The notes: generated from the letters alone by a model not told the origin. 64,000 nt of DNA from an uncultured Rikenella sp. (GCA_964635655.1 CAZWOC010000003.1:13751-77750); one strand, 5' to 3'. Numbered from the stretch's first letter, positions 1 to 64,000 are shown. Numbers and translations are program-made.

Positions 1-416
1 AGGACGACGATAATTTCGTGAAGCTGATGTTCAGGGCTGTTATCAAGACCACCCGGGCAAGGGGAGTTCAACCCGGCACCATCGACCTGGTTATGGAAGA
101 AAACGGCATCGCAAAATCACTTGCGACATTCAATCTCAAAAATGAGATCATCGGCGACAATGCATTGAATCTTAAACTGGAGAAAAAAGGAGGTGCCTAC
201 ACGGCTTATTATTCACTTGACGGTACGACTTACGAATTGCTCGGAACAGCCAATTTGCTGCTGAAAGACATCAGGGCAGGCCTGATAGTATGCGATGGTA
301 TCGTGGCTCAGTACATGAAAAGCACCTACTGGTTCGATTCTGATACGACAAAGCCGGGCACACCGTTCAATGTATCGTTCGATTACTTCCGCATAAAGAA
401 CAGCGGATTGAAATAA
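1..416 (+). CDS. C-terminal fragment of a glycoside hydrolase (5' end outside the window). It has a concanavalin-like beta-sandwich of the kind found at the C-terminus of GH43 xylosidases/arabinofuranosidases.
   Basis: The frame is open from nt 3 (DDDNFVKLMF...), so the track's M at 18 is internal. The protein ends ...PFNVSFDYFRIKNSGLK*. The FDYFRI-type ending and beta-rich composition are what I recall from GH43 C-terminal lectin-like domains. The family call is recollection only. Confidence 0.4.
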   Translation, partial: DDDNFVKLMFRAVIKTTRARGVQPGTIDLVMEENGIAKSLATFNLKNEIIGDNALNLKLEKKGGAYTAYYSLDGTTYELLGTANLLLKDIRAGLIVCDGIVAQYMKSTYWFDSDTTKPGTPFNVSFDYFRIKNSGLK

Positions 417-444
417 TTAACTGAAAAACTGAATAATACCAGCT

Positions 445-1644
445 ATGAAAAAACTGTTGTATGTATTGCTGCTCATGTCATTTTGTGCAGCCGGGTTTGC
501 ACAGGAAGCTGTTTTTCCTGAAGGGACAAAACCGGCATCCACCAACATTCCGGGCGCTGATTATCCCCGGATCGACTCTCTGAGCAGAGTTCATTTCCGG
601 CTACGTGCTCCTGATGCGACAAGTGTCTCGGTGAGCCTCGGCAATGTTGCGCTTACAAAAGGCGAGGATGGTTTCTGGACAGGCGTAACGAAGCCTCAGG
701 ACCCCGGTTTCCATTATTACACCCTTAAAATTAACGGTGTCGATGTGGCTGATCCGTCAAGCGAGACCTTTTTCGGTGCCAGCCGGGTTATGAGCGGCAT
801 CGAAATTCCGGAGAAAGGAGTCGATTTTTATGACATAAAAAATGTGCCTCATGGTGAGGTTCGTTCATTCTATTATTGGTCCAAAACCTTTGGCGAAACC
901 CGCCATGCCTATATCTATACACCACCCGGTTACGACAGGGATAAAAAGAAACGTTATCCGGTGCTCTATCTGCAGCATGGCATGGGTGAAGACCGGCGTG
1001 CATGGCCAACCCAGGGACGCACCAACTTCATTCTCGACAACCTGCTTGCGGAAGGCAAGGTGAAACCTGTGATTGTGGTGATGGAAGACGGCGGAATTGC
1101 AAGAGGGTTCGGAACTCCTATCCGCGACAAATCCGGCAAAATCCTGCCCCAGCCACAGGGTCAGGGCCCTGGCCGAAGGGGAGGTCCGGGACAGGGTCCA
1201 AATTTCTGGGATGAATTTACCGAAACCATAATCACTGACGTGATCCCTGCCGTGGACGAACATTTCAGAACCTTAACCAACCGTGAAAACCGTGCTATAG
1301 CTGGTCTTTCACTCGGCGGCACTCAGACGTACCAGATTTCACAGGCCAATCTTGACAAGTTTGCCAATATCGGTGTCCTGAGCGCCCCGTTCGGATTCCC
1401 CGGCGTTGAAACCGGCTATAATGGATTACTTGCAAAACCGGATGAGTTTAACAAACTGGTGAAGGTATTTTTCATCAGCATGGGGTCGAAAGAAGGTCCG
1501 AATTCAGGACGTGCCATCCACGAGACTCTTGACAAGGCAGGAATAAAAAATGTGTATTACGAAGCGCCAGGCACCGCTCATGAATTTCAGACCTGGCGTA
1601 AAAGCCTTTATTATTTTGCCCAGCTTTTATTTCAGAACAAATAA
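445..1644 (+). CDS. secreted alpha/beta-hydrolase esterase (CE1 / 'putative esterase' family, feruloyl or acetyl-xylan esterase-like) with an N-terminal Ig-like domain
   Basis: Signal peptide MKKLLYVLLLMSFCAAGFAQ. N-terminal E-set-like module (VHFRLRAPDATSVSV...FWTG...YYTLKINGV). PVLYLQHG, serine-nucleophile motif GLSLGG, and C-terminal GTAHEF. It is a paralog of the next gene. Confidence 0.8.
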   Translation: MKKLLYVLLLMSFCAAGFAQEAVFPEGTKPASTNIPGADYPRIDSLSRVHFRLRAPDATSVSVSLGNVALTKGEDGFWTGVTKPQDPGFHYYTLKINGVDVADPSSETFFGASRVMSGIEIPEKGVDFYDIKNVPHGEVRSFYYWSKTFGETRHAYIYTPPGYDRDKKKRYPVLYLQHGMGEDRRAWPTQGRTNFILDNLLAEGKVKPVIVVMEDGGIARGFGTPIRDKSGKILPQPQGQGPGRRGGPGQGPNFWDEFTETIITDVIPAVDEHFRTLTNRENRAIAGLSLGGTQTYQISQANLDKFANIGVLSAPFGFPGVETGYNGLLAKPDEFNKLVKVFFISMGSKEGPNSGRAIHETLDKAGIKNVYYEAPGTAHEFQTWRKSLYYFAQLLFQNK

Positions 1645-1661
1645 TCTATAATTAACTACAG

Positions 1662-2846
1662 ATGAAGTATTTGATTTCAATCCTCGGGTTTGCATTATTA
1701 ATGCCCTTCGGATTAAGGGCGCAGCAGTCCAACGTGAATCTCGATTACAATCCGCAAAAGGATACCGAAGGCCTGATCCCGTTCAGCGCTAATGTGAATT
1801 CGCCCGAGGTACGCGACGACAATACAGTTACTTTCCGGTTGAAAGCTCCCAATGCACAGAAGGTTGTCCTGCCGGTCGAGGCAATCCACACATCCAATAA
1901 CCTTGGCAGAGAGCCTATTCCTTTTACAAAGGGGGACGATGGCGTCTGGACGCTTACAATAGGGCCGCTAAAACCGGATATGTATTCCTATCATTTCAAC
2001 GTGGATGGCGTTCAGATTCCCGACCCGAACAATACTTATGCAGCTTTTACGGCCATGCCGCCTTACAGTGAGCTGATCGTCCATGGCGACGGGCCGGCAT
2101 ATTACGACGCCCGGAATGTTCCTCACGGAACCGTTACGCGTCATGTTTATCATTCGGAAGTGACAAACGGCGAGCGTGAGCTTTACGTTTACACTCCTCC
2201 GTCCTATAACCCGAAAAAGAAATATCCGGTTCTGTACCTGCTGGGCGGGAGCGGCGAACTCCCGTCCAACTGGGTGTTCGACGGAAGAGCCAATTTTATC
2301 CTGGACAACCTCCTGGCTGAAGGGAAAGCTGTTCCGATGATTATTGCAATCCCCAACAACCAGGTTATTCACCGGAATCATCCCAGGCATACCGAACTGA
2401 CATTTGATATTCTTGAAAAGGAACTGCGGAATCATGTAATCCCGCTGGTCGATAAGTCTTACAGCACAATCAGGTCACCGAAAGGCAGGGCTATCTCAGG
2501 TTTGTCGATGGGAGGCCGTCACAGCATGTATATCGGATTTCGTTCGCTCGACCTGTTTGCCAATTTCGGCATTCTCAGCGCCGGTGACACGAATGCGGAA
2601 ACCTCGCTGGCACAGTTTCTGAATGATCCGGAAGTAAATGACAAGGTAGATTACCTGTTTGTCGGTCAGGGTACTGAAGAGGCAAAAGGTTTTATGGGGC
2701 AAAGATGCCTGGTTCTGCATGAAGCCCTCGTAAAACATAACATCGAACATGAGTATTATACGGGCGGTCACGGGGGTCACGACTGGGCCACTTGGCGGCA
2801 CCTGCTGTACTACAAGTTTTTACCAAACCTCTGGAGAAGCAAATAA
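1662..2846 (+). CDS. secreted alpha/beta-hydrolase esterase, paralog of the preceding gene
   Basis: Signal peptide MKYLISILGFALLMPFGLRAQ. Same architecture as the preceding gene (VTFRLKAPNAQKVVL...VWTLT...YSYHFNVDGV; PVLYLLGG; GLSMGG; GGHGGHDW). Shared block FILDNLLAEGK. Confidence 0.8.
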   Translation: MKYLISILGFALLMPFGLRAQQSNVNLDYNPQKDTEGLIPFSANVNSPEVRDDNTVTFRLKAPNAQKVVLPVEAIHTSNNLGREPIPFTKGDDGVWTLTIGPLKPDMYSYHFNVDGVQIPDPNNTYAAFTAMPPYSELIVHGDGPAYYDARNVPHGTVTRHVYHSEVTNGERELYVYTPPSYNPKKKYPVLYLLGGSGELPSNWVFDGRANFILDNLLAEGKAVPMIIAIPNNQVIHRNHPRHTELTFDILEKELRNHVIPLVDKSYSTIRSPKGRAISGLSMGGRHSMYIGFRSLDLFANFGILSAGDTNAETSLAQFLNDPEVNDKVDYLFVGQGTEEAKGFMGQRCLVLHEALVKHNIEHEYYTGGHGGHDWATWRHLLYYKFLPNLWRSK

Positions 2847-2857
2847 CATAAACAGGC

Positions 2858-4420
2858 ATGAAAGCATTTATTCTTTCGATAGCTATAGCGGTCACGGTTT
2901 TAATGACCGGATGCTCGAAACTTCTGCCTGAGCAGGTAAAAGTAGAACAGGGAATAGTGCAGGGCACGATCGAGGATAGCCTGCGAGTATTCAGGGGAAT
3001 CCCCTTTGCCGCACCGCCGGTAGGTGATCTGCGCTGGAAAGCGCCGCAGCCGGCACCCGCATGGGAGGGGATCAAAATGACCACGAAATTTGCACCGGCT
3101 GCTTTTCAGGGAGGGAACCCGCCTTCGGGGAAAAGTGAAGATTGCCTGTACCTGAATATCTGGACACCGGCAAAATCTGCTAAGGAGAAAGTCCCTGTGC
3201 TGGTCTGGATTTACGGCGGCGGATTCAGTTTCGGCTCCACCTCCGACCCGGTTCACAACGGTGAACACCTCGCCCGTAAGGGCGTTGTGCTGGTCAGTAT
3301 AGCCTATCGTGTCGGTCAGCTCGGTTTCCTGGCCCATCCTGAGTTAAGCGCAGAAAATCCGGATAAAGTCTCGGGGAACTACGGTTTGCTCGATATGATA
3401 GCCGGCCTGCAATGGATTCAGAAGAATATTGCTGCCTTCGGAGGCGACCCAAATAAGGTTACAATTTTCGGGGAATCGGCCGGAGGAATTGCAGTGAGCA
3501 TGTTATGTGCATCACCGCTGGCAGGTGGTTTGTTTCACGGCGCCATATCGCAAAGTGGAGGTTCCTTTGGGCCAACCCGTCCTACAACCTACCCGGGCGA
3601 AAACATGAAAACACTTCAACAGGCGGAACAGGAGGGTGTCGAATATGTCCGGAATGCAGGCGTTGCTTCTATTGCCGATCTGCGCAAAATTGAGCCTGAC
3701 AGCCTTCCCATGGGAATGGGCATGGGTGGCGCATGGCCAATTGTCGACGGGGTTGTAATTCCCGACGACCAGTACCTTTTATATGAAGCAGGAAAGTACA
3801 ATGATGTTCCGATCCTGGTGGGGTATAATTCTGACGAGGGAGCGAGTTTTTCAAGGGAAAGAACACCTGAAGAATATTTCGCCGGTGTCAGGGCCCGGTA
3901 TGGGAAGTATGCCGATGACCTGATAAAAGCCTATCCTGCCGCGGAGACATCGGTTCCGAAGACAGCCCGTGACCTGTCACGTGATGCCGCCTTTGGCTGG
4001 CAGACATGGATCTGGGCACGGCTTCAGTCGGGAACCGGGAAATCAAAGGTCTTCTATTACTATTTCGACCAGCACCCCGATTATCCCGAAGATTCACCGA
4101 GGTACGGCTATGGTTCTCCGCACGGCCAGGATGTAGTGTACGTTTTCATGCACCTCGACAAATCGAAACCGGAGACCACAGAATCAGACCTTGCAATTTC
4201 TGAAGCTATGGGAACCTACTGGACCAATTTTGCAAAGTACGGTGATCCAAACGGTCCGGGAGTCCCGGAGTGGCCTGCTTTCAGCGATTCAAATCCCCGG
4301 GTAATGATCCTTGGGCCAACACCGCATATAGGCTCTGTCCCCAGTGCAGAATCGCTTGAAGTCCTCGACGGCTATTTCAGGTGGAGACGCACTGAGGAAG
4401 GCAAAGAGTGGGCGAAATAA
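2858..4420 (+). CDS. carboxylesterase type B (para-nitrobenzyl-esterase-like) lipoprotein
   Basis: Lipobox LMTGC. Canonical type-B carboxylesterase motifs EDCLYLNIWTP and FGESAGG. PVLVWIYGGGF oxyanion region. Confidence 0.9.
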   Translation: MKAFILSIAIAVTVLMTGCSKLLPEQVKVEQGIVQGTIEDSLRVFRGIPFAAPPVGDLRWKAPQPAPAWEGIKMTTKFAPAAFQGGNPPSGKSEDCLYLNIWTPAKSAKEKVPVLVWIYGGGFSFGSTSDPVHNGEHLARKGVVLVSIAYRVGQLGFLAHPELSAENPDKVSGNYGLLDMIAGLQWIQKNIAAFGGDPNKVTIFGESAGGIAVSMLCASPLAGGLFHGAISQSGGSFGPTRPTTYPGENMKTLQQAEQEGVEYVRNAGVASIADLRKIEPDSLPMGMGMGGAWPIVDGVVIPDDQYLLYEAGKYNDVPILVGYNSDEGASFSRERTPEEYFAGVRARYGKYADDLIKAYPAAETSVPKTARDLSRDAAFGWQTWIWARLQSGTGKSKVFYYYFDQHPDYPEDSPRYGYGSPHGQDVVYVFMHLDKSKPETTESDLAISEAMGTYWTNFAKYGDPNGPGVPEWPAFSDSNPRVMILGPTPHIGSVPSAESLEVLDGYFRWRRTEEGKEWAK

Positions 4421-4534
4421 TCTTCTTCCCAGGTAGTTATACTGCTATTATTGAGAAATATTCATGGGAATTTATATTAAGACTCAGGATTTCTCATGTC
4501 CTTAACAGAATAATCCGGGAGCCGGGTTTTGAAC

Positions 4535-7498
4535 TCAGAACTTCATACCATTATTGAAGTCCCTTTCTTTCAGACAACGGCTGAAATAGTCTGCTATGAA
4601 CCTGTTGGAAAGCAACTCCGATAACTTGGCAAGCCGGGCCTCCTGAAACGAATACTGCGTTTCATTGATTATTGGTTCATAAAGATTCTGGGCAAGCATT
4701 AAATCAATCGCAAGGCAGGGGCCAATTCCAAGTTTATCCTGAAAATTTGCCTTTCTTTTCAGGGCACCGGCTGAATAATAATCTACATAATAAGTATCAC
4801 TGTATGCACGTGATAATCTTTCTATATTATCTCCCCACTTGTTGCAGAATTCAGTGTATTTTGCCGGAATTCCTGATTTTTCGAATTCGAGATATTTGTT
4901 GATAATGGACCGATCTTCCCGGGAAAATTCCGCCCCTGTTTTTTCCAGGTATTCAAGTACCATTGGGAAGTCAATCATTGTTTCGTGCCGTTCTCTTCTG
5001 AAGTTCCGCATGATATCATCGGCGTAAGTTCCGAAAAACCTGTTGATCTCTTCGGAATTGTCTGTCCAGAATTGCTGCCAGGGAGTAAAAATTTCAGTGA
5101 CAGCTGTTCCTGTAACAGCGTTCGCAAACAGTTGATCTTCATCTGAAATGGGGTATCCTGCTATTTTAAGTTTTCGTACCAGATCAATTAAGGAATGATT
5201 TCCGGCAACAGCTATGAAATCATCTCCGGGCCGGGTTATGGCAATATTCTTGAAACTGTGTAAAAAAGCATCGTAATTTTTACTGTAAAACCCTACAGGA
5301 TTATTTAAAAGATCTTCAGTCAGAAAATCAAAATAACCCGGCGTAAGCGGCTCCACATCTAAAGGTATTTCCATTACCGGTGTACTGAGATTGTTTTGCT
5401 CCCTGTAGGCACTTCTGTAATACCAGTCATAGTCGAGGATGTGTGATGCGTAAATATATTCCATATCCATCCGGGCTATCTGGTAGGCCTTTGTACAAAA
5501 CTTATGCTCTTTAGTGATTGAATCCAGTGCTTTAATATCTCTTTCAAGGTTTTGAAGACAGGTGGATTTGTATTCCTCCGGCGACTGGTGGACTATGTTT
5601 TTTCTCATTTCATTGTAATCGAAACTGTTTACGTCCTTAAGAAGATCAAGATCGTAATTAAGCCGGGCAGATTCACCGGAATATTCTGAGGTATTTGTAC
5701 AGAGATCTATTAACTGGAAGATACTCTTCCCTGGCTCAAGAAACACAGATCCGCTAAAGGGTAATATTTCCATCCTGGCAGTCTGAGGATACGGGAGCGG
5801 AACTTTCTCAGAAAAGCTGCCGTCAGCCGCGATGTCAATTACATATCCATAGCCAGTCCCGGTAACGAGGTTTTTGAAGACCAGGAAAAATGAGTTTCCT
5901 AATATTTCCGGCTTGTAGCCTTTGATAAATCCGCTATATAGTGCAGTATCTTCCCTGAATAAGGGTTGGTCAAACGGGGTAGTGTCTGCAGAACCTGTGA
6001 TTTTTAATGACGGATCCTTCCTGATGTATGATACCAATTCCTCAGGAGATTCGCCAGCCAGAAACTTGTTTCCTTTCTTTCTGGCATACATCTTAACTGT
6101 GGACTGATCATGCCTTAGCACAAACGATCCTTTTCCATTTTTAGAATCGACCTGCTCATAACTCCATACCTGATTCCTGTAAATGGCATTGTCATGGAAA
6201 AGACTTAACTCCCAGGCACCTGTTGAATTATTGAACCAGTTGCCGGAAATTTCTTCCGGTATAGATGAAGCAGCCTGCTCCGGCTTGAGTCTTATACCGG
6301 TGATTATCCATTTGGATTCCACAAAATCAATTAAATCAGCCTGCTCGTCCAATGCGGGGAAAATCAACCTATAATCCAGTTCTCCGGATTCAGGCATGTA
6401 GTGCCGCTTACCCAGGGGTATGCCCTCAGCCCCGGAGACAAGTAATTTCGTATTTGAATTTCGAGACCGTATATAGGTCCCAGTCGGAATCTCAATCCAC
6501 CATCCGGGGGTAAAGCTGACATGAAAATGGATTACTGTTGAGGTCGGCTTTAGTTCAATTTTGCTGATTCTGACATAGTTTACCGAACTTGATTCGTAAT
6601 CGGGATTATAAATGATTGTCTTAGAATTTGTCTTCGTTGCACAGGCAACCATTATTCCCGCAAAAACAGGTATGATCAGAATGTTTTTCAACGTTGCACT
6701 CCTTGGAGTTGGCATTTTGTTTATCATGTTCAACCGTTCTCTTATAGATATGTTGAAATTATGGGCCAAGGAAAGACTTTTCATTTCAGATTGAAAATCC
6801 AGCAGCCGGTATTGGTAGGATTTTTTATTCCCGGTAATTCTGATAGATGCCTGATCTGCAAGATATTCATTGTTAAGCACCACAGATTTTTTCAAAAACC
6901 AGGTTACGGGATTAAACCACTGAAATGCTATTATCAGTTCGCATAAGATAAGGTCAAAAGTGTGACCCTGCCTTAGATGTGCAAACTCATGTTCAAGAAG
7001 GTCAGAGTAGTCCCCGTTGTCAGAAACTTTTGAGGGAATTACGACATACGGAAAAAACGAAAAGGGCGGAATATCAGCACTGGTCTCAACTACAAGCGGG
7101 AACTGCCTCTTTTTTAATTTCCCCTTGCTGATTAAACGATGGGTGCTGATGACCCGTATAATCAGTCGTGTTACCAGGGCTATTGAGACAGCCCAATAAA
7201 CAATTGTCAGCAACGCGCTAATACTGATCGGGCCATTGTCAGCCGGAATTTTTGTATCAATTGCCTGTGCCTGACCGGCGAAGCTGCCCGGTTGAAGTAC
7301 CTGGCTCCCTGTGGACTCTATTTCATTTGTAATTGATATCCTGATAGCTGGCATAACAAGCGGTAGCAATAATATCAGCAACAGCAGAATCCTGTTCCTC
7401 TGATAAAAAGTATCTTTCCTGAAAAGCAGCAGAAAAACCAGATATAGGACAGTTGTGGCCAATGAAACACTTAACAGGTATTCAAACAGGTTATTCAT
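4535..7498 (-). CDS. BlaR1-like M56 family membrane metalloprotease/sensor with a ~700-aa C-terminal extracytoplasmic domain of unknown type
   Basis: N-terminal TM helices. HExxH zinc motif in HEFAHLRQGH. A further TM (ILIIPVFAGIMVACA) is followed by a long beta-rich then helix-rich region with no SxxK/penicillin-binding motifs seen. There is an 8-nt start/stop overlap with the upstream blaI-like gene. Confidence 0.8.
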   Translation of the reverse strand: MNNLFEYLLSVSLATTVLYLVFLLLFRKDTFYQRNRILLLLILLLPLVMPAIRISITNEIESTGSQVLQPGSFAGQAQAIDTKIPADNGPISISALLTIVYWAVSIALVTRLIIRVISTHRLISKGKLKKRQFPLVVETSADIPPFSFFPYVVIPSKVSDNGDYSDLLEHEFAHLRQGHTFDLILCELIIAFQWFNPVTWFLKKSVVLNNEYLADQASIRITGNKKSYQYRLLDFQSEMKSLSLAHNFNISIRERLNMINKMPTPRSATLKNILIIPVFAGIMVACATKTNSKTIIYNPDYESSSVNYVRISKIELKPTSTVIHFHVSFTPGWWIEIPTGTYIRSRNSNTKLLVSGAEGIPLGKRHYMPESGELDYRLIFPALDEQADLIDFVESKWIITGIRLKPEQAASSIPEEISGNWFNNSTGAWELSLFHDNAIYRNQVWSYEQVDSKNGKGSFVLRHDQSTVKMYARKKGNKFLAGESPEELVSYIRKDPSLKITGSADTTPFDQPLFREDTALYSGFIKGYKPEILGNSFFLVFKNLVTGTGYGYVIDIAADGSFSEKVPLPYPQTARMEILPFSGSVFLEPGKSIFQLIDLCTNTSEYSGESARLNYDLDLLKDVNSFDYNEMRKNIVHQSPEEYKSTCLQNLERDIKALDSITKEHKFCTKAYQIARMDMEYIYASHILDYDWYYRSAYREQNNLSTPVMEIPLDVEPLTPGYFDFLTEDLLNNPVGFYSKNYDAFLHSFKNIAITRPGDDFIAVAGNHSLIDLVRKLKIAGYPISDEDQLFANAVTGTAVTEIFTPWQQFWTDNSEEINRFFGTYADDIMRNFRRERHETMIDFPMVLEYLEKTGAEFSREDRSIINKYLEFEKSGIPAKYTEFCNKWGDNIERLSRAYSDTYYVDYYSAGALKRKANFQDKLGIGPCLAIDLMLAQNLYEPIINETQYSFQEARLAKLSELLSNRFIADYFSRCLKERDFNNGMKF

Positions 7499-7859
7499 TG
7501 TCTTGCTTCTTTTCGATGATTTCTATCAGAGATTTCAAATCCTCCGTACTGAGCTTCCTGTCATTCACGAAATAGGAAACAACATTACGGTACGATGAGT
7601 CGAAGTATCGTTTTACGATATTTTTCATCTGTGCGTTCCTGTAGTCTTCCTTTGTAATTATTGCAAAGTACTCATGGGTTTTTCCGTATGATTTATGATC
7701 AACAAAACCTTTCTTTTCAAGGATTCTTACAATTGATGAAACAGTTGTGTAGGGCAGATCAGGCACCGGCAACCTGGGTATGATATCATTGACCAGTACC
7801 TTTCCCGACTCCCAGATAACCGACATCACTTCTTCTTCTCTTTTTGTTAGTCCTTTCAT
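7491..7859 (-). CDS. BlaI/MecI/CopY family winged-helix transcriptional repressor
   Basis: MKGLTKREEEVMSVIW...TTVSSIVRILEKKGFV is typical of the family. The track ORF starts at 7910, but the family-typical N-terminus begins at the ATG at 7859. It overlaps the M56 gene by 8 nt. Confidence 0.85.
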   Translation of the reverse strand: MKGLTKREEEVMSVIWESGKVLVNDIIPRLPVPDLPYTTVSSIVRILEKKGFVDHKSYGKTHEYFAIITKEDYRNAQMKNIVKRYFDSSYRNVVSYFVNDRKLSTEDLKSLIEIIEKKQDNE

Positions 7860-7908
7860 GTTGAGAAATATTTGCAGCAGCAATATAAAACGTATTATTG
7901 AGTTTAAC

Positions 7909-7924
7909 AACGTAAAAGTACGTT
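7909..7924. promoter_or_regulatory. candidate operator: perfect 6-4-6 inverted repeat AACGTA-AAAG-TACGTT upstream of the blaI-like gene
   Basis: Read directly. A third AACGTA half-site lies at 7889-7894. The palindrome is 50-65 nt upstream of the ATG at 7859. BlaI/MecI/CopY repressors bind dyad operators in their own promoters. Confidence 0.35.
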
Positions 7925-8014
7925 AAATAACGCAAACATGCTTATTTATTTTCTTTCTAAATAAGGAAGATCGGAAATAACGTCAAATAAATCAGATCTG
8001 TCGGGAGATGAATT

Positions 8015-10003
8015 CTACTGTATCCTGGCACTCACAGCGTCAGTGGGCCTGCTTTCGAGGCCGTTGTCGTATTTTATGACAATGAAGTAATAATACATTT
8101 TCCCTTTTTCTGCCGTGCCATCTGCAAAACTTTCCGCCTTGCCATCAAGAGTTTTCAGCAGGCTTTCCTTTCCGTTTTCGGGTGCACGGTAAACAAGCAC
8201 CGACTGGATATCATCCGCAACCGGCAGCGTCCACTTCACGGTGATAAACTTTGTTGAGGCAATTGCCGAAACCTCTCCCGGAGGCAAAACTCCGGCAACG
8301 GGAACATATACACTGTATGGCATGCTGAAACTGCTGACATCTGTCGTGTCAGAAGCAATGCACCTGACCCTGTAAATGTACTTTTTGCCTGGTATAACCT
8401 GCTTATCAGTAAAACTGTTTGTCATAAAATTAACTGTTCCCAGCAACTGTCCGGGTCCTGCATCCTGACCTTCACCCGCAACGCTGCGGAAAACTTCGTA
8501 AGCCGTGATGGCAGGATTCAAACCAGCCGCATCACTCCATATGAGTTTCACAGCATCATTCTCCGGAAGGGCATTAAGCCTGTCGGGAACGGGCATGAGG
8601 CCTCCGCTGAAGGAGACACTCACCCGATTACTCATCGGGCTGATATTGTACGATGTGTTTACTGATGCCACTGCATAGCTGTAAACTGCAGAGCGGCTCG
8701 AAACCGGCAGCGTGTCAGCATAAGTAAGCAGACTGTCTGTGGAATGCAGCATCCGGGGCAACTGGCACAGCTCGGAGGTGTACCCGTCAGCACGGTAAAC
8801 ATAATATCCGTGCACATCGTAACCCGCCCTGCGGAACTGCAATGTCACCACATTGCTTTTTCGCGAGGCTGTAAGATCCTGCGGGGGTATTACATTTTCC
8901 CTGTTTCCACGGAGAATTGCCGGGACCCTTGCACCGGGCAGACTGCTGCCGGTACCGCTGTTTAAAACCACATAATAATAGTAGGTTATTGAAGGCTGCA
9001 GGTCTGAGCCGTCAAAATACTCCTTCTGATCAGCCGGTAGCGAGACAACTCTTTTGTAATTATCGTTGTAAGAAGTGGACCTGTAGATTTCAATTGCATT
9101 GACAAATGCAGTCTGGCTGTAATCCCATTTCAGCAGATTCCCGCCCTTTTCAGGTTGCGGAGTGACTGTGAACTCTGTTACAATGCCGATGTCAGCAGGC
9201 TTTGTGACGAAATTGACATTCACGGTTTCTGACGGTTTCCCCAGGTTGCCAAGGCCATCGTACGGAATGGCAATATAACTGTAGATCATGCCCGAGGTCA
9301 CGTCCTTGTCCCTCACAAGGGCCACCATTTTTCCTTTTTCCTGGGCAAACATGGTTTCAGCCGCAACATCACTGAACAGATTTTTCATGTATGGACTCCG
9401 CTGAAGTTTCAGACCCGCTGTATTCTGCATATCAGAAAGTTCATAGCTGATCTCGACGTATCCCATGTTGACCTTGTAACGGAGTGGCACTGCTTCGGCG
9501 GCAGAAGGGGCAGGAGGAAAGGAGACGCTTATCTCCCTGGGCTCCGTTTTGCTGCGCGCCCCGCTGAGACGGCTGATGCGGTATTTGTATGTTCCCGGCG
9601 TCTTGATTCCGTCGTCGAACCAGCCGGCACCGGCGACGTACTGCCATCTCGGATCGGCAGAATGAACGTACAGGGAATCGAGGGTGGCAGAAGGGCTTTT
9701 TATTTTTTCCCAGATGAAATCAGTCATCCCTTCGTTAATTTCTGTCACCGAGGCAACCACTGCCGGCAGCGACATCATCCGTGACCTGCATTCAGCCACA
9801 TTTTCGGGAGCCTTAATCTCCGCAACAGAAGTCCACTTGCCCCTGGCATCCTGCCGTTCGATCAGCCATGAGAAGTTCTTCGGCAGTTCTTTACCGCAGA
9901 ATATATAGTTCCCGGTGGAATATGATTTGCTTGTATAGTTTTGTGCACCGGCAATTTGCATAAGAGCAAACCACACACATGCAAGTAATATTGATTTTTT
10001 CAT
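8015..10003 (-). CDS. secreted protein built of fibronectin-type-III-like repeats; function unknown
   Basis: Signal peptide MKKSILLACVWFALMQIAGAQ. Several ~90-aa modules with the FN3 pattern, e.g. PDRLNALPENDAVKLIWSD...YEVFRS...YIYRVRCIAS and PPGEVSAIASTKFITVKWTLP...VLVYRAP...YYYFIVIKYDNGLES. It starts 11 nt after the giant gene's stop. Confidence 0.6.
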   Translation of the reverse strand: MKKSILLACVWFALMQIAGAQNYTSKSYSTGNYIFCGKELPKNFSWLIERQDARGKWTSVAEIKAPENVAECRSRMMSLPAVVASVTEINEGMTDFIWEKIKSPSATLDSLYVHSADPRWQYVAGAGWFDDGIKTPGTYKYRISRLSGARSKTEPREISVSFPPAPSAAEAVPLRYKVNMGYVEISYELSDMQNTAGLKLQRSPYMKNLFSDVAAETMFAQEKGKMVALVRDKDVTSGMIYSYIAIPYDGLGNLGKPSETVNVNFVTKPADIGIVTEFTVTPQPEKGGNLLKWDYSQTAFVNAIEIYRSTSYNDNYKRVVSLPADQKEYFDGSDLQPSITYYYYVVLNSGTGSSLPGARVPAILRGNRENVIPPQDLTASRKSNVVTLQFRRAGYDVHGYYVYRADGYTSELCQLPRMLHSTDSLLTYADTLPVSSRSAVYSYAVASVNTSYNISPMSNRVSVSFSGGLMPVPDRLNALPENDAVKLIWSDAAGLNPAITAYEVFRSVAGEGQDAGPGQLLGTVNFMTNSFTDKQVIPGKKYIYRVRCIASDTTDVSSFSMPYSVYVPVAGVLPPGEVSAIASTKFITVKWTLPVADDIQSVLVYRAPENGKESLLKTLDGKAESFADGTAEKGKMYYYFIVIKYDNGLESRPTDAVSARIQ

Positions 10004-10014
10004 CGGGTTTAGTT

Positions 10015-13000
10015 TTATTCTTTGCAGCTGCTTAATTTGGAGTCACCGCTCTTCAGCAGGAAGTTGAACCCGCTGGAACCGAATTTTGCCGAAGCATTAA
10101 CGTCTATGCTCTTCGAGACCGTTGTTAACCCCAGGCTCTGGGTGATATCAGCTCCGAAGCCAAGGTTAATTGATGCGTCAATGTAGGAGGGATCTCCAAG
10201 TTGGAACTCGATTCTGCCGTCACCGTCAGCATGCCCGCTGATGCTTGTCCCGGTGATGGCTGCCAGTCCTGCCCCGGCGTGAAGGTAGACATATCCTCCC
10301 AGACCCACCTTCCAGCTTCCGCCGGTAACATTGACATAAGTGTTGCCTCCAATCAATCCAAGGGCATCCACATATCCCTTTGCCAGGACAAAATCAAAAT
10401 CCTCCCTCGCCTTGAACAGTTCCCTGTTGAAGGCAAAGTAAAATCCGGAGAGTCGTTCCGTGTCCTTTTTATAGCACCAGTTAACCACCCTGTCGTCAAT
10501 ATAGCTATTGGTGAGATGCCACATTTCATCGGTAAGCTTGTGCGATCCGAGCATAAGCCCGGTATTATAGTTCCCGGCAAGGATTCCTATGGGAAGGAAC
10601 GCATTGCATGCGCCGATTATATAAAATCCTTCCGCTCCGAAGCAGGATGAGATAGCTCCCTTATGTATCACAACCGACCCCAGTGTCAGTTCGTAATTAA
10701 AGCTCAGAGTCCCGATGAGTTCCTTCGTCTTGAAGTCGAATGTCTGTGACATCGAACCGAACGGGGTATCTATGCTGCTTAAAGAAAGTTTTTCCGAGCT
10801 GGCGGAGATATCACCCAGAACCTCGAAGGTGGTTTTTGTCGGGGCAATGTCGTCGGTTTTTGACTTGTCATTATTTGTGAGGTCACCCGTGAATTTGCAT
10901 GTAGTCCAGTCGCTACCGGCAACAGACATGCCTCCGTTTTCAATTTTCAGGCTGTATCCTTTTGATGCAACAACTGGCGAGGTGATTGATTCATCCTCCT
11001 CGCTGGTCAGCTGGGTAATCCAGTCTTTATCCATCTTCACTTCGAACCGCGGTGTTCCGGTGACCCTTGCAAAGAAGACGGAAGGGATCGGGTTAAACGT
11101 TTTTGCGGGTTTTTCAATCACCTTTCCTGTTATCCTGATCTCATTCTTGTCGATAGCTATCGGTTTCTTGCTGGCGTAAAAATGTACGAATCCCTTTGTT
11201 TCAAAATCCGTGTCAACGTTTTCAAGATCAGGAGGTGCGGCCGGGCTGGTCCAGATTGCACTTAATAAAATGTCACTCACCCGGGGAGCCTCTACATTGA
11301 GTGTTCCGCTGAGCTTCATGTAGTTGGGTCCGTTATATACTGCCTGCGGCAGGAAACTTGCCAGGGTGTTGCCTTTCAGCCGTGCTTTCACCCCTGACTG
11401 CTTCAGCTGAACGATCATCTCGTTGTTGCTCAGGATCTGCAGATAGTCGAAGTCAACCGGGTAGGGCGTTGTCATGTCAGGATTTGTCAGACCTGCCAGA
11501 CCGGGCAGCGATGCCACCTTGTCAGTGCCGTTGCTTATCAGGTTGAAGTTCCAGTGCGGTTTCATATCTGACCCCACCTTCTGCTCGAAATTCAGATGAG
11601 GCTTGATTGCGGGAGTAATCTTCAGAGGAAATATTCCCCCGGCGAGAGCAATTTTATCAAACTGGAACTCGTCAATCTGAAACATGTCATTCCTGAGAAC
11701 GAAACGGGTCAGAGGGATATCGACAATTTTCGTACGGATCAGTGCATTCTGGCTTACAATGCCCCCTTCCGAAGGATCCAGTTTCCAGTCTTTGACTTCA
11801 AGGGTCCACTGTTCCAGCGCAAGCTTTATCGGCACAGTCCCGGATACAGGGCTTACCTTGTTCTGATCAAGCACTATGCCCGGGATATTCACAGTAAACT
11901 TTTCAGGTTGTGCGTTTGCAATATTGCAGGTCAGATCGGCATCAAGGTGTATTTTCCCGTTTTCGTCGATATAACTGTTCAGAGGATTCGCGGTAGCAGG
12001 GAAGTTCAGCAATCTGAAAGCAATTGGCTTCGCATTCCTGTCAGACAGGTAATAAACGGGTTTTGGCTTACTCAGATAATTGATGTATCCTGTCTGGATC
12101 GCTTCCTGGTAGACTGACATGTTGTTGTAAACAGGTTTCGAGGCCTCCGTTTCCGATACTGCGCTTGTAACCAGGTCCACAACGTTGTTTATCTTGTTAT
12201 TCTCATTCCTGGCAAGGTAGAATTCACTCTTGTCAAAATCGAGGTAGCTGCTGGGATAATTGAACGAATTGTCAATGATCTTCATTTTACCGTTTATCTT
12301 CCCGAAATCGTTCACCCTTTTGACGGAGAGAGGCGTTGTGTTGAAGAAATCCTCTGTTTCAGCTGACTGCAAGGCAACGTTGTAGCTGTTCATATACGAC
12401 AGCTTCAGTGATGTGACGCCCCTGATTACAACTTCATCATCATTTGCTATGCCCACTGTCGAACCATCCTTGTCTGTCAGGTTGAAAACGACATCTTCTA
12501 CCCTGAGCACCTTATTCACCTCGTTGAGGGCGAAATCACTGACCGCCTCGGTCCAGTGAATCAGTCCCGTCACCTTTACCTGTTTTGAATTAACGGGGGT
12601 CAGGCTCTCCACTGTCAGCGGGAATCCGTAAATCTTGTTTATTACGGCCTGGCTGTAAGATTTCAGGTTCAGATCAACAACCGCCTTCCCGGCTTTGATT
12701 GAGGCTGACTGTTTGTCGCCCGCAACGGTGAAGGTAGTGTCGAGTGTTGCCCGGATAAAAATTTCCTGGTTATCGACAGGCACTCCCCGCAGGGTGTATT
12801 TCCCCTGGCTGTCGGTATAGGCTGCCACAAGGTTGGCGTCCTGTGTGATCTTGCCTTCCGGTTTGTTATACCCGGGGCCATAGTATTTGGAGGAAGGCTG
12901 GGTTGCAGTTCCTGGCTGTTGGCTGTTTTTCGGTTCAGAGACCACCTGTGCAGATGCCCCGGACTGCAGGCTGTAATTCTTTGTGGCAACTGCCTGGGCT

Positions 13001-16000
13001 GATGTTCCGTACTGCTGGCTGAAACTGAGGGCTGAAACCAGCTGGGTGGAGGTGTTTGAAACATCAATGTAAACCCTGGCATTTTTTACCGGTGTGCCGT
13101 CCAGTTTCACAATGCCGCTTATTTCGTTCCCCTTTTCAAGCTGCACGCTTTTAATTACATAGCCTTCCGTTTCATCACTTTCCACATTGACTGTTTTCGG
13201 GATATACCCGCTTCCGGCAGCTCCCCTGACAATAAATGTGTAATTGTTCACAGAAACGTTTTCGAAGTTGAACCTTGCTATTCCGTTTGCATCGGTGGTT
13301 TTTACCGAGTCGCCAAGCTGGATTGTTGCTCCGGCAATGCGCTTCGCCGGCCCTGCAATGTCAATCTTCTCGGATACTGAGAACTGTATCCGGTGACGGC
13401 GGCGATAAACCATTATATCCTTCAGCTCCAGCTGATCCTGGGCGGCATCAGTGTCCGTAAACACGTATGATGAATTGAAATAGGCAACATCCTTTGGAAT
13501 TATTTTCAATGTATCCTTTGCGACATATGGAGCCGGGACTTCGAAATACCCTGCATTGTCTGTCTCGAAATACTTTCCGTCTCTGACCTGTATGTAAGCC
13601 GGTACAGTTTCAAGGGTGTTACCGGCCAGCTTCTCATCCGGGCATCTGACGGTTCCTGTGACTGTATGCAAGGGTGAGAGACCGATATCCTTTACGAACT
13701 GAACACCTTTCCTGACAAAGGAATAGCCTGCGCCGCTGAAGGAGTCCCTGTATCCGTTCGCCCCGGCGAAGAAATATACGGTTGTCGGATTCTGCCCGTC
13801 AGCCACATACTCGTCCAGTGGCGTACCCCCGGTTGCAAGTATTTCGGCCTTGCCGTAATCGTCCACAGGAACGGTTCGGAAATCATTGCTTCCGGATATT
13901 GACTGTTCTTTGGACACCATAACCCTGGCACCATTGTCTTTGGTCACCAGCGAGCCTGCCTTCACATCACGTACGGTGATCAGCGCCCTGCTCACCAGGG
14001 GTTGCAGTATTACTTCAGCTTCCACGACCGGGATTTCCGGGTTTGCCCAGTCAGTCTCAGTGACCTGCGGAACCTGCGGTGATTCACGGATTGTTGCCTG
14101 GTAGGTCAGAGTATTCTCCGCCACATAACTTGATGACTCGATGAAGTAATACGGGAACTGGGACTGAAGAAGGGCCGGGAGTGGAGAATAGTTGTCCTTG
14201 CTGGCTGAGTTGTAGACCGTAGGCCTTGCCGGCCATAATTGTTCAAATTTTTGACTGAATAAGCCACCGGCGTTCACCTTATCGGTTGTAGAGGCTGCAT
14301 CCTGTGAGTTATACTGAGGATTCAGCAGCTCAGCATATGTGTACTTGCCGTCTCCTTCGCCGTGAGGCAGATTCTTCTTTTTGTCTGCCAGGTTCCGGAA
14401 CAGTGTAACCTGCATCCCTGAGAGGGAGATCTTCTCCTTATCCTCATTAAGTGTCTTCGGATAGACTTTCATCTCGAACTCCCTTACGTAATGGGTGATA
14501 TCAATGGGTGTTTCCATTTCCTCCAGTGGCTGCACCGTGATGATTTCCGCAGAAGGGTAATAGTAGGAGGCGGCATCACCGTCAATTATAATGCGAAACA
14601 CCCGTTTGAAGCCGCTGTATGATTTTGTTTCATACTCGTCATCGACGACATTGCCGGCATGAGGGGTGAGGCTGGCTGTATACTGTTCATCAAATGACGG
14701 ATAGGGGCCGTGGGCCGGTGCCTCCGGCTCCGGGAAAAACATTTCGGCACCGCCTGCAATGCTTTTGTTGTCTTTAAGTTTGCCTCCGTTCAGCTTGCTC
14801 CCTGCCAGTTTACTTCCGGTCAGCTCGAACGAGTTGGACACCTCGTCGAAAGTGATGCTGAAACCGGGGTTGATTGCCGACTGGCTGCCAAGGGCCGCAT
14901 TAGCCGTCCCGAACCCGTTGCCGCCTGGTTTCAATCCTGCGACTGCAGGACCTGCCGGGAATGCAAAGCTGCTGCCGTCATTCCATGGATTTGTCACAAT
15001 CTGATCCAGCCCCTTGAGACCCGCGCCGAGCTCCTTTTTAAACTGGTCTCCGATGCCACCGCCGGGAGTGGTTTCGGGCACTGAATGACTGGTTTTGGAA
15101 TGGGCTACAGTACCCGGGCCAAGGTTTCCCTTAAAATCCAGGTTCACGGTTTCAATCACAAAATTTCCGTTTGCATCAGTCATCCCGGCTGCCATAGTAG
15201 CGTACTGATCAGACAGTGATACATAATCCTCCATGCTTCCGTCCGAATCGTCCGGGTAGAATGTGTAAGATTCGCTTCCGCCCGGTAAACCGGGAATGTT
15301 ATTGTACTGGCTTTTCGTGGCGCCTATCGAGACATTATTTTCATCGACATAGTTTACAATCACCCGGAAGCGGGTATTTGCGAGGGGACGCTTCAGCCTG
15401 GCCGGGTCAGATTTCCAGGTGTAGAGCAATCTGCCGCGTATCACCGATGTGGGCGGCCTGCATGAAACCACCTCATAATCTGCAGTGACGGTCCGGTAAA
15501 AAGCATCCGGGTCCTCTGGTTCCGGCAACTCCAGACCGAACTCCATAGGCTCTGCTATGTAATCATTCTCGTCAAGGAAGTTTGTTGTGCTTGCTCCTGC
15601 TGTAATAATATCTGCAATTACCGATTCAAGGGTAACCTTTTCCGATGAGGTGATGGGGGTTGCCGGGTTATACTTGTATGCAGATGCCTTGACCGCACCG
15701 GTCCCGGTTGCACCTGCCTGTGCGGTGCCGGTCCCTGCCGCACCTGATTTGACCGCAGCGGTTCCTGCCACACCTGATTTGATCATACCGGCGCCTGCTG
15801 TGCCTGGTTTGACCGCACCGGTCCCCGCTGTGCTGGTCCCTGCTGCACCTGCATCAATACCGGTGACCTTCACACCTGACTTTACCGCTCCTGTCCCTGC
15901 CGCGCCTGTTATAACCAGGCCCTGGTTTTTCATTGCGACCCATTTATCGATGTCCTTAACGGCAATAATCTTGTATTTGTCAGAGTTGGATGCAAACAGA

Positions 16001-18177
16001 CGGTCAAAAACTGCATATGACTTGTCTCCCTGGATTACAGTTATTCCCTTTGCCACCACTGTGATTTTCCCGGTAGTGAGCGGAGTCTTCAAATCGATAT
16101 TTCCTTCCCAGTCAGGGATATGCGGTTTTTTATTTTCCCTGTACATTATTACCGGAATGCCTGGAGCAACCGCAACTACCTCCGACTGGTAATATCCTGC
16201 CTGCTGTGTGTCATTCAGGGTATTTTCGACCCCCTGGGTCTTCATCTTTTCCATCGCCTTCTGTGCCTCGGTCTTTTCCTCATGCTGAACTGTGACCTTT
16301 GTACCGTCCTGCGACAGAAAATAGGAGGTAAACCGTTTCCGGACATTCAGATTCAACCGGTAGGCATATGTTCCGGCTACCATTTCGCCGAAGTCGGCAA
16401 AAGAAGACCGGCCTTCCGCCCATTTGAAATATTCTCCTGAACCGGGGGCGTCACCCTGTGATGAAGAACCCGGAGAAACCGAATGATCTGTATGAGTGAC
16501 AATCTTCAGATCAAAATCATCATCAACATAGTACTGATTACCAATCAGTAACCTGCAGAAGACAGTATCATTTTCCATGAATTCAACCGCGACTGGCAAC
16601 TTTGTGTCTATTTTTCCGAGGTCATCGGTCGTAACAGCGACCGAGGCCACTTTTTTCAGGGACCTGTTCCCGACGGTTATTACCGGTGAAGGATCGGCGG
16701 TTCCGGAGCCCACGGGTACCAATGCTTCGGCAATGACATCTGTTCCGGCCACCGGGTAAAGTTCGGGGAATCCCTTGAAGCTGTATTTCAAAACAGCCTG
16801 AACTGAGACTTCCTGCATTTGTGGGCCTTTGAGTTCCCTGTAAACAAACTCAGGACTGGAATAAGGGGCTATCAGGTTGTTTGTTTTACCAAATTGCTTA
16901 AGTGTGGCTTTGTAAACATCACCGTCAGTGAAGCCTGCTTCCCGGGCTTCCTCTTTGCTTATCTGGAGCTTGTTCGGGAGGTTTCCCTGGGCATCTTTGT
17001 CAAATGTCCGTGAGAAGCTGAATGTTGCAGGAGTTGCGGTGTTATTGCTTTTAAGGCGTTCAATGTCAAGCACATATCTCTCTATTCCAAGGCTTTGAAT
17101 CGATTCAGAATCGGTCATTGCCATGGAATCGGCAGTGACAGGTTTGACCCATGCCCAGTTTATCAGCAAATCCTGGTTCTCGTTTACATCCAGCGTATCC
17201 GGCTTGTTCTGAGCCAGTTTTCGGGGAATGATAAAAGTAAATTCTGATTCTGAGCTCCCTGAAGTTGGTTCTGTCTGTGAGCAGGTAAATAACGACGGTT
17301 CGCTATGGCCCTTGTTTTTAAAGGCTGTCATGTTTGACGGGTCAACAGCCGTTACCATGAAAGCATATGATTTCCCTGGTGTAAGAGGGGGATTAGCAAA
17401 TGAATAGAGATATGTATTTGTGAAGAGAGTTGTCTCGAAGAATACGGGATAGCCTGCCGAAAGCAGTTTATCCTGGTAATTGCCGGCCGGGGTTGGCAGT
17501 TCGATGATCTTCAGTTTGTACTGGGTATTTACCGGAGCGCTTGGGGGGCGGGTCCAGAGAAAGGTGACATTCTTTGCTTCAGATTCGCTAAGCTGAGCCT
17601 GATTCACCGGAGAAATGATTATCGGGGCTTCAACCCATGAAACAGTGAACTGGTTACTGCATGCGGCGACTTCTGAAAGGGGTCTGGATGAATCAAAATC
17701 ATAGATTGAGAAACAGATTGTGTAGGTGTTTTCAGGCAGTCCCTGCTGCATGACCTGTTCCCGGGTAATGCCGATGTACTCCAGGCTTTGCCCGGCAAAT
17801 ATCTGGAGAATGTCACTGTATGTCAGGGTATACGGGAGGAACATAATTGCTCCCGTAGGTCCCTGTGTTCCCTTGATCAGTATGGGTGCCGCCGGTTTGT
17901 AACCCTCCCTGGTGCGGATTATGACTGATTCGTCAGCGCTGTATATTGCACCATGAAGGAATACAGGGTATTCCAGCCTGTCAAAACCGGTGGCCACCGG
18001 GGTGATCACGCTGTAAATTTTCCCTGGTACGGCTATGTAATCCGATAGCCGGTTCGAATAGGGGGGCATGACGGTTACAGTCTGCACAAACTGCGCACTG
18101 ACTGTAGCAGAAAGCAATAAACAAAGCGAGACGAATACTTTTCGCCCTGGATGCAGACTCTTAGAAAGTGAAGGCAT
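10015..18177 (-). CDS. giant secreted/surface protein (2,720 aa) with several carboxypeptidase-regulatory-like beta-sandwich modules, low-complexity Gly/Ala/Thr repeats and a Gly-rich C-terminal region; function unknown
   Basis: Uninterrupted 8.16-kb ORF. Signal peptide ...VFVSLCLLLSATVSAQ. Recurrent CarboxypepD_reg-type signatures (MTDANGNFVIETV; VTGTVRC...ETDNAGYFEVP; IAGATIQLGDSVKTTDANGIARFNFENV; ISGIVKLDGTPVKNARVYID...YTDSQGKYTLRGVPV). I recognised no T9SS C-terminal sorting domain. Confidence 0.6.
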   Translation of the reverse strand: MPSLSKSLHPGRKVFVSLCLLLSATVSAQFVQTVTVMPPYSNRLSDYIAVPGKIYSVITPVATGFDRLEYPVFLHGAIYSADESVIIRTREGYKPAAPILIKGTQGPTGAIMFLPYTLTYSDILQIFAGQSLEYIGITREQVMQQGLPENTYTICFSIYDFDSSRPLSEVAACSNQFTVSWVEAPIIISPVNQAQLSESEAKNVTFLWTRPPSAPVNTQYKLKIIELPTPAGNYQDKLLSAGYPVFFETTLFTNTYLYSFANPPLTPGKSYAFMVTAVDPSNMTAFKNKGHSEPSLFTCSQTEPTSGSSESEFTFIIPRKLAQNKPDTLDVNENQDLLINWAWVKPVTADSMAMTDSESIQSLGIERYVLDIERLKSNNTATPATFSFSRTFDKDAQGNLPNKLQISKEEAREAGFTDGDVYKATLKQFGKTNNLIAPYSSPEFVYRELKGPQMQEVSVQAVLKYSFKGFPELYPVAGTDVIAEALVPVGSGTADPSPVITVGNRSLKKVASVAVTTDDLGKIDTKLPVAVEFMENDTVFCRLLIGNQYYVDDDFDLKIVTHTDHSVSPGSSSQGDAPGSGEYFKWAEGRSSFADFGEMVAGTYAYRLNLNVRKRFTSYFLSQDGTKVTVQHEEKTEAQKAMEKMKTQGVENTLNDTQQAGYYQSEVVAVAPGIPVIMYRENKKPHIPDWEGNIDLKTPLTTGKITVVAKGITVIQGDKSYAVFDRLFASNSDKYKIIAVKDIDKWVAMKNQGLVITGAAGTGAVKSGVKVTGIDAGAAGTSTAGTGAVKPGTAGAGMIKSGVAGTAAVKSGAAGTGTAQAGATGTGAVKASAYKYNPATPITSSEKVTLESVIADIITAGASTTNFLDENDYIAEPMEFGLELPEPEDPDAFYRTVTADYEVVSCRPPTSVIRGRLLYTWKSDPARLKRPLANTRFRVIVNYVDENNVSIGATKSQYNNIPGLPGGSESYTFYPDDSDGSMEDYVSLSDQYATMAAGMTDANGNFVIETVNLDFKGNLGPGTVAHSKTSHSVPETTPGGGIGDQFKKELGAGLKGLDQIVTNPWNDGSSFAFPAGPAVAGLKPGGNGFGTANAALGSQSAINPGFSITFDEVSNSFELTGSKLAGSKLNGGKLKDNKSIAGGAEMFFPEPEAPAHGPYPSFDEQYTASLTPHAGNVVDDEYETKSYSGFKRVFRIIIDGDAASYYYPSAEIITVQPLEEMETPIDITHYVREFEMKVYPKTLNEDKEKISLSGMQVTLFRNLADKKKNLPHGEGDGKYTYAELLNPQYNSQDAASTTDKVNAGGLFSQKFEQLWPARPTVYNSASKDNYSPLPALLQSQFPYYFIESSSYVAENTLTYQATIRESPQVPQVTETDWANPEIPVVEAEVILQPLVSRALITVRDVKAGSLVTKDNGARVMVSKEQSISGSNDFRTVPVDDYGKAEILATGGTPLDEYVADGQNPTTVYFFAGANGYRDSFSGAGYSFVRKGVQFVKDIGLSPLHTVTGTVRCPDEKLAGNTLETVPAYIQVRDGKYFETDNAGYFEVPAPYVAKDTLKIIPKDVAYFNSSYVFTDTDAAQDQLELKDIMVYRRRHRIQFSVSEKIDIAGPAKRIAGATIQLGDSVKTTDANGIARFNFENVSVNNYTFIVRGAAGSGYIPKTVNVESDETEGYVIKSVQLEKGNEISGIVKLDGTPVKNARVYIDVSNTSTQLVSALSFSQQYGTSAQAVATKNYSLQSGASAQVVSEPKNSQQPGTATQPSSKYYGPGYNKPEGKITQDANLVAAYTDSQGKYTLRGVPVDNQEIFIRATLDTTFTVAGDKQSASIKAGKAVVDLNLKSYSQAVINKIYGFPLTVESLTPVNSKQVKVTGLIHWTEAVSDFALNEVNKVLRVEDVVFNLTDKDGSTVGIANDDEVVIRGVTSLKLSYMNSYNVALQSAETEDFFNTTPLSVKRVNDFGKINGKMKIIDNSFNYPSSYLDFDKSEFYLARNENNKINNVVDLVTSAVSETEASKPVYNNMSVYQEAIQTGYINYLSKPKPVYYLSDRNAKPIAFRLLNFPATANPLNSYIDENGKIHLDADLTCNIANAQPEKFTVNIPGIVLDQNKVSPVSGTVPIKLALEQWTLEVKDWKLDPSEGGIVSQNALIRTKIVDIPLTRFVLRNDMFQIDEFQFDKIALAGGIFPLKITPAIKPHLNFEQKVGSDMKPHWNFNLISNGTDKVASLPGLAGLTNPDMTTPYPVDFDYLQILSNNEMIVQLKQSGVKARLKGNTLASFLPQAVYNGPNYMKLSGTLNVEAPRVSDILLSAIWTSPAAPPDLENVDTDFETKGFVHFYASKKPIAIDKNEIRITGKVIEKPAKTFNPIPSVFFARVTGTPRFEVKMDKDWITQLTSEEDESITSPVVASKGYSLKIENGGMSVAGSDWTTCKFTGDLTNNDKSKTDDIAPTKTTFEVLGDISASSEKLSLSSIDTPFGSMSQTFDFKTKELIGTLSFNYELTLGSVVIHKGAISSCFGAEGFYIIGACNAFLPIGILAGNYNTGLMLGSHKLTDEMWHLTNSYIDDRVVNWCYKKDTERLSGFYFAFNRELFKAREDFDFVLAKGYVDALGLIGGNTYVNVTGGSWKVGLGGYVYLHAGAGLAAITGTSISGHADGDGRIEFQLGDPSYIDASINLGFGADITQSLGLTTVSKSIDVNASAKFGSSGFNFLLKSGDSKLSSCKE
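15690..15915 (-). repeat. intragenic imperfect tandem repeat (~30-33 nt units) encoding G/A/T/V/K-rich peptide repeats inside the giant gene
   Basis: It encodes ...GAAGTGAVKSGVKVTGIDAGAAGTSTAGTGAVKPGTAGAGMIKSGVAGTAAVKSGAAGTGTAQAGATGTGAVKA... Repeated DNA words cacctgatttgaccgc / ggtccctgc are visible. Boundaries are approximate. Confidence 0.6.
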
Positions 18178-19867
18178 ATCCTAAATCTCCTCTTGTTTCG
18201 TTATACGACGGTATGACGGAAGTGTCAGCAAATGAATTTTTTATCAGATTCAGATTGAGTGTGACCGAATGCTTTGGAAGGAAACGGTAATTTGAATTCA
18301 ACGAGGTGTTGTATATGATTCCTTCCTCTCCGTTCAGCCTGTTAATCATACATGCATTGTTCCAGTTCAGGGTGAGCTTGTCCTTCAGCAGTGACGACGA
18401 AATCCCCAGGGTACCGCCTGCAAGCTGATTTGAATAATTCTGGTTTACCATATTTGTATAATTGGCTCCAAGGCTCACATTTATCTTTTGTTTGACCAGA
18501 CCCAGCGAATACATCAGCATGGCAACCTTGGTATCCGTGTCTGTCATCTCCGAGGTCTGCTCGTTCTTGTCATTCAGCATCATCCAGTTCAGGTTGAGCA
18601 TCACCATGTGAGAGAAGCTCTGGGAAACCTTCATGAAGCGGGGAGAAAGGAGGAGGCTGTGATTGACCTGGTAGACCATCAGGGAGTTATCAGCAATGTT
18701 TTTAACCGCTTTCTGGTTGGTTGAAAAATTATTGTATGACAGATCTACCGCCCAGTTTTCATCAATTGTATAATTGCCTGACAATGCACCTATCATCCTT
18801 CTCGAAGTGCTGTTTTTTGAACCGTCGAGGTTGTCACGCTGCATCCCTATAGAACCCCGTGCCCTGATTTTGTTTTCAAGGAAGGAGAACGTCTGGTTGA
18901 AGGTGACCTGCTCCAGGTCGTTGTTGAAGAAGTAGCTTCCCATAGACTGGTATCCGGGGTCGATACGCCGGTATTCGATCGCGGAGCTCACGTTCCGTGA
19001 AAAATTGTACGAGAGGCTGGTTTTGATGGCCGAAAATCGCTGGCTTGTCTCATTTATGCTGATCAGGTTGCTTGCATAAAGCATCAGCCTGTCATTGATT
19101 GTATCCGAGGTGCCGAGTGTCGAGTTAGGTGTAAGGAAGCTCACCGAGCCGTCGACGCTGAATATCAGCTTAGAAGTGATGCTTATCCGGGAAGTCAGTC
19201 CCAGTGCAAGGTTTTGGGCAGGAACAGGATACTCAGGATTATCCGAAGGAACGAAGTTCTTCTTATTGTCACCGATCCGGAGCATTGAAACATCGACGAA
19301 TGTTTTCTCCGTGCCATAGCCAATTTTGCCGGCCCATCCCAGCCGTGTAAGTTTCGGAATAGAGTCAGCCATCAGCAGGTCATACTGTGAGGTTTCGTTG
19401 AACTTTCCGTAAACAGCTGCGAGCCTGAATTTTCCCGGTCTGGCTTCCAGCCCGGCGCCAAGAAATGTATGGCCGTTCAGGGTGAATTCAGAGAACGACA
19501 CATTCCTGTAACCCAGGTGGAGTGTCAGCCACTTCCAGGTAGGACTTATCCCGAACTGGTTGAAGGGCTGACTGAAGCCGGCTTTCTCATTGCTGTACCA
19601 TGTGAAGGAGAATGGCATGCTGATGCCGTAGACGGTGAGGGTGGCGTTTGCGTTCACCCCGAAGGCAAAGGGCGTCTGCCTGTCGGGAATGCCTGATGCA
19701 TTGTAGAATGCAGTGTTCAGACCGAGACTGCCGTTAACGGCGACAGGCTTCACATTCTTCAGGTCGGTTAAAGACTGCGCTTGCAGATTCACCGCAGTCA
19801 TCAGGAACAGAATTGTGCATAAAGGTTTGTTTATGCTTTTGATCAACACTTTACCTGGTTGTTTCAT
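18161..19867 (-). CDS. outer-membrane beta-barrel protein (568 aa), family not recognised
   Basis: Signal peptide ...LFLMTAVNLQAQS. Alternating-hydrophobic, N/S/T/Y-rich strands throughout. The C-terminus ...RGDLGYAFTF has the terminal aromatic residue typical of BAM substrates. Its last 17 nt overlap the giant gene's start. Confidence 0.65.
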   Translation of the reverse strand: MKQPGKVLIKSINKPLCTILFLMTAVNLQAQSLTDLKNVKPVAVNGSLGLNTAFYNASGIPDRQTPFAFGVNANATLTVYGISMPFSFTWYSNEKAGFSQPFNQFGISPTWKWLTLHLGYRNVSFSEFTLNGHTFLGAGLEARPGKFRLAAVYGKFNETSQYDLLMADSIPKLTRLGWAGKIGYGTEKTFVDVSMLRIGDNKKNFVPSDNPEYPVPAQNLALGLTSRISITSKLIFSVDGSVSFLTPNSTLGTSDTINDRLMLYASNLISINETSQRFSAIKTSLSYNFSRNVSSAIEYRRIDPGYQSMGSYFFNNDLEQVTFNQTFSFLENKIRARGSIGMQRDNLDGSKNSTSRRMIGALSGNYTIDENWAVDLSYNNFSTNQKAVKNIADNSLMVYQVNHSLLLSPRFMKVSQSFSHMVMLNLNWMMLNDKNEQTSEMTDTDTKVAMLMYSLGLVKQKINVSLGANYTNMVNQNYSNQLAGGTLGISSSLLKDKLTLNWNNACMINRLNGEEGIIYNTSLNSNYRFLPKHSVTLNLNLIKNSFADTSVIPSYNETRGDLGYAFTF

Positions 19868-20085
19868 TGGTTATGGAGGGGATATTTAGAGCAATTGGAT
19901 CAGCGGCAGAATGTACTCCGGGCACCTAAAGCGGGGAGGCTTTTTTATCGGATTTGATTACCGTTTTCATAAACAGGAATCTGAAAGGAGTATATATGGG
20001 TAATAATACCTATAAACTCACAACCAGGTTATTATATTGCAGGTACTTTAAACAGTTTAAAGGATATGTCATTCCCCAATTATCT

Positions 20086-20093
20086 TAATTTTG
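20086..20093 (+). promoter_or_regulatory. Bacteroidota -7 promoter box TAATTTTG (consensus TAnnTTTG)
   Basis: Exact consensus match, 32 nt upstream of the ATG at 20125. Confidence 0.45.
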
Positions 20094-20124
20094 CTCTTAG
20101 TGTAAAAAAAGGCCGACAAAAACT

Positions 20125-20634
20125 ATGAAAAGGAACTATATGAATCCGTACCTGGCAGGAGTGCTGCTGGGACTGGTATTACTGCTGGCAATGGTGGTCT
20201 CAGGCCGCGGACTGGGAGCCAGTGGCGGAATCAAATACTGCGTGGTCTCAGTTGTCGGGGCAGTAAGTCCGGAACATGTGAACCAGTCGGAATACTACTC
20301 CGGCTATTTTGAAAATGGCAAGAAGCCTCTCTTCAACTGGCTTACAGTTGAGATCTTCGGCGTGCTGCTGGGCGGATTTATTTCCGGAGCCATCTCCGGC
20401 AGGCTGAAGCTCCGGGTCGAGAAATCGCCCCGGATAACAAATACACGAAGACTTGTATTTGCCTTTCTGGGCGGCATGCTCTTTGTCTACGGAGGCCAGC
20501 TGGCGAGGGGGTGCACTTCCGGAGCCGCCCTCTCGGGAATGGCCGTTCTCTCCCTGGCCGGTTTCGTGACAATGGTTGCGATATTCGGTTCGGCTTTCGC
20601 ATTTGCGTGGTTCTTCAGGAAAAACTGGATATGA
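20125..20634 (+). CDS. YeeE/YedE family sulfur-compound (thiosulfate) transporter, half-size subunit 1
   Basis: Polytopic membrane protein with the Sulf_transp-type motif GGQLARGCTSGAALSG. Confidence 0.8.
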   Translation: MKRNYMNPYLAGVLLGLVLLLAMVVSGRGLGASGGIKYCVVSVVGAVSPEHVNQSEYYSGYFENGKKPLFNWLTVEIFGVLLGGFISGAISGRLKLRVEKSPRITNTRRLVFAFLGGMLFVYGGQLARGCTSGAALSGMAVLSLAGFVTMVAIFGSAFAFAWFFRKNWI

Positions 20635-20636
20635 AA

Positions 20637-20724
20637 GTCTGAAGGTCTGAAGGTCTGAAGGTCTGAAGGTCTGAGAGTCTGAAGGTCTGAGAGTCTGAAG
20701 GTCTGAAGGTCTTGCGGTCAAGGG
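20637..20724. repeat. 11-unit direct tandem array of an 8-bp motif (GTCTGAAG x7, GTCTGAGA x2, then GTCTTGCG, GTCAAGGG)
   Basis: Counted base by base. It begins 2 nt after the stop at 20632-20634 and ends 58 nt before the ATG at 20783. Confidence 0.95.
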
Positions 20725-20782
20725 TAATTCAGATACTGAGATATGGAAATGAGTTGAAAACAAACATTACTAAAAAAAGAAT

Positions 20783-21388
20783 ATGGCACCACTATCATCA
20801 TTATATCAGTTTCCCGAATGGCTGAACCTGCTGGCGGCCTTCGTAATAGGCACCGGGTTCGGGTTTGCCCTCGAGCAGGGCGGGTTCTCGTCGAGCCGCA
20901 AGCTTGCCGGGATGTTCTACGGGTATGACACCACAGTTCTGAAGGTGTTCTTCACTGCGGCCATTGTAGCACTGATCGGTTCCCAGTTCCTGGGCTACTT
21001 CGGGTTGCTCAACCTGAACCAGGTATATGTAAATGAATTCTATGTGACTGCCTCAATCGTTGGCGGAATCATAATGGGAGGCGGCTTCATAATGGGAGGC
21101 TTCTGCCCGGGTACCGGACTATGTGCCCTTTCGATAGGCAAGATCGATGCCATGATGTATATCTTCGGAGGCCTGGCAGGTGCATTCCTTTTCGCCGAGA
21201 CATGGCCGCTGATTGAAAAGGTGGCCATGGCGAATTACCGTGGACCGGTAAAAATCAATGAGGCACTCGGTATGTCAGCCGGCCTCTTTACCCTGATACT
21301 TGTTGCAGCTGCAGCAGCGATGTTCTGGCTGGCTGAAATGGCTGAAAAGAGGTTCGCCCGTCCTGATATCACAAATGACATTAACTGA
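20783..21388 (+). CDS. YeeE/YedE family sulfur-compound transporter, half-size subunit 2
   Basis: Polytopic membrane protein. Motif GGFIMGGFCPGTGLCALSIGK. Paired with the upstream half-size gene. Confidence 0.8.
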   Translation: MAPLSSLYQFPEWLNLLAAFVIGTGFGFALEQGGFSSSRKLAGMFYGYDTTVLKVFFTAAIVALIGSQFLGYFGLLNLNQVYVNEFYVTASIVGGIIMGGGFIMGGFCPGTGLCALSIGKIDAMMYIFGGLAGAFLFAETWPLIEKVAMANYRGPVKINEALGMSAGLFTLILVAAAAAMFWLAEMAEKRFARPDITNDIN

Positions 21389-21394
21389 CCTGAA

Positions 21395-22006
21395 ATGGAA
21401 ACCCGGAAACAAATTACGGTATTACTCCTTCTTCTGAGCCTTATCCTGGCACTGCTGCCGCTGGCGGCCAACAGGTCCTTCAGGGCCCGGCCTGCCCAGT
21501 TACTGGAAGAGGTGCTACAGAATTCAACTTCCTTCTCCGCTGACCAGGTGGCCGCGTTCATTGTAAGGGAAGCCGGTGATGTACAGTTGATTGACATGAG
21601 GACTGCCAATGAGTACAGGGATGCATTCATTCCCGGATCTGTCAGCGTCCCTTACGCCGATTTCATCCGGACGGACCCTGATGTATGGCTTCGCAACAGT
21701 GACATACGAGTTGTATTTTATTCATCTGATGCAACTGAGGCAGCCTCGGCAATGACTTATGCCAGGGGCATGGGATATGACAATGCATATTTCCTCAGAG
21801 GGGGAATGAACGAGTGGATAAAGACAGTATCTGAAACGGAGTATGCGGGCGAAAGGATAAGCGCCAGGGAAAATGCTCTTTTAGAGACACGCAGGAGGGC
21901 GGCCGATATGTACAATGAACTTCGCATCCTCCCTGACAGCCTTAAGGCCAAATACCTTGAGTCGAGGAAATTTTCAGCACGCAAACTTGACGGCGGATGC
22001 CAGTAA
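21395..22006 (+). CDS. membrane-anchored rhodanese-like domain protein (no obvious catalytic Cys)
   Basis: N-terminal TM (ITVLLLLLSLILALLPLAA). Rhodanese fold pattern LIDMRTANEYRDAFIPGSVSVP...VVFYSSDATEAASAMTYARGMGYDNAYFLRGGMNEW. The active-site loop position reads SSDATE rather than Cxxxxx. Confidence 0.7.
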   Translation: METRKQITVLLLLLSLILALLPLAANRSFRARPAQLLEEVLQNSTSFSADQVAAFIVREAGDVQLIDMRTANEYRDAFIPGSVSVPYADFIRTDPDVWLRNSDIRVVFYSSDATEAASAMTYARGMGYDNAYFLRGGMNEWIKTVSETEYAGERISARENALLETRRRAADMYNELRILPDSLKAKYLESRKFSARKLDGGCQ

Positions 22007-22017
22007 AAAGCATTACG

Positions 22018-22431
22018 ATGAAAACAGTCATTAAATATAAGTATGTACTGGCCGCAGTAGTTGTACTTGCAGTGATGGTCTTAATACGTGCCCTTAATCC
22101 CGGCATTTTCAGGTATGATGCCGTTAAGTGGGCAGAGCCGTCTGTCACGGGAGAGAACATTGTCACCCCTGAAAAGCTGCCGGCACACGGAGACGACATT
22201 CTTTTTGTAATCCTTGACACTGACTGCCAGGTGCCTGATATATCCGGTGCAGTCAAGCTGACAGCTGCTCCCGGGGACCTGCTGTCAGGTGAAAATCTCC
22301 GGAAAATCAGGAAAAGCAAGGGGCCGGTAGTGCTCTGTTCGGAAGACATATCAGTATCATCCAGAGTCTGGATGGTGCTCAGCCAGACAGGAATCAGGAA
22401 CCTGTACATATTGAAAAAAGATCCGGCCTGA
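22018..22431 (+). CDS. membrane-anchored rhodanese-like domain protein
   Basis: The ATG at 22018 (MKTVIKYKYVLAAVVVLAVMVLI) gives a TM anchor. The C-terminal ...GPVVLCSEDISVSSRVWMVLSQTGIRNLYIL resembles a rhodanese active-site loop plus the following helix. The assignment is weaker than for its neighbours. Confidence 0.5.
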   Translation: MKTVIKYKYVLAAVVVLAVMVLIRALNPGIFRYDAVKWAEPSVTGENIVTPEKLPAHGDDILFVILDTDCQVPDISGAVKLTAAPGDLLSGENLRKIRKSKGPVVLCSEDISVSSRVWMVLSQTGIRNLYILKKDPA

Positions 22432-22446
22432 CAGGCAGGCCGGATC
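22414..22446 (-). terminator. rho-independent terminator for the minus-strand rhodanese lipoprotein gene; it overlaps the stop codon of the convergent plus-strand gene
   Basis: Perfect 11-bp stem gatccggcctg / caggccggatc with a 5-nt loop. On the minus strand it is followed by TTTTTT (forward aaaaaa, 22414-22419). Confidence 0.75.
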
Positions 22447-22529
22447 AGATTCAGTTCCGGGGCGATGAATCCCGGTTTCAATTTTCCTCAGGAGGAGATC
22501 AGATTACATCTTCCCCGGAAAATCCGGGG

Positions 22530-23573
22530 TTATTTCTTCACAACCGGGAAATCATTTGACTCGGCAACCGTGAACGGCAGCCATGAAAGAGTCTCCTTCT
22601 CCCTGGTCATCTTGTCATACATGAAGCTGTTGTTCCCGTATTTAAGGGTTCTTGCATCATAACCGAAGAGTCTCAGGAAAGCGGTTGCAAATGCCGAGTT
22701 ATGACCTGTGCCACAATAGACAACAGTGATTTTGTCTGTGGGTATTGTCGCCATCATATCGGGGAAGCCGAGTGTCGCCTCTGGTTTGTAACGCACAGCT
22801 CCCGGGATGTGCCCGGCATCGTATTTATCCTTCCGTTCAAGGTTTATAACGAAGTACTTTGAGGGATCAGCAAACACCTCGTCAGCTGAGACAAGGATGT
22901 TTTCCGCACCCTGTTCAAACAGTTTCCGGAACCTGGCGTCACTGATTTCGCTTCCTGTCTGAAGCCCAGTACCGAGTACCGGCATGCCGGCAGCGGTGGG
23001 GGTTTCATTGGTCGCAGTCTCAAGACGGTCCTCATGTTTTGAGGATATACCCTTCAGCCATCCGGCCTCTGCATACTGTTTGTTCCATCCTCCCATGCCC
23101 CAGCGCATGGCAAAGACATTTCCGTATCCCATCATCCTGAGAAGGGCGGTGGTATAGCTTGACAGCTGTCCGTCTTCGCAGACAAGAACTATCTTGTCAT
23201 ATTCAAACGGCTTTATACCGGTCTGAAAGTATTCAGGAAGTTCGGTGAACTGCCTGCTGACAGCGCCCTCTATGTGGCCAGCAGCATATTGATCTGCCGG
23301 ACGAAGGTCGATTACCAGGTTCTTTTTGCCCAGTTCCTCATGTACTATCGACGCCTTTATGAGGCTCGGGAAATACTGGCTGTTGACATAGTCGCCGTTT
23401 TCCTCGAGGTCCTTCAGAAGCAGTGTTGTCTCATTGTCAATTACCGGGGCTGCGGCTGCAGACTTTTCAGCCACGGCCTCATGCTTCTTTCCGGTTCCCT
23501 TCCCTGTGCATCCTGCTGCAAGCAGTGAAACCAGCGCAACAGCAAGAATGCCAAAAATAAATCTGCTTTTCAT
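22530..23573 (-). CDS. tandem-rhodanese (sulfurtransferase-like) lipoprotein
   Basis: Lipobox LLAAGC. Two rhodanese domains, each with a Cys loop (IVLVCEDGQLSS... and VVYCGTGHNSAFATAFLRLFGYDARTLKYG). Confidence 0.8.
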   Translation of the reverse strand: MKSRFIFGILAVALVSLLAAGCTGKGTGKKHEAVAEKSAAAAPVIDNETTLLLKDLEENGDYVNSQYFPSLIKASIVHEELGKKNLVIDLRPADQYAAGHIEGAVSRQFTELPEYFQTGIKPFEYDKIVLVCEDGQLSSYTTALLRMMGYGNVFAMRWGMGGWNKQYAEAGWLKGISSKHEDRLETATNETPTAAGMPVLGTGLQTGSEISDARFRKLFEQGAENILVSADEVFADPSKYFVINLERKDKYDAGHIPGAVRYKPEATLGFPDMMATIPTDKITVVYCGTGHNSAFATAFLRLFGYDARTLKYGNNSFMYDKMTREKETLSWLPFTVAESNDFPVVKK

Positions 23574-23591
23574 GTCAGACTGTTAAGGTGA

Positions 23592-24659
23592 TTATTGGGC
23601 AACTGCAACGCGGTCCTTGTCAAGCCTGAGTGTCTCGGTGCGGTTACCCTTTTCGTCATACTTATACTGGGTTATGGCCACACCGTTGTCAGGACTGTTT
23701 ATAATGTTTCTGTCCTTATCCATGTTCCTGACCTCTGTCACGGCACCGTGTTTGTCATAGCTGTACTGTGTTACAGGGATCATTTTCCCGCCGACGTACT
23801 CATTATCCTGGTCAAACATGGCGGTTTCCTGCACATAGCCGTTTTCGTCATAGGTGCTTACCCTGCGTGACCATCCCCAGTAGAGGTTGGACATCTGACC
23901 CGTAACGTTGTAGACGGAGAACTTCAGGAGGTCACCATGTTCATTGGAATCGAACTGGAAATAGGATACACCTATGTCACCGCAGTTTTCGGCAGTGCAG
24001 TTGTAAAGTTTGTCATCCATGTAGTTGGCCATTTCGGTAACAAATCCCTTGTCGTTGTAGGTGAACCTGAGTTCGTAGAAGGGGCAGAACGGGTTCATGA
24101 CAGTCTCCTCACCTGCGAGGTTGTAGCGCTTCTCCTGAAGCTTGCCGTCAGGAAGAATTATCCAGACGTAGTTATGGATCTTGTTCCTGTTCTCAACAGG
24201 GTTTCCGTCTTTGTCGAGGAATCTGAGTGCAGTGCGGGTACCCTTGTCGTCGAGGGTATATTCGTAGGTAAAGGCGCCTCCTGACTCGATCTGCTGGCCG
24301 TTTTTATCGAAAAAGCGCTTGATCTGCTTATTGTCAGCTGTGTATTCATATGTTATCTTCGCGGCTCCGCCGAGTGATCCGTAGCTGAGGAGTTCTTCGC
24401 CTCTGACGAATTCAACTGAAGCAAGGCGCCCTGCATCGTCATAGATGAATTTGTAATTGTTTATTTCCTTTGCCTGTTCAGGGGTCAGTTCACGTGATCC
24501 TCTTTCGGTGTCCCATGGGGTTTCACTGAACAGGAGTGTCCTGAAATGAGCGGTACCGGTATTGGCTTCCTTTTTGGCAGGAGTCTGGTTGCAGGCTGTA
24601 ATCACTGCAACCGCCAGTGCCACAAAACCAATCATGAATGCTGTTTTTCTTGTTTTCAT
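23592..24659 (-). CDS. small YD/RHS-repeat-like lipoprotein, no toxin or enzymatic domain recognised
   Basis: Lipobox VITAC. Repeated YxYDxxGxxxE-type units (FIYDDAGRLASVEF, YEYTLDDKGTRTAL, FTYNDKGFVTEM, STYDENGYVQET, YSYDKHGAVTEV, YKYDEKGNRTET). There is an 18-nt gap to the downstream rhodanese gene. Confidence 0.6.
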   Translation of the reverse strand: MKTRKTAFMIGFVALAVAVITACNQTPAKKEANTGTAHFRTLLFSETPWDTERGSRELTPEQAKEINNYKFIYDDAGRLASVEFVRGEELLSYGSLGGAAKITYEYTADNKQIKRFFDKNGQQIESGGAFTYEYTLDDKGTRTALRFLDKDGNPVENRNKIHNYVWIILPDGKLQEKRYNLAGEETVMNPFCPFYELRFTYNDKGFVTEMANYMDDKLYNCTAENCGDIGVSYFQFDSNEHGDLLKFSVYNVTGQMSNLYWGWSRRVSTYDENGYVQETAMFDQDNEYVGGKMIPVTQYSYDKHGAVTEVRNMDKDRNIINSPDNGVAITQYKYDEKGNRTETLRLDKDRVAVAQ

Positions 24660-24784
24660 ACTTGCTTTTTTGTTTGATATCTCTAAAACAATGTCAGGTT
24701 TAAAAGGTTTCCGAAATATATGATTTAAATTAATATCCCGGTACCGTCAGATTGGCAGGGAAAGTGCGGCAACCCGGGCCTTGG

Positions 24785-24823
24785 CAGAAAGAAACGAGGC
24801 TGCTCCTTTTGAAACAGCCTCGT
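24785..24823 (-). terminator. rho-independent terminator after the tricorn-like protease gene
   Basis: 9-bp stem acgaggctg / cagcctcgt. On the minus strand it is followed by TTCTTTCTG. Confidence 0.6.
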
Positions 24824-24876
24824 ATATAAACCGGGATTTTTTATGACCAGGGGTAGAATGATAAACCGTCAGATTT

Positions 24877-27800
24877 TCATTTTTTTGCAGGGGAGGGGAA
24901 GGGAGGAGGTGTAATCTCCGTTATGTCTTCCTGCTCAAGCAGTTTAAGTGCTTCTCTGACAGCCCTTTCGAGCTGTGGGTCGATTCCTTTTGAGAGGGAG
25001 GCAGCATCCTGGCGTACTTCAATATCCGGAGCCACACCTTCGTTTTCGGCAATCCATTTATTTGCAACCGGATCAAAGACTGCATTGTCGGGGGCCGTAA
25101 TGGTACCTCCGTCAACCATGGCATAATGAACCGATGATTTCACCAGTCCTCCCCAGGTACGGGTGCCGATCAGGGGCCCCGTCTTCTGCTGGCGGAACAC
25201 CCATGGGAAGAAGTCGCCTCCCGAGCCTGACATCTCATTTATGAGGAGAACCTTGGGGCCGGGGATACCTGCAGGCAGGCGGAATGGTCTGCCACCCGGG
25301 ACCTCATTGGTGAGGGCCGCCCTGATACTACGGTTTAGCAGGTCAACCATATAATCGTCAAGCAGGCCGCCTCCGTTGAAACGTTCATCGATCACCGCTC
25401 CCATTTTATCCTGCTGAGCGAAGAAATAGCGATTAAAGGAGACAAATCCGGGGCTGCTGGTGTTTGGGACCCACACATAAGCCAGTTTACCTCCTGAGAG
25501 GCTGTCAACCATGCGGCGGTTATCCTCTACCCATGCTCTCTGGCGCAGTCCTGATTCACTTGCGATCGGTTTGACCACCTCTTTCCATGACCCTTCAAAA
25601 TCAGGGGTCTTGTTGACATGAAGAGTGGTCTGGATATTCTGCGTTCCGTCAAGGTATTGCCATGGGTCATCTGCAGCAGTGAGTTCTTTTCCGTTTATTC
25701 CGACCAGGTAATAGCCTTTTTCGATCATCAGGCCAGGTCTGTCAAGCGGGCTTGAAAGCTCGGGGTTCCAGTTTTCGGTTGTATAGATACGGCTGATTTT
25801 CCAGCGGTTGTTTTCTGCAACCAGGTCAGCTCCAAGCAATCCGGCAGCGGACCTTTCAACCTCGGGGTAGTCACCTCCGCCGACAAAACTGTGGCCTACT
25901 GACAATTCGCCATTCATCTGGTCAAGGACGTAGGTAAGATCAGCCCTGTGCCTTACGTGTGGTATAAGAGGGGCATATTTTTCATAGACTTCATTCCAGT
26001 CCCTGCCATGCATTCCGGGATCGTAGAAATAGTCTTTTTCATATCTCCAGGCCTCCTCAAATATCTGTTTCCACTCCTCTGATCTGTTGAGGAGCATTTT
26101 CAGGTCAATCTTAACTGCCTTGGCGTCGGAACCGGAAGCCGATGAGGTGTTCATTATCTTCCAGTCGCTCCCTGTGCGTGCAAGCATCTTGTTACCGTCG
26201 GCAGAAACGGAAACCTGGCTTGCACCGCTGATGAACTCCTTTGCCTCCCGCTTTTCCAGGGTAAACTTTTTAATAACAAAACCGGGCACTCCCTCTTTGC
26301 TTTCGCCGAGGAACAGGGTGCCTGACGGACCGGTCACCAGCATCCGGTAGTTGCTTCCCGGAACAGGAATGGTAATGGTTCTCCGGCTGATGTCAGCAAA
26401 GTCAATTGTGACAGGCACGGCTCCTTTGCTTTTATCATCTTTACTGTCACTATCCGGTTTCTCTGGTTGTTTTCCCTTAGCCGGTTTCTTAGCCTCCGTT
26501 TCCGGCTTTTGCTCCTCCTTCACACTCTCTTCATCACTGAGAGGTTTGAAAGGTGACGGATCATCCTTTCTGAGGTTGATTACATAGGCAGTATAGTCAG
26601 GATCGGAGGTTATAGCGCTGGTATTCACCCATCCCGAACCAAGTGCCAGGTTGGTGCTTGCGAGGAAGTAAAGATGCTTGCCATCCCTGTCCCATGCCGG
26701 TGAAAATGAGTCGGCAAAAGAGTCGGTGAGAGCATATTTGCTGTCACTCTTCGCTGACCATACCTTTATCTGACGGAAATTGTTTGTTCCTGTTTTAGTG
26801 TATGCCAGCCATTGTGAGTCATGTGACCATGTGAGTCCCATATTTCCCCTTTCGGTGTTTATGCCGGCTGTGTCCACGGTCCTGATAGTCCCTTTTTCAA
26901 CATCCACTATCCTGATTCTCACATCATCATCAGCAAAGGCTATCAGTTTTCCATCTGGAGACCAGACAGGTTCCCATGCCATTTTCGATTCGCCGATTGA
27001 GATTGTTTTTGGATCAGACAATCCGTCCTGGGAAGCTATCAGCAGGTTATACCCTTTTCCTCCGGCATCTGAAAACCAGGCAACTTCATTTCCTTTGGGA
27101 GACCAGAGGGGAGCATGATCGGCAGCACCGGATGAGCGGGTAATATTCCTTGCATCACCCTCCTCTGCCGGTACGGTAAAAATTTCACCACGGGCTTCCA
27201 GGATTATCCTTTTGCCTGTTGGAGAGATTGAGACTGCCCATGCATTTCTTGTTACATCGGTCCATCTGGTTTCAGCCCAGGGGAAATCACCGCTTACCGT
27301 TATGTTCAGTTGCCGTGTTTCTCCCGACTTCAGATTCAGGGTATACAGGTAACCGTCACGTTCATAGGCAAGTATATCGCCATGACCGTCCAGCCATTTG
27401 ATATCTGAGCCTGTCAGCCGGGTGACCTGTTTCAGTATGCCGGTTGCCGGAGTAAAGGACCAGATATTCGAGGTATGATCACGGTCTGAAAGAAAATAAA
27501 CAATGTCATTGAGCCACAGGGGCTGAATATCTATTGTTGACTCATTCGGAAGGAGTGTTTCACCCTGGTTTTCAAGGTTCAGTATCACGAGCGGGGTATT
27601 CTGTCCTCCGCGATAATTCCGCCATTCCACATCCCAGCGCTGGACCCTGTCAATAATGACCTGGCTGCCGTCAGGGGAAAAGGAGCCGTCTGTTGCCCAC
27701 TGCTTTGTCAGGATGATTGAAGGTCCGCCGTCAACGGATACAGTCCACAGGTTGGCAAAGGAGGTAGGGGCATTGTCGCGGGGCGTGGCATAGAGAATCC

Positions 27801-28224
27801 TTTTACCGTCAGGAGACCATCCGCGGACGATGGCAGGTGCCGGATGCCAGGTAAGCCTCCTGGGTGTCCCTCCCTCGGTTGAAACAATATAGACAGCCTG
27901 GTTGCCTGATCTGTTTGAGTTAAAGGCAATCCATTTACCATCAGGCGAAAAGTGAGGATTTCCTTCCACTGCCGGTGTGCTGGTAATACGGTCCGTATTT
28001 CTGCCGTCAAGATCTGCGATCCATATGTCACCTCCGTATGAGAAGGTAACGTGTGTGTCAGTTATGGAAGGCTGGCGAAGCAGCCTGGTACCCTGAGAGT
28101 GTAGCGCGGAGGTGCATAACATGAGACTGAGGATCAACAGTTTCACGGGGATGCGTGTCCAGGGGGCCTGGAATCTGCCACAGGGTATGGCAGTGTTTCT
28201 ACGGAAGGTGTTTACAAAATTCAT
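24877..28224 (-). CDS. tricorn protease homolog (S41 family) with TolB-like beta-propellers, PDZ and a C-terminal peptidase domain
   Basis: N-terminus LLRQPSITDTHVTFSYGGDIWIADLDG...HFSPDGKWIAFNSNRSGNQAVYIV...GGTPRRLTWH is the classic tricorn/TolB propeller pattern. The C-terminal part carries an S41-like region (...LINEMSGSGGDFFPWVF...). Confidence 0.85.
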   Translation of the reverse strand: MNFVNTFRRNTAIPCGRFQAPWTRIPVKLLILSLMLCTSALHSQGTRLLRQPSITDTHVTFSYGGDIWIADLDGRNTDRITSTPAVEGNPHFSPDGKWIAFNSNRSGNQAVYIVSTEGGTPRRLTWHPAPAIVRGWSPDGKRILYATPRDNAPTSFANLWTVSVDGGPSIILTKQWATDGSFSPDGSQVIIDRVQRWDVEWRNYRGGQNTPLVILNLENQGETLLPNESTIDIQPLWLNDIVYFLSDRDHTSNIWSFTPATGILKQVTRLTGSDIKWLDGHGDILAYERDGYLYTLNLKSGETRQLNITVSGDFPWAETRWTDVTRNAWAVSISPTGKRIILEARGEIFTVPAEEGDARNITRSSGAADHAPLWSPKGNEVAWFSDAGGKGYNLLIASQDGLSDPKTISIGESKMAWEPVWSPDGKLIAFADDDVRIRIVDVEKGTIRTVDTAGINTERGNMGLTWSHDSQWLAYTKTGTNNFRQIKVWSAKSDSKYALTDSFADSFSPAWDRDGKHLYFLASTNLALGSGWVNTSAITSDPDYTAYVINLRKDDPSPFKPLSDEESVKEEQKPETEAKKPAKGKQPEKPDSDSKDDKSKGAVPVTIDFADISRRTITIPVPGSNYRMLVTGPSGTLFLGESKEGVPGFVIKKFTLEKREAKEFISGASQVSVSADGNKMLARTGSDWKIMNTSSASGSDAKAVKIDLKMLLNRSEEWKQIFEEAWRYEKDYFYDPGMHGRDWNEVYEKYAPLIPHVRHRADLTYVLDQMNGELSVGHSFVGGGDYPEVERSAAGLLGADLVAENNRWKISRIYTTENWNPELSSPLDRPGLMIEKGYYLVGINGKELTAADDPWQYLDGTQNIQTTLHVNKTPDFEGSWKEVVKPIASESGLRQRAWVEDNRRMVDSLSGGKLAYVWVPNTSSPGFVSFNRYFFAQQDKMGAVIDERFNGGGLLDDYMVDLLNRSIRAALTNEVPGGRPFRLPAGIPGPKVLLINEMSGSGGDFFPWVFRQQKTGPLIGTRTWGGLVKSSVHYAMVDGGTITAPDNAVFDPVANKWIAENEGVAPDIEVRQDAASLSKGIDPQLERAVREALKLLEQEDITEITPPPFPSPAKK

Positions 28225-28312
28225 GTTTACAGGATTTGTTGACAGATAAAGTCTGATTGGCGGGGTCTGAAGTTAAAATCAATCATCAGATCCCCGATAA
28301 GCAATTTTTAGT

Positions 28313-28450
28313 TTAAAGACAGATATATTGACAGTGTGCTGCACTTTTTGCAGAAAAGTGTCCGGCAAGGACTTCATCAAGTGTCTGTGACACCAGTGAG
28401 CCTCCTGTAACCAGTAACAGGGCTACATTTATTAAAAGGAACTTTTTCAT
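28313..28450 (-). CDS. hypothetical 45-aa small secreted peptide (below the ORF-track cutoff)
   Basis: Translated by hand: MKKFLLINVALLLVTGGSLVSQTLDEVLAGHFSAKSAAHCQYICL*. It has a signal-like N-terminus and a C-terminal CxxxC. It lies 88 nt upstream of the tricorn-like gene and divergent from the CPBP gene. I have no homology evidence. Confidence 0.2.
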   Translation of the reverse strand: MKKFLLINVALLLVTGGSLVSQTLDEVLAGHFSAKSAAHCQYICL

Positions 28451-28518
28451 CTTTTCTATGGATTAGTTGATTTGATGAAACAATTTAACCATTTTAGGGG
28501 AATGACGTATCTTGTGAC

Positions 28519-28526
28519 TAATTTTG
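28519..28526 (+). promoter_or_regulatory. Bacteroidota -7 promoter box TAATTTTG
   Basis: Exact TAnnTTTG match, 80 nt upstream of the CPBP gene ATG. This is a rather long leader, hence the modest confidence. Confidence 0.3.
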
Positions 28527-28606
28527 AATTACTTCGGATGGCTGGCAGAAGGTCTCTCTGCTATCAGCATTCAGGTAATGTCTGATAAACTTAAACAGAG
28601 AGCCCG

Positions 28607-29374
28607 ATGTCCCTCTTTCCCGAACCAGTCTCAAATACAATGCAGATATCGGTATTTTCAGTACTGCCTGTGATTCTGACAGTTGTTTTCTATTCCCTTT
28701 ATTGGCTTGTGAAAAGCTCCGGGAAGCTGAAGGAAATGATTTACAACCGGTACGAACCCATTCGTGCGAATGTCATTCATGTGGTTCTCAAGAGGTCAAC
28801 CGGTTTTTTTCTGCTCGGGGTTGTGCCGGTTGCCCTGACCGTTACGCTAAGAAGCGGTTATTCCCTTGCAGATGCGGGTCTTGTATTCAGGACGGAGACA
28901 GCCGGCTTCTCAGTTATAAGCGTAATATTGATGTCGTCGCTTATCATACCGGTCATATCATTCAGTACAAGAAAGCCCTTGACATATTCTGTTTATCCGG
29001 AAATAAGGGTCACAAGCTGGACCGGAAAGTATCTTTTTGCCGAGTTATTTACATGGGCGCTTTATCTTCTGGGTTACGAGGCATTGTTCAGAGGAGTTCT
29101 TCTCTTCGGTCTTGCACAGTCGCTGGGGCCGGTCGCTGCAATAACAATCAGTGTCATTATTTACTCGGCAGCACATCTGCCCAAAAGCAGGACAGAGACG
29201 CTGGCGGCAATACCGTTCGGGCTGGTTCTCTGCCTGCTGACCCTATATTCCGGATCCATCTGGATTGCATTTTTTGCACACCTTGTTAATGCTTTTGCAA
29301 TGACACTGACAGCCATAAAATTCAATCCTGCCATGAATTTTGCCAAATCGGGAGAGAGAACCTCAATCGTCTGA
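28607..29374 (+). CDS. CPBP family intramembrane glutamic endopeptidase (CAAX protease / Abi-like)
   Basis: Polytopic membrane protein. Family motifs YEALFRGVLLFG (E-xxx-R), SAAHLP and FFAHLVNAF. Confidence 0.8.
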   Translation: MSLFPEPVSNTMQISVFSVLPVILTVVFYSLYWLVKSSGKLKEMIYNRYEPIRANVIHVVLKRSTGFFLLGVVPVALTVTLRSGYSLADAGLVFRTETAGFSVISVILMSSLIIPVISFSTRKPLTYSVYPEIRVTSWTGKYLFAELFTWALYLLGYEALFRGVLLFGLAQSLGPVAAITISVIIYSAAHLPKSRTETLAAIPFGLVLCLLTLYSGSIWIAFFAHLVNAFAMTLTAIKFNPAMNFAKSGERTSIV

Positions 29375-29471
29375 GGGAAGAGGTTGTGATAACAGAACAG
29401 TAAGCCTGTCAGGGTAAATTCCACCTGGAGTCAGCCGGGAGAAACCCGGAGATAATCAGAACGTGGTCATT

Positions 29472-29508
29472 GGAAAGAACAAAAGCCGGCTTGTATCAGT
29501 CCGGCTTT
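29472..29508 (-). terminator. rho-independent terminator after the Kelch-like lipoprotein gene
   Basis: Stem aaagccgg / ccggcttt. On the minus strand it is followed by TTTTGTTCTTTCC. Confidence 0.55.
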
Positions 29509-29551
29509 GATAATCAGGGTAAATACGGTCACTCCGTGGTGCAATGCATTC

Positions 29552-31162
29552 CTACTTATCAAAATTCAGAGTGAAAGTCCATATTTCTTTCCCCTCCACT
29601 TCTGAGACAAAGTAGGCGATGTCTCCTGCCATACCTCCTGCAACAGGGTAGGTGAAAGGAGCCAAAACTCCCAGCTGAGACCATGTGTCAGTAGCCTGAT
29701 CCCATTCCCAAACGGCTTGGTTCTCGTACCACTCATACTCTGATAGATCTCCGGATCCCACAAAACCTTTATTGCCTGTTGAGAGGCCGGTCGGCCATCC
29801 CCTGGTTTCTCCCGGCAGGTCAGCTTTCCTGATCCAACTGTCAGTGTTCTGGTCATATTCCCATAATTCTGATCTGTTCATACCAGATGTTAATGGTTCC
29901 TTCCCGGCGCAAACATAACCGCTCGTACCTATCACGAAGGTGGAAGGATATAAGTGACCTGTACCCGGATAATCAGCTTTGCGGGTCCATTTATCTGTTT
30001 CCCGGTTCCATTCCCAGAGATCAGTAAGAGAAACATTTTGATTCCCTTCTTCATTTAAGCTCTGCCCCATCCCTATGTATCCGCGTGATCCGATTGAGAA
30101 CATGACCGGATTAATTCTCACTGCAGCAGAAGGGAAATCAGATTTACGTGACCATTTATCAAGAGTCGGGTCATATTCCCAGAATTCCCTGACATAATTG
30201 CCTTCACTGTCATGGAGACCGTTTGTAATCACGTAGCCTTTTCCCCCGATGGCAAAGCTGACAGGATCAGACTGGTTGCCGGGGAAATCTGCCCGTTTCG
30301 TCCAGTTGTTTGTCTCCTCTTCCCATTCCCAGAGAGCACCGTCCGGATTCATTTCCCACTCGCCGTACCATCCCAGCCCCACGTACACCCTTCCGTTAAG
30401 TGAAAAGTGGAGAGAATGATTATATGAGTCAGAAGGTAATTCACTTCTCTTTGTTCCGAGCACTGCCAATGTCCGGATACTCATTTCCGGGCCATAAGCA
30501 ATGCCTGCCGTGTTAATTGCATAGGCCCTGAGAAAGTATCTCTCTCCGGGTTGCAATCCCTGTATCAGCAGAGTGAAAATTCCGGTACCCGGACTTTTCC
30601 GGTCATGACTTGCGGCCAGTTTGAAGTTGTCAACTGTGGGGGCAGGTTCGGTATTCCAGCAGATACCCCGTTCGATGATTTCTCCTGCACCTATATCCGT
30701 GATATCACCACCGGAAACGAAAGAATCGAAAGACCTCCCTGCAGGAGCAACTGTTACCACAGTTGCCGCATTGGCTTCTTGAGGCGTCCTGATCAACAGG
30801 GCATCGCCAAAGTAGGTGCCATTAATGCCGGCAGCAAATATGCGGACATAATATTCTGTGTCGGGCAGCAGTCCGGTGACACGCAGGTTAAAAGAACCTG
30901 TTCCTGTTCCTGCTGCAAGCCTTCCGTCACCTTCCGAAGGCATTGGATTCGTGCTCCAGGAAAAACCATACGTATTGACAGGAACATTGCCTTCAGTAAC
31001 GACCACCCCCCTGAGAAGAACGCTGCTCACAGTAAGCTCCAGTACTACCGGGTCACCTAACAGCGGAATCGCTGATACTTCAGGTTCTTTTCTGCAACTG
31101 CTCAGCAGTGTCAGGGCTGAGGCCAGAAGAACCGTCCAGTACAATGGAAAATGTTTTTTCAT
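29552..31162 (-). CDS. lipoprotein with N-terminal Ig/FN3-like modules and a C-terminal Kelch-like beta-propeller
   Basis: The ATG at 31162 (MKKHFPLYWTVLLASALTLLSSC, lipobox) is preferred over the TTG at 31171. Five repeats of the WEW/WEY...W.RK.DFPG blade signature (WEWEEETNNWTKRADFPG, WEYDPTLDKWSRKSDFP, WEWNRETDKWTRKADYPG, WEYDQNTDSWIRKADLPG, WEWDQATDTWSQL). Confidence 0.65.
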   Translation of the reverse strand: MKKHFPLYWTVLLASALTLLSSCRKEPEVSAIPLLGDPVVLELTVSSVLLRGVVVTEGNVPVNTYGFSWSTNPMPSEGDGRLAAGTGTGSFNLRVTGLLPDTEYYVRIFAAGINGTYFGDALLIRTPQEANAATVVTVAPAGRSFDSFVSGGDITDIGAGEIIERGICWNTEPAPTVDNFKLAASHDRKSPGTGIFTLLIQGLQPGERYFLRAYAINTAGIAYGPEMSIRTLAVLGTKRSELPSDSYNHSLHFSLNGRVYVGLGWYGEWEMNPDGALWEWEEETNNWTKRADFPGNQSDPVSFAIGGKGYVITNGLHDSEGNYVREFWEYDPTLDKWSRKSDFPSAAVRINPVMFSIGSRGYIGMGQSLNEEGNQNVSLTDLWEWNRETDKWTRKADYPGTGHLYPSTFVIGTSGYVCAGKEPLTSGMNRSELWEYDQNTDSWIRKADLPGETRGWPTGLSTGNKGFVGSGDLSEYEWYENQAVWEWDQATDTWSQLGVLAPFTYPVAGGMAGDIAYFVSEVEGKEIWTFTLNFDK

Positions 31163-31400
31163 CACACACAATGATTTAGATTTGTTAACTTTATTATTTC
31201 ATTTTGCATTGTAATTATGAAGTCGGCAAATATGCCTGGAGTTTTGAATAATAACAAATTAACTCCAAAAGAGTTTATTGGAATAAGCAAGAGACCTAAA
31301 AATGAATAGCCTTGTTTAATGAGCCATTAACAAAAGACTAAATAAATAAAAATTCAAAAGAAGCGGGTAAATTTCGAGGACCCTTCTCAGGGCTGTCAGG

Positions 31401-31925
31401 TCATGATTGCCTGACAAGGCACCTTACTATCTCAGCGATATACATTTTGTGGAGGCCGCCCCTCGCACCGTAATGTGTTTTCAGCGGAATACTGTCCAGA
31501 AATGCCTCCCCGGTAAGCTGGCTGACGTACAGTTTGCGGCACTCGATAACTATCCTTGCTTCGGCAAATGACGGCAGGCCTGAACTGGTAAAGAATGGCG
31601 TCAATCGGGCTTCTGCCACTTTGTTGCAGTCCCTGCCACTCCTGGTGCCGCACAGGTTAAGAGCATCACGGTACTTCTCCGCGAAAAATGACAGTGTGAA
31701 TCCGTCATTGCTCTCAATGAACTCATATGTATACCGTTCCGGACGGACAAAAACAAATACCACGTTTTTGTTCCACAGGTAGCCCATCCCTCCCCAACTG
31801 GCAGTCATTGTGTTGAACTTCTCCCTTGTGCCTGCAGTCACAAGCATCCAGTCTGATGCGATGAGCCGGATAAGATTGTCTGTAAGCTTTGAAGGATCAG
31901 TCTGTGTGAGATTCAGTTTATCCAT
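31401..31925 (-). CDS. flavin reductase family protein (FMN-binding split barrel)
   Basis: From the ATG at 31925: MDKLNLTQ...DWMLVTAG...FNTMTASWGGMGYLW, typical of the family. The track's longer ORF (to 32045) would overlap the OsmC gene. Confidence 0.7.
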   Translation of the reverse strand: MDKLNLTQTDPSKLTDNLIRLIASDWMLVTAGTREKFNTMTASWGGMGYLWNKNVVFVFVRPERYTYEFIESNDGFTLSFFAEKYRDALNLCGTRSGRDCNKVAEARLTPFFTSSGLPSFAEARIVIECRKLYVSQLTGEAFLDSIPLKTHYGARGGLHKMYIAEIVRCLVRQS

Positions 31926-32041
31926 ATGAGTGTAATATGCCTGTAAAGATAAGTGGTGGTGAAGTAAAGGCCAACCGGCACAAGCAACTAATATACAGGT
32001 CTCCGGCAGGGAGCCTGCAAAATTACTTCCGTTTTCCGGTG

Positions 32042-32446
32042 TCACCGTTCGGTCCGGGAGGAAACAACCTCAAACGCTGGGATGGAGTTGATTGTTTTTT
32101 TGACCAGGCACAGCTCAGCCGCGTTGACTACAGCTGCCCGGTACTTTTCGGGAAAATCTGCTGGCAGTCTTATTTCAAGCCTGAAGCATGAGGGCACCTT
32201 TTTATCGGGGTCAAATTCCATTGACTGGATGATCCTGATCCCCTCGGCAGGAATACCCCGCTGGTCGCAGAATGTTTTGACATATATACCGGCGCAAGTC
32301 CCTATCGATGCCTGGAAAAGCTCAAAGGGCTCAGGAGCGGCACCTCCTCCGCCGTTCTTTACCGACTGGTCGGTTTTAATAATTTTGCCGTTTATGTGGG
32401 CTGAGACGATCTTACCTCCGTCAAGGGTGATTTCAACACTGGACAT
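32042..32446 (-). CDS. OsmC/Ohr family redox protein
   Basis: 134 aa. GGGGAAPEPFELFQASIGTCAGIYV and ...AAELCLVKKTI contain the two conserved Cys regions of OsmC-like proteins. Confidence 0.75.
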   Translation of the reverse strand: MSSVEITLDGGKIVSAHINGKIIKTDQSVKNGGGGAAPEPFELFQASIGTCAGIYVKTFCDQRGIPAEGIRIIQSMEFDPDKKVPSCFRLEIRLPADFPEKYRAAVVNAAELCLVKKTINSIPAFEVVSSRTER

Positions 32447-32481
32447 ATCTGGTTTTTTACGGTTTTTAGTATCTGACGAAC

Positions 32482-33099
32482 CTATCTGCGCACTGCAGTC
32501 ATGAGGAAAACGTCAAACTTTTTCCTGTCATTGTCCGGAGTGATTCTGTCTATTGAATAAACAGTTTCAGTATCCAAATTGCCGAACCCGTTCCTCTCAA
32601 GCAGTTTTGCGAACTCTCCGGTATCGAATCCTCTGTGGCCCGTAAATCCATGCCCGTGAAAGGATCCATCCTCGGCATAAAGGTCTGCTATGGCCAGCCA
32701 GCCGCCGGGTCTGAGCATGGCGCTGAATTTCCTTAGGATCAATTCAACATCATTGACATGGTGCATTACCATCAGTGTACAGATCAGGTCGAATTTCTCA
32801 CCCGTATAGTCCTCTTTTTCGAGATCTGCCATCAGCACTTTAAGGCCGGGCGAGCCGGATTCCTCAATTTTTTGCCGGAGCACACCGACCATCCCTTCAG
32901 AATTATCAATCATCGTAATGCTTCCAACATGGTCTTTCAGCAAGAAGCTTAGCAGGCCTGTTCCGGCGCCGTACTCCATAACAGACATTTGTCTGCCGGG
33001 GGAAATTCTTTTCATGATGGCGCCGGCCACCGCTTCCGCACGTTCGCGGTGCATCCGGTTTTTGTCCCACTCACCAGCCTTGATATCAAATTCACTCAT
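32482..33099 (-). CDS. class I SAM-dependent methyltransferase
   Basis: SAM-binding motif VMEYGAGTGLLSFLL. The start is taken at the ATG at 33099 (MSEFDIKAGEWD...). Confidence 0.8.
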   Translation of the reverse strand: MSEFDIKAGEWDKNRMHRERAEAVAGAIMKRISPGRQMSVMEYGAGTGLLSFLLKDHVGSITMIDNSEGMVGVLRQKIEESGSPGLKVLMADLEKEDYTGEKFDLICTLMVMHHVNDVELILRKFSAMLRPGGWLAIADLYAEDGSFHGHGFTGHRGFDTGEFAKLLERNGFGNLDTETVYSIDRITPDNDRKKFDVFLMTAVRR

Positions 33100-33231
33100 C
33101 CTCTTCAGTTCTGTTGTAAAGATTGCTAAATTAGTACAATTACCTGTCATGGAGAACATTCAGGTTCCGATACATTCTTAGATCAGCGTTATTACGGCAT
33201 ACAATGCCGGTTTAAGGATTATTAAATTAGC

Positions 33232-33239
33232 TATCTTTG
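33232..33239 (+). promoter_or_regulatory. Bacteroidota -7 promoter box TATCTTTG
   Basis: Exact TAnnTTTG match, 22 nt upstream of the ATG at 33261. It overlaps the track's TTG start at 33237, which argues for the later start. Confidence 0.5.
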
Positions 33240-33260
33240 CAGACTGCAATACTTTTTTTT

Positions 33261-33935
33261 ATGAACAGGTCGAAAAATACAGGACTGATCGAGATTGCTC
33301 TCTCTGCAGCTCTTGCGGTATCAATTTTCTACGGGATAGGAGTCAGATACATCGAAGGGGCGGATGCGTTCAGACATTATGTAAGGGAGGAGGGTCTGGC
33401 AGAATATGCCACTGCAATCTTCCTGTTTGCCGGAAGTATAATCGCCTTTTGCAGGGCTTTCACCTGCTGCAGGGGCAAGCGGCGTCTGCCTGTTCTGACA
33501 TGGTCGGCGCTGGCCATCCTCTTCTTTTTTGCAGCCGGTGAAGAGATCAGCTGGGGCCAGCGGATATTCAGCGTAGAGAGCGGTGAGTTTTTCCTCAGGT
33601 ACAATAAACAGGAAGAAACAAATCTGCATAACCTGGTCGTCGGGGGTCAGGACCTGAACATGATAATCTTTTCCAGGATGATCATTTTTGCACTGCTCTT
33701 CTACTTTGTAATCTTACCATTGTTGGTCAGGAAACCCGGATTCTTCCGCAACCTTGTCGTAGCAACAGGCCTGCCGCTGCCTACTCTGAGGCATATTATA
33801 ATTATGGCAGTTTCGACGGCGCTGATTGCCGTCATTAACCTTTCCAAGGGAAGCGAACTGAACGAGCTTGCTTTTGCAGTGGTCTTCTTCCTGATATTTC
33901 TGAATCCCCGTACAATCAGCAGGGATCAGTTTTAA
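33261..33935 (+). CDS. hypothetical polytopic membrane protein
   Basis: About 6 hydrophobic segments and an AAGEEISWGQRIF motif. I do not recognise the family. Confidence 0.5.
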   Translation: MNRSKNTGLIEIALSAALAVSIFYGIGVRYIEGADAFRHYVREEGLAEYATAIFLFAGSIIAFCRAFTCCRGKRRLPVLTWSALAILFFFAAGEEISWGQRIFSVESGEFFLRYNKQEETNLHNLVVGGQDLNMIIFSRMIIFALLFYFVILPLLVRKPGFFRNLVVATGLPLPTLRHIIIMAVSTALIAVINLSKGSELNELAFAVVFFLIFLNPRTISRDQF

Positions 33936-33974
33936 AGAACCTGTGTTGGCAATGACCCGTGGAATCCCTGCGGC

Positions 33975-35036
33975 TTATTCCTCTTTTCCGGTTATCTCAG
34001 TGGCCTTACCAGCAACCGGTACCCGTGCCTCACGCCTTGCTATCAGCCTGGATTCCAGGATAGAATAAAGAATTGACACGGCAAGAGTGCCTAGGATCAC
34101 CGTCAATGACACCCATGAGTGTTTTGCAAAGAACATACTGACAGATTCGATACCACTGAGGAGCATTTTTGCACCTACGAAGAAAAGGATGAAACAGATT
34201 CCTGTCTTGAGATGCCGGAAAAGTTTCATTATGCCCTTAAGGGCGAAGAAAAGCGAGATGAGACCCATCAGGGCAAACGTGTTGGAGGAGATTGCAAGGA
34301 AGTTGCTCTCATACAATGTAAGTGCCTGGTTTCCCTCGCGGATAACCCCTATCACAGCCGGAACAGAGTCGACGGCAAACATCACATCGGTGGAACCGAT
34401 AAGCAGGAATGTCAGGGCAAACGGGGTAATTGCAAATTTCCCGTTAATCCGTGAATGAAATTTCGGCTCTTTATTGTTGACGTCAACCTGGAACAGTTTT
34501 TTCGCCGTACGGATAAGTGTATTCTTTTCCGGATCGATTGTCTCCTCCTCATCCTGATTCTTCATCATCTTGAATGTCATATATATAAGGAACGCTCCGA
34601 AAAGATATATCAGCCATTCGAACCGGTTTATCAGACCCATACCGACAAGGATAAAAAGGGTCCTGAAGAATATAGAGAGAAGGATTCCATATTTAAGCAG
34701 GATTGGCTGTGTCTCACCAGGTACCTTCATCATTGTAAATATCATGATGAAGACGAAGAGGTTATCGATCGAGAGCATATATTCAGTCAGATAGGCTGAA
34801 TAAAATTTCATACCCATCATGCTCCTCGTATTTATGGTGCTTACTTCATTCTGCGGATAGAAAAGCGAAATGGCTAATCCGAACAGGAATGCCACAGCAA
34901 TCCAGAAACCGGTCCATTTAAGTGCTGTTGCAACACTTTCTTCCGTGTGTCTGTGTTTGGCAGCACGCATGTCGATTACAAATCCTACTATGAAGATGAG
35001 GATGAAAGCAATCCAGAAATATAATTCAGGGTTCAT
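33975..35036 (-). CDS. TerC/Alx family integral membrane protein
   Basis: Characteristic TerC blocks: YLTEYMLSIDNLFVF and LIGSTDVMFAVDSVPAVIGV. Confidence 0.85.
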   Translation of the reverse strand: MNPELYFWIAFILIFIVGFVIDMRAAKHRHTEESVATALKWTGFWIAVAFLFGLAISLFYPQNEVSTINTRSMMGMKFYSAYLTEYMLSIDNLFVFIMIFTMMKVPGETQPILLKYGILLSIFFRTLFILVGMGLINRFEWLIYLFGAFLIYMTFKMMKNQDEEETIDPEKNTLIRTAKKLFQVDVNNKEPKFHSRINGKFAITPFALTFLLIGSTDVMFAVDSVPAVIGVIREGNQALTLYESNFLAISSNTFALMGLISLFFALKGIMKLFRHLKTGICFILFFVGAKMLLSGIESVSMFFAKHSWVSLTVILGTLAVSILYSILESRLIARREARVPVAGKATEITGKEE

Positions 35037-35058
35037 GTCAATTATTTATATGAGGGTG

Positions 35059-35066
35059 CAAAAATA
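35059..35066 (-). promoter_or_regulatory. Bacteroidota -7 promoter box TATTTTTG (minus strand) for the TerC gene
   Basis: Forward caaaaata is TATTTTTG on the minus strand, 22 nt upstream of the ATG at 35036. Confidence 0.5.
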
Positions 35067-35196
35067 TCTTTCGGGTCATTTAAAAGAGATAACAATTCTC
35101 ATGATTTGGGTGATTTTTTGAAATAGATGAGATTATTTCCGAAATTGCAGCAGCGTGGTGGGTGGTTTACCTTCCGTTGCTTCAATATCTGCCATT

Positions 35197-37062
35197 ATGA
35201 AGAAGATCATATCAACTACATGTTTATTAAGCCTTTTAATGATGTCTTATTCACAGTCATTCAATAATTTTCCTGTATCCACCCAGAAGCCGCCATTGCA
35301 TGGGAAGCACTGGATGGCGGTTACAGGCAAGCCGTTGGCTGCCACTGCCGGGGCCAAGATTTTTGACCGTGGCGGTAATGCGGTTGACGCCGCATGCGCG
35401 ATGCTGGCCGCCTCCTGCACGATGTGGGATGTGTTAAGCTGGGGAGGTGAAACGCAGGCCCTGATTTATAATCCGAAGACCGGCAAGGTCATTGCAATCA
35501 ACGCCCTGGGAGTGGCCCCGACGGGAGCCACTGCTGAGTTCTATAAATCAAAAGGGTACAGATACCCGCCTGAATACGGGCCCCTTGCCGCAGTCACTCC
35601 GGGCACTCCGGGAGGATTGATTGTGATGCTTGCAGAGTACGGCACAATGAGCCTGAAGGAGGTACTGGAGCCGGCAATGGAGATGGCGGCAGGCTATCCG
35701 ATGGAGGCGCAGACGGCCAACTCGGTGGAGCGTGCAAAAAGCAGGATAAAGGAATGGCCTTACTCTGCAAAGGTTTTCCTTCTCCATCCGGGGGAAGAGA
35801 GGGAGGCTCCCTCAGCAGGGGAAGTATTCGTCCAGAACGATCTTCTTGCCACCCTTACAAAACTCGTGGAAGCCGAACAGCAGGCGCTGAAGAAGAAAAA
35901 ATCACGCCGCGATGCCATCTATGCCGCCTATGACCGGTTTTACAGGGGTGACATCGGCGCTGAGTTCGTCCGCGGATGCCAGGAGCAGGGCGGCCTGATC
36001 ACCACAGACGACCTGGCCAACTGGCAGGTTAAGATCGAAGAACCACTTATGACAGAGTATAAGGGGATAGAAGTTTACAAACTGCAGCAGTGGACGCAGG
36101 GCCCGGTGATGCTTCAGACACTCAACATACTTGAGAACTTTGACCTCAGGGAAATGGGGTATAACTCAACGAAATATATCCATACACTTTACCAGGCAAT
36201 GAACCTGGCGTTCGCCGACAGGGATTTTTATTACGGTGATCCCGCTTTCCCGCCCGAAGAACCGATCAGGGGACTGCTCTCGAAGGAATATGCCAGGGAG
36301 CGGAGCAAACTTATCAACCATGACCGCAATGATCCGGATGTCAGGCCTGGTGATCCGTATCCCTTTGAGGGGAAGGTCAATCCCTTTACCACCCTGTTGA
36401 ACACATGGCAGGCAGATGCAGGAAATATTTTTCCGTCTGATGACCCTGAGCAGTACAGCCGTTTTCTTGATTCCTTCCAGGCCGGGACAACCTCAATAGA
36501 GGCTGCTGATGAGGAGGGGTGGGTTGTCTCTGTAACTCCGAGTGGCGGCTGGGTGCCGGCATGCATTGCCGGCAACACCGGCATCGGAATGAGCCAGAGG
36601 ATGCAGAGTTTTGTCCTCGATGAGAGAGAAAATCCGTTCAATGTCGTTGAACCCGGCAAAAGACCGCGGGTGACGCTGACCCCGACCCTGGCATTGAAGG
36701 ACGGCAAGCCGTTTCTCTCCTTCGCCAAACAGGGTGGAGATGAACAGGACCAGTTACTGCTCCAGTTTTTCCTGAACGTGGCGGAGTTCGGCATGACTGT
36801 CCAGGAAGCATGCGAAGCCCCGTCATTCAAGACTATGCAGATGTATTCGAGCTTCGGCGATCACGAGAAGGTTCCCGGGGGGCTGATGCTGAACAACAGC
36901 ATGCCACCATGGGTCAGGAAGGAGCTGTCGTCAATGGGATACAGCCTCTCATTTGCAGAGCGTACCTCCGGGCCTGTTAATGCGATCGGTTTTGACCGCC
37001 TCCATGGCACCTTCTGGGGAGGGTCAAGCAACCACGGGGAGGATTACGGCATAGGATGGTAG
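35197..37062 (+). CDS. gamma-glutamyltransferase family protein (Ntn hydrolase), secreted
   Basis: The ATG at 35197 gives a signal peptide (MKKIISTTCLLSLLMMSYSQS). Also GGNAVDAACA and the autoprocessing/nucleophile region FQAGTTSIEAADEEGWVVSVTPSGG. Confidence 0.8.
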   Translation: MKKIISTTCLLSLLMMSYSQSFNNFPVSTQKPPLHGKHWMAVTGKPLAATAGAKIFDRGGNAVDAACAMLAASCTMWDVLSWGGETQALIYNPKTGKVIAINALGVAPTGATAEFYKSKGYRYPPEYGPLAAVTPGTPGGLIVMLAEYGTMSLKEVLEPAMEMAAGYPMEAQTANSVERAKSRIKEWPYSAKVFLLHPGEEREAPSAGEVFVQNDLLATLTKLVEAEQQALKKKKSRRDAIYAAYDRFYRGDIGAEFVRGCQEQGGLITTDDLANWQVKIEEPLMTEYKGIEVYKLQQWTQGPVMLQTLNILENFDLREMGYNSTKYIHTLYQAMNLAFADRDFYYGDPAFPPEEPIRGLLSKEYARERSKLINHDRNDPDVRPGDPYPFEGKVNPFTTLLNTWQADAGNIFPSDDPEQYSRFLDSFQAGTTSIEAADEEGWVVSVTPSGGWVPACIAGNTGIGMSQRMQSFVLDERENPFNVVEPGKRPRVTLTPTLALKDGKPFLSFAKQGGDEQDQLLLQFFLNVAEFGMTVQEACEAPSFKTMQMYSSFGDHEKVPGGLMLNNSMPPWVRKELSSMGYSLSFAERTSGPVNAIGFDRLHGTFWGGSSNHGEDYGIGW

Positions 37063-37068
37063 AGACAA

Positions 37069-37136
37069 GTCTGAAGGTCTGAGGGTCTGAAGGTCTGAAG
37101 GTCATGCGGTCATGCGGTCATGCGGTCTTGCAGTCA
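37069..37136. repeat. 8-bp direct tandem array: GTCTGAAG, GTCTGAGG, GTCTGAAG x2, GTCATGCG x3, GTCTTGCA (then degenerate)
   Basis: Counted base by base. It starts 6 nt after the GGT-family stop (37060-37062). It uses the same motif as the array at 20637-20724. Confidence 0.95.
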
Positions 37137-37159
37137 GTTATTATATTAATTGTCAACAC

Positions 37160-37222
37160 TATTGCCTATTGCCTATTGCCTAATGCCTATTGCCTGCTGC
37201 TTAATGCCTGCTGCCTATTGCC
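37160..37222. repeat. 7-bp direct tandem array (9 units): TATTGCC x3, TAATGCC, TATTGCC, TGCTGCT, TAATGCC, TGCTGCC, TATTGCC
   Basis: Counted base by base. It ends 19 nt upstream of the -7 box at 37242. It uses the same motif as the array at 41968-41998. Confidence 0.95.
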
Positions 37223-37241
37223 TTATTTCCAACATCATTCT

Positions 37242-37249
37242 TATCTTTG
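37242..37249 (+). promoter_or_regulatory. Bacteroidota -7 promoter box TATCTTTG for the M23-dxr-rseP operon
   Basis: Exact TAnnTTTG match, 22 nt upstream of the ATG at 37271. Confidence 0.5.
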
Positions 37250-37270
37250 TGCCTTCGGTCAGTTAATCAG

Positions 37271-38149
37271 ATGGCAAAGAACGAAAAAAGAAAGGGTAAG
37301 TGGACCGACAGGTTCCGGTTTGCGATTTTCAATGATACAACCTTCGAAGAGCTTTGGCGCATCCGCCTTTCAAAGGCCAATGCGCTTCTGGCGGCAGCGT
37401 TGTTGCTGGTGGTCACCCTTGTCCTTAACACTTCGCTGATAGCATTTACTAATCTCAGGGAGTTTATACCCGGTTACCCGGATGTGGAGATGCGGCGAAA
37501 CATCCTGATGAATGCGATCATGCTCGACTCTCTTGAGCATGAGATCGAAATCAGGGACAAGTATTTCCGTGACCTGAATGACGTGATCTCAGGCAGGCAG
37601 CCAATAACTTCTGTGACCTTGCGTGACAGCACTCGTGACTACACAAATATCGAATTCAGGAAGTCTTCTGAAGATTCACTGTTTCGTTCGCGAGTTGAGC
37701 AGGAGGACAAATTCAGCCTTTCGGCTGCGGCGGTCACCCATGGTGTCACTTTGGAAGTGCAGGCAACCAGCCTTGCGAACATACACTTCTTTCCCCCTGC
37801 CAAAGGGGTCATCTCAAGTAATTTTGACGCCCGTACACGCCATTATGCAACCGACATTGTTACACAATCCAAGGCGGTCGTCTCTTCCACCCTTGACGGT
37901 ACGGTGATAATGACCGGCTGGACAATGGAAACCGGTTTTGTCATAATGATACAGCATGCAAATAACCTGGTGTCTGTCTACAAGCACAATGCCAGGCTGC
38001 TGAAGGAGATGGGTGACAGGGTCAGCGCAGGGGAGGCCATCTCGATCGTAGGTGATTCCGGGGAGCTATACACCTCTGGTCCTCATCTTCACTTCGAACT
38101 CTGGCATAACGGTGAACCCCTTGACCCGACACAGTACATATATTTCTGA
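37271..38149 (+). CDS. M23 family metallopeptidase (LytM/peptidoglycan DD-endopeptidase-like), membrane anchored
   Basis: N-terminal TM (ALLAAALLLVVTLVLNT). C-terminal M23 signatures HYATDIV...MIQHANNLVSVYKHN...GDSGELYTSGPHLHFELWHNGEPLDP. The start is taken at the ATG at 37271. Confidence 0.85.
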   Translation: MAKNEKRKGKWTDRFRFAIFNDTTFEELWRIRLSKANALLAAALLLVVTLVLNTSLIAFTNLREFIPGYPDVEMRRNILMNAIMLDSLEHEIEIRDKYFRDLNDVISGRQPITSVTLRDSTRDYTNIEFRKSSEDSLFRSRVEQEDKFSLSAAAVTHGVTLEVQATSLANIHFFPPAKGVISSNFDARTRHYATDIVTQSKAVVSSTLDGTVIMTGWTMETGFVIMIQHANNLVSVYKHNARLLKEMGDRVSAGEAISIVGDSGELYTSGPHLHFELWHNGEPLDPTQYIYF

Positions 38150-38163
38150 CCCGGGAGCTTGAG

Positions 38164-39330
38164 ATGCATAAACGACTGGCAATCATTGGTTCTACAGGAT
38201 CGATAGGCACCCAGACACTGGGAATAGTGGCCCGTTATCCTGACCGTTTCACTGTCTCCGCACTTACGGCAGGCAGTAATGCCGGGCTTCTGATAGCCCA
38301 GGCACGGCTCTGCCGTCCTGAAAAAGTTGTAATTGGCAACGAGGCATTTTACGGGGTTGTACGGGACGGTCTTGCTGACCTTGGCATTGAGGTGATGGCA
38401 GGGCAGAAGGCAGTGGAGGAAGTTGCATCTTCCGGAAGCATCGACACTGTTGTTGCGGCTATGGTCGGTTTCGCCGGTCTTCGCCCCACTGCTGCCGCTG
38501 TAGCTGCAGGAAGAGAGGTGGCCCTGGCCAACAAGGAGACCCTTGTGGTTGCCGGAGAGATGATCACCCGCACAGCTGCTTTGACAGGATCAAAGCTACT
38601 TCCGGTGGATTCAGAGCACTCAGCAATTATGCAATGTCTCAACGGCGAACCTGAAAACTCTGTGGAAAGGCTGATTCTCACCGCCTCGGGCGGCCCTTTC
38701 CGTGACACCCCGGCAGACAGACTCGCAAAGGTGACACCCCTCGAGGCACTGCGCCATCCGAACTGGACCATGGGCAGCAAGATCACAATTGACTCTGCGA
38801 CGCTTATGAACAAGGGGCTGGAGATTATCGAGGCACACTGGCTCTTCGGTACCCCTGCAGACAGTATCGATGTGGTTGTACACCCTCAGTCAATCATCCA
38901 CTCAATGGTACAGTTTTCAGACGGATCGGTCAAAGCCCAGCTCGGGGTGCCTGACATGAGGCTTCCAATCATATATGCACTGACATATCCTGAAAGGGTT
39001 TTTACCGAGCTTCCACGCCCTGACCTTGCTGACATAGGCTCACTTACCTTCGCAGAGCCGGATATGCTGAGGTTTCGCTGTCTGGCGCTGGCCCGTACAG
39101 CCCTTAAAAGCGGGGGCAACATGCCGTGCGCACTCAACGCGGCCAATGAGGCAGCTGTGGCAGCTTTTCTTCACGAACAGATAGGATTCAATGATATTGC
39201 CGGAACCGTCGAACATGTCCTCGGAAAAACAGATTTCAACAGTGAGGCATCTCTCGATGTTTATTCTGAAACAGACATGAAAAGCCGGTTAATTGCTAAC
39301 GAGTACATTAAAAAAGTTCAGAAAAAATGA
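38164..39330 (+). CDS. dxr: 1-deoxy-D-xylulose-5-phosphate reductoisomerase
   Basis: LAIIGSTGSIGTQTL (NADPH site), LANKETLV, DSEHSAI, ASGGPFR, HPNWTMG. Confidence 0.95.
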   Translation: MHKRLAIIGSTGSIGTQTLGIVARYPDRFTVSALTAGSNAGLLIAQARLCRPEKVVIGNEAFYGVVRDGLADLGIEVMAGQKAVEEVASSGSIDTVVAAMVGFAGLRPTAAAVAAGREVALANKETLVVAGEMITRTAALTGSKLLPVDSEHSAIMQCLNGEPENSVERLILTASGGPFRDTPADRLAKVTPLEALRHPNWTMGSKITIDSATLMNKGLEIIEAHWLFGTPADSIDVVVHPQSIIHSMVQFSDGSVKAQLGVPDMRLPIIYALTYPERVFTELPRPDLADIGSLTFAEPDMLRFRCLALARTALKSGGNMPCALNAANEAAVAAFLHEQIGFNDIAGTVEHVLGKTDFNSEASLDVYSETDMKSRLIANEYIKKVQKK

Positions 39331-40652
39331 CAGTCCTGATAAAAATACTGCAGTTGCTTCTTTCTCTTTCAATCCTGGTGATTGTCCATGAGTTCGGACA
39401 TTTTCTCTTTGCCCGTATCTTCAAAACGAGGGTTGAAAAATTTTACCTGTTTTTTGACTGGCCATGGGCTATTTTCAAGAAAAAATTCGGCGAAACCGAA
39501 TATGGTGTCGGGATGATTCCCCTTGGCGGTTACGTCAAGATATCAGGGATGATCGACGAATCAATGGACCGGGAGCAGATGAAACTGCCGCCTCAGCCTT
39601 ATGAGTTCAGATCAAAGACAGCCTGGCAGAGGCTTATGATAATGCTCGGCGGAGTGTTTTTCAACTTTATCTTCGCATTGCTTATCTACGTGGGTGTTCT
39701 GAGTCTCTGGGGAGAGACTTACCTCTCTGCCGGAAATGTAAAATACGGGATACTGACCGATTCCACAGGTTATGCGATGGGACTCCGGAACGGCGATAAG
39801 ATTATTGCCGTAGACGGCAAACCGGTTGATAACTTCTATGCGATCATACCTGACATTCTGTTGAATGAGCGTCAGGAAATCACAGTAGACCGCAATGGTG
39901 AGATTGTTGACATCCCTGTGCTTCGCGAGTTCATCCCCGCGCTTCTCAAGAACCCTGATATTATCGATGCCAGGATACCTTTCGGGCCGTTCCTTATTTC
40001 GGAAGTTGCAGACAAGTCACCTGCCGCTGCCGCGGGAATTGCCGCAGGTGACGAGATCATCGCCATTGACGGAAATCCCTTTTTATGGTATGATGAGTTC
40101 CAGTCATACCTGTCGACGCACCGGACCAGGCCAGTCACGGTATCAGTCAGGAGGGGGGAGGAGCTGATGGATCTTACAGTAAATACGACCGAAGCCGGAG
40201 TTCTTGGAGTTTACCGCGAAGCTGCGAATATTTTCGAGCTGAGCACAAGACACTACAATTTCTTCGAGGCAATACCGGCCGGGATCTCAAAGGGATGGAA
40301 GACAACAGGCGATTACCTCAAACAGTTCAAGCTGATCTTTGCAAAGGATACAAAGGGTTATGAATCACTTGGCGGTTTTATTACAATCGGCAGCATCTTC
40401 CCAGGAAGATGGAACTGGCAGTCGTTCTGGAACCTGACCGCTTTCTTGTCACTGATACTTGCAGTGATGAATATCCTTCCCATTCCCGCACTTGACGGAG
40501 GGCATGTTATGTTCCTGATCTTCGAGGTGGTGACAGGCAGAAAACCGAGTGACAAATTCCTTGAATATTCACAGATAGTCGGAATGGTCATCCTCTTTGC
40601 CCTGCTGATATTCGCCAACGGAAATGACATCCTGAAGCTTATCAGGAAATGA
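39327..40652 (+). CDS. rseP: RIP zinc metalloprotease RseP (site-2 protease) with PDZ domains
   Basis: HEFGHF zinc motif, two PDZ-like regions, and the C-terminal NILPIPALDGGH motif. There is a 4-nt overlap with dxr, a conserved dxr-rseP arrangement. Confidence 0.9.
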   Translation: MTVLIKILQLLLSLSILVIVHEFGHFLFARIFKTRVEKFYLFFDWPWAIFKKKFGETEYGVGMIPLGGYVKISGMIDESMDREQMKLPPQPYEFRSKTAWQRLMIMLGGVFFNFIFALLIYVGVLSLWGETYLSAGNVKYGILTDSTGYAMGLRNGDKIIAVDGKPVDNFYAIIPDILLNERQEITVDRNGEIVDIPVLREFIPALLKNPDIIDARIPFGPFLISEVADKSPAAAAGIAAGDEIIAIDGNPFLWYDEFQSYLSTHRTRPVTVSVRRGEELMDLTVNTTEAGVLGVYREAANIFELSTRHYNFFEAIPAGISKGWKTTGDYLKQFKLIFAKDTKGYESLGGFITIGSIFPGRWNWQSFWNLTAFLSLILAVMNILPIPALDGGHVMFLIFEVVTGRKPSDKFLEYSQIVGMVILFALLIFANGNDILKLIRK

Positions 40653-40690
40653 TAATTGCTGTAAAGTGAACAGCGGACGTTAAGATTTTG

Positions 40691-40698
40691 TACATTTG
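40691..40698 (+). promoter_or_regulatory. Bacteroidota -7 promoter box TACATTTG for tatA
   Basis: Exact TAnnTTTG match, 22 nt upstream of the ATG at 40720. Confidence 0.5.
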
Positions 40699-40719
40699 CA
40701 TAAATAAATACACAGAGAT

Positions 40720-40893
40720 ATGTCAAAGATCGGACCTCTTGAAATAATCCTGATACTTCTGGTTGTTGTACTGCTGTTTGGCGGAAGGAAGATTCCCGAG
40801 TTGATGAAAGGGATAGGGCAGGGCCTGAAGGAATTTAAGAAAGCCAAGGACACTGGCGAAGATGCCGATAAAGGCACCCCAAAGGAAAACTAG
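40720..40893 (+). CDS. tatA: twin-arginine translocase subunit TatA/E (57 aa; below the ORF-track cutoff)
   Basis: Translated by hand: [57 protein letters not shown]. It has the canonical TatA TM helix, the FG hinge and an amphipathic helix. Confidence 0.85.
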
Positions 40894-40914
40894 GATAAGA
40901 AAATCTTATATTTG

Positions 40915-40945
40915 AGCCTGCATGAGAGTGCGGGCTTTTTGTTTT
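40915..40945 (+). terminator. rho-independent terminator after tatA
   Basis: 8-bp stem agcctgca / tgcgggct (one G-U pair), 6-nt loop, followed by TTTTGTTTT. Confidence 0.65.
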
Positions 40946-40959
40946 ATACCCGATTTGCA

Positions 40960-41955
40960 ATGAACAGATACCTGATTTTTTCCGTGATTGTGACAGCACT
41001 GCTTGCCTCATGCGGTGATTCGTCGCTGACAAGAACACTCCCGAATGTGACAGGAACAACCGGGGAGGTACTGGTTGTTATGGAACAGTTCATGTGGGAC
41101 GGCAGCCCCGGCAAAGCTGTCAGGGAATATGTCAGTCCCGTTCTGGCCGGTCTGCCGCAGCCGTCTGAACCGGCTTTCACAATTCTTCCGATCCGTCCCG
41201 GGGGATTCCGCGATCTTTATGTCTCACACCGCAACATAATACAGGTCAGCGCCGTGCCCGGCCTCGAAAAGCCGGTTGTAGGATACACACGCAACAAATG
41301 GGCGGAAACCCAGCTTGTGGTAACAGTAACTGCATCGGATACCGCTTCACTTGCAGCAACCCTCAGGGAAAACGGTGAAGCTATACGGCGAAGCATCAAC
41401 AGTGTGGAGCGTGAGCGGCTTACAGACTGGCTGACAACCTCCGCAGGGAAGGAGAGGAGTATACTTAATGCCGGCGAAACACAGTGGGAGCTGGTTCATC
41501 CCGCAGGCTGGAAACCAGATTTCAACCGTGAAGGAATAATGATGATCTCGCTGGAGACGCCGTCAACAACACAATCGGTAATGGTCTCTGTAACAGATCG
41601 TGCAGCTCCCCGGATAGGGTGCATTGAGCTTGCCGACCTGGCACAGAAAAGAATGTCCGAAGAGGTTAAAGGGCCTGACGGCGGATCATTCATGGTCATC
41701 GAACAGCAGGTGCCTGTCACTTGCCGGTCATTCCGGCGGAATGAGACAGATTATATCGAAATGAGGGGTTTATGGACGCTCGAGGGTGGTTTTATGGGTG
41801 GGCCGTTCATCTCCTATGCCTTTATTGATTCGGCCACCACGAGGGCGGTGGTGGTTACCGGGTTTGTCTACGCCCCCAGGGAAGAAAAGAGGGAGCTCCT
41901 CCGGCAGGTGGAGGCACTGATGTACACGGTAAAAAAGCGCCCGGAACAGGGATGA
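40960..41955 (+). CDS. hypothetical lipoprotein (resembles what I recall of the DUF4837 family)
   Basis: The ATG at 40960 gives MNRYLIFSVIVTALLASC (lipobox), and the track's earlier start lies inside the tatA terminator. Motif LPNVTGTTGEVLVVM...W.G..G. The family name is from memory only. Confidence 0.5.
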   Translation: MNRYLIFSVIVTALLASCGDSSLTRTLPNVTGTTGEVLVVMEQFMWDGSPGKAVREYVSPVLAGLPQPSEPAFTILPIRPGGFRDLYVSHRNIIQVSAVPGLEKPVVGYTRNKWAETQLVVTVTASDTASLAATLRENGEAIRRSINSVERERLTDWLTTSAGKERSILNAGETQWELVHPAGWKPDFNREGIMMISLETPSTTQSVMVSVTDRAAPRIGCIELADLAQKRMSEEVKGPDGGSFMVIEQQVPVTCRSFRRNETDYIEMRGLWTLEGGFMGGPFISYAFIDSATTRAVVVTGFVYAPREEKRELLRQVEALMYTVKKRPEQG

Positions 41956-41967
41956 CGGGGCCAGCAC

Positions 41968-41998
41968 TATTGCCTACTGCCTATTGCCTACTGCCTAT
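41968..41998. repeat. 7-bp direct tandem array: TATTGCC, TACTGCC, TATTGCC, TACTGCC, TATTCC-
   Basis: Counted base by base. It lies between convergent genes, 12 nt after the plus-strand stop, and overlaps the minus-strand stop (41995-41997). Confidence 0.9.
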
Positions 41999-43086
41999 TC
42001 CACAGGAACATAACGCTGGTCCCTCCTGACCGGTGTGAATCCTGCCTCCTGTATTATCTGCTTCATGGATTCCGGGCTTACGCGGAAAGGTTCACCAGCA
42101 GCGCTGACTACATTCTCCTCAATCATTACAGACCCGAGGTCATTGGCACCGCAGTGAAGTGAGATCATAGCAGTCTCCCTGCCAACGGTGAGTATGGAGG
42201 CCTGGATATTCGGAATGTTGTCGAGCATCAGCCTGCTTATGGCTATCAGTCTCAGGTACTCTGAAGATGTGGTTGTGTTATGGATGCCGTCAATTTCTGC
42301 AAGCCGGGTGCCGCGGTCCATGAACGGCCACGGGATGAAAGTGATGAATCCGTCGTGACCTTCAGGCCTGGCATCCTGCAGTCTGCGCAACATGTCGAGG
42401 TGCCCGAGCCGCTCTCTTACAGTTTCGGCATGGCCGAACATCATTGTCGCAGAGGTAGGCAGGTTGAGTTTGTGTGCTTCCCTCATCACACCCAGCCATT
42501 CGGCGACAGTAGCTTTGACGGGGGAGATAAGTTTCCTGACCCTGTCAGAGAGTATCTCAGCTCCGGCGCCGGGAAGTGAATCGAGGCCGGCATCACGAAG
42601 GGCCACAAGCACTTCATGGAAGCCCATTTTCTCAGACTTCGCCAGCCATGCCACCTCCGGAGGGCCAAGTGCATGCAGTTTAATCCCTGGCCAGCGGCTC
42701 TTGAGCCTTCTGAACAGGCCTGTGTAAAAGTCGAGTCCCAGGGCCGGATTCATTCCACCCTGCAACAGCAGCTGGTCGCCTCCGAGCGCCACAAGCTCCT
42801 CTATCTTGCGGTCATACTCCTCATCCGTTGTTACATACGCATCATCATGCCTGGCGGTGGTACAGAAGTTGCAGAAACGGCACTGTGAGAAGCATATGTT
42901 GGTGATATTTACATTCCGGTCAATCATCCAGCCGACGTGGTTTCCGGGATGCAGTCTCTGACGGGTCAGATCGGCAACATACATCAGCTCCCCGAGTGGA
43001 GCCTCTTCCCATAAGCCGAGTGCCTCATCAACATCAAGGCGGCCTCCTGAGACCAGCCTTTCATAAATATGTTCCCTGATTCCCAT
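41995..43086 (-). CDS. radical SAM enzyme of the MqnC/MqnE/CofH family (futalosine-pathway menaquinone biosynthesis type)
   Basis: Start at the ATG at 43086 (MGIREHIYERL...). Cluster motif CFSQCRFCNFC (CxxxCxxC). C-terminal MIEENVVSAAGEPF...IQEAGFTPVRRDQRY is typical of this subfamily. I cannot discriminate MqnC from MqnE by eye. Confidence 0.7.
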   Translation of the reverse strand: MGIREHIYERLVSGGRLDVDEALGLWEEAPLGELMYVADLTRQRLHPGNHVGWMIDRNVNITNICFSQCRFCNFCTTARHDDAYVTTDEEYDRKIEELVALGGDQLLLQGGMNPALGLDFYTGLFRRLKSRWPGIKLHALGPPEVAWLAKSEKMGFHEVLVALRDAGLDSLPGAGAEILSDRVRKLISPVKATVAEWLGVMREAHKLNLPTSATMMFGHAETVRERLGHLDMLRRLQDARPEGHDGFITFIPWPFMDRGTRLAEIDGIHNTTTSSEYLRLIAISRLMLDNIPNIQASILTVGRETAMISLHCGANDLGSVMIEENVVSAAGEPFRVSPESMKQIIQEAGFTPVRRDQRYVPVE

Positions 43087-43212
43087 CCTGTGACCTCCTG
43101 CGCATCGTAGCCGGAGTGTGTAAAGGTAATATTTTAAAGCAAAACCAATCAATAATTTGATTAACTTTACCACCCTGAACAGCCTCATTGCTGCTCGTCA
43201 GACCTGATTCAC

Positions 43213-44319
43213 ATGAATAAAAAAACTATAATTGCCGGTATTACCCAGGGAGACATTAACGGAATAGGGTATGAGATAATTATAAAGGCTCTTTCTGACC
43301 CTGCCACCACTGATCTGTGTGTGCCGGTTGTGTACGGATCGCCGAAGGTAGCGGCTTATCACCGCAAGGTACTTAATGTCACCAATTTCAATTTTAACAA
43401 TATCCATTCGGTCGCTGAGGCTCACCCGAAAAAGGTAAATCTTGTCAATTGCCTTGGAGATGATGTCAGGGTTGAACTTGGCAAATCAACACCTGAGGGC
43501 GGCCAGGCTTCCTTGGCCTCTCTCGAAGCTGCCGTAGCGGATCTGACTGCAGGGAAGATCGATGTGCTGGTGACTGCACCCATTGACAAGAACAACATCC
43601 AGTCGGATAAGTTCCGGTTTACCGGTCATACTGATTACCTCAGGTCTAAGGTTGGTTCACAGCAGGTTCTGATGCTGATGATCTCGGAGAGCATGAAGAT
43701 CGGTTTTGTGACGGAACATCTGCCGCTGAAGGATGTGCCGGGCGCCATAACTGTCAGCGGCATAGTGGCCAAGCTCAGGTTACTGAACAGGTCGCTGTTG
43801 CAGGACTTTGCCATACGTGGACCCCGTATCGGAGTGCTTAGCCTCAATCCTCATGCCGGCGACGGTGGTCTCCTGGGGAATGAAGAGAAGGATATTATAA
43901 TTCCTGCAATCACAAAGGCAAATGACGAGGGCATTCTTGCCTTCGGTCCGTACTCATCTGACGGGTTCTTCGGATCAGGCACTTTCAGACGGTTTGATGC
44001 CGTTCTGGCCATGTACCATGATCAGGGTATGGGAGCGTTCAAGGCCATGGCCTTTGACACAGGAGTCAATTTCACGGCAGGGCTTCCGGTAATCAGGACT
44101 TCGCCTGTGCATGGCACCGCATTCGACATAACAGGGAAAAACGAAGCATCCGGTAATTCGATGCGGCAGGCTCTCTATGCTGCAGTAGATATTTTCCGTA
44201 ACAGGGAGTTGTACGATGAGATGTTGCTCAACCCGTTACAGCCTCAGAAGATAGAGATACACCCTGAACATGTCGATGAGCTCCCGCCTGAAACAGAAAA
44301 CGACGACCACGGATTATGA
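43213..44319 (+). CDS. pdxA: 4-hydroxythreonine-4-phosphate dehydrogenase
   Basis: ITQGDINGIGYEIIIKAL, FTGHTDYL, LNPHAGDGG, MYHDQG. Confidence 0.9.
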   Translation: MNKKTIIAGITQGDINGIGYEIIIKALSDPATTDLCVPVVYGSPKVAAYHRKVLNVTNFNFNNIHSVAEAHPKKVNLVNCLGDDVRVELGKSTPEGGQASLASLEAAVADLTAGKIDVLVTAPIDKNNIQSDKFRFTGHTDYLRSKVGSQQVLMLMISESMKIGFVTEHLPLKDVPGAITVSGIVAKLRLLNRSLLQDFAIRGPRIGVLSLNPHAGDGGLLGNEEKDIIIPAITKANDEGILAFGPYSSDGFFGSGTFRRFDAVLAMYHDQGMGAFKAMAFDTGVNFTAGLPVIRTSPVHGTAFDITGKNEASGNSMRQALYAAVDIFRNRELYDEMLLNPLQPQKIEIHPEHVDELPPETENDDHGL

Positions 44320-44897
44320 TCGATTATATAAACGGCACTGTGACCGAACTCAACCCTGCCTTCGCGGTGGTTGAGTGCAACGGCATAGGCTACAGCATAA
44401 ATATCTCCCTTAATACATACGGTGCGCTTGAAAAGGCAACCTCATGCAGGATACTGATCCATGAGTCTATCCGTGAGGATGCATACATCCTTTTCGGTTT
44501 TGCCACCGCTGACGAGCGTGATCTCTTCCGGCAGCTTATTACAGTCAACGGCGTAGGGGCCGGCACTGCAAGGATGATGCTCTCGTCGGTCGCCCCGGGA
44601 GACCTCCGGGAGGCGATAATCAACGGGGATGTAGCCATACTTAAGGGTGTCAAGGGGATAGGTTTAAAGACTGCCCAGAGGATAATTGTCGACCTGAAAG
44701 ATAAAATAGGAAAACATACCGGTACAGGCGAAATTCTTGCATTTTCCGACAATACTGCACGCGAAGAAGCGTTATCTGCTTTAGTGATGCTTGGATTTGC
44801 CAGGAGCAGCGTCTCAAAGGTTATTGATAACATCCTCAGGGAAAACAGGAAACTCCAGGTGGAAGAGATAGTCAGAAAGGCGCTGAAACTGTTATAA
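44316..44897 (+). CDS. ruvA: Holliday junction branch migration complex subunit RuvA
   Basis: [35 protein letters not shown]..., HhH motifs ([26 protein letters not shown]). There is a 4-nt overlap with pdxA. Confidence 0.95.
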   Translation: [193 protein letters not shown]

Positions 44898-44910
44898 ACA
44901 GGGTGCCGGA

Positions 44911-47900
44911 TTGCAGTTTTCTACACATATTGGAGGTCTTTGGATCAGGGTGGGGCTATTTATTCTCCTCTCTGTATTTTCATTTGCCGTAAAGGCACAG
45001 ACAAACCCCGGCGATTCGCTTCTGCGCCTGAACAGTGATCCGGCCTTCCCCTGGGAGGCAAAGAGGTCTTCCCCGCTTTACCTGGACAACCCTTCCAACA
45101 TCACAACCAGGGTCGAATATGACGGCCGCAATAACCAGTACATAATCTATCAGAAAGCGGGCAGTCTTGACTTTCGCAGGCCTGTTTACATGTCTGCCGA
45201 CGAGTATCGCAAATTTGAGTTCAACCAGGCAATGAGTGAGTACTGGGATGCAAGCCTTCGCGGCGATGCTACCGGATACAGGTCGTCACTCATTCCTCAG
45301 ATAGAGGTCGGAGGGGAGACCTTTGACAGGATCTTCGGCAGCAACGTCATAAACATCGTTCCCCAGGGGTCTGCCGAACTTATATTCGGAATAAATATTT
45401 CCCACACTGAGAACCCGACACTTTCGGAAAGACTCCGCACAATACCCACCTTCGACTTCCAGGAGAAAATCCAGATGAATGTCACCGGCACCATAGGCGA
45501 CAAGATGCAGCTGGGGATAAACTACAACACGGAGGCGATGTTCGAATTCGAGAACAGAACGAAACTCGAATACTCCGGCAAGGAAGACGAAATCATCAAG
45601 AAGATCGAGGCAGGCGACGTAACCCTCCCGCTTAACGGCACACTTATCACGGGAAGCTACAGTCTCTTCGGTCTCAAGACAGAGCTGCAGTTCGGCAAGC
45701 TGACGATGACCACAGTCTTCTCGCAGCAGAAGGGTGAGTCATCGGTGGTGGAGGTCAAAGGTGGCTCACAGCTGACAGATTATGAGATCACAGCTGACAG
45801 CTATGAAGCCAACCGGCATTTCTTTCTCTCGCAGCAGTTCAGGGAGAATTTTGACGAAGCCCTCTCAAGCCTTCCCGTGGTGAGCACGGGCCTTAACATT
45901 GAAAAAATAGAGGTCTGGGTCACAAATGAGACCAGCCGTTTTGAGGACGTAAGCAACAGGAACATAGTTGCATTCCTCGATCTTGCAGAAAGTCAGTCAA
46001 ATATATACAATACTGTTCCCGGGTTCCAGGCCATACCTGGTGCACCGGTCAATCCATCGAACAATACAAACGGACTGTATGAACAGCTTAACACCACCTA
46101 CAATGCCGTAAGGAACATTGACCAGGTGGCAGATGCCTTCTCCGGGTTATACCCCGGGTTCCAGATAGGACGTGACTATGAAAAGATAGAAAATGCACGC
46201 AAGCTGACTGAACGGGAATACACGATCAACAGGCAGCTGGGGTATATATCTCTGAACGTAGCGCTGAACAATGATGAAGTGCTTGCAGTAGCTTACGAAT
46301 ACACATACAACGGCCAGGTTTTCAAGGTAGGGGAATTCTCCACTGACGGCATCACCGCGCCTGACGCCCTCATTCTCAAACTTGTCAAGGGAACGACCCT
46401 CAGCCCGCAGATACCCACCTGGAAGCTGATGATGAAGAACGTCTACAACATCGGGTCAGGAAGGATCGAGCAGAAAAACTTCGAGGTCAACATCCTGTAC
46501 CAGGATGACGCATCAGGCAATGCCCTCAACTACCTGCCGGGGACACCACTCGACGGTCAGGTGCTGCTGCAGGCACTCGGGCTTGACCAGCTCAATTCGC
46601 AGCTCGACAGGCAGCCTGACGGGCTGTTCGACTTTGTAGACGGAATAACCGTAATGGCTGAAAAAGGGAGGATAATATTCCCGGTGCTTGAGCCTTTCGG
46701 CCGTCACCTGCTGAAATACATAACTGATCCCGAGCAGATCAGAAAATATGTCTTTACTGAGTTGTATGACTCCACCCAGACTGTTGCAAGACAGATGGCC
46801 GAGAAGAACAAATACATCCTCAGCGGCCAGTTCACCTCTGCTTCAGGTTCAGAAATAAGGCTCAACGTCGCAAACATACCTGCAGGGTCTGTCAAGGTCA
46901 CTGCCGGCGGGGTAACCCTGACGGAAAACGTTGACTACACAGTTGATTACAACATGGGCTCCGTCAAGATAATCAACTCGGCTATAATTGAGTCACAGAC
47001 GCCGGTACAGGTATCACTTGAAAGCAATCAGTTCTTCGGACTGCAGACCAAGACGCTGGTGGGCACCCACCTCAATTACCGTCTCTCTGACAGGTTAAAC
47101 CTTGGAGGCACTGTGCTCAGGCTTACGGAGCGTCCATATACTCAAAAGGTTACATATGGAGACGACCCAATATCAAATACAATTTACGGTTTTGACGCCT
47201 CATACAGGTCAGAGTCACAGCTTCTGACAAACGCTATCGACTGGCTACCCCTGATCGAGACTAACGCTCCCTCATCAATCAACTTCTTCGGCGAGTTCGC
47301 CCACCTTGTGCCCGGGCACAGCAAGGCAATCACTTCTGAGGGTGCGGTTTATATCGATGATTTCGAAGCCAGTGAGATCTCGCTTGACCTGAGGGCTTTC
47401 AATGCATGGTCACTTGCAAGCGTACCGCAGGGCCAGGATGCATTCTTCCCTGAAGCGAGGCTTAGCAAGGACATTCGTTCAGGGTTTAACCGTTCAAGGA
47501 TGGCATGGTATGTAATAGACCCCCTCTTCCTCCGTAACGGCTCCACCACCCCCGGGCATATCCGTTCCAATCCTGACGTCCAGTCGAGCCACTTTGTACG
47601 TGAGATATATGAGACTGAGATTTTCCCGTACAAGGAGTCAGCCAGCGGCATTCCGACCAACATCTCGGTTCTTAACGTTGCTTTTTACCCGGAGGAACGA
47701 GGCCCCTATAACTTTGATGTCTTACCCGGAGCCTATTCAGCCGGGCTCAGTTCAGCCGGGCTGCTGAACTCGCCACGCACGCGCTGGGGAGGGATGATGC
47801 GCGAGCTGCTGACAAATGATTTCGAGTCGGCAAACATACAGTACATCAAATTCTGGGTGATGGATCCCTTCGTCGAAAGCCCCGGTCATGAGGGAGGTGA

Positions 47901-50900
47901 TCTTTATTTTAACCTGGGCAACATCTCTGAGGATATCCTTCGCGATTCGCGAAAGCAGTTTGAGAACGGTCTCCCGACATCACCGCTTGTGCTGAACGTA
48001 GACACCACTGTCTGGGGACGTGTTCCGACTGTTCAGGCTGTAGTGCATGCTTTTGACAACAACATAGACTCACGCCGTTACCAGGATGTGGGCCTTGACG
48101 GGCTTGGCAATGACGATGAGATATCTTTTTTTGACAGTTACCTGCAGGCTGTAGGGGCCGTTGTGAGCCCGGAGGTTCTTGAGAAAATATTTGAAGATCC
48201 GGCAAACGATGACTTCCACTATTTCCGGGGATCCGACTATGACCTGCTCCAGCTGGGCATCCTCGAACGTTACAAGAAATTCAACGGCACAGAGGGTAAC
48301 TCACCGACCTCGGAGATGTCGCCGGAGTCGTATCCGACCAGCGGATCGACCCTGCCTGACATGGAGGACATAAACCGTGACAACACCCTGAGTGAGACTG
48401 AGAGCTATTATCAGTATCATGTGAGCCTGCGGCCTGAAGATATGGTTGTAGGAAAAAATTTCATCGTTGACGAGCTTGAATATACTGCAACCTTCGCCAA
48501 CGGCGAAAAATCGCCGGTAAGATGGTACCAGTTCAAGATTCCTGTCACTGACTATGAAAGGATAGTAGGTTCGATACGTGACTTCAAGTCAATCAGGTTC
48601 CTCCGCATGTTCATGCGCAACTTCGACGAAGATGTTATAATGCGTTTTGCCCGTCTCGAGCTTGTCAGGTCAGAGTGGCGAAAGTACAACCTCACCTTTT
48701 TCGAGGGAGGTGAACGCATAACTGTTCCTGAGGAGGATGACGGCACATTCGAGATCAGTTCGGTAAGCATCGAGGAGAACGCAGGCAAGGAACCTGTAAA
48801 CTATGTTCTGCCGCCCGGATTTGACCGTGTCATCGATCCTGCCAACCCGCAGTTGCGTCAGCTGAACGAGCAGTCTATGGTACTTCGTGTAATCGGGCTT
48901 GGCGACGGTGATGCCAGGGCCACCTATAAAAACGTCACCCTTGACATGCGTCAATACAAGAGCCTGAAGATGGAGGTCCATGCAGAGGCACTCATCGGAG
49001 AGCCGCTTTTGGATGACGAGGTAACTGTATTTGTGAGGCTGGGGTCTGACTACCGTGGCAACTTCTACGAGTATGAGATTCCGCTTAAGCTGACACCATA
49101 CGGCAGGTATAACAATGATTTAGAGGAGCAGAGAGCCATAGTCTGGCCTGAAGGGAACAAGATAGACATCGATCTTTCACAGCTGCTTGACGCGAAGCAG
49201 GCCCGTGATGCGGCCATGCGGGTGCCTGGCTCTGTCGTCAGTGAAGGTGATATATGGTCAGTGCAGTCAGGTATGGCACGTATCTCCATCAGCGGCAGCC
49301 CTAACCTGAGCAATGTCAGGGTGGTGATGGTCGGTGTCAGGAACCCAATCCGCACACGCAGGCCGCAGACTGATGACGGAGCCCCGAAGTCAGCTGAAGT
49401 ATGGGTCAATGAACTTCGTTTGAGTGATTTCCGCGAGGAGGGAGGCTGGGCTGCCAATGCCCAGATGCAAGCCCGGCTGGCTGACCTGGGAACAGTGAAT
49501 ATGGTAGGGCAGACGAGCACCCCGGGGTGGGGAAGCATCGACAAGAACGTCAACCAGCGCAGCATGGAGCAGGTGATACAGTACGACCTCTCATCAAACC
49601 TGGAGCTGGGCAAATTCTTTCCCGAGAAGGCCGGTATCCGTATCCCTGTTTACATGGGCTTCTCGGAAAACCGCATCAGACCCCAGTATGATCCGCTTGA
49701 CCCCGACATACTGCTTAATGATGCCCTTGACAACATGGAGACGAAGGCTGAGCGTGACAGCATCCTTAACCTGTCTGAAGAATACTCACGCCGCCGGACC
49801 CTGACTGTCAGCAACGCCGGTACCACAAGGAGGGGCGAAAAGCCCCATGCCTGGGATCCGGCAAACGTGACTGTGAGCTATGCGTTCAACGAGGTCTACA
49901 ATACAGATCCTCGTACTGAGGTTGATGTTGAACGTACCTATAGGGGAGGTGTCGCATATGATTTTGAAGCCAGGCCCAAAAACTTTACCCCCTTCCAAAA
50001 GACACAGCTCTTCAGTTCTCCGGCCTTCAGGCTGATAAAGGATTTTAATATCTACCTGTTCCCGAAGCATATAACTGTGCGGACTGATCTTTACAGGTAC
50101 TACAATGAGGTCAAGACCCGCAACATCAGCAATCCGAACCTGCTCATTCAGCCGGTCTTTACAAAGGATTTCCAGTGGACCCGCTTCTATGACGTCAAGT
50201 ATGACATCACCAAGCAACTCAAGGTAGACTTCACAGCCAGCAGTATTGCGCGCATTGACGAGCCTGCAGGTGGTGTTGACCGCAGGCGTTACCCTGAGTT
50301 GTTCGACGCCTGGCGTGACTCGGTGATGACCAATCTGAGCAACCTCGGGCGCACCACCAACTATTACCACCTGCTGAATTTCAACTACAATATCCCTGTC
50401 AACAAGCTGCCGCTGCTGTCATGGGTGACTTCCAACGCCCGTTACGGAGCGAGGTACGACTGGCTGGCCGGCACAATTTTCCCTGATTCGATGAATATAA
50501 ATCCGGGGAACACAATCAAGAACTCCAATAATGGTCAGTTCACTGTGCAGGCTAACTTTACCAACCTTTACAACAAGGTTAAGTTCCTCAAGGAAGTCGA
50601 GGCTTCCACGCAGCCCGGTGCACAGAGGCGCATGAGCCTGGGCTACGAAGAGGTGACGCACAGCCGCAGGGGTCTGGCACTCAGGGCAGGCAAGCCGCGG
50701 ATAATCAATCATAACCTGAAGACCAAAGACGTGACTGTCACTGCAACCGCTCCTGACGGCACCGCTGTCAACGGTAAAGTTGAGGTCGTCTCTGACATGC
50801 GGATAGACTTCATTCCCGACAGGGATGTGACTAATGCAAGTGTCGACATCAAAGGCCGGGTGGAGAAAAAACCGGGTATTGCCAGTGTTGCGGGTAAGTA

Positions 50901-52317
50901 CCTTGTGCGGGGCCTGATGGCTCTGCGCAATGTCTCGGCCACATATACTGTTGAGCAGGGGCACATCCTCCCGGGTTACCTTCCCGGCTCGTCATTTCTC
51001 GGCCAGCAGAACTACGGCGGAATGGCCTCTCCCGGATGGCGCTTCCTGATGGGGCTCACTGACGAACGATTCTTTGACGAGGCTGTAATGAACGGATGGA
51101 TCACCACCGATACGCTCCTGAATAATGCAGCCGCCTTCAGCAAGCGCGAGCAGATCAACATGAGGGCCAATGTCGAACCATTCCCGGGCTTGCGACTGGA
51201 CATCACAGCTGACCGCCGCTACTCGGAGACACTCTCGTCATACCTGAGGGCTGACCGTAACGGTAACTTCCCTGACAGTACAAGGAACACCCGTATGACC
51301 GGCAACTTCACTATTTCCGTAGTCTCATGGGGCACAGCCTTTGAAAAGATTCCCAAATCAGGCGACTATGTATCAGGTACTTTCGAACGTTTCCGTGACT
51401 ATACAGCCATCATCTCACAGCGGAGGGCTGAAGACCGGGTACAGGTCGATGCTTCATATGACCCTGATTATGATCCTGTCACCGGGGAACAGATCTCCGG
51501 ACCATATGCCAGCGGTTACGGCATCACCTCAGGCGAGGTACTCGTCCCTGCATTCCTGGCTGCTTACTCGAGAAGAGACCCGGAAAAGATCTCACTGTCA
51601 CCATTCCCGTCAATGCTTCACATGATGCCCAACTGGAGGATCAACTTCGAGGGTCTGACAAAGTTCGAGGCCGTAAGGAAGGTGTTCAACTCGGTAAGCC
51701 TCTCTCACCAGTACAGGTCCACATACACAATCGGTTCGTTCAACACAAGTCTATACTATGATCCCGATGAATCGGGAATCAGCCGTATCCGTGACCTCAA
51801 ATCGAATTTCATTCCGCAGTACGAGATAAACACTGTAACAATAAACGAGCAATTCAGCCCCTTCCTGAATATCGACCTTGGATGGAAGAACTCACTTACC
51901 ACCAGGATAGAGTACCGCAAGTCGCGGACTGTGACCCTGAATCTTACGAGCAACCAGGTGGCCGATATCAGGAATGACGAGATCACGATCGGTGCAGGTT
52001 ACCGTTTTGACGACGTTGCAATCACGCTCCGTTCACGTACCGGTCAGCGGGCACTGGAAAGCGATCTGAACCTGAAGCTTGATTTTTCGATCAGGGACAA
52101 CAAGACACTGGCTCGCAAGCTTATAGAGAGCGTGAACCAGCCGGTAGCCGGTCAGCGGGTATTTACAATTGGCGCCACAGCTGACTACGTGCTCAGTGAC
52201 AGGTTCAACCTGCAGATCTATGCTGATCATACAATGAATGACCCGTTTGTTGCAAACACCTTTCTCACGTCAAATACAAACTTCGGTTTCAGCCTCAGGT
52301 TTACGCTTGTGCAGTAA
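44911..52317 (+). CDS. sprA: cell-surface protein SprA (Sov), the T9SS outer-membrane translocon
   Basis: 2,468 aa with a signal peptide (...FSFAVKAQ). The size, beta-rich composition and the ruvA-sprA-gcvH neighbourhood are as in other Bacteroidota. The track start at 44911 is TTG, so the exact start is uncertain. Confidence 0.85.
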
Positions 52318-52375
52318 CAACCGGGGTATCGGGGGAAAAAAAACAAATGTCAGGGTTTAAATATCAAAAAAGATG

Positions 52376-52383
52376 TATTTTTG
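52376..52383 (+). promoter_or_regulatory. Bacteroidota -7 promoter box TATTTTTG for gcvH
   Basis: Exact TAnnTTTG match, 48 nt upstream of the ATG at 52431. Confidence 0.4.
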
Positions 52384-52430
52384 ACAACCTGATACCTGAA
52401 GATCAAAGTCTAACAAAAAAATATCAAACA

Positions 52431-52811
52431 ATGAATGTCCCGACAAACCTGAAGTACACAAAGGATCATGAGTGGGTTCTTATCAAAGGCAACGAAGCAA
52501 CCGTAGGCATAACCGATTTTGCACAGCATGAGCTGGGTGATATAGTATTCATAGAGATCGAGACTGTGGGTGAGGAGCTTGGCCACGGTGAAGTCTTCGG
52601 TACCGTCGAGGCAGTCAAGACCGTATCTGATCTGTTCATGCCACTCAGCGGGACTGTGAAGGAGAAGAACGAAGAACTTGAAACAGCTGCCGAGCTTGTC
52701 AACAGCGATCCTTACGGCAAGGGCTGGATGATCAAGGTTGAACTTTCTGATCTTTCTGAGGCAGAAGATCTTCTTGATGCTGAAGCTTACAAAAAGCTCA
52801 TCGGCGCATAG
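52431..52811 (+). CDS. gcvH: glycine cleavage system protein H
   Basis: From the ATG at 52431: [16 protein letters not shown]...[17 protein letters not shown]... The lipoyl-lysine motif is [10 protein letters not shown]. Confidence 0.95.
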
Positions 52812-52833
52812 CTTTCAGATAAAGAAATAAAAG

Positions 52834-52870
52834 AGGGTGTCTCATTCTGCAATAGGACACCCTTTTTCTT
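52834..52870. terminator. bidirectional rho-independent terminator between convergent gcvH and infB
   Basis: 8-bp stem agggtgtc / gacaccct. It is followed by TTTTTCTT on the plus strand and CTTTTATTTCTTT on the minus strand. A second, weaker plus-strand hairpin (aaagctgc/gcagcttt + TTATTATGGTTTTT) follows at 52872-52905. Confidence 0.75.
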
Positions 52871-52906
52871 TAAAGCTGCGGTAGAGCAGCTTTTATTATG
52901 GTTTTT

Positions 52907-55897
52907 CTAAAGGGTCTTCTTGACCTGTACTGTCTGGTAGCCTTCAATCACGTCACCGACATTAATGTCGTTAAAGTTATCGATGTTGAGTCCGCACTCA
53001 TAACCTGAAGTAACTTCCCTGACATCATCCTTGAAACGTTTCAGTGATCCGAGGTCGCCTGTATGGATGACTATGCCGTCACGTATAACCCTGACTTTGG
53101 TATTGCGGGTTATCTTGCCGTCACGCACGAAGCAGCCGGCAACTGTTCCGACTTTTCCGATCCTGAATGTTTCGCGGACTTCCACTGTGGCAACGATCTC
53201 TTCCTTGATCTCGGGAGAAAGCATCCCTTCCATGGCAGCTCTGATCTCCTCAATAGCATCATAGATGATTGAATAGAGGCGTATGTCAATACCTTCCTTC
53301 TCTGCAAGTTTCCTTGCGCTGAACGAAGGTCTCACCTGGAAGCCCACAACCACTGCGTTGGAAGCAGCAGCAAGAAGGATATCGGATTCTGAAATCTGCC
53401 CCACGGCCTTGTGGATAATGTTGACCTGGATCTCTTCAGTGGATAGTTTGATGAGTGAATCACTGAGAGCCTCAACTGATCCGTCAACGTCGCCCTTGAC
53501 AATTATATTGAGTTCCTGGAAGTTGCCGATTGCAATACGGCGGCCGATTTCATCGAGTGTGATGTGTTTCTGTGTACGCAGACCCTGTTCCCTCTGAAGC
53601 TGTGCGCGCTTTGTTGCGATGTCCTTGGCCTCCTTGTCAGACTCCATTACATTGAACTTGTCACCAGCCTGTGGTGCACCGTTGAGACCCAGTATAAGCA
53701 CCGGCATTGACGGGCCGGCCTCGGTGATCTTCTGGTTGCGTTCGTTGTACATGGCCTTGATGTGGCCGAAGCAGCTTCCTGCGATTACAACGTCACCGAC
53801 ATGGAGTGTGCCCGCCTTGACAAGCACTGTTGCAACGAAACCACGGCCCTTGTCGAGTGAAGACTCAAGGACTGCGCCTATTGCATGCTTGTCGGGGTTT
53901 GCCTTAAGTTCAAGCATTTCAGCCTGAAGGAGGATCTTTTCAAGAAGCAGGTCTATATTGGTGCCGCTCTTTGCGGAGATCTCCTGTGACTGGTATTTGC
54001 CGCCCCATTCTTCAACAAGGAAATTCATGTTGGCAAGTTCCTCACGAATCCTGTCGGGATTTGCTGTGGGTTTGTCTATCTTGTTTATTGCAAAGATTAT
54101 TGGTACGCCTGCAGCGTGGGCGTGATTGATTGCCTCGCGTGTCTGCGGCATCACCCCGTCATCAGCTGCAACTACGATGATAACAATATCCGTTATCTGG
54201 GCACCGCGGGCACGCATGGCTGTAAACGCCTCGTGGCCGGGGGTGTCAAGGAAGGTGATTATCTTGTCTCCCTCAAGGGTGACAGTGTATGCACCAATAT
54301 GCTGTGTTATGCCGCCAGCCTCGCCAGCAACCACGTTTGTGTTGCGGATATGGTCAAGCAGCTTTGTTTTACCGTGGTCAACGTGTCCCATTACAGTAAC
54401 GATGGGAGGACGGGGCTGAAGGTTTGTATCATCGTCTGCCTCTTCCTTCACTGCCTCCTGCAGTTCAGCGCTGACGAACTCAACCGTGAATCCGAACTCT
54501 TCGGCCACAAGAGCCATTGTTTCGGCGTCAAGCCGCTGGTTGATTGAAACGATCAGACCGAGGCTCATACATGTGGAAATGATTTCAATCACAGGTACAT
54601 CCATCATTGTCGCCATTTCGTTCACAGAGACAAACTCGGTGACCTTGAGAACGCTCTTTTCGAGTTCCTTCTTTTCGGTCTCGTCTCTCATCCTCTGGCT
54701 GACGGCATCGCGTTTGTCGCGGCGGTATTTGGCCACCTTTGACTTGCCTTTGCTCATCAGCAGGTTGACGTCCCTGATGTTCTTGTCAACGTCTTCCTTG
54801 TCTACCTCTGGTCTGAGTGCACGGAATGATTTCTTCCTGTCACCACCGCGGTGGTCCTTCGGTGGCGGTCCTTTTTTATCTTTCCTTGCATCCTGAGCAG
54901 GCTGGGGAGCGACGGGAGTGTCAAGAGCCACTTTTTCGCGGGGTTTGGGTTTGATCCTCTCCCTCTTCTTGTCATGCCTGTGCTTGTCAGCACCTGCCTG
55001 ATCACGGCTCTTTCTGACTTCCGGTACCAGGACTATCTTGTCAACGATCTTCGGGCCTGCAAGTTTCTCGTAGCCAGGACGGAAGATTTCTGTTTCTTTT
55101 GGTTCGGGTGCAGGTGCGGGTACAGGTTCCACGACTGCCTTAACAGGTTCAGGCTCAGGCTGAGGTGCAGCAGGTTCCTGTTTTTTGGCCTCGGCAGCAG
55201 GTGCTGTGTGCTTTTCTCCGGCCTTTTTGAATGACTTCTCCGGTCTGGCCAGTTTTTCAAGGTCGACTTTTCCGACAACTTTAGGTTGTCTTGACTCTGC
55301 AGGCGTAACGGGCTCTGCAGTTGCTGCAGGTGCTGAAGCAACTGCAGGCTCAGCAGCTGAAGCAGCTGAAGCAGCGGGTTCGGCTGGCGCGGGAGGTGCA
55401 ACAATTGCTGCAGGTGCAGCAGGTGCAGCAGGTGCAGCGGTAGCTGCCGGGGCTTTTTCGGCAGTCGCCTCAGGCTCCTTCTTAACCGGTTTGGCCGGAG
55501 GAGTAAGATCAACCTTGCCAACAGTCCTGATCTCAGGCTTGCGTATTTCAGTCCGGAGATCAATATGCTTCTTAACGCCTGAAATGTCCGTTATGAGGAA
55601 ATCCTCGTCGGGTTCACCGTTTTCACCCTCTCTGCCTGACTCCATATCGTCAATGGAGAGCGACTTTTTTGGGGTGATCTTTTCCTTGAGAGCCAGTTTC
55701 TCGGCATCCTTTTTGACACTGAGGTCGCTGCTGTATTCCTTGACTATCAGAGCGTATGCCTCAGGTGGAATCTTTCCGTTGGGATCATGGGAGATGTCAA
55801 TCCCTTTCTTGTGAAGGAATTCGACAATCGTCTGGATCCCGACGTTAAATTCGCGGGCTGCCTTGCTTAAACGTATGGCTTTCTTGTCTTCAGTCAT
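52907..55897 (-). CDS. infB: translation initiation factor IF-2
   Basis: GTPase motifs [20 protein letters not shown]. Ala/Pro/Glu-rich low-complexity N-terminal region. Downstream of nusA. Confidence 0.97.
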
Positions 55898-55955
55898 ATA
55901 TCCCTTTATAGTAACCTCTTTAGTATGTTTTAATTTGCAGCCTTATGGCAGCAGG

Positions 55956-57200
55956 TTATTCCTTTTCAAATTCTGACTTGAGAATATTGACAACCTCCTT
56001 GATAGTCTCTTCCTCAAGATCTGTCCTTTTGACAAGGTCATGAACAGTAAGCCTCAGCACACTGCGTGCAGTGTCACAACCGATAGCCTTCAGCTCGTCT
56101 ATTATCCATCCTTCTATCTCATCTGCAAACTCATCAAGGTTTACATCTTCCTCGTCCTCGTTATCCGGTTCGCGGTATACCTCAATGTCATAGCCGGTGA
56201 GCTGCCCGGCCAGCTTGATGTTCAGGCCGCCCTTGCCGATTGCCAGCGAGACTTCGCTCGGTTTGAGATAGATCTCTGCCTTCTTTTCAGACTCCACCAG
56301 TTTGATTGATGAAATTTTAGCAGGGTTGAGCGCCCTTGTAATGAACAGCTGTATGTTCGAAGTGTAGTTGATAACGTCTATGTTCTCGTTGCGCAGCTCG
56401 CGGACTATACCGTGGATCCTTGATCCCTTCATACCCACGCAGGCGCCGACAGGGTCAATGCGTTCGTCGTATGACTCAACTGCAACCTTGGCTCTCTCGC
56501 CGGGAACCCGCACAATCTTGCGGATTGTTATAAGGCCGTCAAAGATCTCAGGCACTTCGAGTTCGAAGAGTCTCTCAAGGAACACAGGAGAGGTACGGCT
56601 GAGAATAATGTTGGGTGTGTTGTTTTTCATCTCAACCCTGATTACGACGGCACGGATTGTGTCACCCTTGCGGAAGTGGTCCGAGGGGATCTGTTCAGGC
56701 TTGGGAAGGATCAGCTCGTTGCCGTCGTCGTCAAGGACGAGGGTCTCGCGCTTCCAGACCTGGTAGACTTCACCGGTGACTATATCACCAATACGGTCCT
56801 TGTATTTCAGATAAATATTGTTCTTTTCAAGGTCGAGGATGCGAGCCACGAGGTTCTGCCTGAGAGCAAGTATCGCCCTGCGGCCGAAATCAAGGAATTT
56901 GACCTCGTCAGACACCTCTTCTCCCACCTCGTAATCCTCGTCGATCTTGTGGGCATCGGTGAGGGGTATCTGGGTGTTTTCATCCGTAAAGTTCTCGTCC
57001 TCTACCACTTCGCGGTTACGCCAGATCTCAAAGTCGCCCTTGTCAATATTCACGATTATGTCAAAGTTGTCTGCCGTGCCGTACTTCTTGACAAGCATGC
57101 CCCTGAACACATCCTCGAGCACACTCATCATTGTGGGCCTGTCAATATTCTTCAGCTCCTTGAACTCCGAAAAAGTATCTATGAGATTTACATTTTCCAT
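55956..57200 (-). CDS. nusA: transcription termination/antitermination factor NusA
   Basis: S1 and KH domain pattern (GDIVTGEVYQV...; ACVGMKGSRI; AIGKGGLNIKLA). Conserved rimP-nusA-infB order. Confidence 0.95.
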   Translation of the reverse strand: MENVNLIDTFSEFKELKNIDRPTMMSVLEDVFRGMLVKKYGTADNFDIIVNIDKGDFEIWRNREVVEDENFTDENTQIPLTDAHKIDEDYEVGEEVSDEVKFLDFGRRAILALRQNLVARILDLEKNNIYLKYKDRIGDIVTGEVYQVWKRETLVLDDDGNELILPKPEQIPSDHFRKGDTIRAVVIRVEMKNNTPNIILSRTSPVFLERLFELEVPEIFDGLITIRKIVRVPGERAKVAVESYDERIDPVGACVGMKGSRIHGIVRELRNENIDVINYTSNIQLFITRALNPAKISSIKLVESEKKAEIYLKPSEVSLAIGKGGLNIKLAGQLTGYDIEVYREPDNEDEEDVNLDEFADEIEGWIIDELKAIGCDTARSVLRLTVHDLVKRTDLEEETIKEVVNILKSEFEKE

Positions 57201-57216
57201 TGTGTAATCTATACTT

Positions 57217-57666
57217 TTATTTGAATGATATAATTACTTTAACTGACTTAACGTCCTCGAAATTAAATGATCTGACAGCGGTGACAGTCTCCTTTTTAAC
57301 CTTTGTCTCAGTCCTGAGATCGAACCCGCCGGCGGTAATGTTTATCATTATCCCTTTGAAGCGTTCTCCCTCATTGGTGACCACGTCAACCATCCTCCCC
57401 TCGTTTTTCCTGAACTGTTCAGGTATGAGCAGGGGCATGTCGAGTCCGGGTGATGAGACATTCAGTTCATAGTCTCCGGCTTCCTCCCCGAGGTCATTGC
57501 TTATCTGCCTGCTCAGCATGGCGCAATCTTCAATCCGTACCCCCTCGGTTCTGTCGATGAGCACTGTAATGCGGCCGGTACTGCTCAGCCTGACATCGAC
57601 GAGAAAGATGCCGGTGCCGCTTATGTGCTGCTCCGCAAGTTTCCTGATATGGTCCTTTGTAATCAT
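57217..57666 (-). CDS. rimP: ribosome maturation factor RimP
   Basis: 149 aa. GIFLVDVRL...ITVLID...GVRIEDCAMLSRQI...YELNVSSPGLDMPL is typical of RimP. It lies immediately upstream of nusA. Confidence 0.9.
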   Translation of the reverse strand: MITKDHIRKLAEQHISGTGIFLVDVRLSSTGRITVLIDRTEGVRIEDCAMLSRQISNDLGEEAGDYELNVSSPGLDMPLLIPEQFRKNEGRMVDVVTNEGERFKGIMINITAGGFDLRTETKVKKETVTAVRSFNFEDVKSVKVIISFK

Positions 57667-57671
57667 AGTCT

Positions 57672-57708
57672 GTTTTTTGATAACAAAATAGGGGACTTTT
57701 GTCCCCTA
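57672..57708 (-). terminator. intrinsic-terminator-like hairpin inside the rimP-nusA-infB leader (possible attenuator)
   Basis: On the minus strand: 8-bp stem TAGGGGAC / GTCCCCTA, 4-nt loop (AAAA), immediately followed by TTTTGTTATC. It sits between the predicted -7 box (57736-57743) and the rimP ATG (57666). Confidence 0.5.
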
Positions 57709-57735
57709 GGCCATTCGTACCCTTCTGTTCGGGTG

Positions 57736-57743
57736 CAAAGATA
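57736..57743 (-). promoter_or_regulatory. Bacteroidota -7 promoter box TATCTTTG (minus strand) for rimP-nusA-infB
   Basis: Forward caaagata is TATCTTTG on the minus strand, 70 nt upstream of the rimP ATG. Confidence 0.45.
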
Positions 57744-57840
57744 ATATCATTTTTTTAATTGACAATGGATACTACACCTTAAAAAATGAGCTGAGTGCTG
57801 TATATGAAGCTTTTCTTTCCGATTTTTGGAAACTATTGAA

Positions 57841-57848
57841 TAAATTTG
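57841..57848 (+). promoter_or_regulatory. Bacteroidota -7 promoter box TAAATTTG for the HD-lpxD-lpxC/fabZ-lpxA gene string
   Basis: Exact TAnnTTTG match, 22 nt upstream of the TTG start at 57870. Confidence 0.45.
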
Positions 57849-57869
57849 CCTGCATAAAACAAGAGCTGT

Positions 57870-59102
57870 TTGACAAACAGGAAAAAGATTATAAATGACC
57901 CGGTATACGGATTTATCAGTATACCTAATGATCTTGTCTATAACCTGGTGGGGCACCCCTGGTTTCAGAGGCTTCGCAACATCAGGCAGCTGGGGCTTTC
58001 GAGCCTCGTATACCCGGGGGCTGTGCACAGCCGGTTCCAGCACTGCCTGGGGGCGATGTACCTGACCGGCCAGGCGGTGCACACTCTCCGGAGCAAGGAT
58101 ATCAGGATATCTGCTGCCGAAGAGGAGGCTGTGCTGGCGGCGATCCTGCTTCATGACATAGGGCACGGACCCTTTTCACATGCCCTGGAACACTCACTGA
58201 TAGAGGACATGCCGCATGAGACGATGTCTCTCCTTATAATGGAAGAGCTCAACAATGCCATGGGAGGGAAGCTGACGGATGCAATTGCAGTGTTCCGCGG
58301 TGAGTACCCGAGGAGGTTTTTCCATGACCTTGTTACTGGTCAGATGGATATGGACAGGCTTGATTACCTGAGGCGCGACAGCTTCTTTACCGGGGTGATT
58401 GAGGGCTCGGTAGGGTCAGACAGGATAATCAGGATGCTGAATGTCTCGGATGACAGGCTGGTTGTGGATGAGAAGGGTATATATTCTGTGGAGAAGTTTC
58501 TTATAGCCAGACGGATGATGTACTGGCAGGTTTATAATCACCGCACTGTTGTTTCCGCCGAGAAGTTGCTCACCAGCCTGCTTGTGCGCGCACGGCAGGT
58601 CACTGCCGGCGGGCTGAAGCTGTTTGCGGCTCCGGCACTGTCGTACTTTCTTGAGCCGAGGCACAACAAAGCCGAAGGGGAGGAAAGAGCCTCTCTTGTC
58701 AGCCGCTTTACATCGCTTGACGAAAGTGATATCCTGTCTGCCACCAAGGTATGGATGACCTCCGGTGACAGGGTTCTTGAAGACCTTTGCAGGAGGTTCG
58801 TCAACAGGGACCTTCTGGCGATAGAGCTGCAACGCACCCCGTTCGACCCGGCCAGGGTCATTGAAACCGGCCGGAGGGCACAGGAACTGCTGCACCTGGA
58901 CGATGACGATGTAAAATATTACGTCAACACCGGCGATGTATACAATCAGACATACGCCCCCGGCACTCCCGAAGTGCGTATCCTGCTCAAGAACGGCACC
59001 ACACCTGACATCACAGCTGTGTCTGACCTCTTTGACAGGGATGCACTGTCAGAAAAAGTAACAAAATACTTCCTTTGCTACCCGAAGGAGATTATCAATT
59101 AA
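57870..59102 (+). CDS. HD domain-containing phosphohydrolase (SAMHD1/dGTPase-like superfamily)
   Basis: KIINDPVYGFISIP..., HSRFQHCLG, LLHDIGHGPFSH, DMDRLDYLRRD. There is an in-frame stop at 57855-57857 and no in-frame ATG before the conserved N-terminus, so a TTG start at 57870 is implied. Confidence 0.85.
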   Translation: MTNRKKIINDPVYGFISIPNDLVYNLVGHPWFQRLRNIRQLGLSSLVYPGAVHSRFQHCLGAMYLTGQAVHTLRSKDIRISAAEEEAVLAAILLHDIGHGPFSHALEHSLIEDMPHETMSLLIMEELNNAMGGKLTDAIAVFRGEYPRRFFHDLVTGQMDMDRLDYLRRDSFFTGVIEGSVGSDRIIRMLNVSDDRLVVDEKGIYSVEKFLIARRMMYWQVYNHRTVVSAEKLLTSLLVRARQVTAGGLKLFAAPALSYFLEPRHNKAEGEERASLVSRFTSLDESDILSATKVWMTSGDRVLEDLCRRFVNRDLLAIELQRTPFDPARVIETGRRAQELLHLDDDDVKYYVNTGDVYNQTYAPGTPEVRILLKNGTTPDITAVSDLFDRDALSEKVTKYFLCYPKEIIN

Positions 59103-59118
59103 TAAAATAGCAACACAA

Positions 59119-60156
59119 ATGGAATTTACTGCTGCAATGATAGCCGGATTACTCGACGGTAAAGTTGAAGGCGATCCGGAAACAATACTTAACACTGTGG
59201 CCAGGATAGAGGAGGGTCATCCTGGTGCACTATCATTCCTGTCAAACCCGAAGTATGAGCCTTACCTGTACACAACTGCTGCCTCTGCGGTGCTGGTGAG
59301 GAGTGATTTTAAGCCGGCGAAGGAGATCAGCACCACCCTTATCCGGGTGGAAGATCCGTACCAGGCCCTGGCAAAGCTGCTGGCCTTCTATGAACAGGCC
59401 AGGCCTGCAAGAAAGGGGATCCACCAAACGGCTGTGATCGACGAAAAGGCATCGGTAGGAGCAAATGTGTTCATAGGGGCTTGTGCAGTCATCTCGGAGA
59501 AAGCAGTTATCGGCGACGGATGCTCGCTGCATCCCCAGGTCTATATCGGGGAGAATGTAAAAATCGGGAAGAACTGTACACTTCACCCCGGAGTAAAGGT
59601 GTACCGTGATTGTGTGATAGGGAATGACTGTACTATCCATGCCGGGGCAGTCATAGGTGCAGACGGTTTCGGGTTTGCACCGGTAAGTGACTCCGACTTT
59701 ATGAAGATTCCGCAGATAGGCAACGTTATACTGGAAGATAATGTTGAAATCGGTTCAAACACCTGTGTAGACCGTGCAACAATGGGGTCAACAATAATCA
59801 GGAAGGGAGTCAAGCTTGACAATCTTATACAGGTAGGCCATAACTGTGAAATAGGAGAGAACACTGTAATTGCTGCCCAGTCAGGGCTTGCAGGGTCATC
59901 ACGTGTAGGGAGGAACTGCATGTTCGGCGGGCAGGTCGGTCTTGCCGGCCATCTCAGCATTGCCGACGGTGTGAAGATAGGAGCTCAGTCAGGCATCATG
60001 AGCACTATCAGTGAGGCAAATGCAACCTACCTGGGGTATCCTGCAACTGACAGTAAACAATTTCTGAAAACCACGGTTTATCTGAGGAAATTGCCTGAAC
60101 TGAGTAACAGGCTCGATGCTCTCGCAAAAACAGTTGAATCTTTAAAAAACAAATAG
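59119..60156 (+). CDS. lpxD: UDP-3-O-(3-hydroxyacyl)glucosamine N-acyltransferase
   Basis: N-terminal LpxD domain (EFTAAMIAGLLDGKVEGD...LSFLSNPKY) followed by left-handed beta-helix hexapeptide repeats. Confidence 0.9.
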   Translation: MEFTAAMIAGLLDGKVEGDPETILNTVARIEEGHPGALSFLSNPKYEPYLYTTAASAVLVRSDFKPAKEISTTLIRVEDPYQALAKLLAFYEQARPARKGIHQTAVIDEKASVGANVFIGACAVISEKAVIGDGCSLHPQVYIGENVKIGKNCTLHPGVKVYRDCVIGNDCTIHAGAVIGADGFGFAPVSDSDFMKIPQIGNVILEDNVEIGSNTCVDRATMGSTIIRKGVKLDNLIQVGHNCEIGENTVIAAQSGLAGSSRVGRNCMFGGQVGLAGHLSIADGVKIGAQSGIMSTISEANATYLGYPATDSKQFLKTTVYLRKLPELSNRLDALAKTVESLKNK

Positions 60157-60269
60157 TTCCGGAAACCGGTCCAAAGGAAATGATTTGATCATCACGCAGA
60201 TGTAGGGTTTTTCATTATGCTGTTCGGAATTTTTTCATTTTCTTTGCAAGGATTTAAATTTTGAAATTA

Positions 60270-61664
60270 ATGATCGAAAAACAGAGGACGCTGGCTAATG
60301 AAGTGAGTCTCAACGGCAAGGGACTTCATTCAGGAATTGATGTAAAAGTAACTTTTAAGCCTGCACCCACTAATCATGGTTATAAATTCTGTCGCACTGA
60401 CCTTCCCGGCATGCCGGTAATTGATGCAGTAGCTGATCATGTTACTGAGACATCGAGGGGTACAACTCTTGTTCAGGGTGAAGCGTCAGTGGCAACAATC
60501 GAGCATGTTCTTGCTGCTTTTGCGGGAATGCGTGTTGACAACGCCCTGATCGAGATAAGCGGCCCGGAGGCCCCGATAATGGGAGGCAGCTCACGGATGT
60601 TCGTTGAGGCGATCAGGAAGGCCGGAATCGTTGAACAGGATGCTGAGCGCAATTACTACGTCATCAAGGAAAAAATTACATTCTCTGACGAGGAACACGG
60701 GGTGGATCTCATTATCTATCCTGACGATCATTTCAGCGCCCATGTTCTTATAGATTACAACTCGAAGATCCTTGGCAACCAGTATGCTATCCTTGACCAC
60801 CTTGACCAGTTTGAAGCGGAGATAGCCGGGAGCCGTACATTTGTCTTCTTCCATGAGCTGGAGCCACTCTTCAGGATGGGTCTGATCAAAGGAGGTGATC
60901 TTGAAAATGCAGTTGTGATACTTGAGCGTGAAGTTGAGCAGGAGGAGATAGACCGCATTGCACAGATGTTCAATAAGCCGGGCATAACGGAACACCATGC
61001 CGGAGTCCTCAACAATACAAAGCTCAGATACCCCAATGAACCTGCCAGGCACAAACTGCTCGACCTTATTGGCGACCTTTCGCTTGTTGGGCAGCCGATA
61101 AAGGGCAAGGTTGTAGCCACACGCCCGGGTCATTACTCGAACACCAGGCTTGCAAGATTGATCAGGCAGCAGATAAAGAGGCAGACGACAAAGAAGGAAA
61201 TACCCCTTCTTGACACCACTAAGCCTGCAGTGATGGATATACAGCAGATCAAGAAACTGCTTCCTCACCGTTTCCCGTTCCTGATGGTTGACCGTGTACT
61301 GGAGATTTCAAGGAATCATGTGATTGGAATAAAAAACACGACCTACAACGAGGCCTTTTTCCAGGGTCACTTTGAGCAGGAGCATGTTTTCCCGGGAGTG
61401 CTGCTGGTGGAGACAATGGCCCAGATAGGAGGAATTCTTGTGCTTGGCAACGTCGACGAACCTGAAAGGTACTCGACCTATTTCCTCAAGATTGACAGGA
61501 TGAAGTTCAAGCACAAGGTCATCCCTGGTGATACGATAGTTGTCAGGGCAGACCTGACTGAACCTATCAGGAGGAGCATTGTGATAATGTATTGCCAGGC
61601 CTTCGTGGGTGAGAAACTGGTGGCCGAGGGTGAGATGACGGCACAGGTTATTAAGAATAAATAA
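60270..61664 (+). CDS. lpxC/fabZ: bifunctional UDP-3-O-acyl-GlcNAc deacetylase / 3-hydroxyacyl-ACP dehydratase (LpxC-FabZ fusion)
   Basis: LpxC part (GKGLHSG..., TIEHVLAA, HKLLDLIGDL). FabZ part (LLPHRFPFLMVDRV..., FFQGHF, PGVLLVETMAQ). The ATG at 60270 is preferred over the TTG at 60261. Confidence 0.95.
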   Translation: MIEKQRTLANEVSLNGKGLHSGIDVKVTFKPAPTNHGYKFCRTDLPGMPVIDAVADHVTETSRGTTLVQGEASVATIEHVLAAFAGMRVDNALIEISGPEAPIMGGSSRMFVEAIRKAGIVEQDAERNYYVIKEKITFSDEEHGVDLIIYPDDHFSAHVLIDYNSKILGNQYAILDHLDQFEAEIAGSRTFVFFHELEPLFRMGLIKGGDLENAVVILEREVEQEEIDRIAQMFNKPGITEHHAGVLNNTKLRYPNEPARHKLLDLIGDLSLVGQPIKGKVVATRPGHYSNTRLARLIRQQIKRQTTKKEIPLLDTTKPAVMDIQQIKKLLPHRFPFLMVDRVLEISRNHVIGIKNTTYNEAFFQGHFEQEHVFPGVLLVETMAQIGGILVLGNVDEPERYSTYFLKIDRMKFKHKVIPGDTIVVRADLTEPIRRSIVIMYCQAFVGEKLVAEGEMTAQVIKNK

Positions 61665-61670
61665 AAGAAT

Positions 61671-62444
61671 ATGATTTCTTCACTGGCACATATTGATCCG
61701 AAGGCCCAGCTTGGGGACGGTGTCACTGTTGAACCGTTTGCGGTCATATACGGAGACGTTGTCATTGGCGACGGTACCTGGATAGGGCCGGGGGCTGTAA
61801 TTTATGACGGCGCAAGGATAGGCAGGAACTGCCGGATATTCAACGGGGCTTCTGTTTCAGCCATACCGCAGGACCTTAAATTCAGCGGAGAGGAGACTAC
61901 GCTGGAGATAGGAGACAATACCACAGTAAGGGAGTTTGCCACCCTTAACAGGGGTACGAATGCCAGAGGCAGAACCACGATAGGGAAAAACTGCCTGCTG
62001 ATGGCTTATGTTCATGTGGCGCATGACTGCAGCCTCGGAGACAATGTCATAATGGTTGCTTCTTCAGGTATTGCCGGTGAGGTGGTGTTGGGCGACTGGG
62101 TAACGCTTGGAGGCGGTACAATTGTCCACCAGTTTGTGCGGATAGGGAACCATGCATTCCTTGGCGGAGGCTCAAAAGTTCGCATGGATGTGCCCCCGTT
62201 CATCAAGGCTGACAGGGAGCCGCTGGCATATATGGGGATCAACAGTGTCGGGCTGGAGCGCAGAGGATTCACAAAAGAGAAGATGCGTGAGCTGCACGAA
62301 ATTTACAGGGCATATTTCAATATGGGGATGAACGGCAGCAAGGCGCTTGAATATATCGATGCCAATTTTCAGTCGTCGCCTGAGCGCGATTACATACTGG
62401 AGTTCATAAAAAAATCCGAAAGGGGAGTGATAAGGGGGAGGTAA
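61671..62444 (+). CDS. lpxA: acyl-ACP--UDP-N-acetylglucosamine O-acyltransferase
   Basis: Hexapeptide-repeat beta-helix (IHPKAQ-like start AHIDPKAQLGDGVTVEPFAVIYGDVVIG...) plus a helical C-terminal domain. It follows lpxC/fabZ. Confidence 0.93.
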   Translation: MISSLAHIDPKAQLGDGVTVEPFAVIYGDVVIGDGTWIGPGAVIYDGARIGRNCRIFNGASVSAIPQDLKFSGEETTLEIGDNTTVREFATLNRGTNARGRTTIGKNCLLMAYVHVAHDCSLGDNVIMVASSGIAGEVVLGDWVTLGGGTIVHQFVRIGNHAFLGGGSKVRMDVPPFIKADREPLAYMGINSVGLERRGFTKEKMRELHEIYRAYFNMGMNGSKALEYIDANFQSSPERDYILEFIKKSERGVIRGR

Positions 62445-62467
62445 GCCCCTTTTTTATTACCGGGGGG

Positions 62468-62513
62468 TATAAAACACGAATGGGAACCATACTGTACGTA
62501 ATAGTTCCCATTC
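62468..62513 (-). terminator. hairpin with a minus-strand U-tract; candidate terminator of an unannotated minus-strand transcript (or structural end of lpxA mRNA)
   Basis: Perfect 10-bp stem gaatgggaac / gttcccattc with a 16-nt loop. On the minus strand it is followed by GTGTTTTAT. There is no T-run on the plus strand. Confidence 0.4.
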
Positions 62514-63067
62514 CGGCGAGTGACAGCCATGACCGTCATTGCCGCCATGTTACTGTTATTGCAGCCGGTTCATCTCTATTACTCCTTCCTTCACCGGTTT
62601 TGCTTTTGCCCGAAGGCTTACTGCGTAACCTGTTCCGGTATCTCTTCTGTTATCCGTACCGGCCTTGCGGTTTTCCGGGCGCATATTGAGATGCGGAGTC
62701 ATGAACCCTTGAAGCACGACACTCCCCGGAGGGACAGCTGCTGTCATGCCCGGATCATCTCCATCCTATCCTCGCCGGTTCGGTTGGCATGATGACCCTC
62801 TCTCTGAACAGGCACATCTGCTGCTTTATTAGCTTTCAGCCTTGCATCTGTGTTGCTTTCCTCTCCCGGCTGTTACACCGTTTGAAGATTGCCCTGTCAG
62901 ACCGCCAGGATGGGAAGGCTTCTCAGCCTGCACCCGTGACGGACGCTTCAGGACCTTGATCCGTCTGCGTGAGACTCTGAAGTCTGATGTTGATTCAGAG
63001 TGATAATTAAATCATTCGAAAGAACTTTCATGCTTCAGAGCGACTCTTTATCGCTCACATGGTATAA

Positions 63068-63075
63068 CAAATATA
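63068..63075 (-). promoter_or_regulatory. Bacteroidota -7 promoter-like box TATATTTG (minus strand) inside the ORF-poor interval
   Basis: Forward caaatata is TATATTTG on the minus strand. No credible CDS lies downstream of it. Confidence 0.3.
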
Positions 63076-63189
63076 ACCTGTTAACCGGCTCCGGTCAAGT
63101 TTTCGGGGGTATTTATACGACGAAGAAAGTAACATGATATCAACCGATTTATGAACAGGATTAAGTCGCTGGCAGACAGTGACATGCAT

Positions 63190-63229
63190 AAGAAAAGGCG
63201 AGGTTATCAACATCTGTTGATAACCTCGC
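63190..63229 (-). terminator. rho-independent terminator after the DUF4139-like gene
   Basis: 14-bp stem gcgaggttatcaac / gttgataacctcgc. On the minus strand it is followed by CTTTTCTT. Confidence 0.75.
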
Positions 63230-63253
63230 ATGTCAGTCAGTTGCAACTATCTG

Positions 63254-64000
63254 TTATTCAAGCACTACCTTGCGGTTCTTCGGGTACTTCACAGTGTATG
63301 TGAATATGATTTCCTTTGTCTCCCTGGGCTCCACAATGAGATCCCATGTGATCTCCCCGGTGCCGGCGTCATGTTTCCCGGCGCTGAGTTCAACAGCCTC
63401 AACCGTGATATCACTGTTCTGGGGCAACGGAAGCTGGTCACGCAGTTTTACGTTCACCGCCCTGCTTTTATTGTTCCTGACAGATATCAGGAATGAACGG
63501 GTTTCAACCTTATTTGCTCCGATGAGCTTTTGTGAAGTGAAATCAGTCCTGCGATCCCTCTTCACGGTTATGCTGTTGTCGGCTCCCAGCGAGACGGGCA
63601 GTGTGTCTGTCAGCTCCGCCGTGTTGATATAACCCTTTCCGGTAAATGTGTTGCTGAAGTAAATGTTTGATTCTCCGGGCAGGAGATTGTATTTATCCCA
63701 TTCGGTTATATAGCCCATCAGGTAGGCCGGCGAGGCGATCTTGGGTGTTGCGGCATAGCTGTATGTGGCAGGAACGGTGAGTCTCTGAAGTTCTACTGTT
63801 TCAGGTTTTCCGCCTGTTGCGATTGTCTTTGGAACATTTACGTCGAAGCTGAAGCTGATATTTGACTCACTGACTGTAACAGGCAGCGGGGCGCTCGCCT
63901 CAAGATCAATCATTGCAGATTCCTCTGCCTTGTACTCACGGGCGGCCGGTTTTGCCTTTGTACTCAAGCCCCTGATCACCATCTCATTCAGCGCATATTC
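63254..64000 (-). CDS. C-terminal part of a DUF4139 / mucoidy-inhibitor-MuiA-like protein (5' end outside the window)
   Basis: The frame stays open to nt 64000 (...EYALNEMVIRGLS...). The C-terminal region ...NKSRAVNVKLRDQLPLPQNSDITVE...GEITWDLIVEPRETKEIIFTYTVKYPKN matches my recollection of DUF4139. Confidence 0.6.
   Translation of the reverse strand, partial: EYALNEMVIRGLSTKAKPAAREYKAEESAMIDLEASAPLPVTVSESNISFSFDVNVPKTIATGGKPETVELQRLTVPATYSYAATPKIASPAYLMGYITEWDKYNLLPGESNIYFSNTFTGKGYINTAELTDTLPVSLGADNSITVKRDRRTDFTSQKLIGANKVETRSFLISVRNNKSRAVNVKLRDQLPLPQNSDITVEAVELSAGKHDAGTGEITWDLIVEPRETKEIIFTYTVKYPKNRKVVLE

Follow-up and report, generated by a model that had tools for sequence, protein, structure and literature searches.

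A predicted outer-membrane barrel encoded ahead of a TANFOR-class giant protein: a candidate export or anchoring module of Bacteroidota

How does a giant secreted protein of Bacteroidota cross the outer membrane (OM)? The question is raised by a locus in a window of 64,000 nucleotides (the whole stretch of DNA that was analysed) from an uncultured Rikenella sp., in which adjacent genes encode a predicted OM β-barrel, a giant protein that carries a TANFOR domain, and a protein with FN3 similarity.

TANFOR proteins were published in 2020 as a class of giant Bacteroidota polymorphic toxins (Jana, Salomon & Bosis, Life Sci Alliance, PMC7073777), which about 6% of Bacteroidota genomes encode, that of the periodontal pathogen Tannerella forsythia among them. 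A Sec signal peptide precedes the TANFOR domain in 87% of members, and the toxin domains of the class include AHH, WHH, EndoU, VIP2, TNT, BaCT and PoNe (PMC7073777). [quoted passage not shown] The words 'barrel' and 'porin' do not occur in the paper; its Supplement 1 already tabulates, without comment, upstream neighbours of ~550-570 aa and downstream FN3 neighbours of ~650 aa, in rows that include orthologous cassettes from T. forsythia, Pedobacter, Sphingobacterium, Chryseolinea and others (PMC7073777).

What is new here is that an unannotated barrel, modelled with about 26 strands, is the invariant upstream partner of the TANFOR giants of its subclass. With this barrel, the question of how these giants reach the outside of the cell has a candidate answer that can be tested.

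Layout of the cassette and its conservation

The exact coordinates and lengths that the initial annotation gave for three co-directional minus-strand genes were reproduced by the ORF list and the translations (Table 1), and the overlap of the barrel and giant genes, as well as the short spacer before the FN3 gene, were confirmed on the sequence. The giant ATG sits within the TAT-GCC codons of the barrel gene (Tyr-Ala of the terminal GYAFTF, followed by the stop), the giant stop codon occupies 10015-10017 and the FN3 gene starts with an ATG at 10003. Judged from this arrangement, the overlap implies translational coupling of barrel and giant. The intergenic region on the upstream side of the barrel gene, which divergent sulphur-transport genes adjoin, is the sole space for a cassette promoter. 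The Sec signal peptides first proposed for all three products were recognised by eye: each N-terminus shows a basic n-region, then a hydrophobic h-region and a site of the A-x-A/Q type. For each of the three, orthologues score positive with SignalP (Supplement 1, PMC7073777).

Table 1 Features of the cassette, in positions of the window.
Feature	Position	Strand	Description
Barrel gene	18161..19867	-	568 aa, first gene of the cassette; ORF list and translation
Giant gene	10015..18177	-	2,720 aa, TANFOR-class, secreted; ORF list, translation and NCBIfam
FN3 gene	8015..10003	-	662 aa, secreted, third gene of the cassette; Pfam fn3
Overlap of barrel stop region and giant start codon	18161..18177	-	17 nt
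Spacer from giant stop codon to FN3 gene ATG	10004..10014	-	11 nt
Intergenic region on the upstream side of the barrel gene	19868..20124	.	257 nt
TANFOR domain	17641..18096	-	Giant aa 28-179; TIGR02542, modelled β-sandwich
FN3-like second β-sandwich of the N-terminal module	17284..17625	-	Giant aa ~185-298
Lineage-specific middle region	13678..17280	-	Giant aa ~300-1500; matched by close relatives only
Conserved core	10528..13530	-	Giant aa ~1550-2550; TDxxGxF β-sandwich motifs
C-terminal Gly-rich, Cys-containing region	10018..10410	-	Giant aa ~2590-2720; no CTD, no toxin domain

Throughout the phylum Bacteroidota the order barrel, TANFOR giant, FN3 gene is conserved; this locus is a standard member. 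A TANFOR N-terminus lies directly downstream on the same strand in 76 of 80 barrel loci, which is 76/76 of those with room, the remaining four having less than 650 nt of downstream sequence. Reciprocally, a search that started from the TANFOR module gave 29 loci, 28 of which have the barrel directly upstream, and an FN3 homologue follows the giant wherever there is room (53/53). A block sampled from Supplement 1 shows the same pattern in all of its 15 rows (PMC7073777). With every related locus examined showing it, the arrangement goes far beyond what chance would give. The overlap is exactly -17 in 28 of 75 related loci and is also seen in the Supplement 1 entries of T. forsythia, Dyadobacter, Larkinella, Spirosoma and Runella (PMC7073777); it recurs across orders, from T. 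forsythia to Cytophagales. The cassette described in the initial annotation is borne out by this synteny and by the recurring overlap as one conserved, translationally coupled unit of three genes.

Moreover, a natural fusion (P0251) joins a TANFOR-like and an FN3-like module to the barrel, and in Chryseolinea serpens, which has two cassettes, each has kept its own barrel. Together with the reciprocal synteny and the overlap, these cases agree with the earlier suggestion that the barrel behaves as the dedicated partner of the giant. The fusion is a single case and could be a product of assembly or rearrangement. In Fermentimonas and Petrimonas, extra TANFOR-only ORFs of 331 aa adjoin the barrel, and T. 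forsythia has four tandem TANFOR repeats. The barrel is the most conserved component of the cassette (mean identity 0.43). Its divergence follows that of the TANFOR module with r 0.82 (0.52 in distant pairs), that of the giant C-terminus with r 0.67 (0.13) and that of the FN3 protein with r 0.66 (0.21).

The toxin-bearing TANFOR proteins, from Tenacibaculum, Aquimarina, Flavobacterium and Chryseobacterium (Supplement 1, PMC7073777), have a different setting: immediately upstream of their genes lies a PKD lipoprotein, an SprB/CTD protein or a protein of ~1,560 aa, so that the barrel gene does not directly adjoin every TANFOR gene. There is one large TANFOR subclass in which the ~26-strand barrel always comes first and is start-stop coupled to the giant.

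The barrel, the giant and the FN3 protein

The predicted signal peptide of the barrel covers aa 1-31 (19775-19867). Its C-terminal β-signal GYAFTF, already singled out as an aromatic terminus of the BAM-assembled type, fits the pattern [GSA]-Y-x-[FY]-x-F that is conserved over 75 barrel homologues. The AF2 model is of moderate confidence (pLDDT 77.5, pTM 0.65) and has about 26 strands, their number and the closure being taken from DSSP of this model only; it contains no plug, POTRA or periplasmic domain. No Pfam or NCBIfam family matches the barrel above cut-off, the only NCBIfam hit being AcfA_fam_omp (16.8 bits against a cut-off of 100), and no ShlB/POTRA_2 match was found in Pfam at E<=0.1. 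Indeed, the whole family, which comprises 2,379 clusters at 50% identity, has no home in Pfam, NCBIfam or the PDB. Foldseek returned only generic large barrels, headed by the PapC/FimD ushers (E ~1e-8) with TM-scores of just 0.28-0.45, and the best TM-score, 0.52, was that of MtrB. As far as the model goes, its best structural matches appear to be protein-conducting or protein-holding barrels.

TonB-dependent transporters and porins are also among the many generic Foldseek matches, as might be expected of a SusCD-like uptake complex in which the barrel would conduct solutes that the giant and the FN3 protein bind at the surface and feed to it. FN3 and CarboxypepD_reg-like modules do occur in glycan-binding surface proteins. 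We nevertheless regard uptake as very improbable. The barrel lacks a TonB box, a plug domain and any TBDT HMM match (Pfam, NCBIfam, AF2 model), and the conserved cassette has no SusD-like, glycoside hydrolase or regulator genes. Furthermore, uptake loci are not known to include a partner of 2,000-3,100 aa that has a conserved N-terminal module and is start-stop coupled to the barrel.

The initial annotation could place none of the three proteins in a family, which does not hold for the giant. [quoted passage not shown] The domain is preceded by the signal peptide MPSLSKSLHPGRKVFVSLCLLLSATVSAQ, read by eye and followed by FVQ, and aa 190-278 give a weak Pfam fn3 match. The AF2 model of aa 28-300 (pLDDT 86.8) is a tandem β-sandwich akin to cytokine-receptor FN3 pairs; it looks generic and has no feature characteristic of a plug or of a secretion signal. 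Among 55 distant giants, aa 51-300 are covered in 54-55 and aa 1-50 in about 36. The conserved core is common to 18-34 of the 55 over most of its length and to 10 at aa ~1701-1750, and a PDB profile search with it found no relative.

The composition first described for the giant held in part. Gly-rich tracts were found at aa ~757-832, ~1036-1140 and ~2600-2680, the first corresponding to a Gly/Ala tandem repeat of period 30 nt at 15689-15825 (4.6 copies, TRF); the 'several' carboxypeptidase-regulatory-like sandwiches are reduced to one sub-threshold PF13715 (CarbopepD_reg_2) match at aa 1612-1672 (20.3 bits, cut-off 32.2) and to TDxxGxF motifs seen by eye. The closest loci, at 83-95% identity, are from Bacteroidales MAGs. 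The FN3 protein reaches 32.5 bits with Pfam fn3 over the whole protein (cut-off 25), no single stretch passing alone.

Since the TANFOR class includes toxin-domain members (PMC7073777), the giant might be a contact-dependent polymorphic toxin, a CdiA-like surface filament for toxin delivery. Its conserved Gly-rich, hydrophobic C-terminal region would then be a membrane-active toxin domain or a translocation domain that has escaped recognition. Such a role concerns the function of the giant and is compatible with export through the barrel. The segment aa 2517-2535 (GFYIIGACNAFLPIGILAG), which only the signal peptide exceeds in hydrophobicity and after which come a Gly-rich stretch and conserved Cys residues, would suit such a domain, as would the faster divergence of the C-terminal than of the N-terminal half in Chryseolinea giants. 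However, the C-terminus is the part conserved best (85-98% identity) in the clade to which the window belongs, and it forms a single homologous family in 41/61 giants, which is not polymorphic. This giant matches no toxin family in Pfam or NCBIfam, and a search of the C-terminal 450 aa of 61 barrel-linked giants, with a set of profiles to which BaCT and PoNe did not belong, found no toxin domain; nor is there one in any TANFOR protein of the barrel-type rows sampled from Supplement 1 (PMC7073777). No small cytoplasmic immunity-like gene follows the giant, the next gene encoding the secreted FN3 protein. A toxin is thus quite unlikely. Having none that is recognisable, the protein counts as a 'core', toxin-less TANFOR protein and is probably a surface fibril or adhesin-like effector. 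The 'polymorphic toxin' class hence splits, the barrel-linked members examined having no recognisable toxin.

Passage of the giant across the outer membrane

The reading that we prefer, with a probability of roughly 0.55, is that the cassette encodes a dedicated OM export or anchoring module of two-partner-like logic. All three products would be carried over the inner membrane by Sec, and the barrel, devoid of plug and periplasmic domain, would be inserted by BAM to become the dedicated conduit and/or anchor of the giant. The TANFOR and FN3-like tandem, conserved in every cassette, would be the module that recognises and docks to the barrel. The remainder of the giant, a predicted string of β-sandwich modules with a conserved C-terminal core, would be threaded out and either stay on display at the cell surface or be released from it, and the FN3 protein would be a periplasmic or surface accessory. 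Export or anchoring via the barrel is inferred from the genes and models described above. The synteny and the correlated divergence are expected of any co-inherited operon and in that respect count against this reading.

Signals of another route bear on the same point. In agreement with the initial annotation, the profile-HMM search recognised no type A (TIGR04183) or type B (TIGR04131) C-terminal sorting domain (CTD) in the giant or the FN3 protein even at E<=10, and none in 61 barrel-linked giants at E<=0.01; the barrel has no match in NCBIfam to PorP/SprF (TIGR03519) or another T9SS family. The lack of any such signal was counted in favour of a role for the barrel, which it would suggest.

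The giant could still be a T9SS cargo with a non-canonical signal, the barrel acting only later as a surface anchor or adaptor in a PorP/SprF-like role. The T9SS translocon gene sprA, earlier noted in the window, is indeed encoded at 44911-52317 (SprA_N, E 1e-208), T9SS is present in >95% of TANFOR genomes, and SprB/CTD genes are enriched nearby (PMC7073777); the presence of SprA and of T9SS count against the barrel as export route. This co-occurrence discriminates little, as most Bacteroidota have a T9SS anyway. The pairing of a cargo gene with that of a cognate OM protein is a known T9SS theme, exemplified by SprB/SprF. Besides the absence of CTDs and of PorP/SprF similarity, the position of the barrel gene, upstream and translationally coupled rather than downstream, speaks against this explanation. 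So does, weakly, the draft genome of the cassette-bearing Sphingobacterium sp. 30C10-4-7, in which SprA is counted as 0 and one CTD protein is listed (PMC7073777). We therefore consider T9SS export unlikely. As to the barrel as route, the detection of the T. forsythia orthologue of the giant in an OMV fraction counts in its favour; its abundance there, the lowest listed, counts against, as does the absence of the accession of the T. forsythia barrel from the literature searched, which included the main text of that OMV study.

Returning to the barrel as conduit or anchor, a bolder proposal is that its family constitutes a previously unrecognised, T9SS-independent OM secretion or anchoring pathway of Bacteroidota, which would recognise the TANFOR-FN3 tandem and thread the giants with the help of the FN3 accessory. 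We put this forward tentatively, as possible rather than probable. To our knowledge, T9SS and lipoprotein export are the only routes known for surface proteins of Bacteroidota, and if the barrel is the conduit, a new OM export route would be added to the phylum. In function, such a pathway would be analogous to two-partner secretion or to the chaperone-usher pathway, but built from unrelated parts.

Comparison with known systems

The cassette shares with the TANFOR class the Bacteroidota host, the giant size, the TANFOR domain between a Sec signal peptide and an FN3-like domain, and an FN3 gene in the neighbourhood. It differs in that this giant and 61/61 barrel-linked giants have neither a recognisable toxin domain nor an immunity-like gene.

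The analogy to two-partner secretion, drawn at the outset in logic and not in homology, holds at that level. Like TpsB-TpsA and CdiB-CdiA (type Vb), the cassette has a transporter gene followed by an adjacent, co-directional giant cargo gene, both products depend on Sec, the cargo combines a conserved N-terminal module with a remainder that varies, and some members of the cargo class bear C-terminal polymorphic toxins. However, the barrel is not of Omp85 type, has no POTRA and about 26 instead of 16 strands; for its N-terminal module the giant has a tandem β-sandwich and not a TPS β-helix, with no Pfam match to the TPS haemagglutination domain PF05860; and there is a third conserved gene, for the FN3 protein. 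Homology was not detected.

As regards the chaperone-usher pathway (PapC/FimD, PapD/FimC), usher pores are the top Foldseek matches of the barrel, folded Ig-like modules could fit through a large barrel, and cargo and accessory are both built of Ig/FN3-like sandwiches. In contrast, the barrel lacks the usher plug and the N- and C-terminal domains, the TM-scores are low, no Pfam match to usher PF00577 or chaperone PF00345 was found in the cassette, and the cargo is one giant polypeptide rather than polymerising pilins.

The T9SS pair SprB-SprF (type-B CTD, PorP/SprF-like) resembles the cassette as a giant surface protein of Bacteroidota with its own OM-protein gene, the T9SS core being encoded in the same genome. 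The cassette differs by the absence of either CTD type, by a much larger barrel outside the PorP/SprF family, and by a partner gene that is upstream and overlapping, not downstream.

Finally, MtrCAB and LptDE offer a structural parallel, the 26-strand MtrB giving the best TM-score, although the cassette has no sequence relationship to them and contains neither cytochromes nor an LptE-like lipoprotein. By this analogy, an unplugged barrel of about 26 strands would need a protein occupant, and we conjecture that the giant or the FN3 protein may fill its lumen.

Layout and family assignment of the cassette

The three minus-strand ORFs listed in the initial annotation were recovered with exactly the same coordinates and lengths in the ORF list and the translations. 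The 17-nt overlap between the barrel and giant genes reported there was confirmed, the giant's ATG lying inside the TAT-GCC codons of the barrel (Tyr-Ala of the terminal GYAFTF), as were the 11 nt between the giant's stop codon and the ATG of the third gene, and the Sec signal peptides, which by eye have the typical form at the N-terminus of all three products. The Gly-rich tracts noticed earlier in the giant are located at aa ~757-832, ~1036-1140 and ~2600-2680, the first being encoded by a 30-nt tandem repeat. The barrel gene start is separated by a 257-nt gap from divergent sulphur-transport and rhodanese genes, and the FN3 gene is followed, after 104 nt, by a BlaI/BlaR1-like pair. Promoter and terminator scans of the cassette gave signals at shuffle level, with models that do not cover Bacteroidota promoters, and PADLOC gave zero matches.

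Coordinates of the cassette genes and of related features in the window and in collected loci (L0xx)
Sequence	Feature	Coordinates	Strand	Product or position
Window	Barrel gene	18161-19867	-	568 aa
Window	Giant gene	10015-18177	-	2,720 aa
Window	FN3 gene	8015-10003	-	662 aa
Window	BlaI-like and BlaR1/M56-like ORFs	4535-7910	-	139 aa and 987 aa
Window	YeeE/Sulf_transp ORF pair	20125-21388	+	
Window	ORF with RHS-repeat match	23592-24659	-	355 aa
Window	Tricorn-like S41 protease gene	24877-28224		
Window	SprA gene	44911-52317	+	
Window	GFYIIGACNAFLPIGILAG segment	10573-10629		giant aa 2517-2535
Window	slam_lipo match	10645-10791		giant aa ~2463-2511
L016	TANFOR-only ORF	11613-12608		331 aa
L017	TANFOR-only ORF	4266-5261		331 aa
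L029	TANFOR-only ORF	11658-12653		331 aa
L016	Giant of second cassette	489-7178		
L016	FN3 gene of second cassette	7275-9356		
L081	P0251	4827-7676		949 aa

Among the neighbouring genes, the BlaI-like repressor (PF03965) and the BlaR1/peptidase-M56-like sensor overlap each other on the same strand as the FN3 gene, and the sensor far exceeds its M56 domain (aa 10-259). The divergent pair of adjacent ORFs matches the C-terminal and then the N-terminal half of the YeeE/Sulf_transp family, with the rhodanese genes coming next. The 355-aa ORF, with a weak RHS-repeat match near its C-terminus (E 1.2e-5), adjoins the S41 protease gene.

When all three products were searched against Pfam, only fn3 in the third protein scored above threshold; a generic OMP_b-brl match for the barrel, with nothing else, and one CarbopepD_reg_2 match for the giant were sub-threshold. 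NCBIfam assigns aa 28-179 of the giant to the TANFOR domain (TIGR02542, 119.6 bits for a cut-off of 67), and because of this match the earlier statement that none of the three proteins could be placed in a family is wrong for the giant. The initial annotation recognised no T9SS C-terminal sorting domain (CTD) in the giant, and NCBIfam likewise returned none at E<=0.1, nor any in the C-terminus at E<=10. The same searches found no CTD in the FN3 protein, and the barrel does not match the PorP/SprF families. SprA is indeed encoded in the window, as noted initially (SprA_N, E 1e-208), and therefore the source organism possesses a T9SS. The neighbours of this gene are the housekeeping genes RuvA, PdxA, IF-2 and NusA.

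Conservation across Bacteroidota

A genome scan with the barrel alignment yielded 80 loci from Bacteroidales (including T. forsythia ATCC 43037), Cytophagales, Chitinophagales, Sphingobacteriales and Saprospirales. The genes proved syntenic: the N-terminal 300 residues of the giant match directly downstream and on the same strand in 76 of these loci, and the remaining four have less than 650 nt of sequence downstream. Conversely, the TANFOR module used as query on metagenomes gave 29 loci, with the barrel directly upstream in 28; the exception, of the multi-repeat type, has 781 nt upstream only. ORF maps show the same gene order, with a barrel of 545-620 aa, a giant of 1,300-3,100 aa and a homologue of the FN3 protein of 500-780 aa. 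The third gene follows 53 of the 61 complete giants, all eight exceptions reaching the end of the sequence, and the overlap is exactly 17 nt at 28 of 75 barrel-giant junctions, in lineages with 35-40% barrel identity. Even for barrel representatives with lower scores and for remote TANFOR fragments, the same cassette was found each time, with no different type of neighbourhood, and genomes with two cassettes have one barrel per giant (Chryseolinea serpens, L057 and L063; tandem cassettes in L016, the second lying upstream). The cassette is a conserved, coupled three-gene unit with hundreds of orthologous copies, and the window locus is not a unique arrangement.

Searched against 1.84 billion cluster representatives, the barrel profile retrieved 2,379 proteins at E<=1e-3, of which 1,279 reach E<=1e-30. 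Representatives of the family are almost all 545-590 aa long and share a C-terminus of the form [GSA]-Y-x-[FY]-x-F; every one of the 705 closer homologues is labelled 'hypothetical'. With a mean pairwise identity of 0.43, the barrel is more conserved than the three other components of the cassette, for which the values are 0.37, 0.23 and 0.25. Its divergence follows that of the TANFOR module (r 0.82; 0.52 among distant pairs), and correlates less with that of the giant's C-terminus (0.67; 0.13) and of the FN3 protein (0.66; 0.21). In Fermentimonas and Petrimonas, a separate TANFOR-only protein is encoded after the barrel and before a giant with a TANFOR domain of its own, and T. forsythia has four tandem TANFOR copies. 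Moreover, the barrel-family representative P0251 is a natural fusion, in one ORF, of an N-terminal TANFOR-like plus FN3-like module and a full barrel (hhalign probability 96.6%, E 5.6e-10). This fusion comes from a single metagenomic (Logan) contig that also carries IS and Uma2 genes close to it, and could be a rearrangement; an ORF of 1,458+ aa further downstream has no TIGR02542 match.

Some cassettes of Cytophagales and Chitinophagales (L037, L045, L054, L057, L063, L065, L066 and L074) contain an extra 174-194-aa ORF between the giant and FN3 genes, with the motif MSFSNA(Y/F)..LNSG in most copies. An immunity function was rejected because these ORFs have signal peptides, and the product is a fourth secreted component. 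According to a published table, the same interval holds a 143-aa restriction-endonuclease-like ORF in T. forsythia (ATCC 43037, our L015), before a 665-aa FN3-type gene, and a GIY-YIG ORF in other strains.

Predicted structures of the barrel and the giant

The AlphaFold2 model of the barrel, built from 30 sequences (pLDDT 77.5, pTM 0.65), contains 27 strand elements according to DSSP; two of them look like one broken strand, and the barrel is therefore predicted to have ~26 strands. These fill nearly the whole mature chain of the modelled protein, a large barrel without a plug, a POTRA or any further periplasmic domain. Foldseek against the PDB returned generic large barrels only, the ushers PapC and FimD coming first by E-value (TM 0.28-0.45) and MtrB having the best TM-score (0.52); a PDB sequence search with the barrel profile found no relative. 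As an empty barrel of ~26 strands would not be tolerable in the outer membrane, some occupant would be needed, as for the ushers, MtrAB and LptDE.

Of 55 distant giants, 54-55 cover residues 51-300 of the window's giant and about 36 cover residues 1-50. Coverage of aa 300-1500 comes from close relatives only, aa ~1550-2550 are covered over most of their length by 18-34 of the 55, and few giants cover the last 150 residues. The conserved N-terminal module (aa 28-300, 10 sequences) was modelled as two tandem beta-sandwiches (pLDDT 86.8). Foldseek matched it to generic tandem FN3/cytokine-receptor folds only, and a beta-helix like that of two-partner secretion was rejected because the closest structural neighbours are FN3 pairs of the cytokine-receptor type.

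The last 450 residues of 61 giants fall into homologous groups of 41, 10 and 7 and have no Pfam or NCBIfam match at E<=0.01; there is therefore no CTD and no known toxin there. PDB searches with the giant sequence and with a profile of its C-terminal 980 residues returned nothing, and a word-indexed protein search gave only six short fragments for the C-terminus and nine for the N-terminus. Within the window's own clade, conservation of the giant is highest at the C-terminus (85-98%), and the C-terminal half diverges faster in Chryseolinea giants; pairwise identity profiles show gradual divergence without module swap, and a sharp polymorphic replacement was rejected. That the C-terminus is an unrecognised contact-dependent toxin, which would be compatible with barrel export, seems quite unlikely to us.

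Apart from the signal peptide, the most hydrophobic segment of the giant is GFYIIGACNAFLPIGILAG, a possible membrane-active or buried core element. It is found ~200 aa before the C-terminus, several clades having it at a comparable position, and Gly-rich stretches and conserved cysteines come after it. A nearby match to slam_lipo (E 0.022, 15 bits for a cut-off of 80) is probably due to chance; Slam-dependent surface lipoproteins are cargo of another barrel-dependent surface-export route.

Export of TANFOR proteins and comparison with known systems

The TANFOR-containing proteins were defined as a polymorphic-toxin class of Bacteroidetes by Jana, Salomon and Bosis (2020, PMC7073777). Of the 339 proteins that these authors listed, 87% carry a Sec signal, and some have nucleases, lysozyme, VIP2 or the newly described BaCT DNase at the C-terminus. 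They stated the export route as unknown and offered the T9SS as a hypothesis, based on the enrichment of SprB, CTD, FN3 and PKD domains nearby and on T9SS in >95% of the genomes concerned; 'barrel' and 'porin' have zero occurrences in their text. Both cassette partners are visible in their Supplement 1, where they are passed over without comment. The T. forsythia row lists a 548-aa protein upstream, at a distance of -17, and in a block of 15 consecutive rows (Dyadobacter, Larkinella, Pedobacter, Spirosoma, Siphonobacter, Flavobacterium, Runella) all 15 have a domain-less, SignalP-positive upstream protein of 548-564 aa. In all rows but one, a signal-peptide protein of ~640-725 aa, annotated with FN3 in about half of the cases, is among the two listed downstream genes (the second in both Runella rows); two Pedobacter rows list a downstream signal-peptide protein of ~500 aa. 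None of the 15 TANFOR proteins has a toxin domain. In the literature searched, four other papers mention TANFOR, with no study of its export among them, and no later work on TANFOR export or on the barrel came up. One of the four detected the T. forsythia orthologue WP_052449025.1 (3,078 aa) in an OMV fraction, with the lowest abundance of those listed.

We infer, with a probability of about 0.55, that the barrel serves the giant as a dedicated conduit or anchor in the outer membrane, to which the TANFOR-FN3 tandem would dock, and that the FN3 protein would assist. Against this model stands the published table, in which the genes immediately upstream of toxin-bearing TANFOR genes in Flavobacteriia and Chitinophagia are PKD-lipoprotein, SprB/CTD or ~1,560-aa neighbours and not the barrel. 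Export of the giant by the T9SS, the barrel being an SprF-like anchor, is consistent with the presence of this system in the source organism and in nearly all TANFOR genomes, which also weighs against the barrel model. However, in the published table the cassette-bearing draft of Sphingobacterium sp. 30C10-4-7 (L064) scored SprA = 0, with only one CTD protein, which hints at T9SS independence and does not prove it; we consider export of the giant by the T9SS unlikely. An uptake complex formed by the barrel cassette appears very improbable. It is possible, if doubtful, that the dedicated barrel and its partners constitute a new outer-membrane secretion route.

The initial annotation likened the cassette to two-partner secretion in logic and not in homology. 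This comparison stands and extends to the chaperone-usher system: all testable defining features of both families are lacking, and the similarity is one of logic. The giant belongs to the TANFOR class by its defining domain, and differs from it in showing no polymorphic-toxin feature. The barrel as invariant partner of TANFOR giants appears unreported, as does the concrete rival to the T9SS hypothesis that comes with it.
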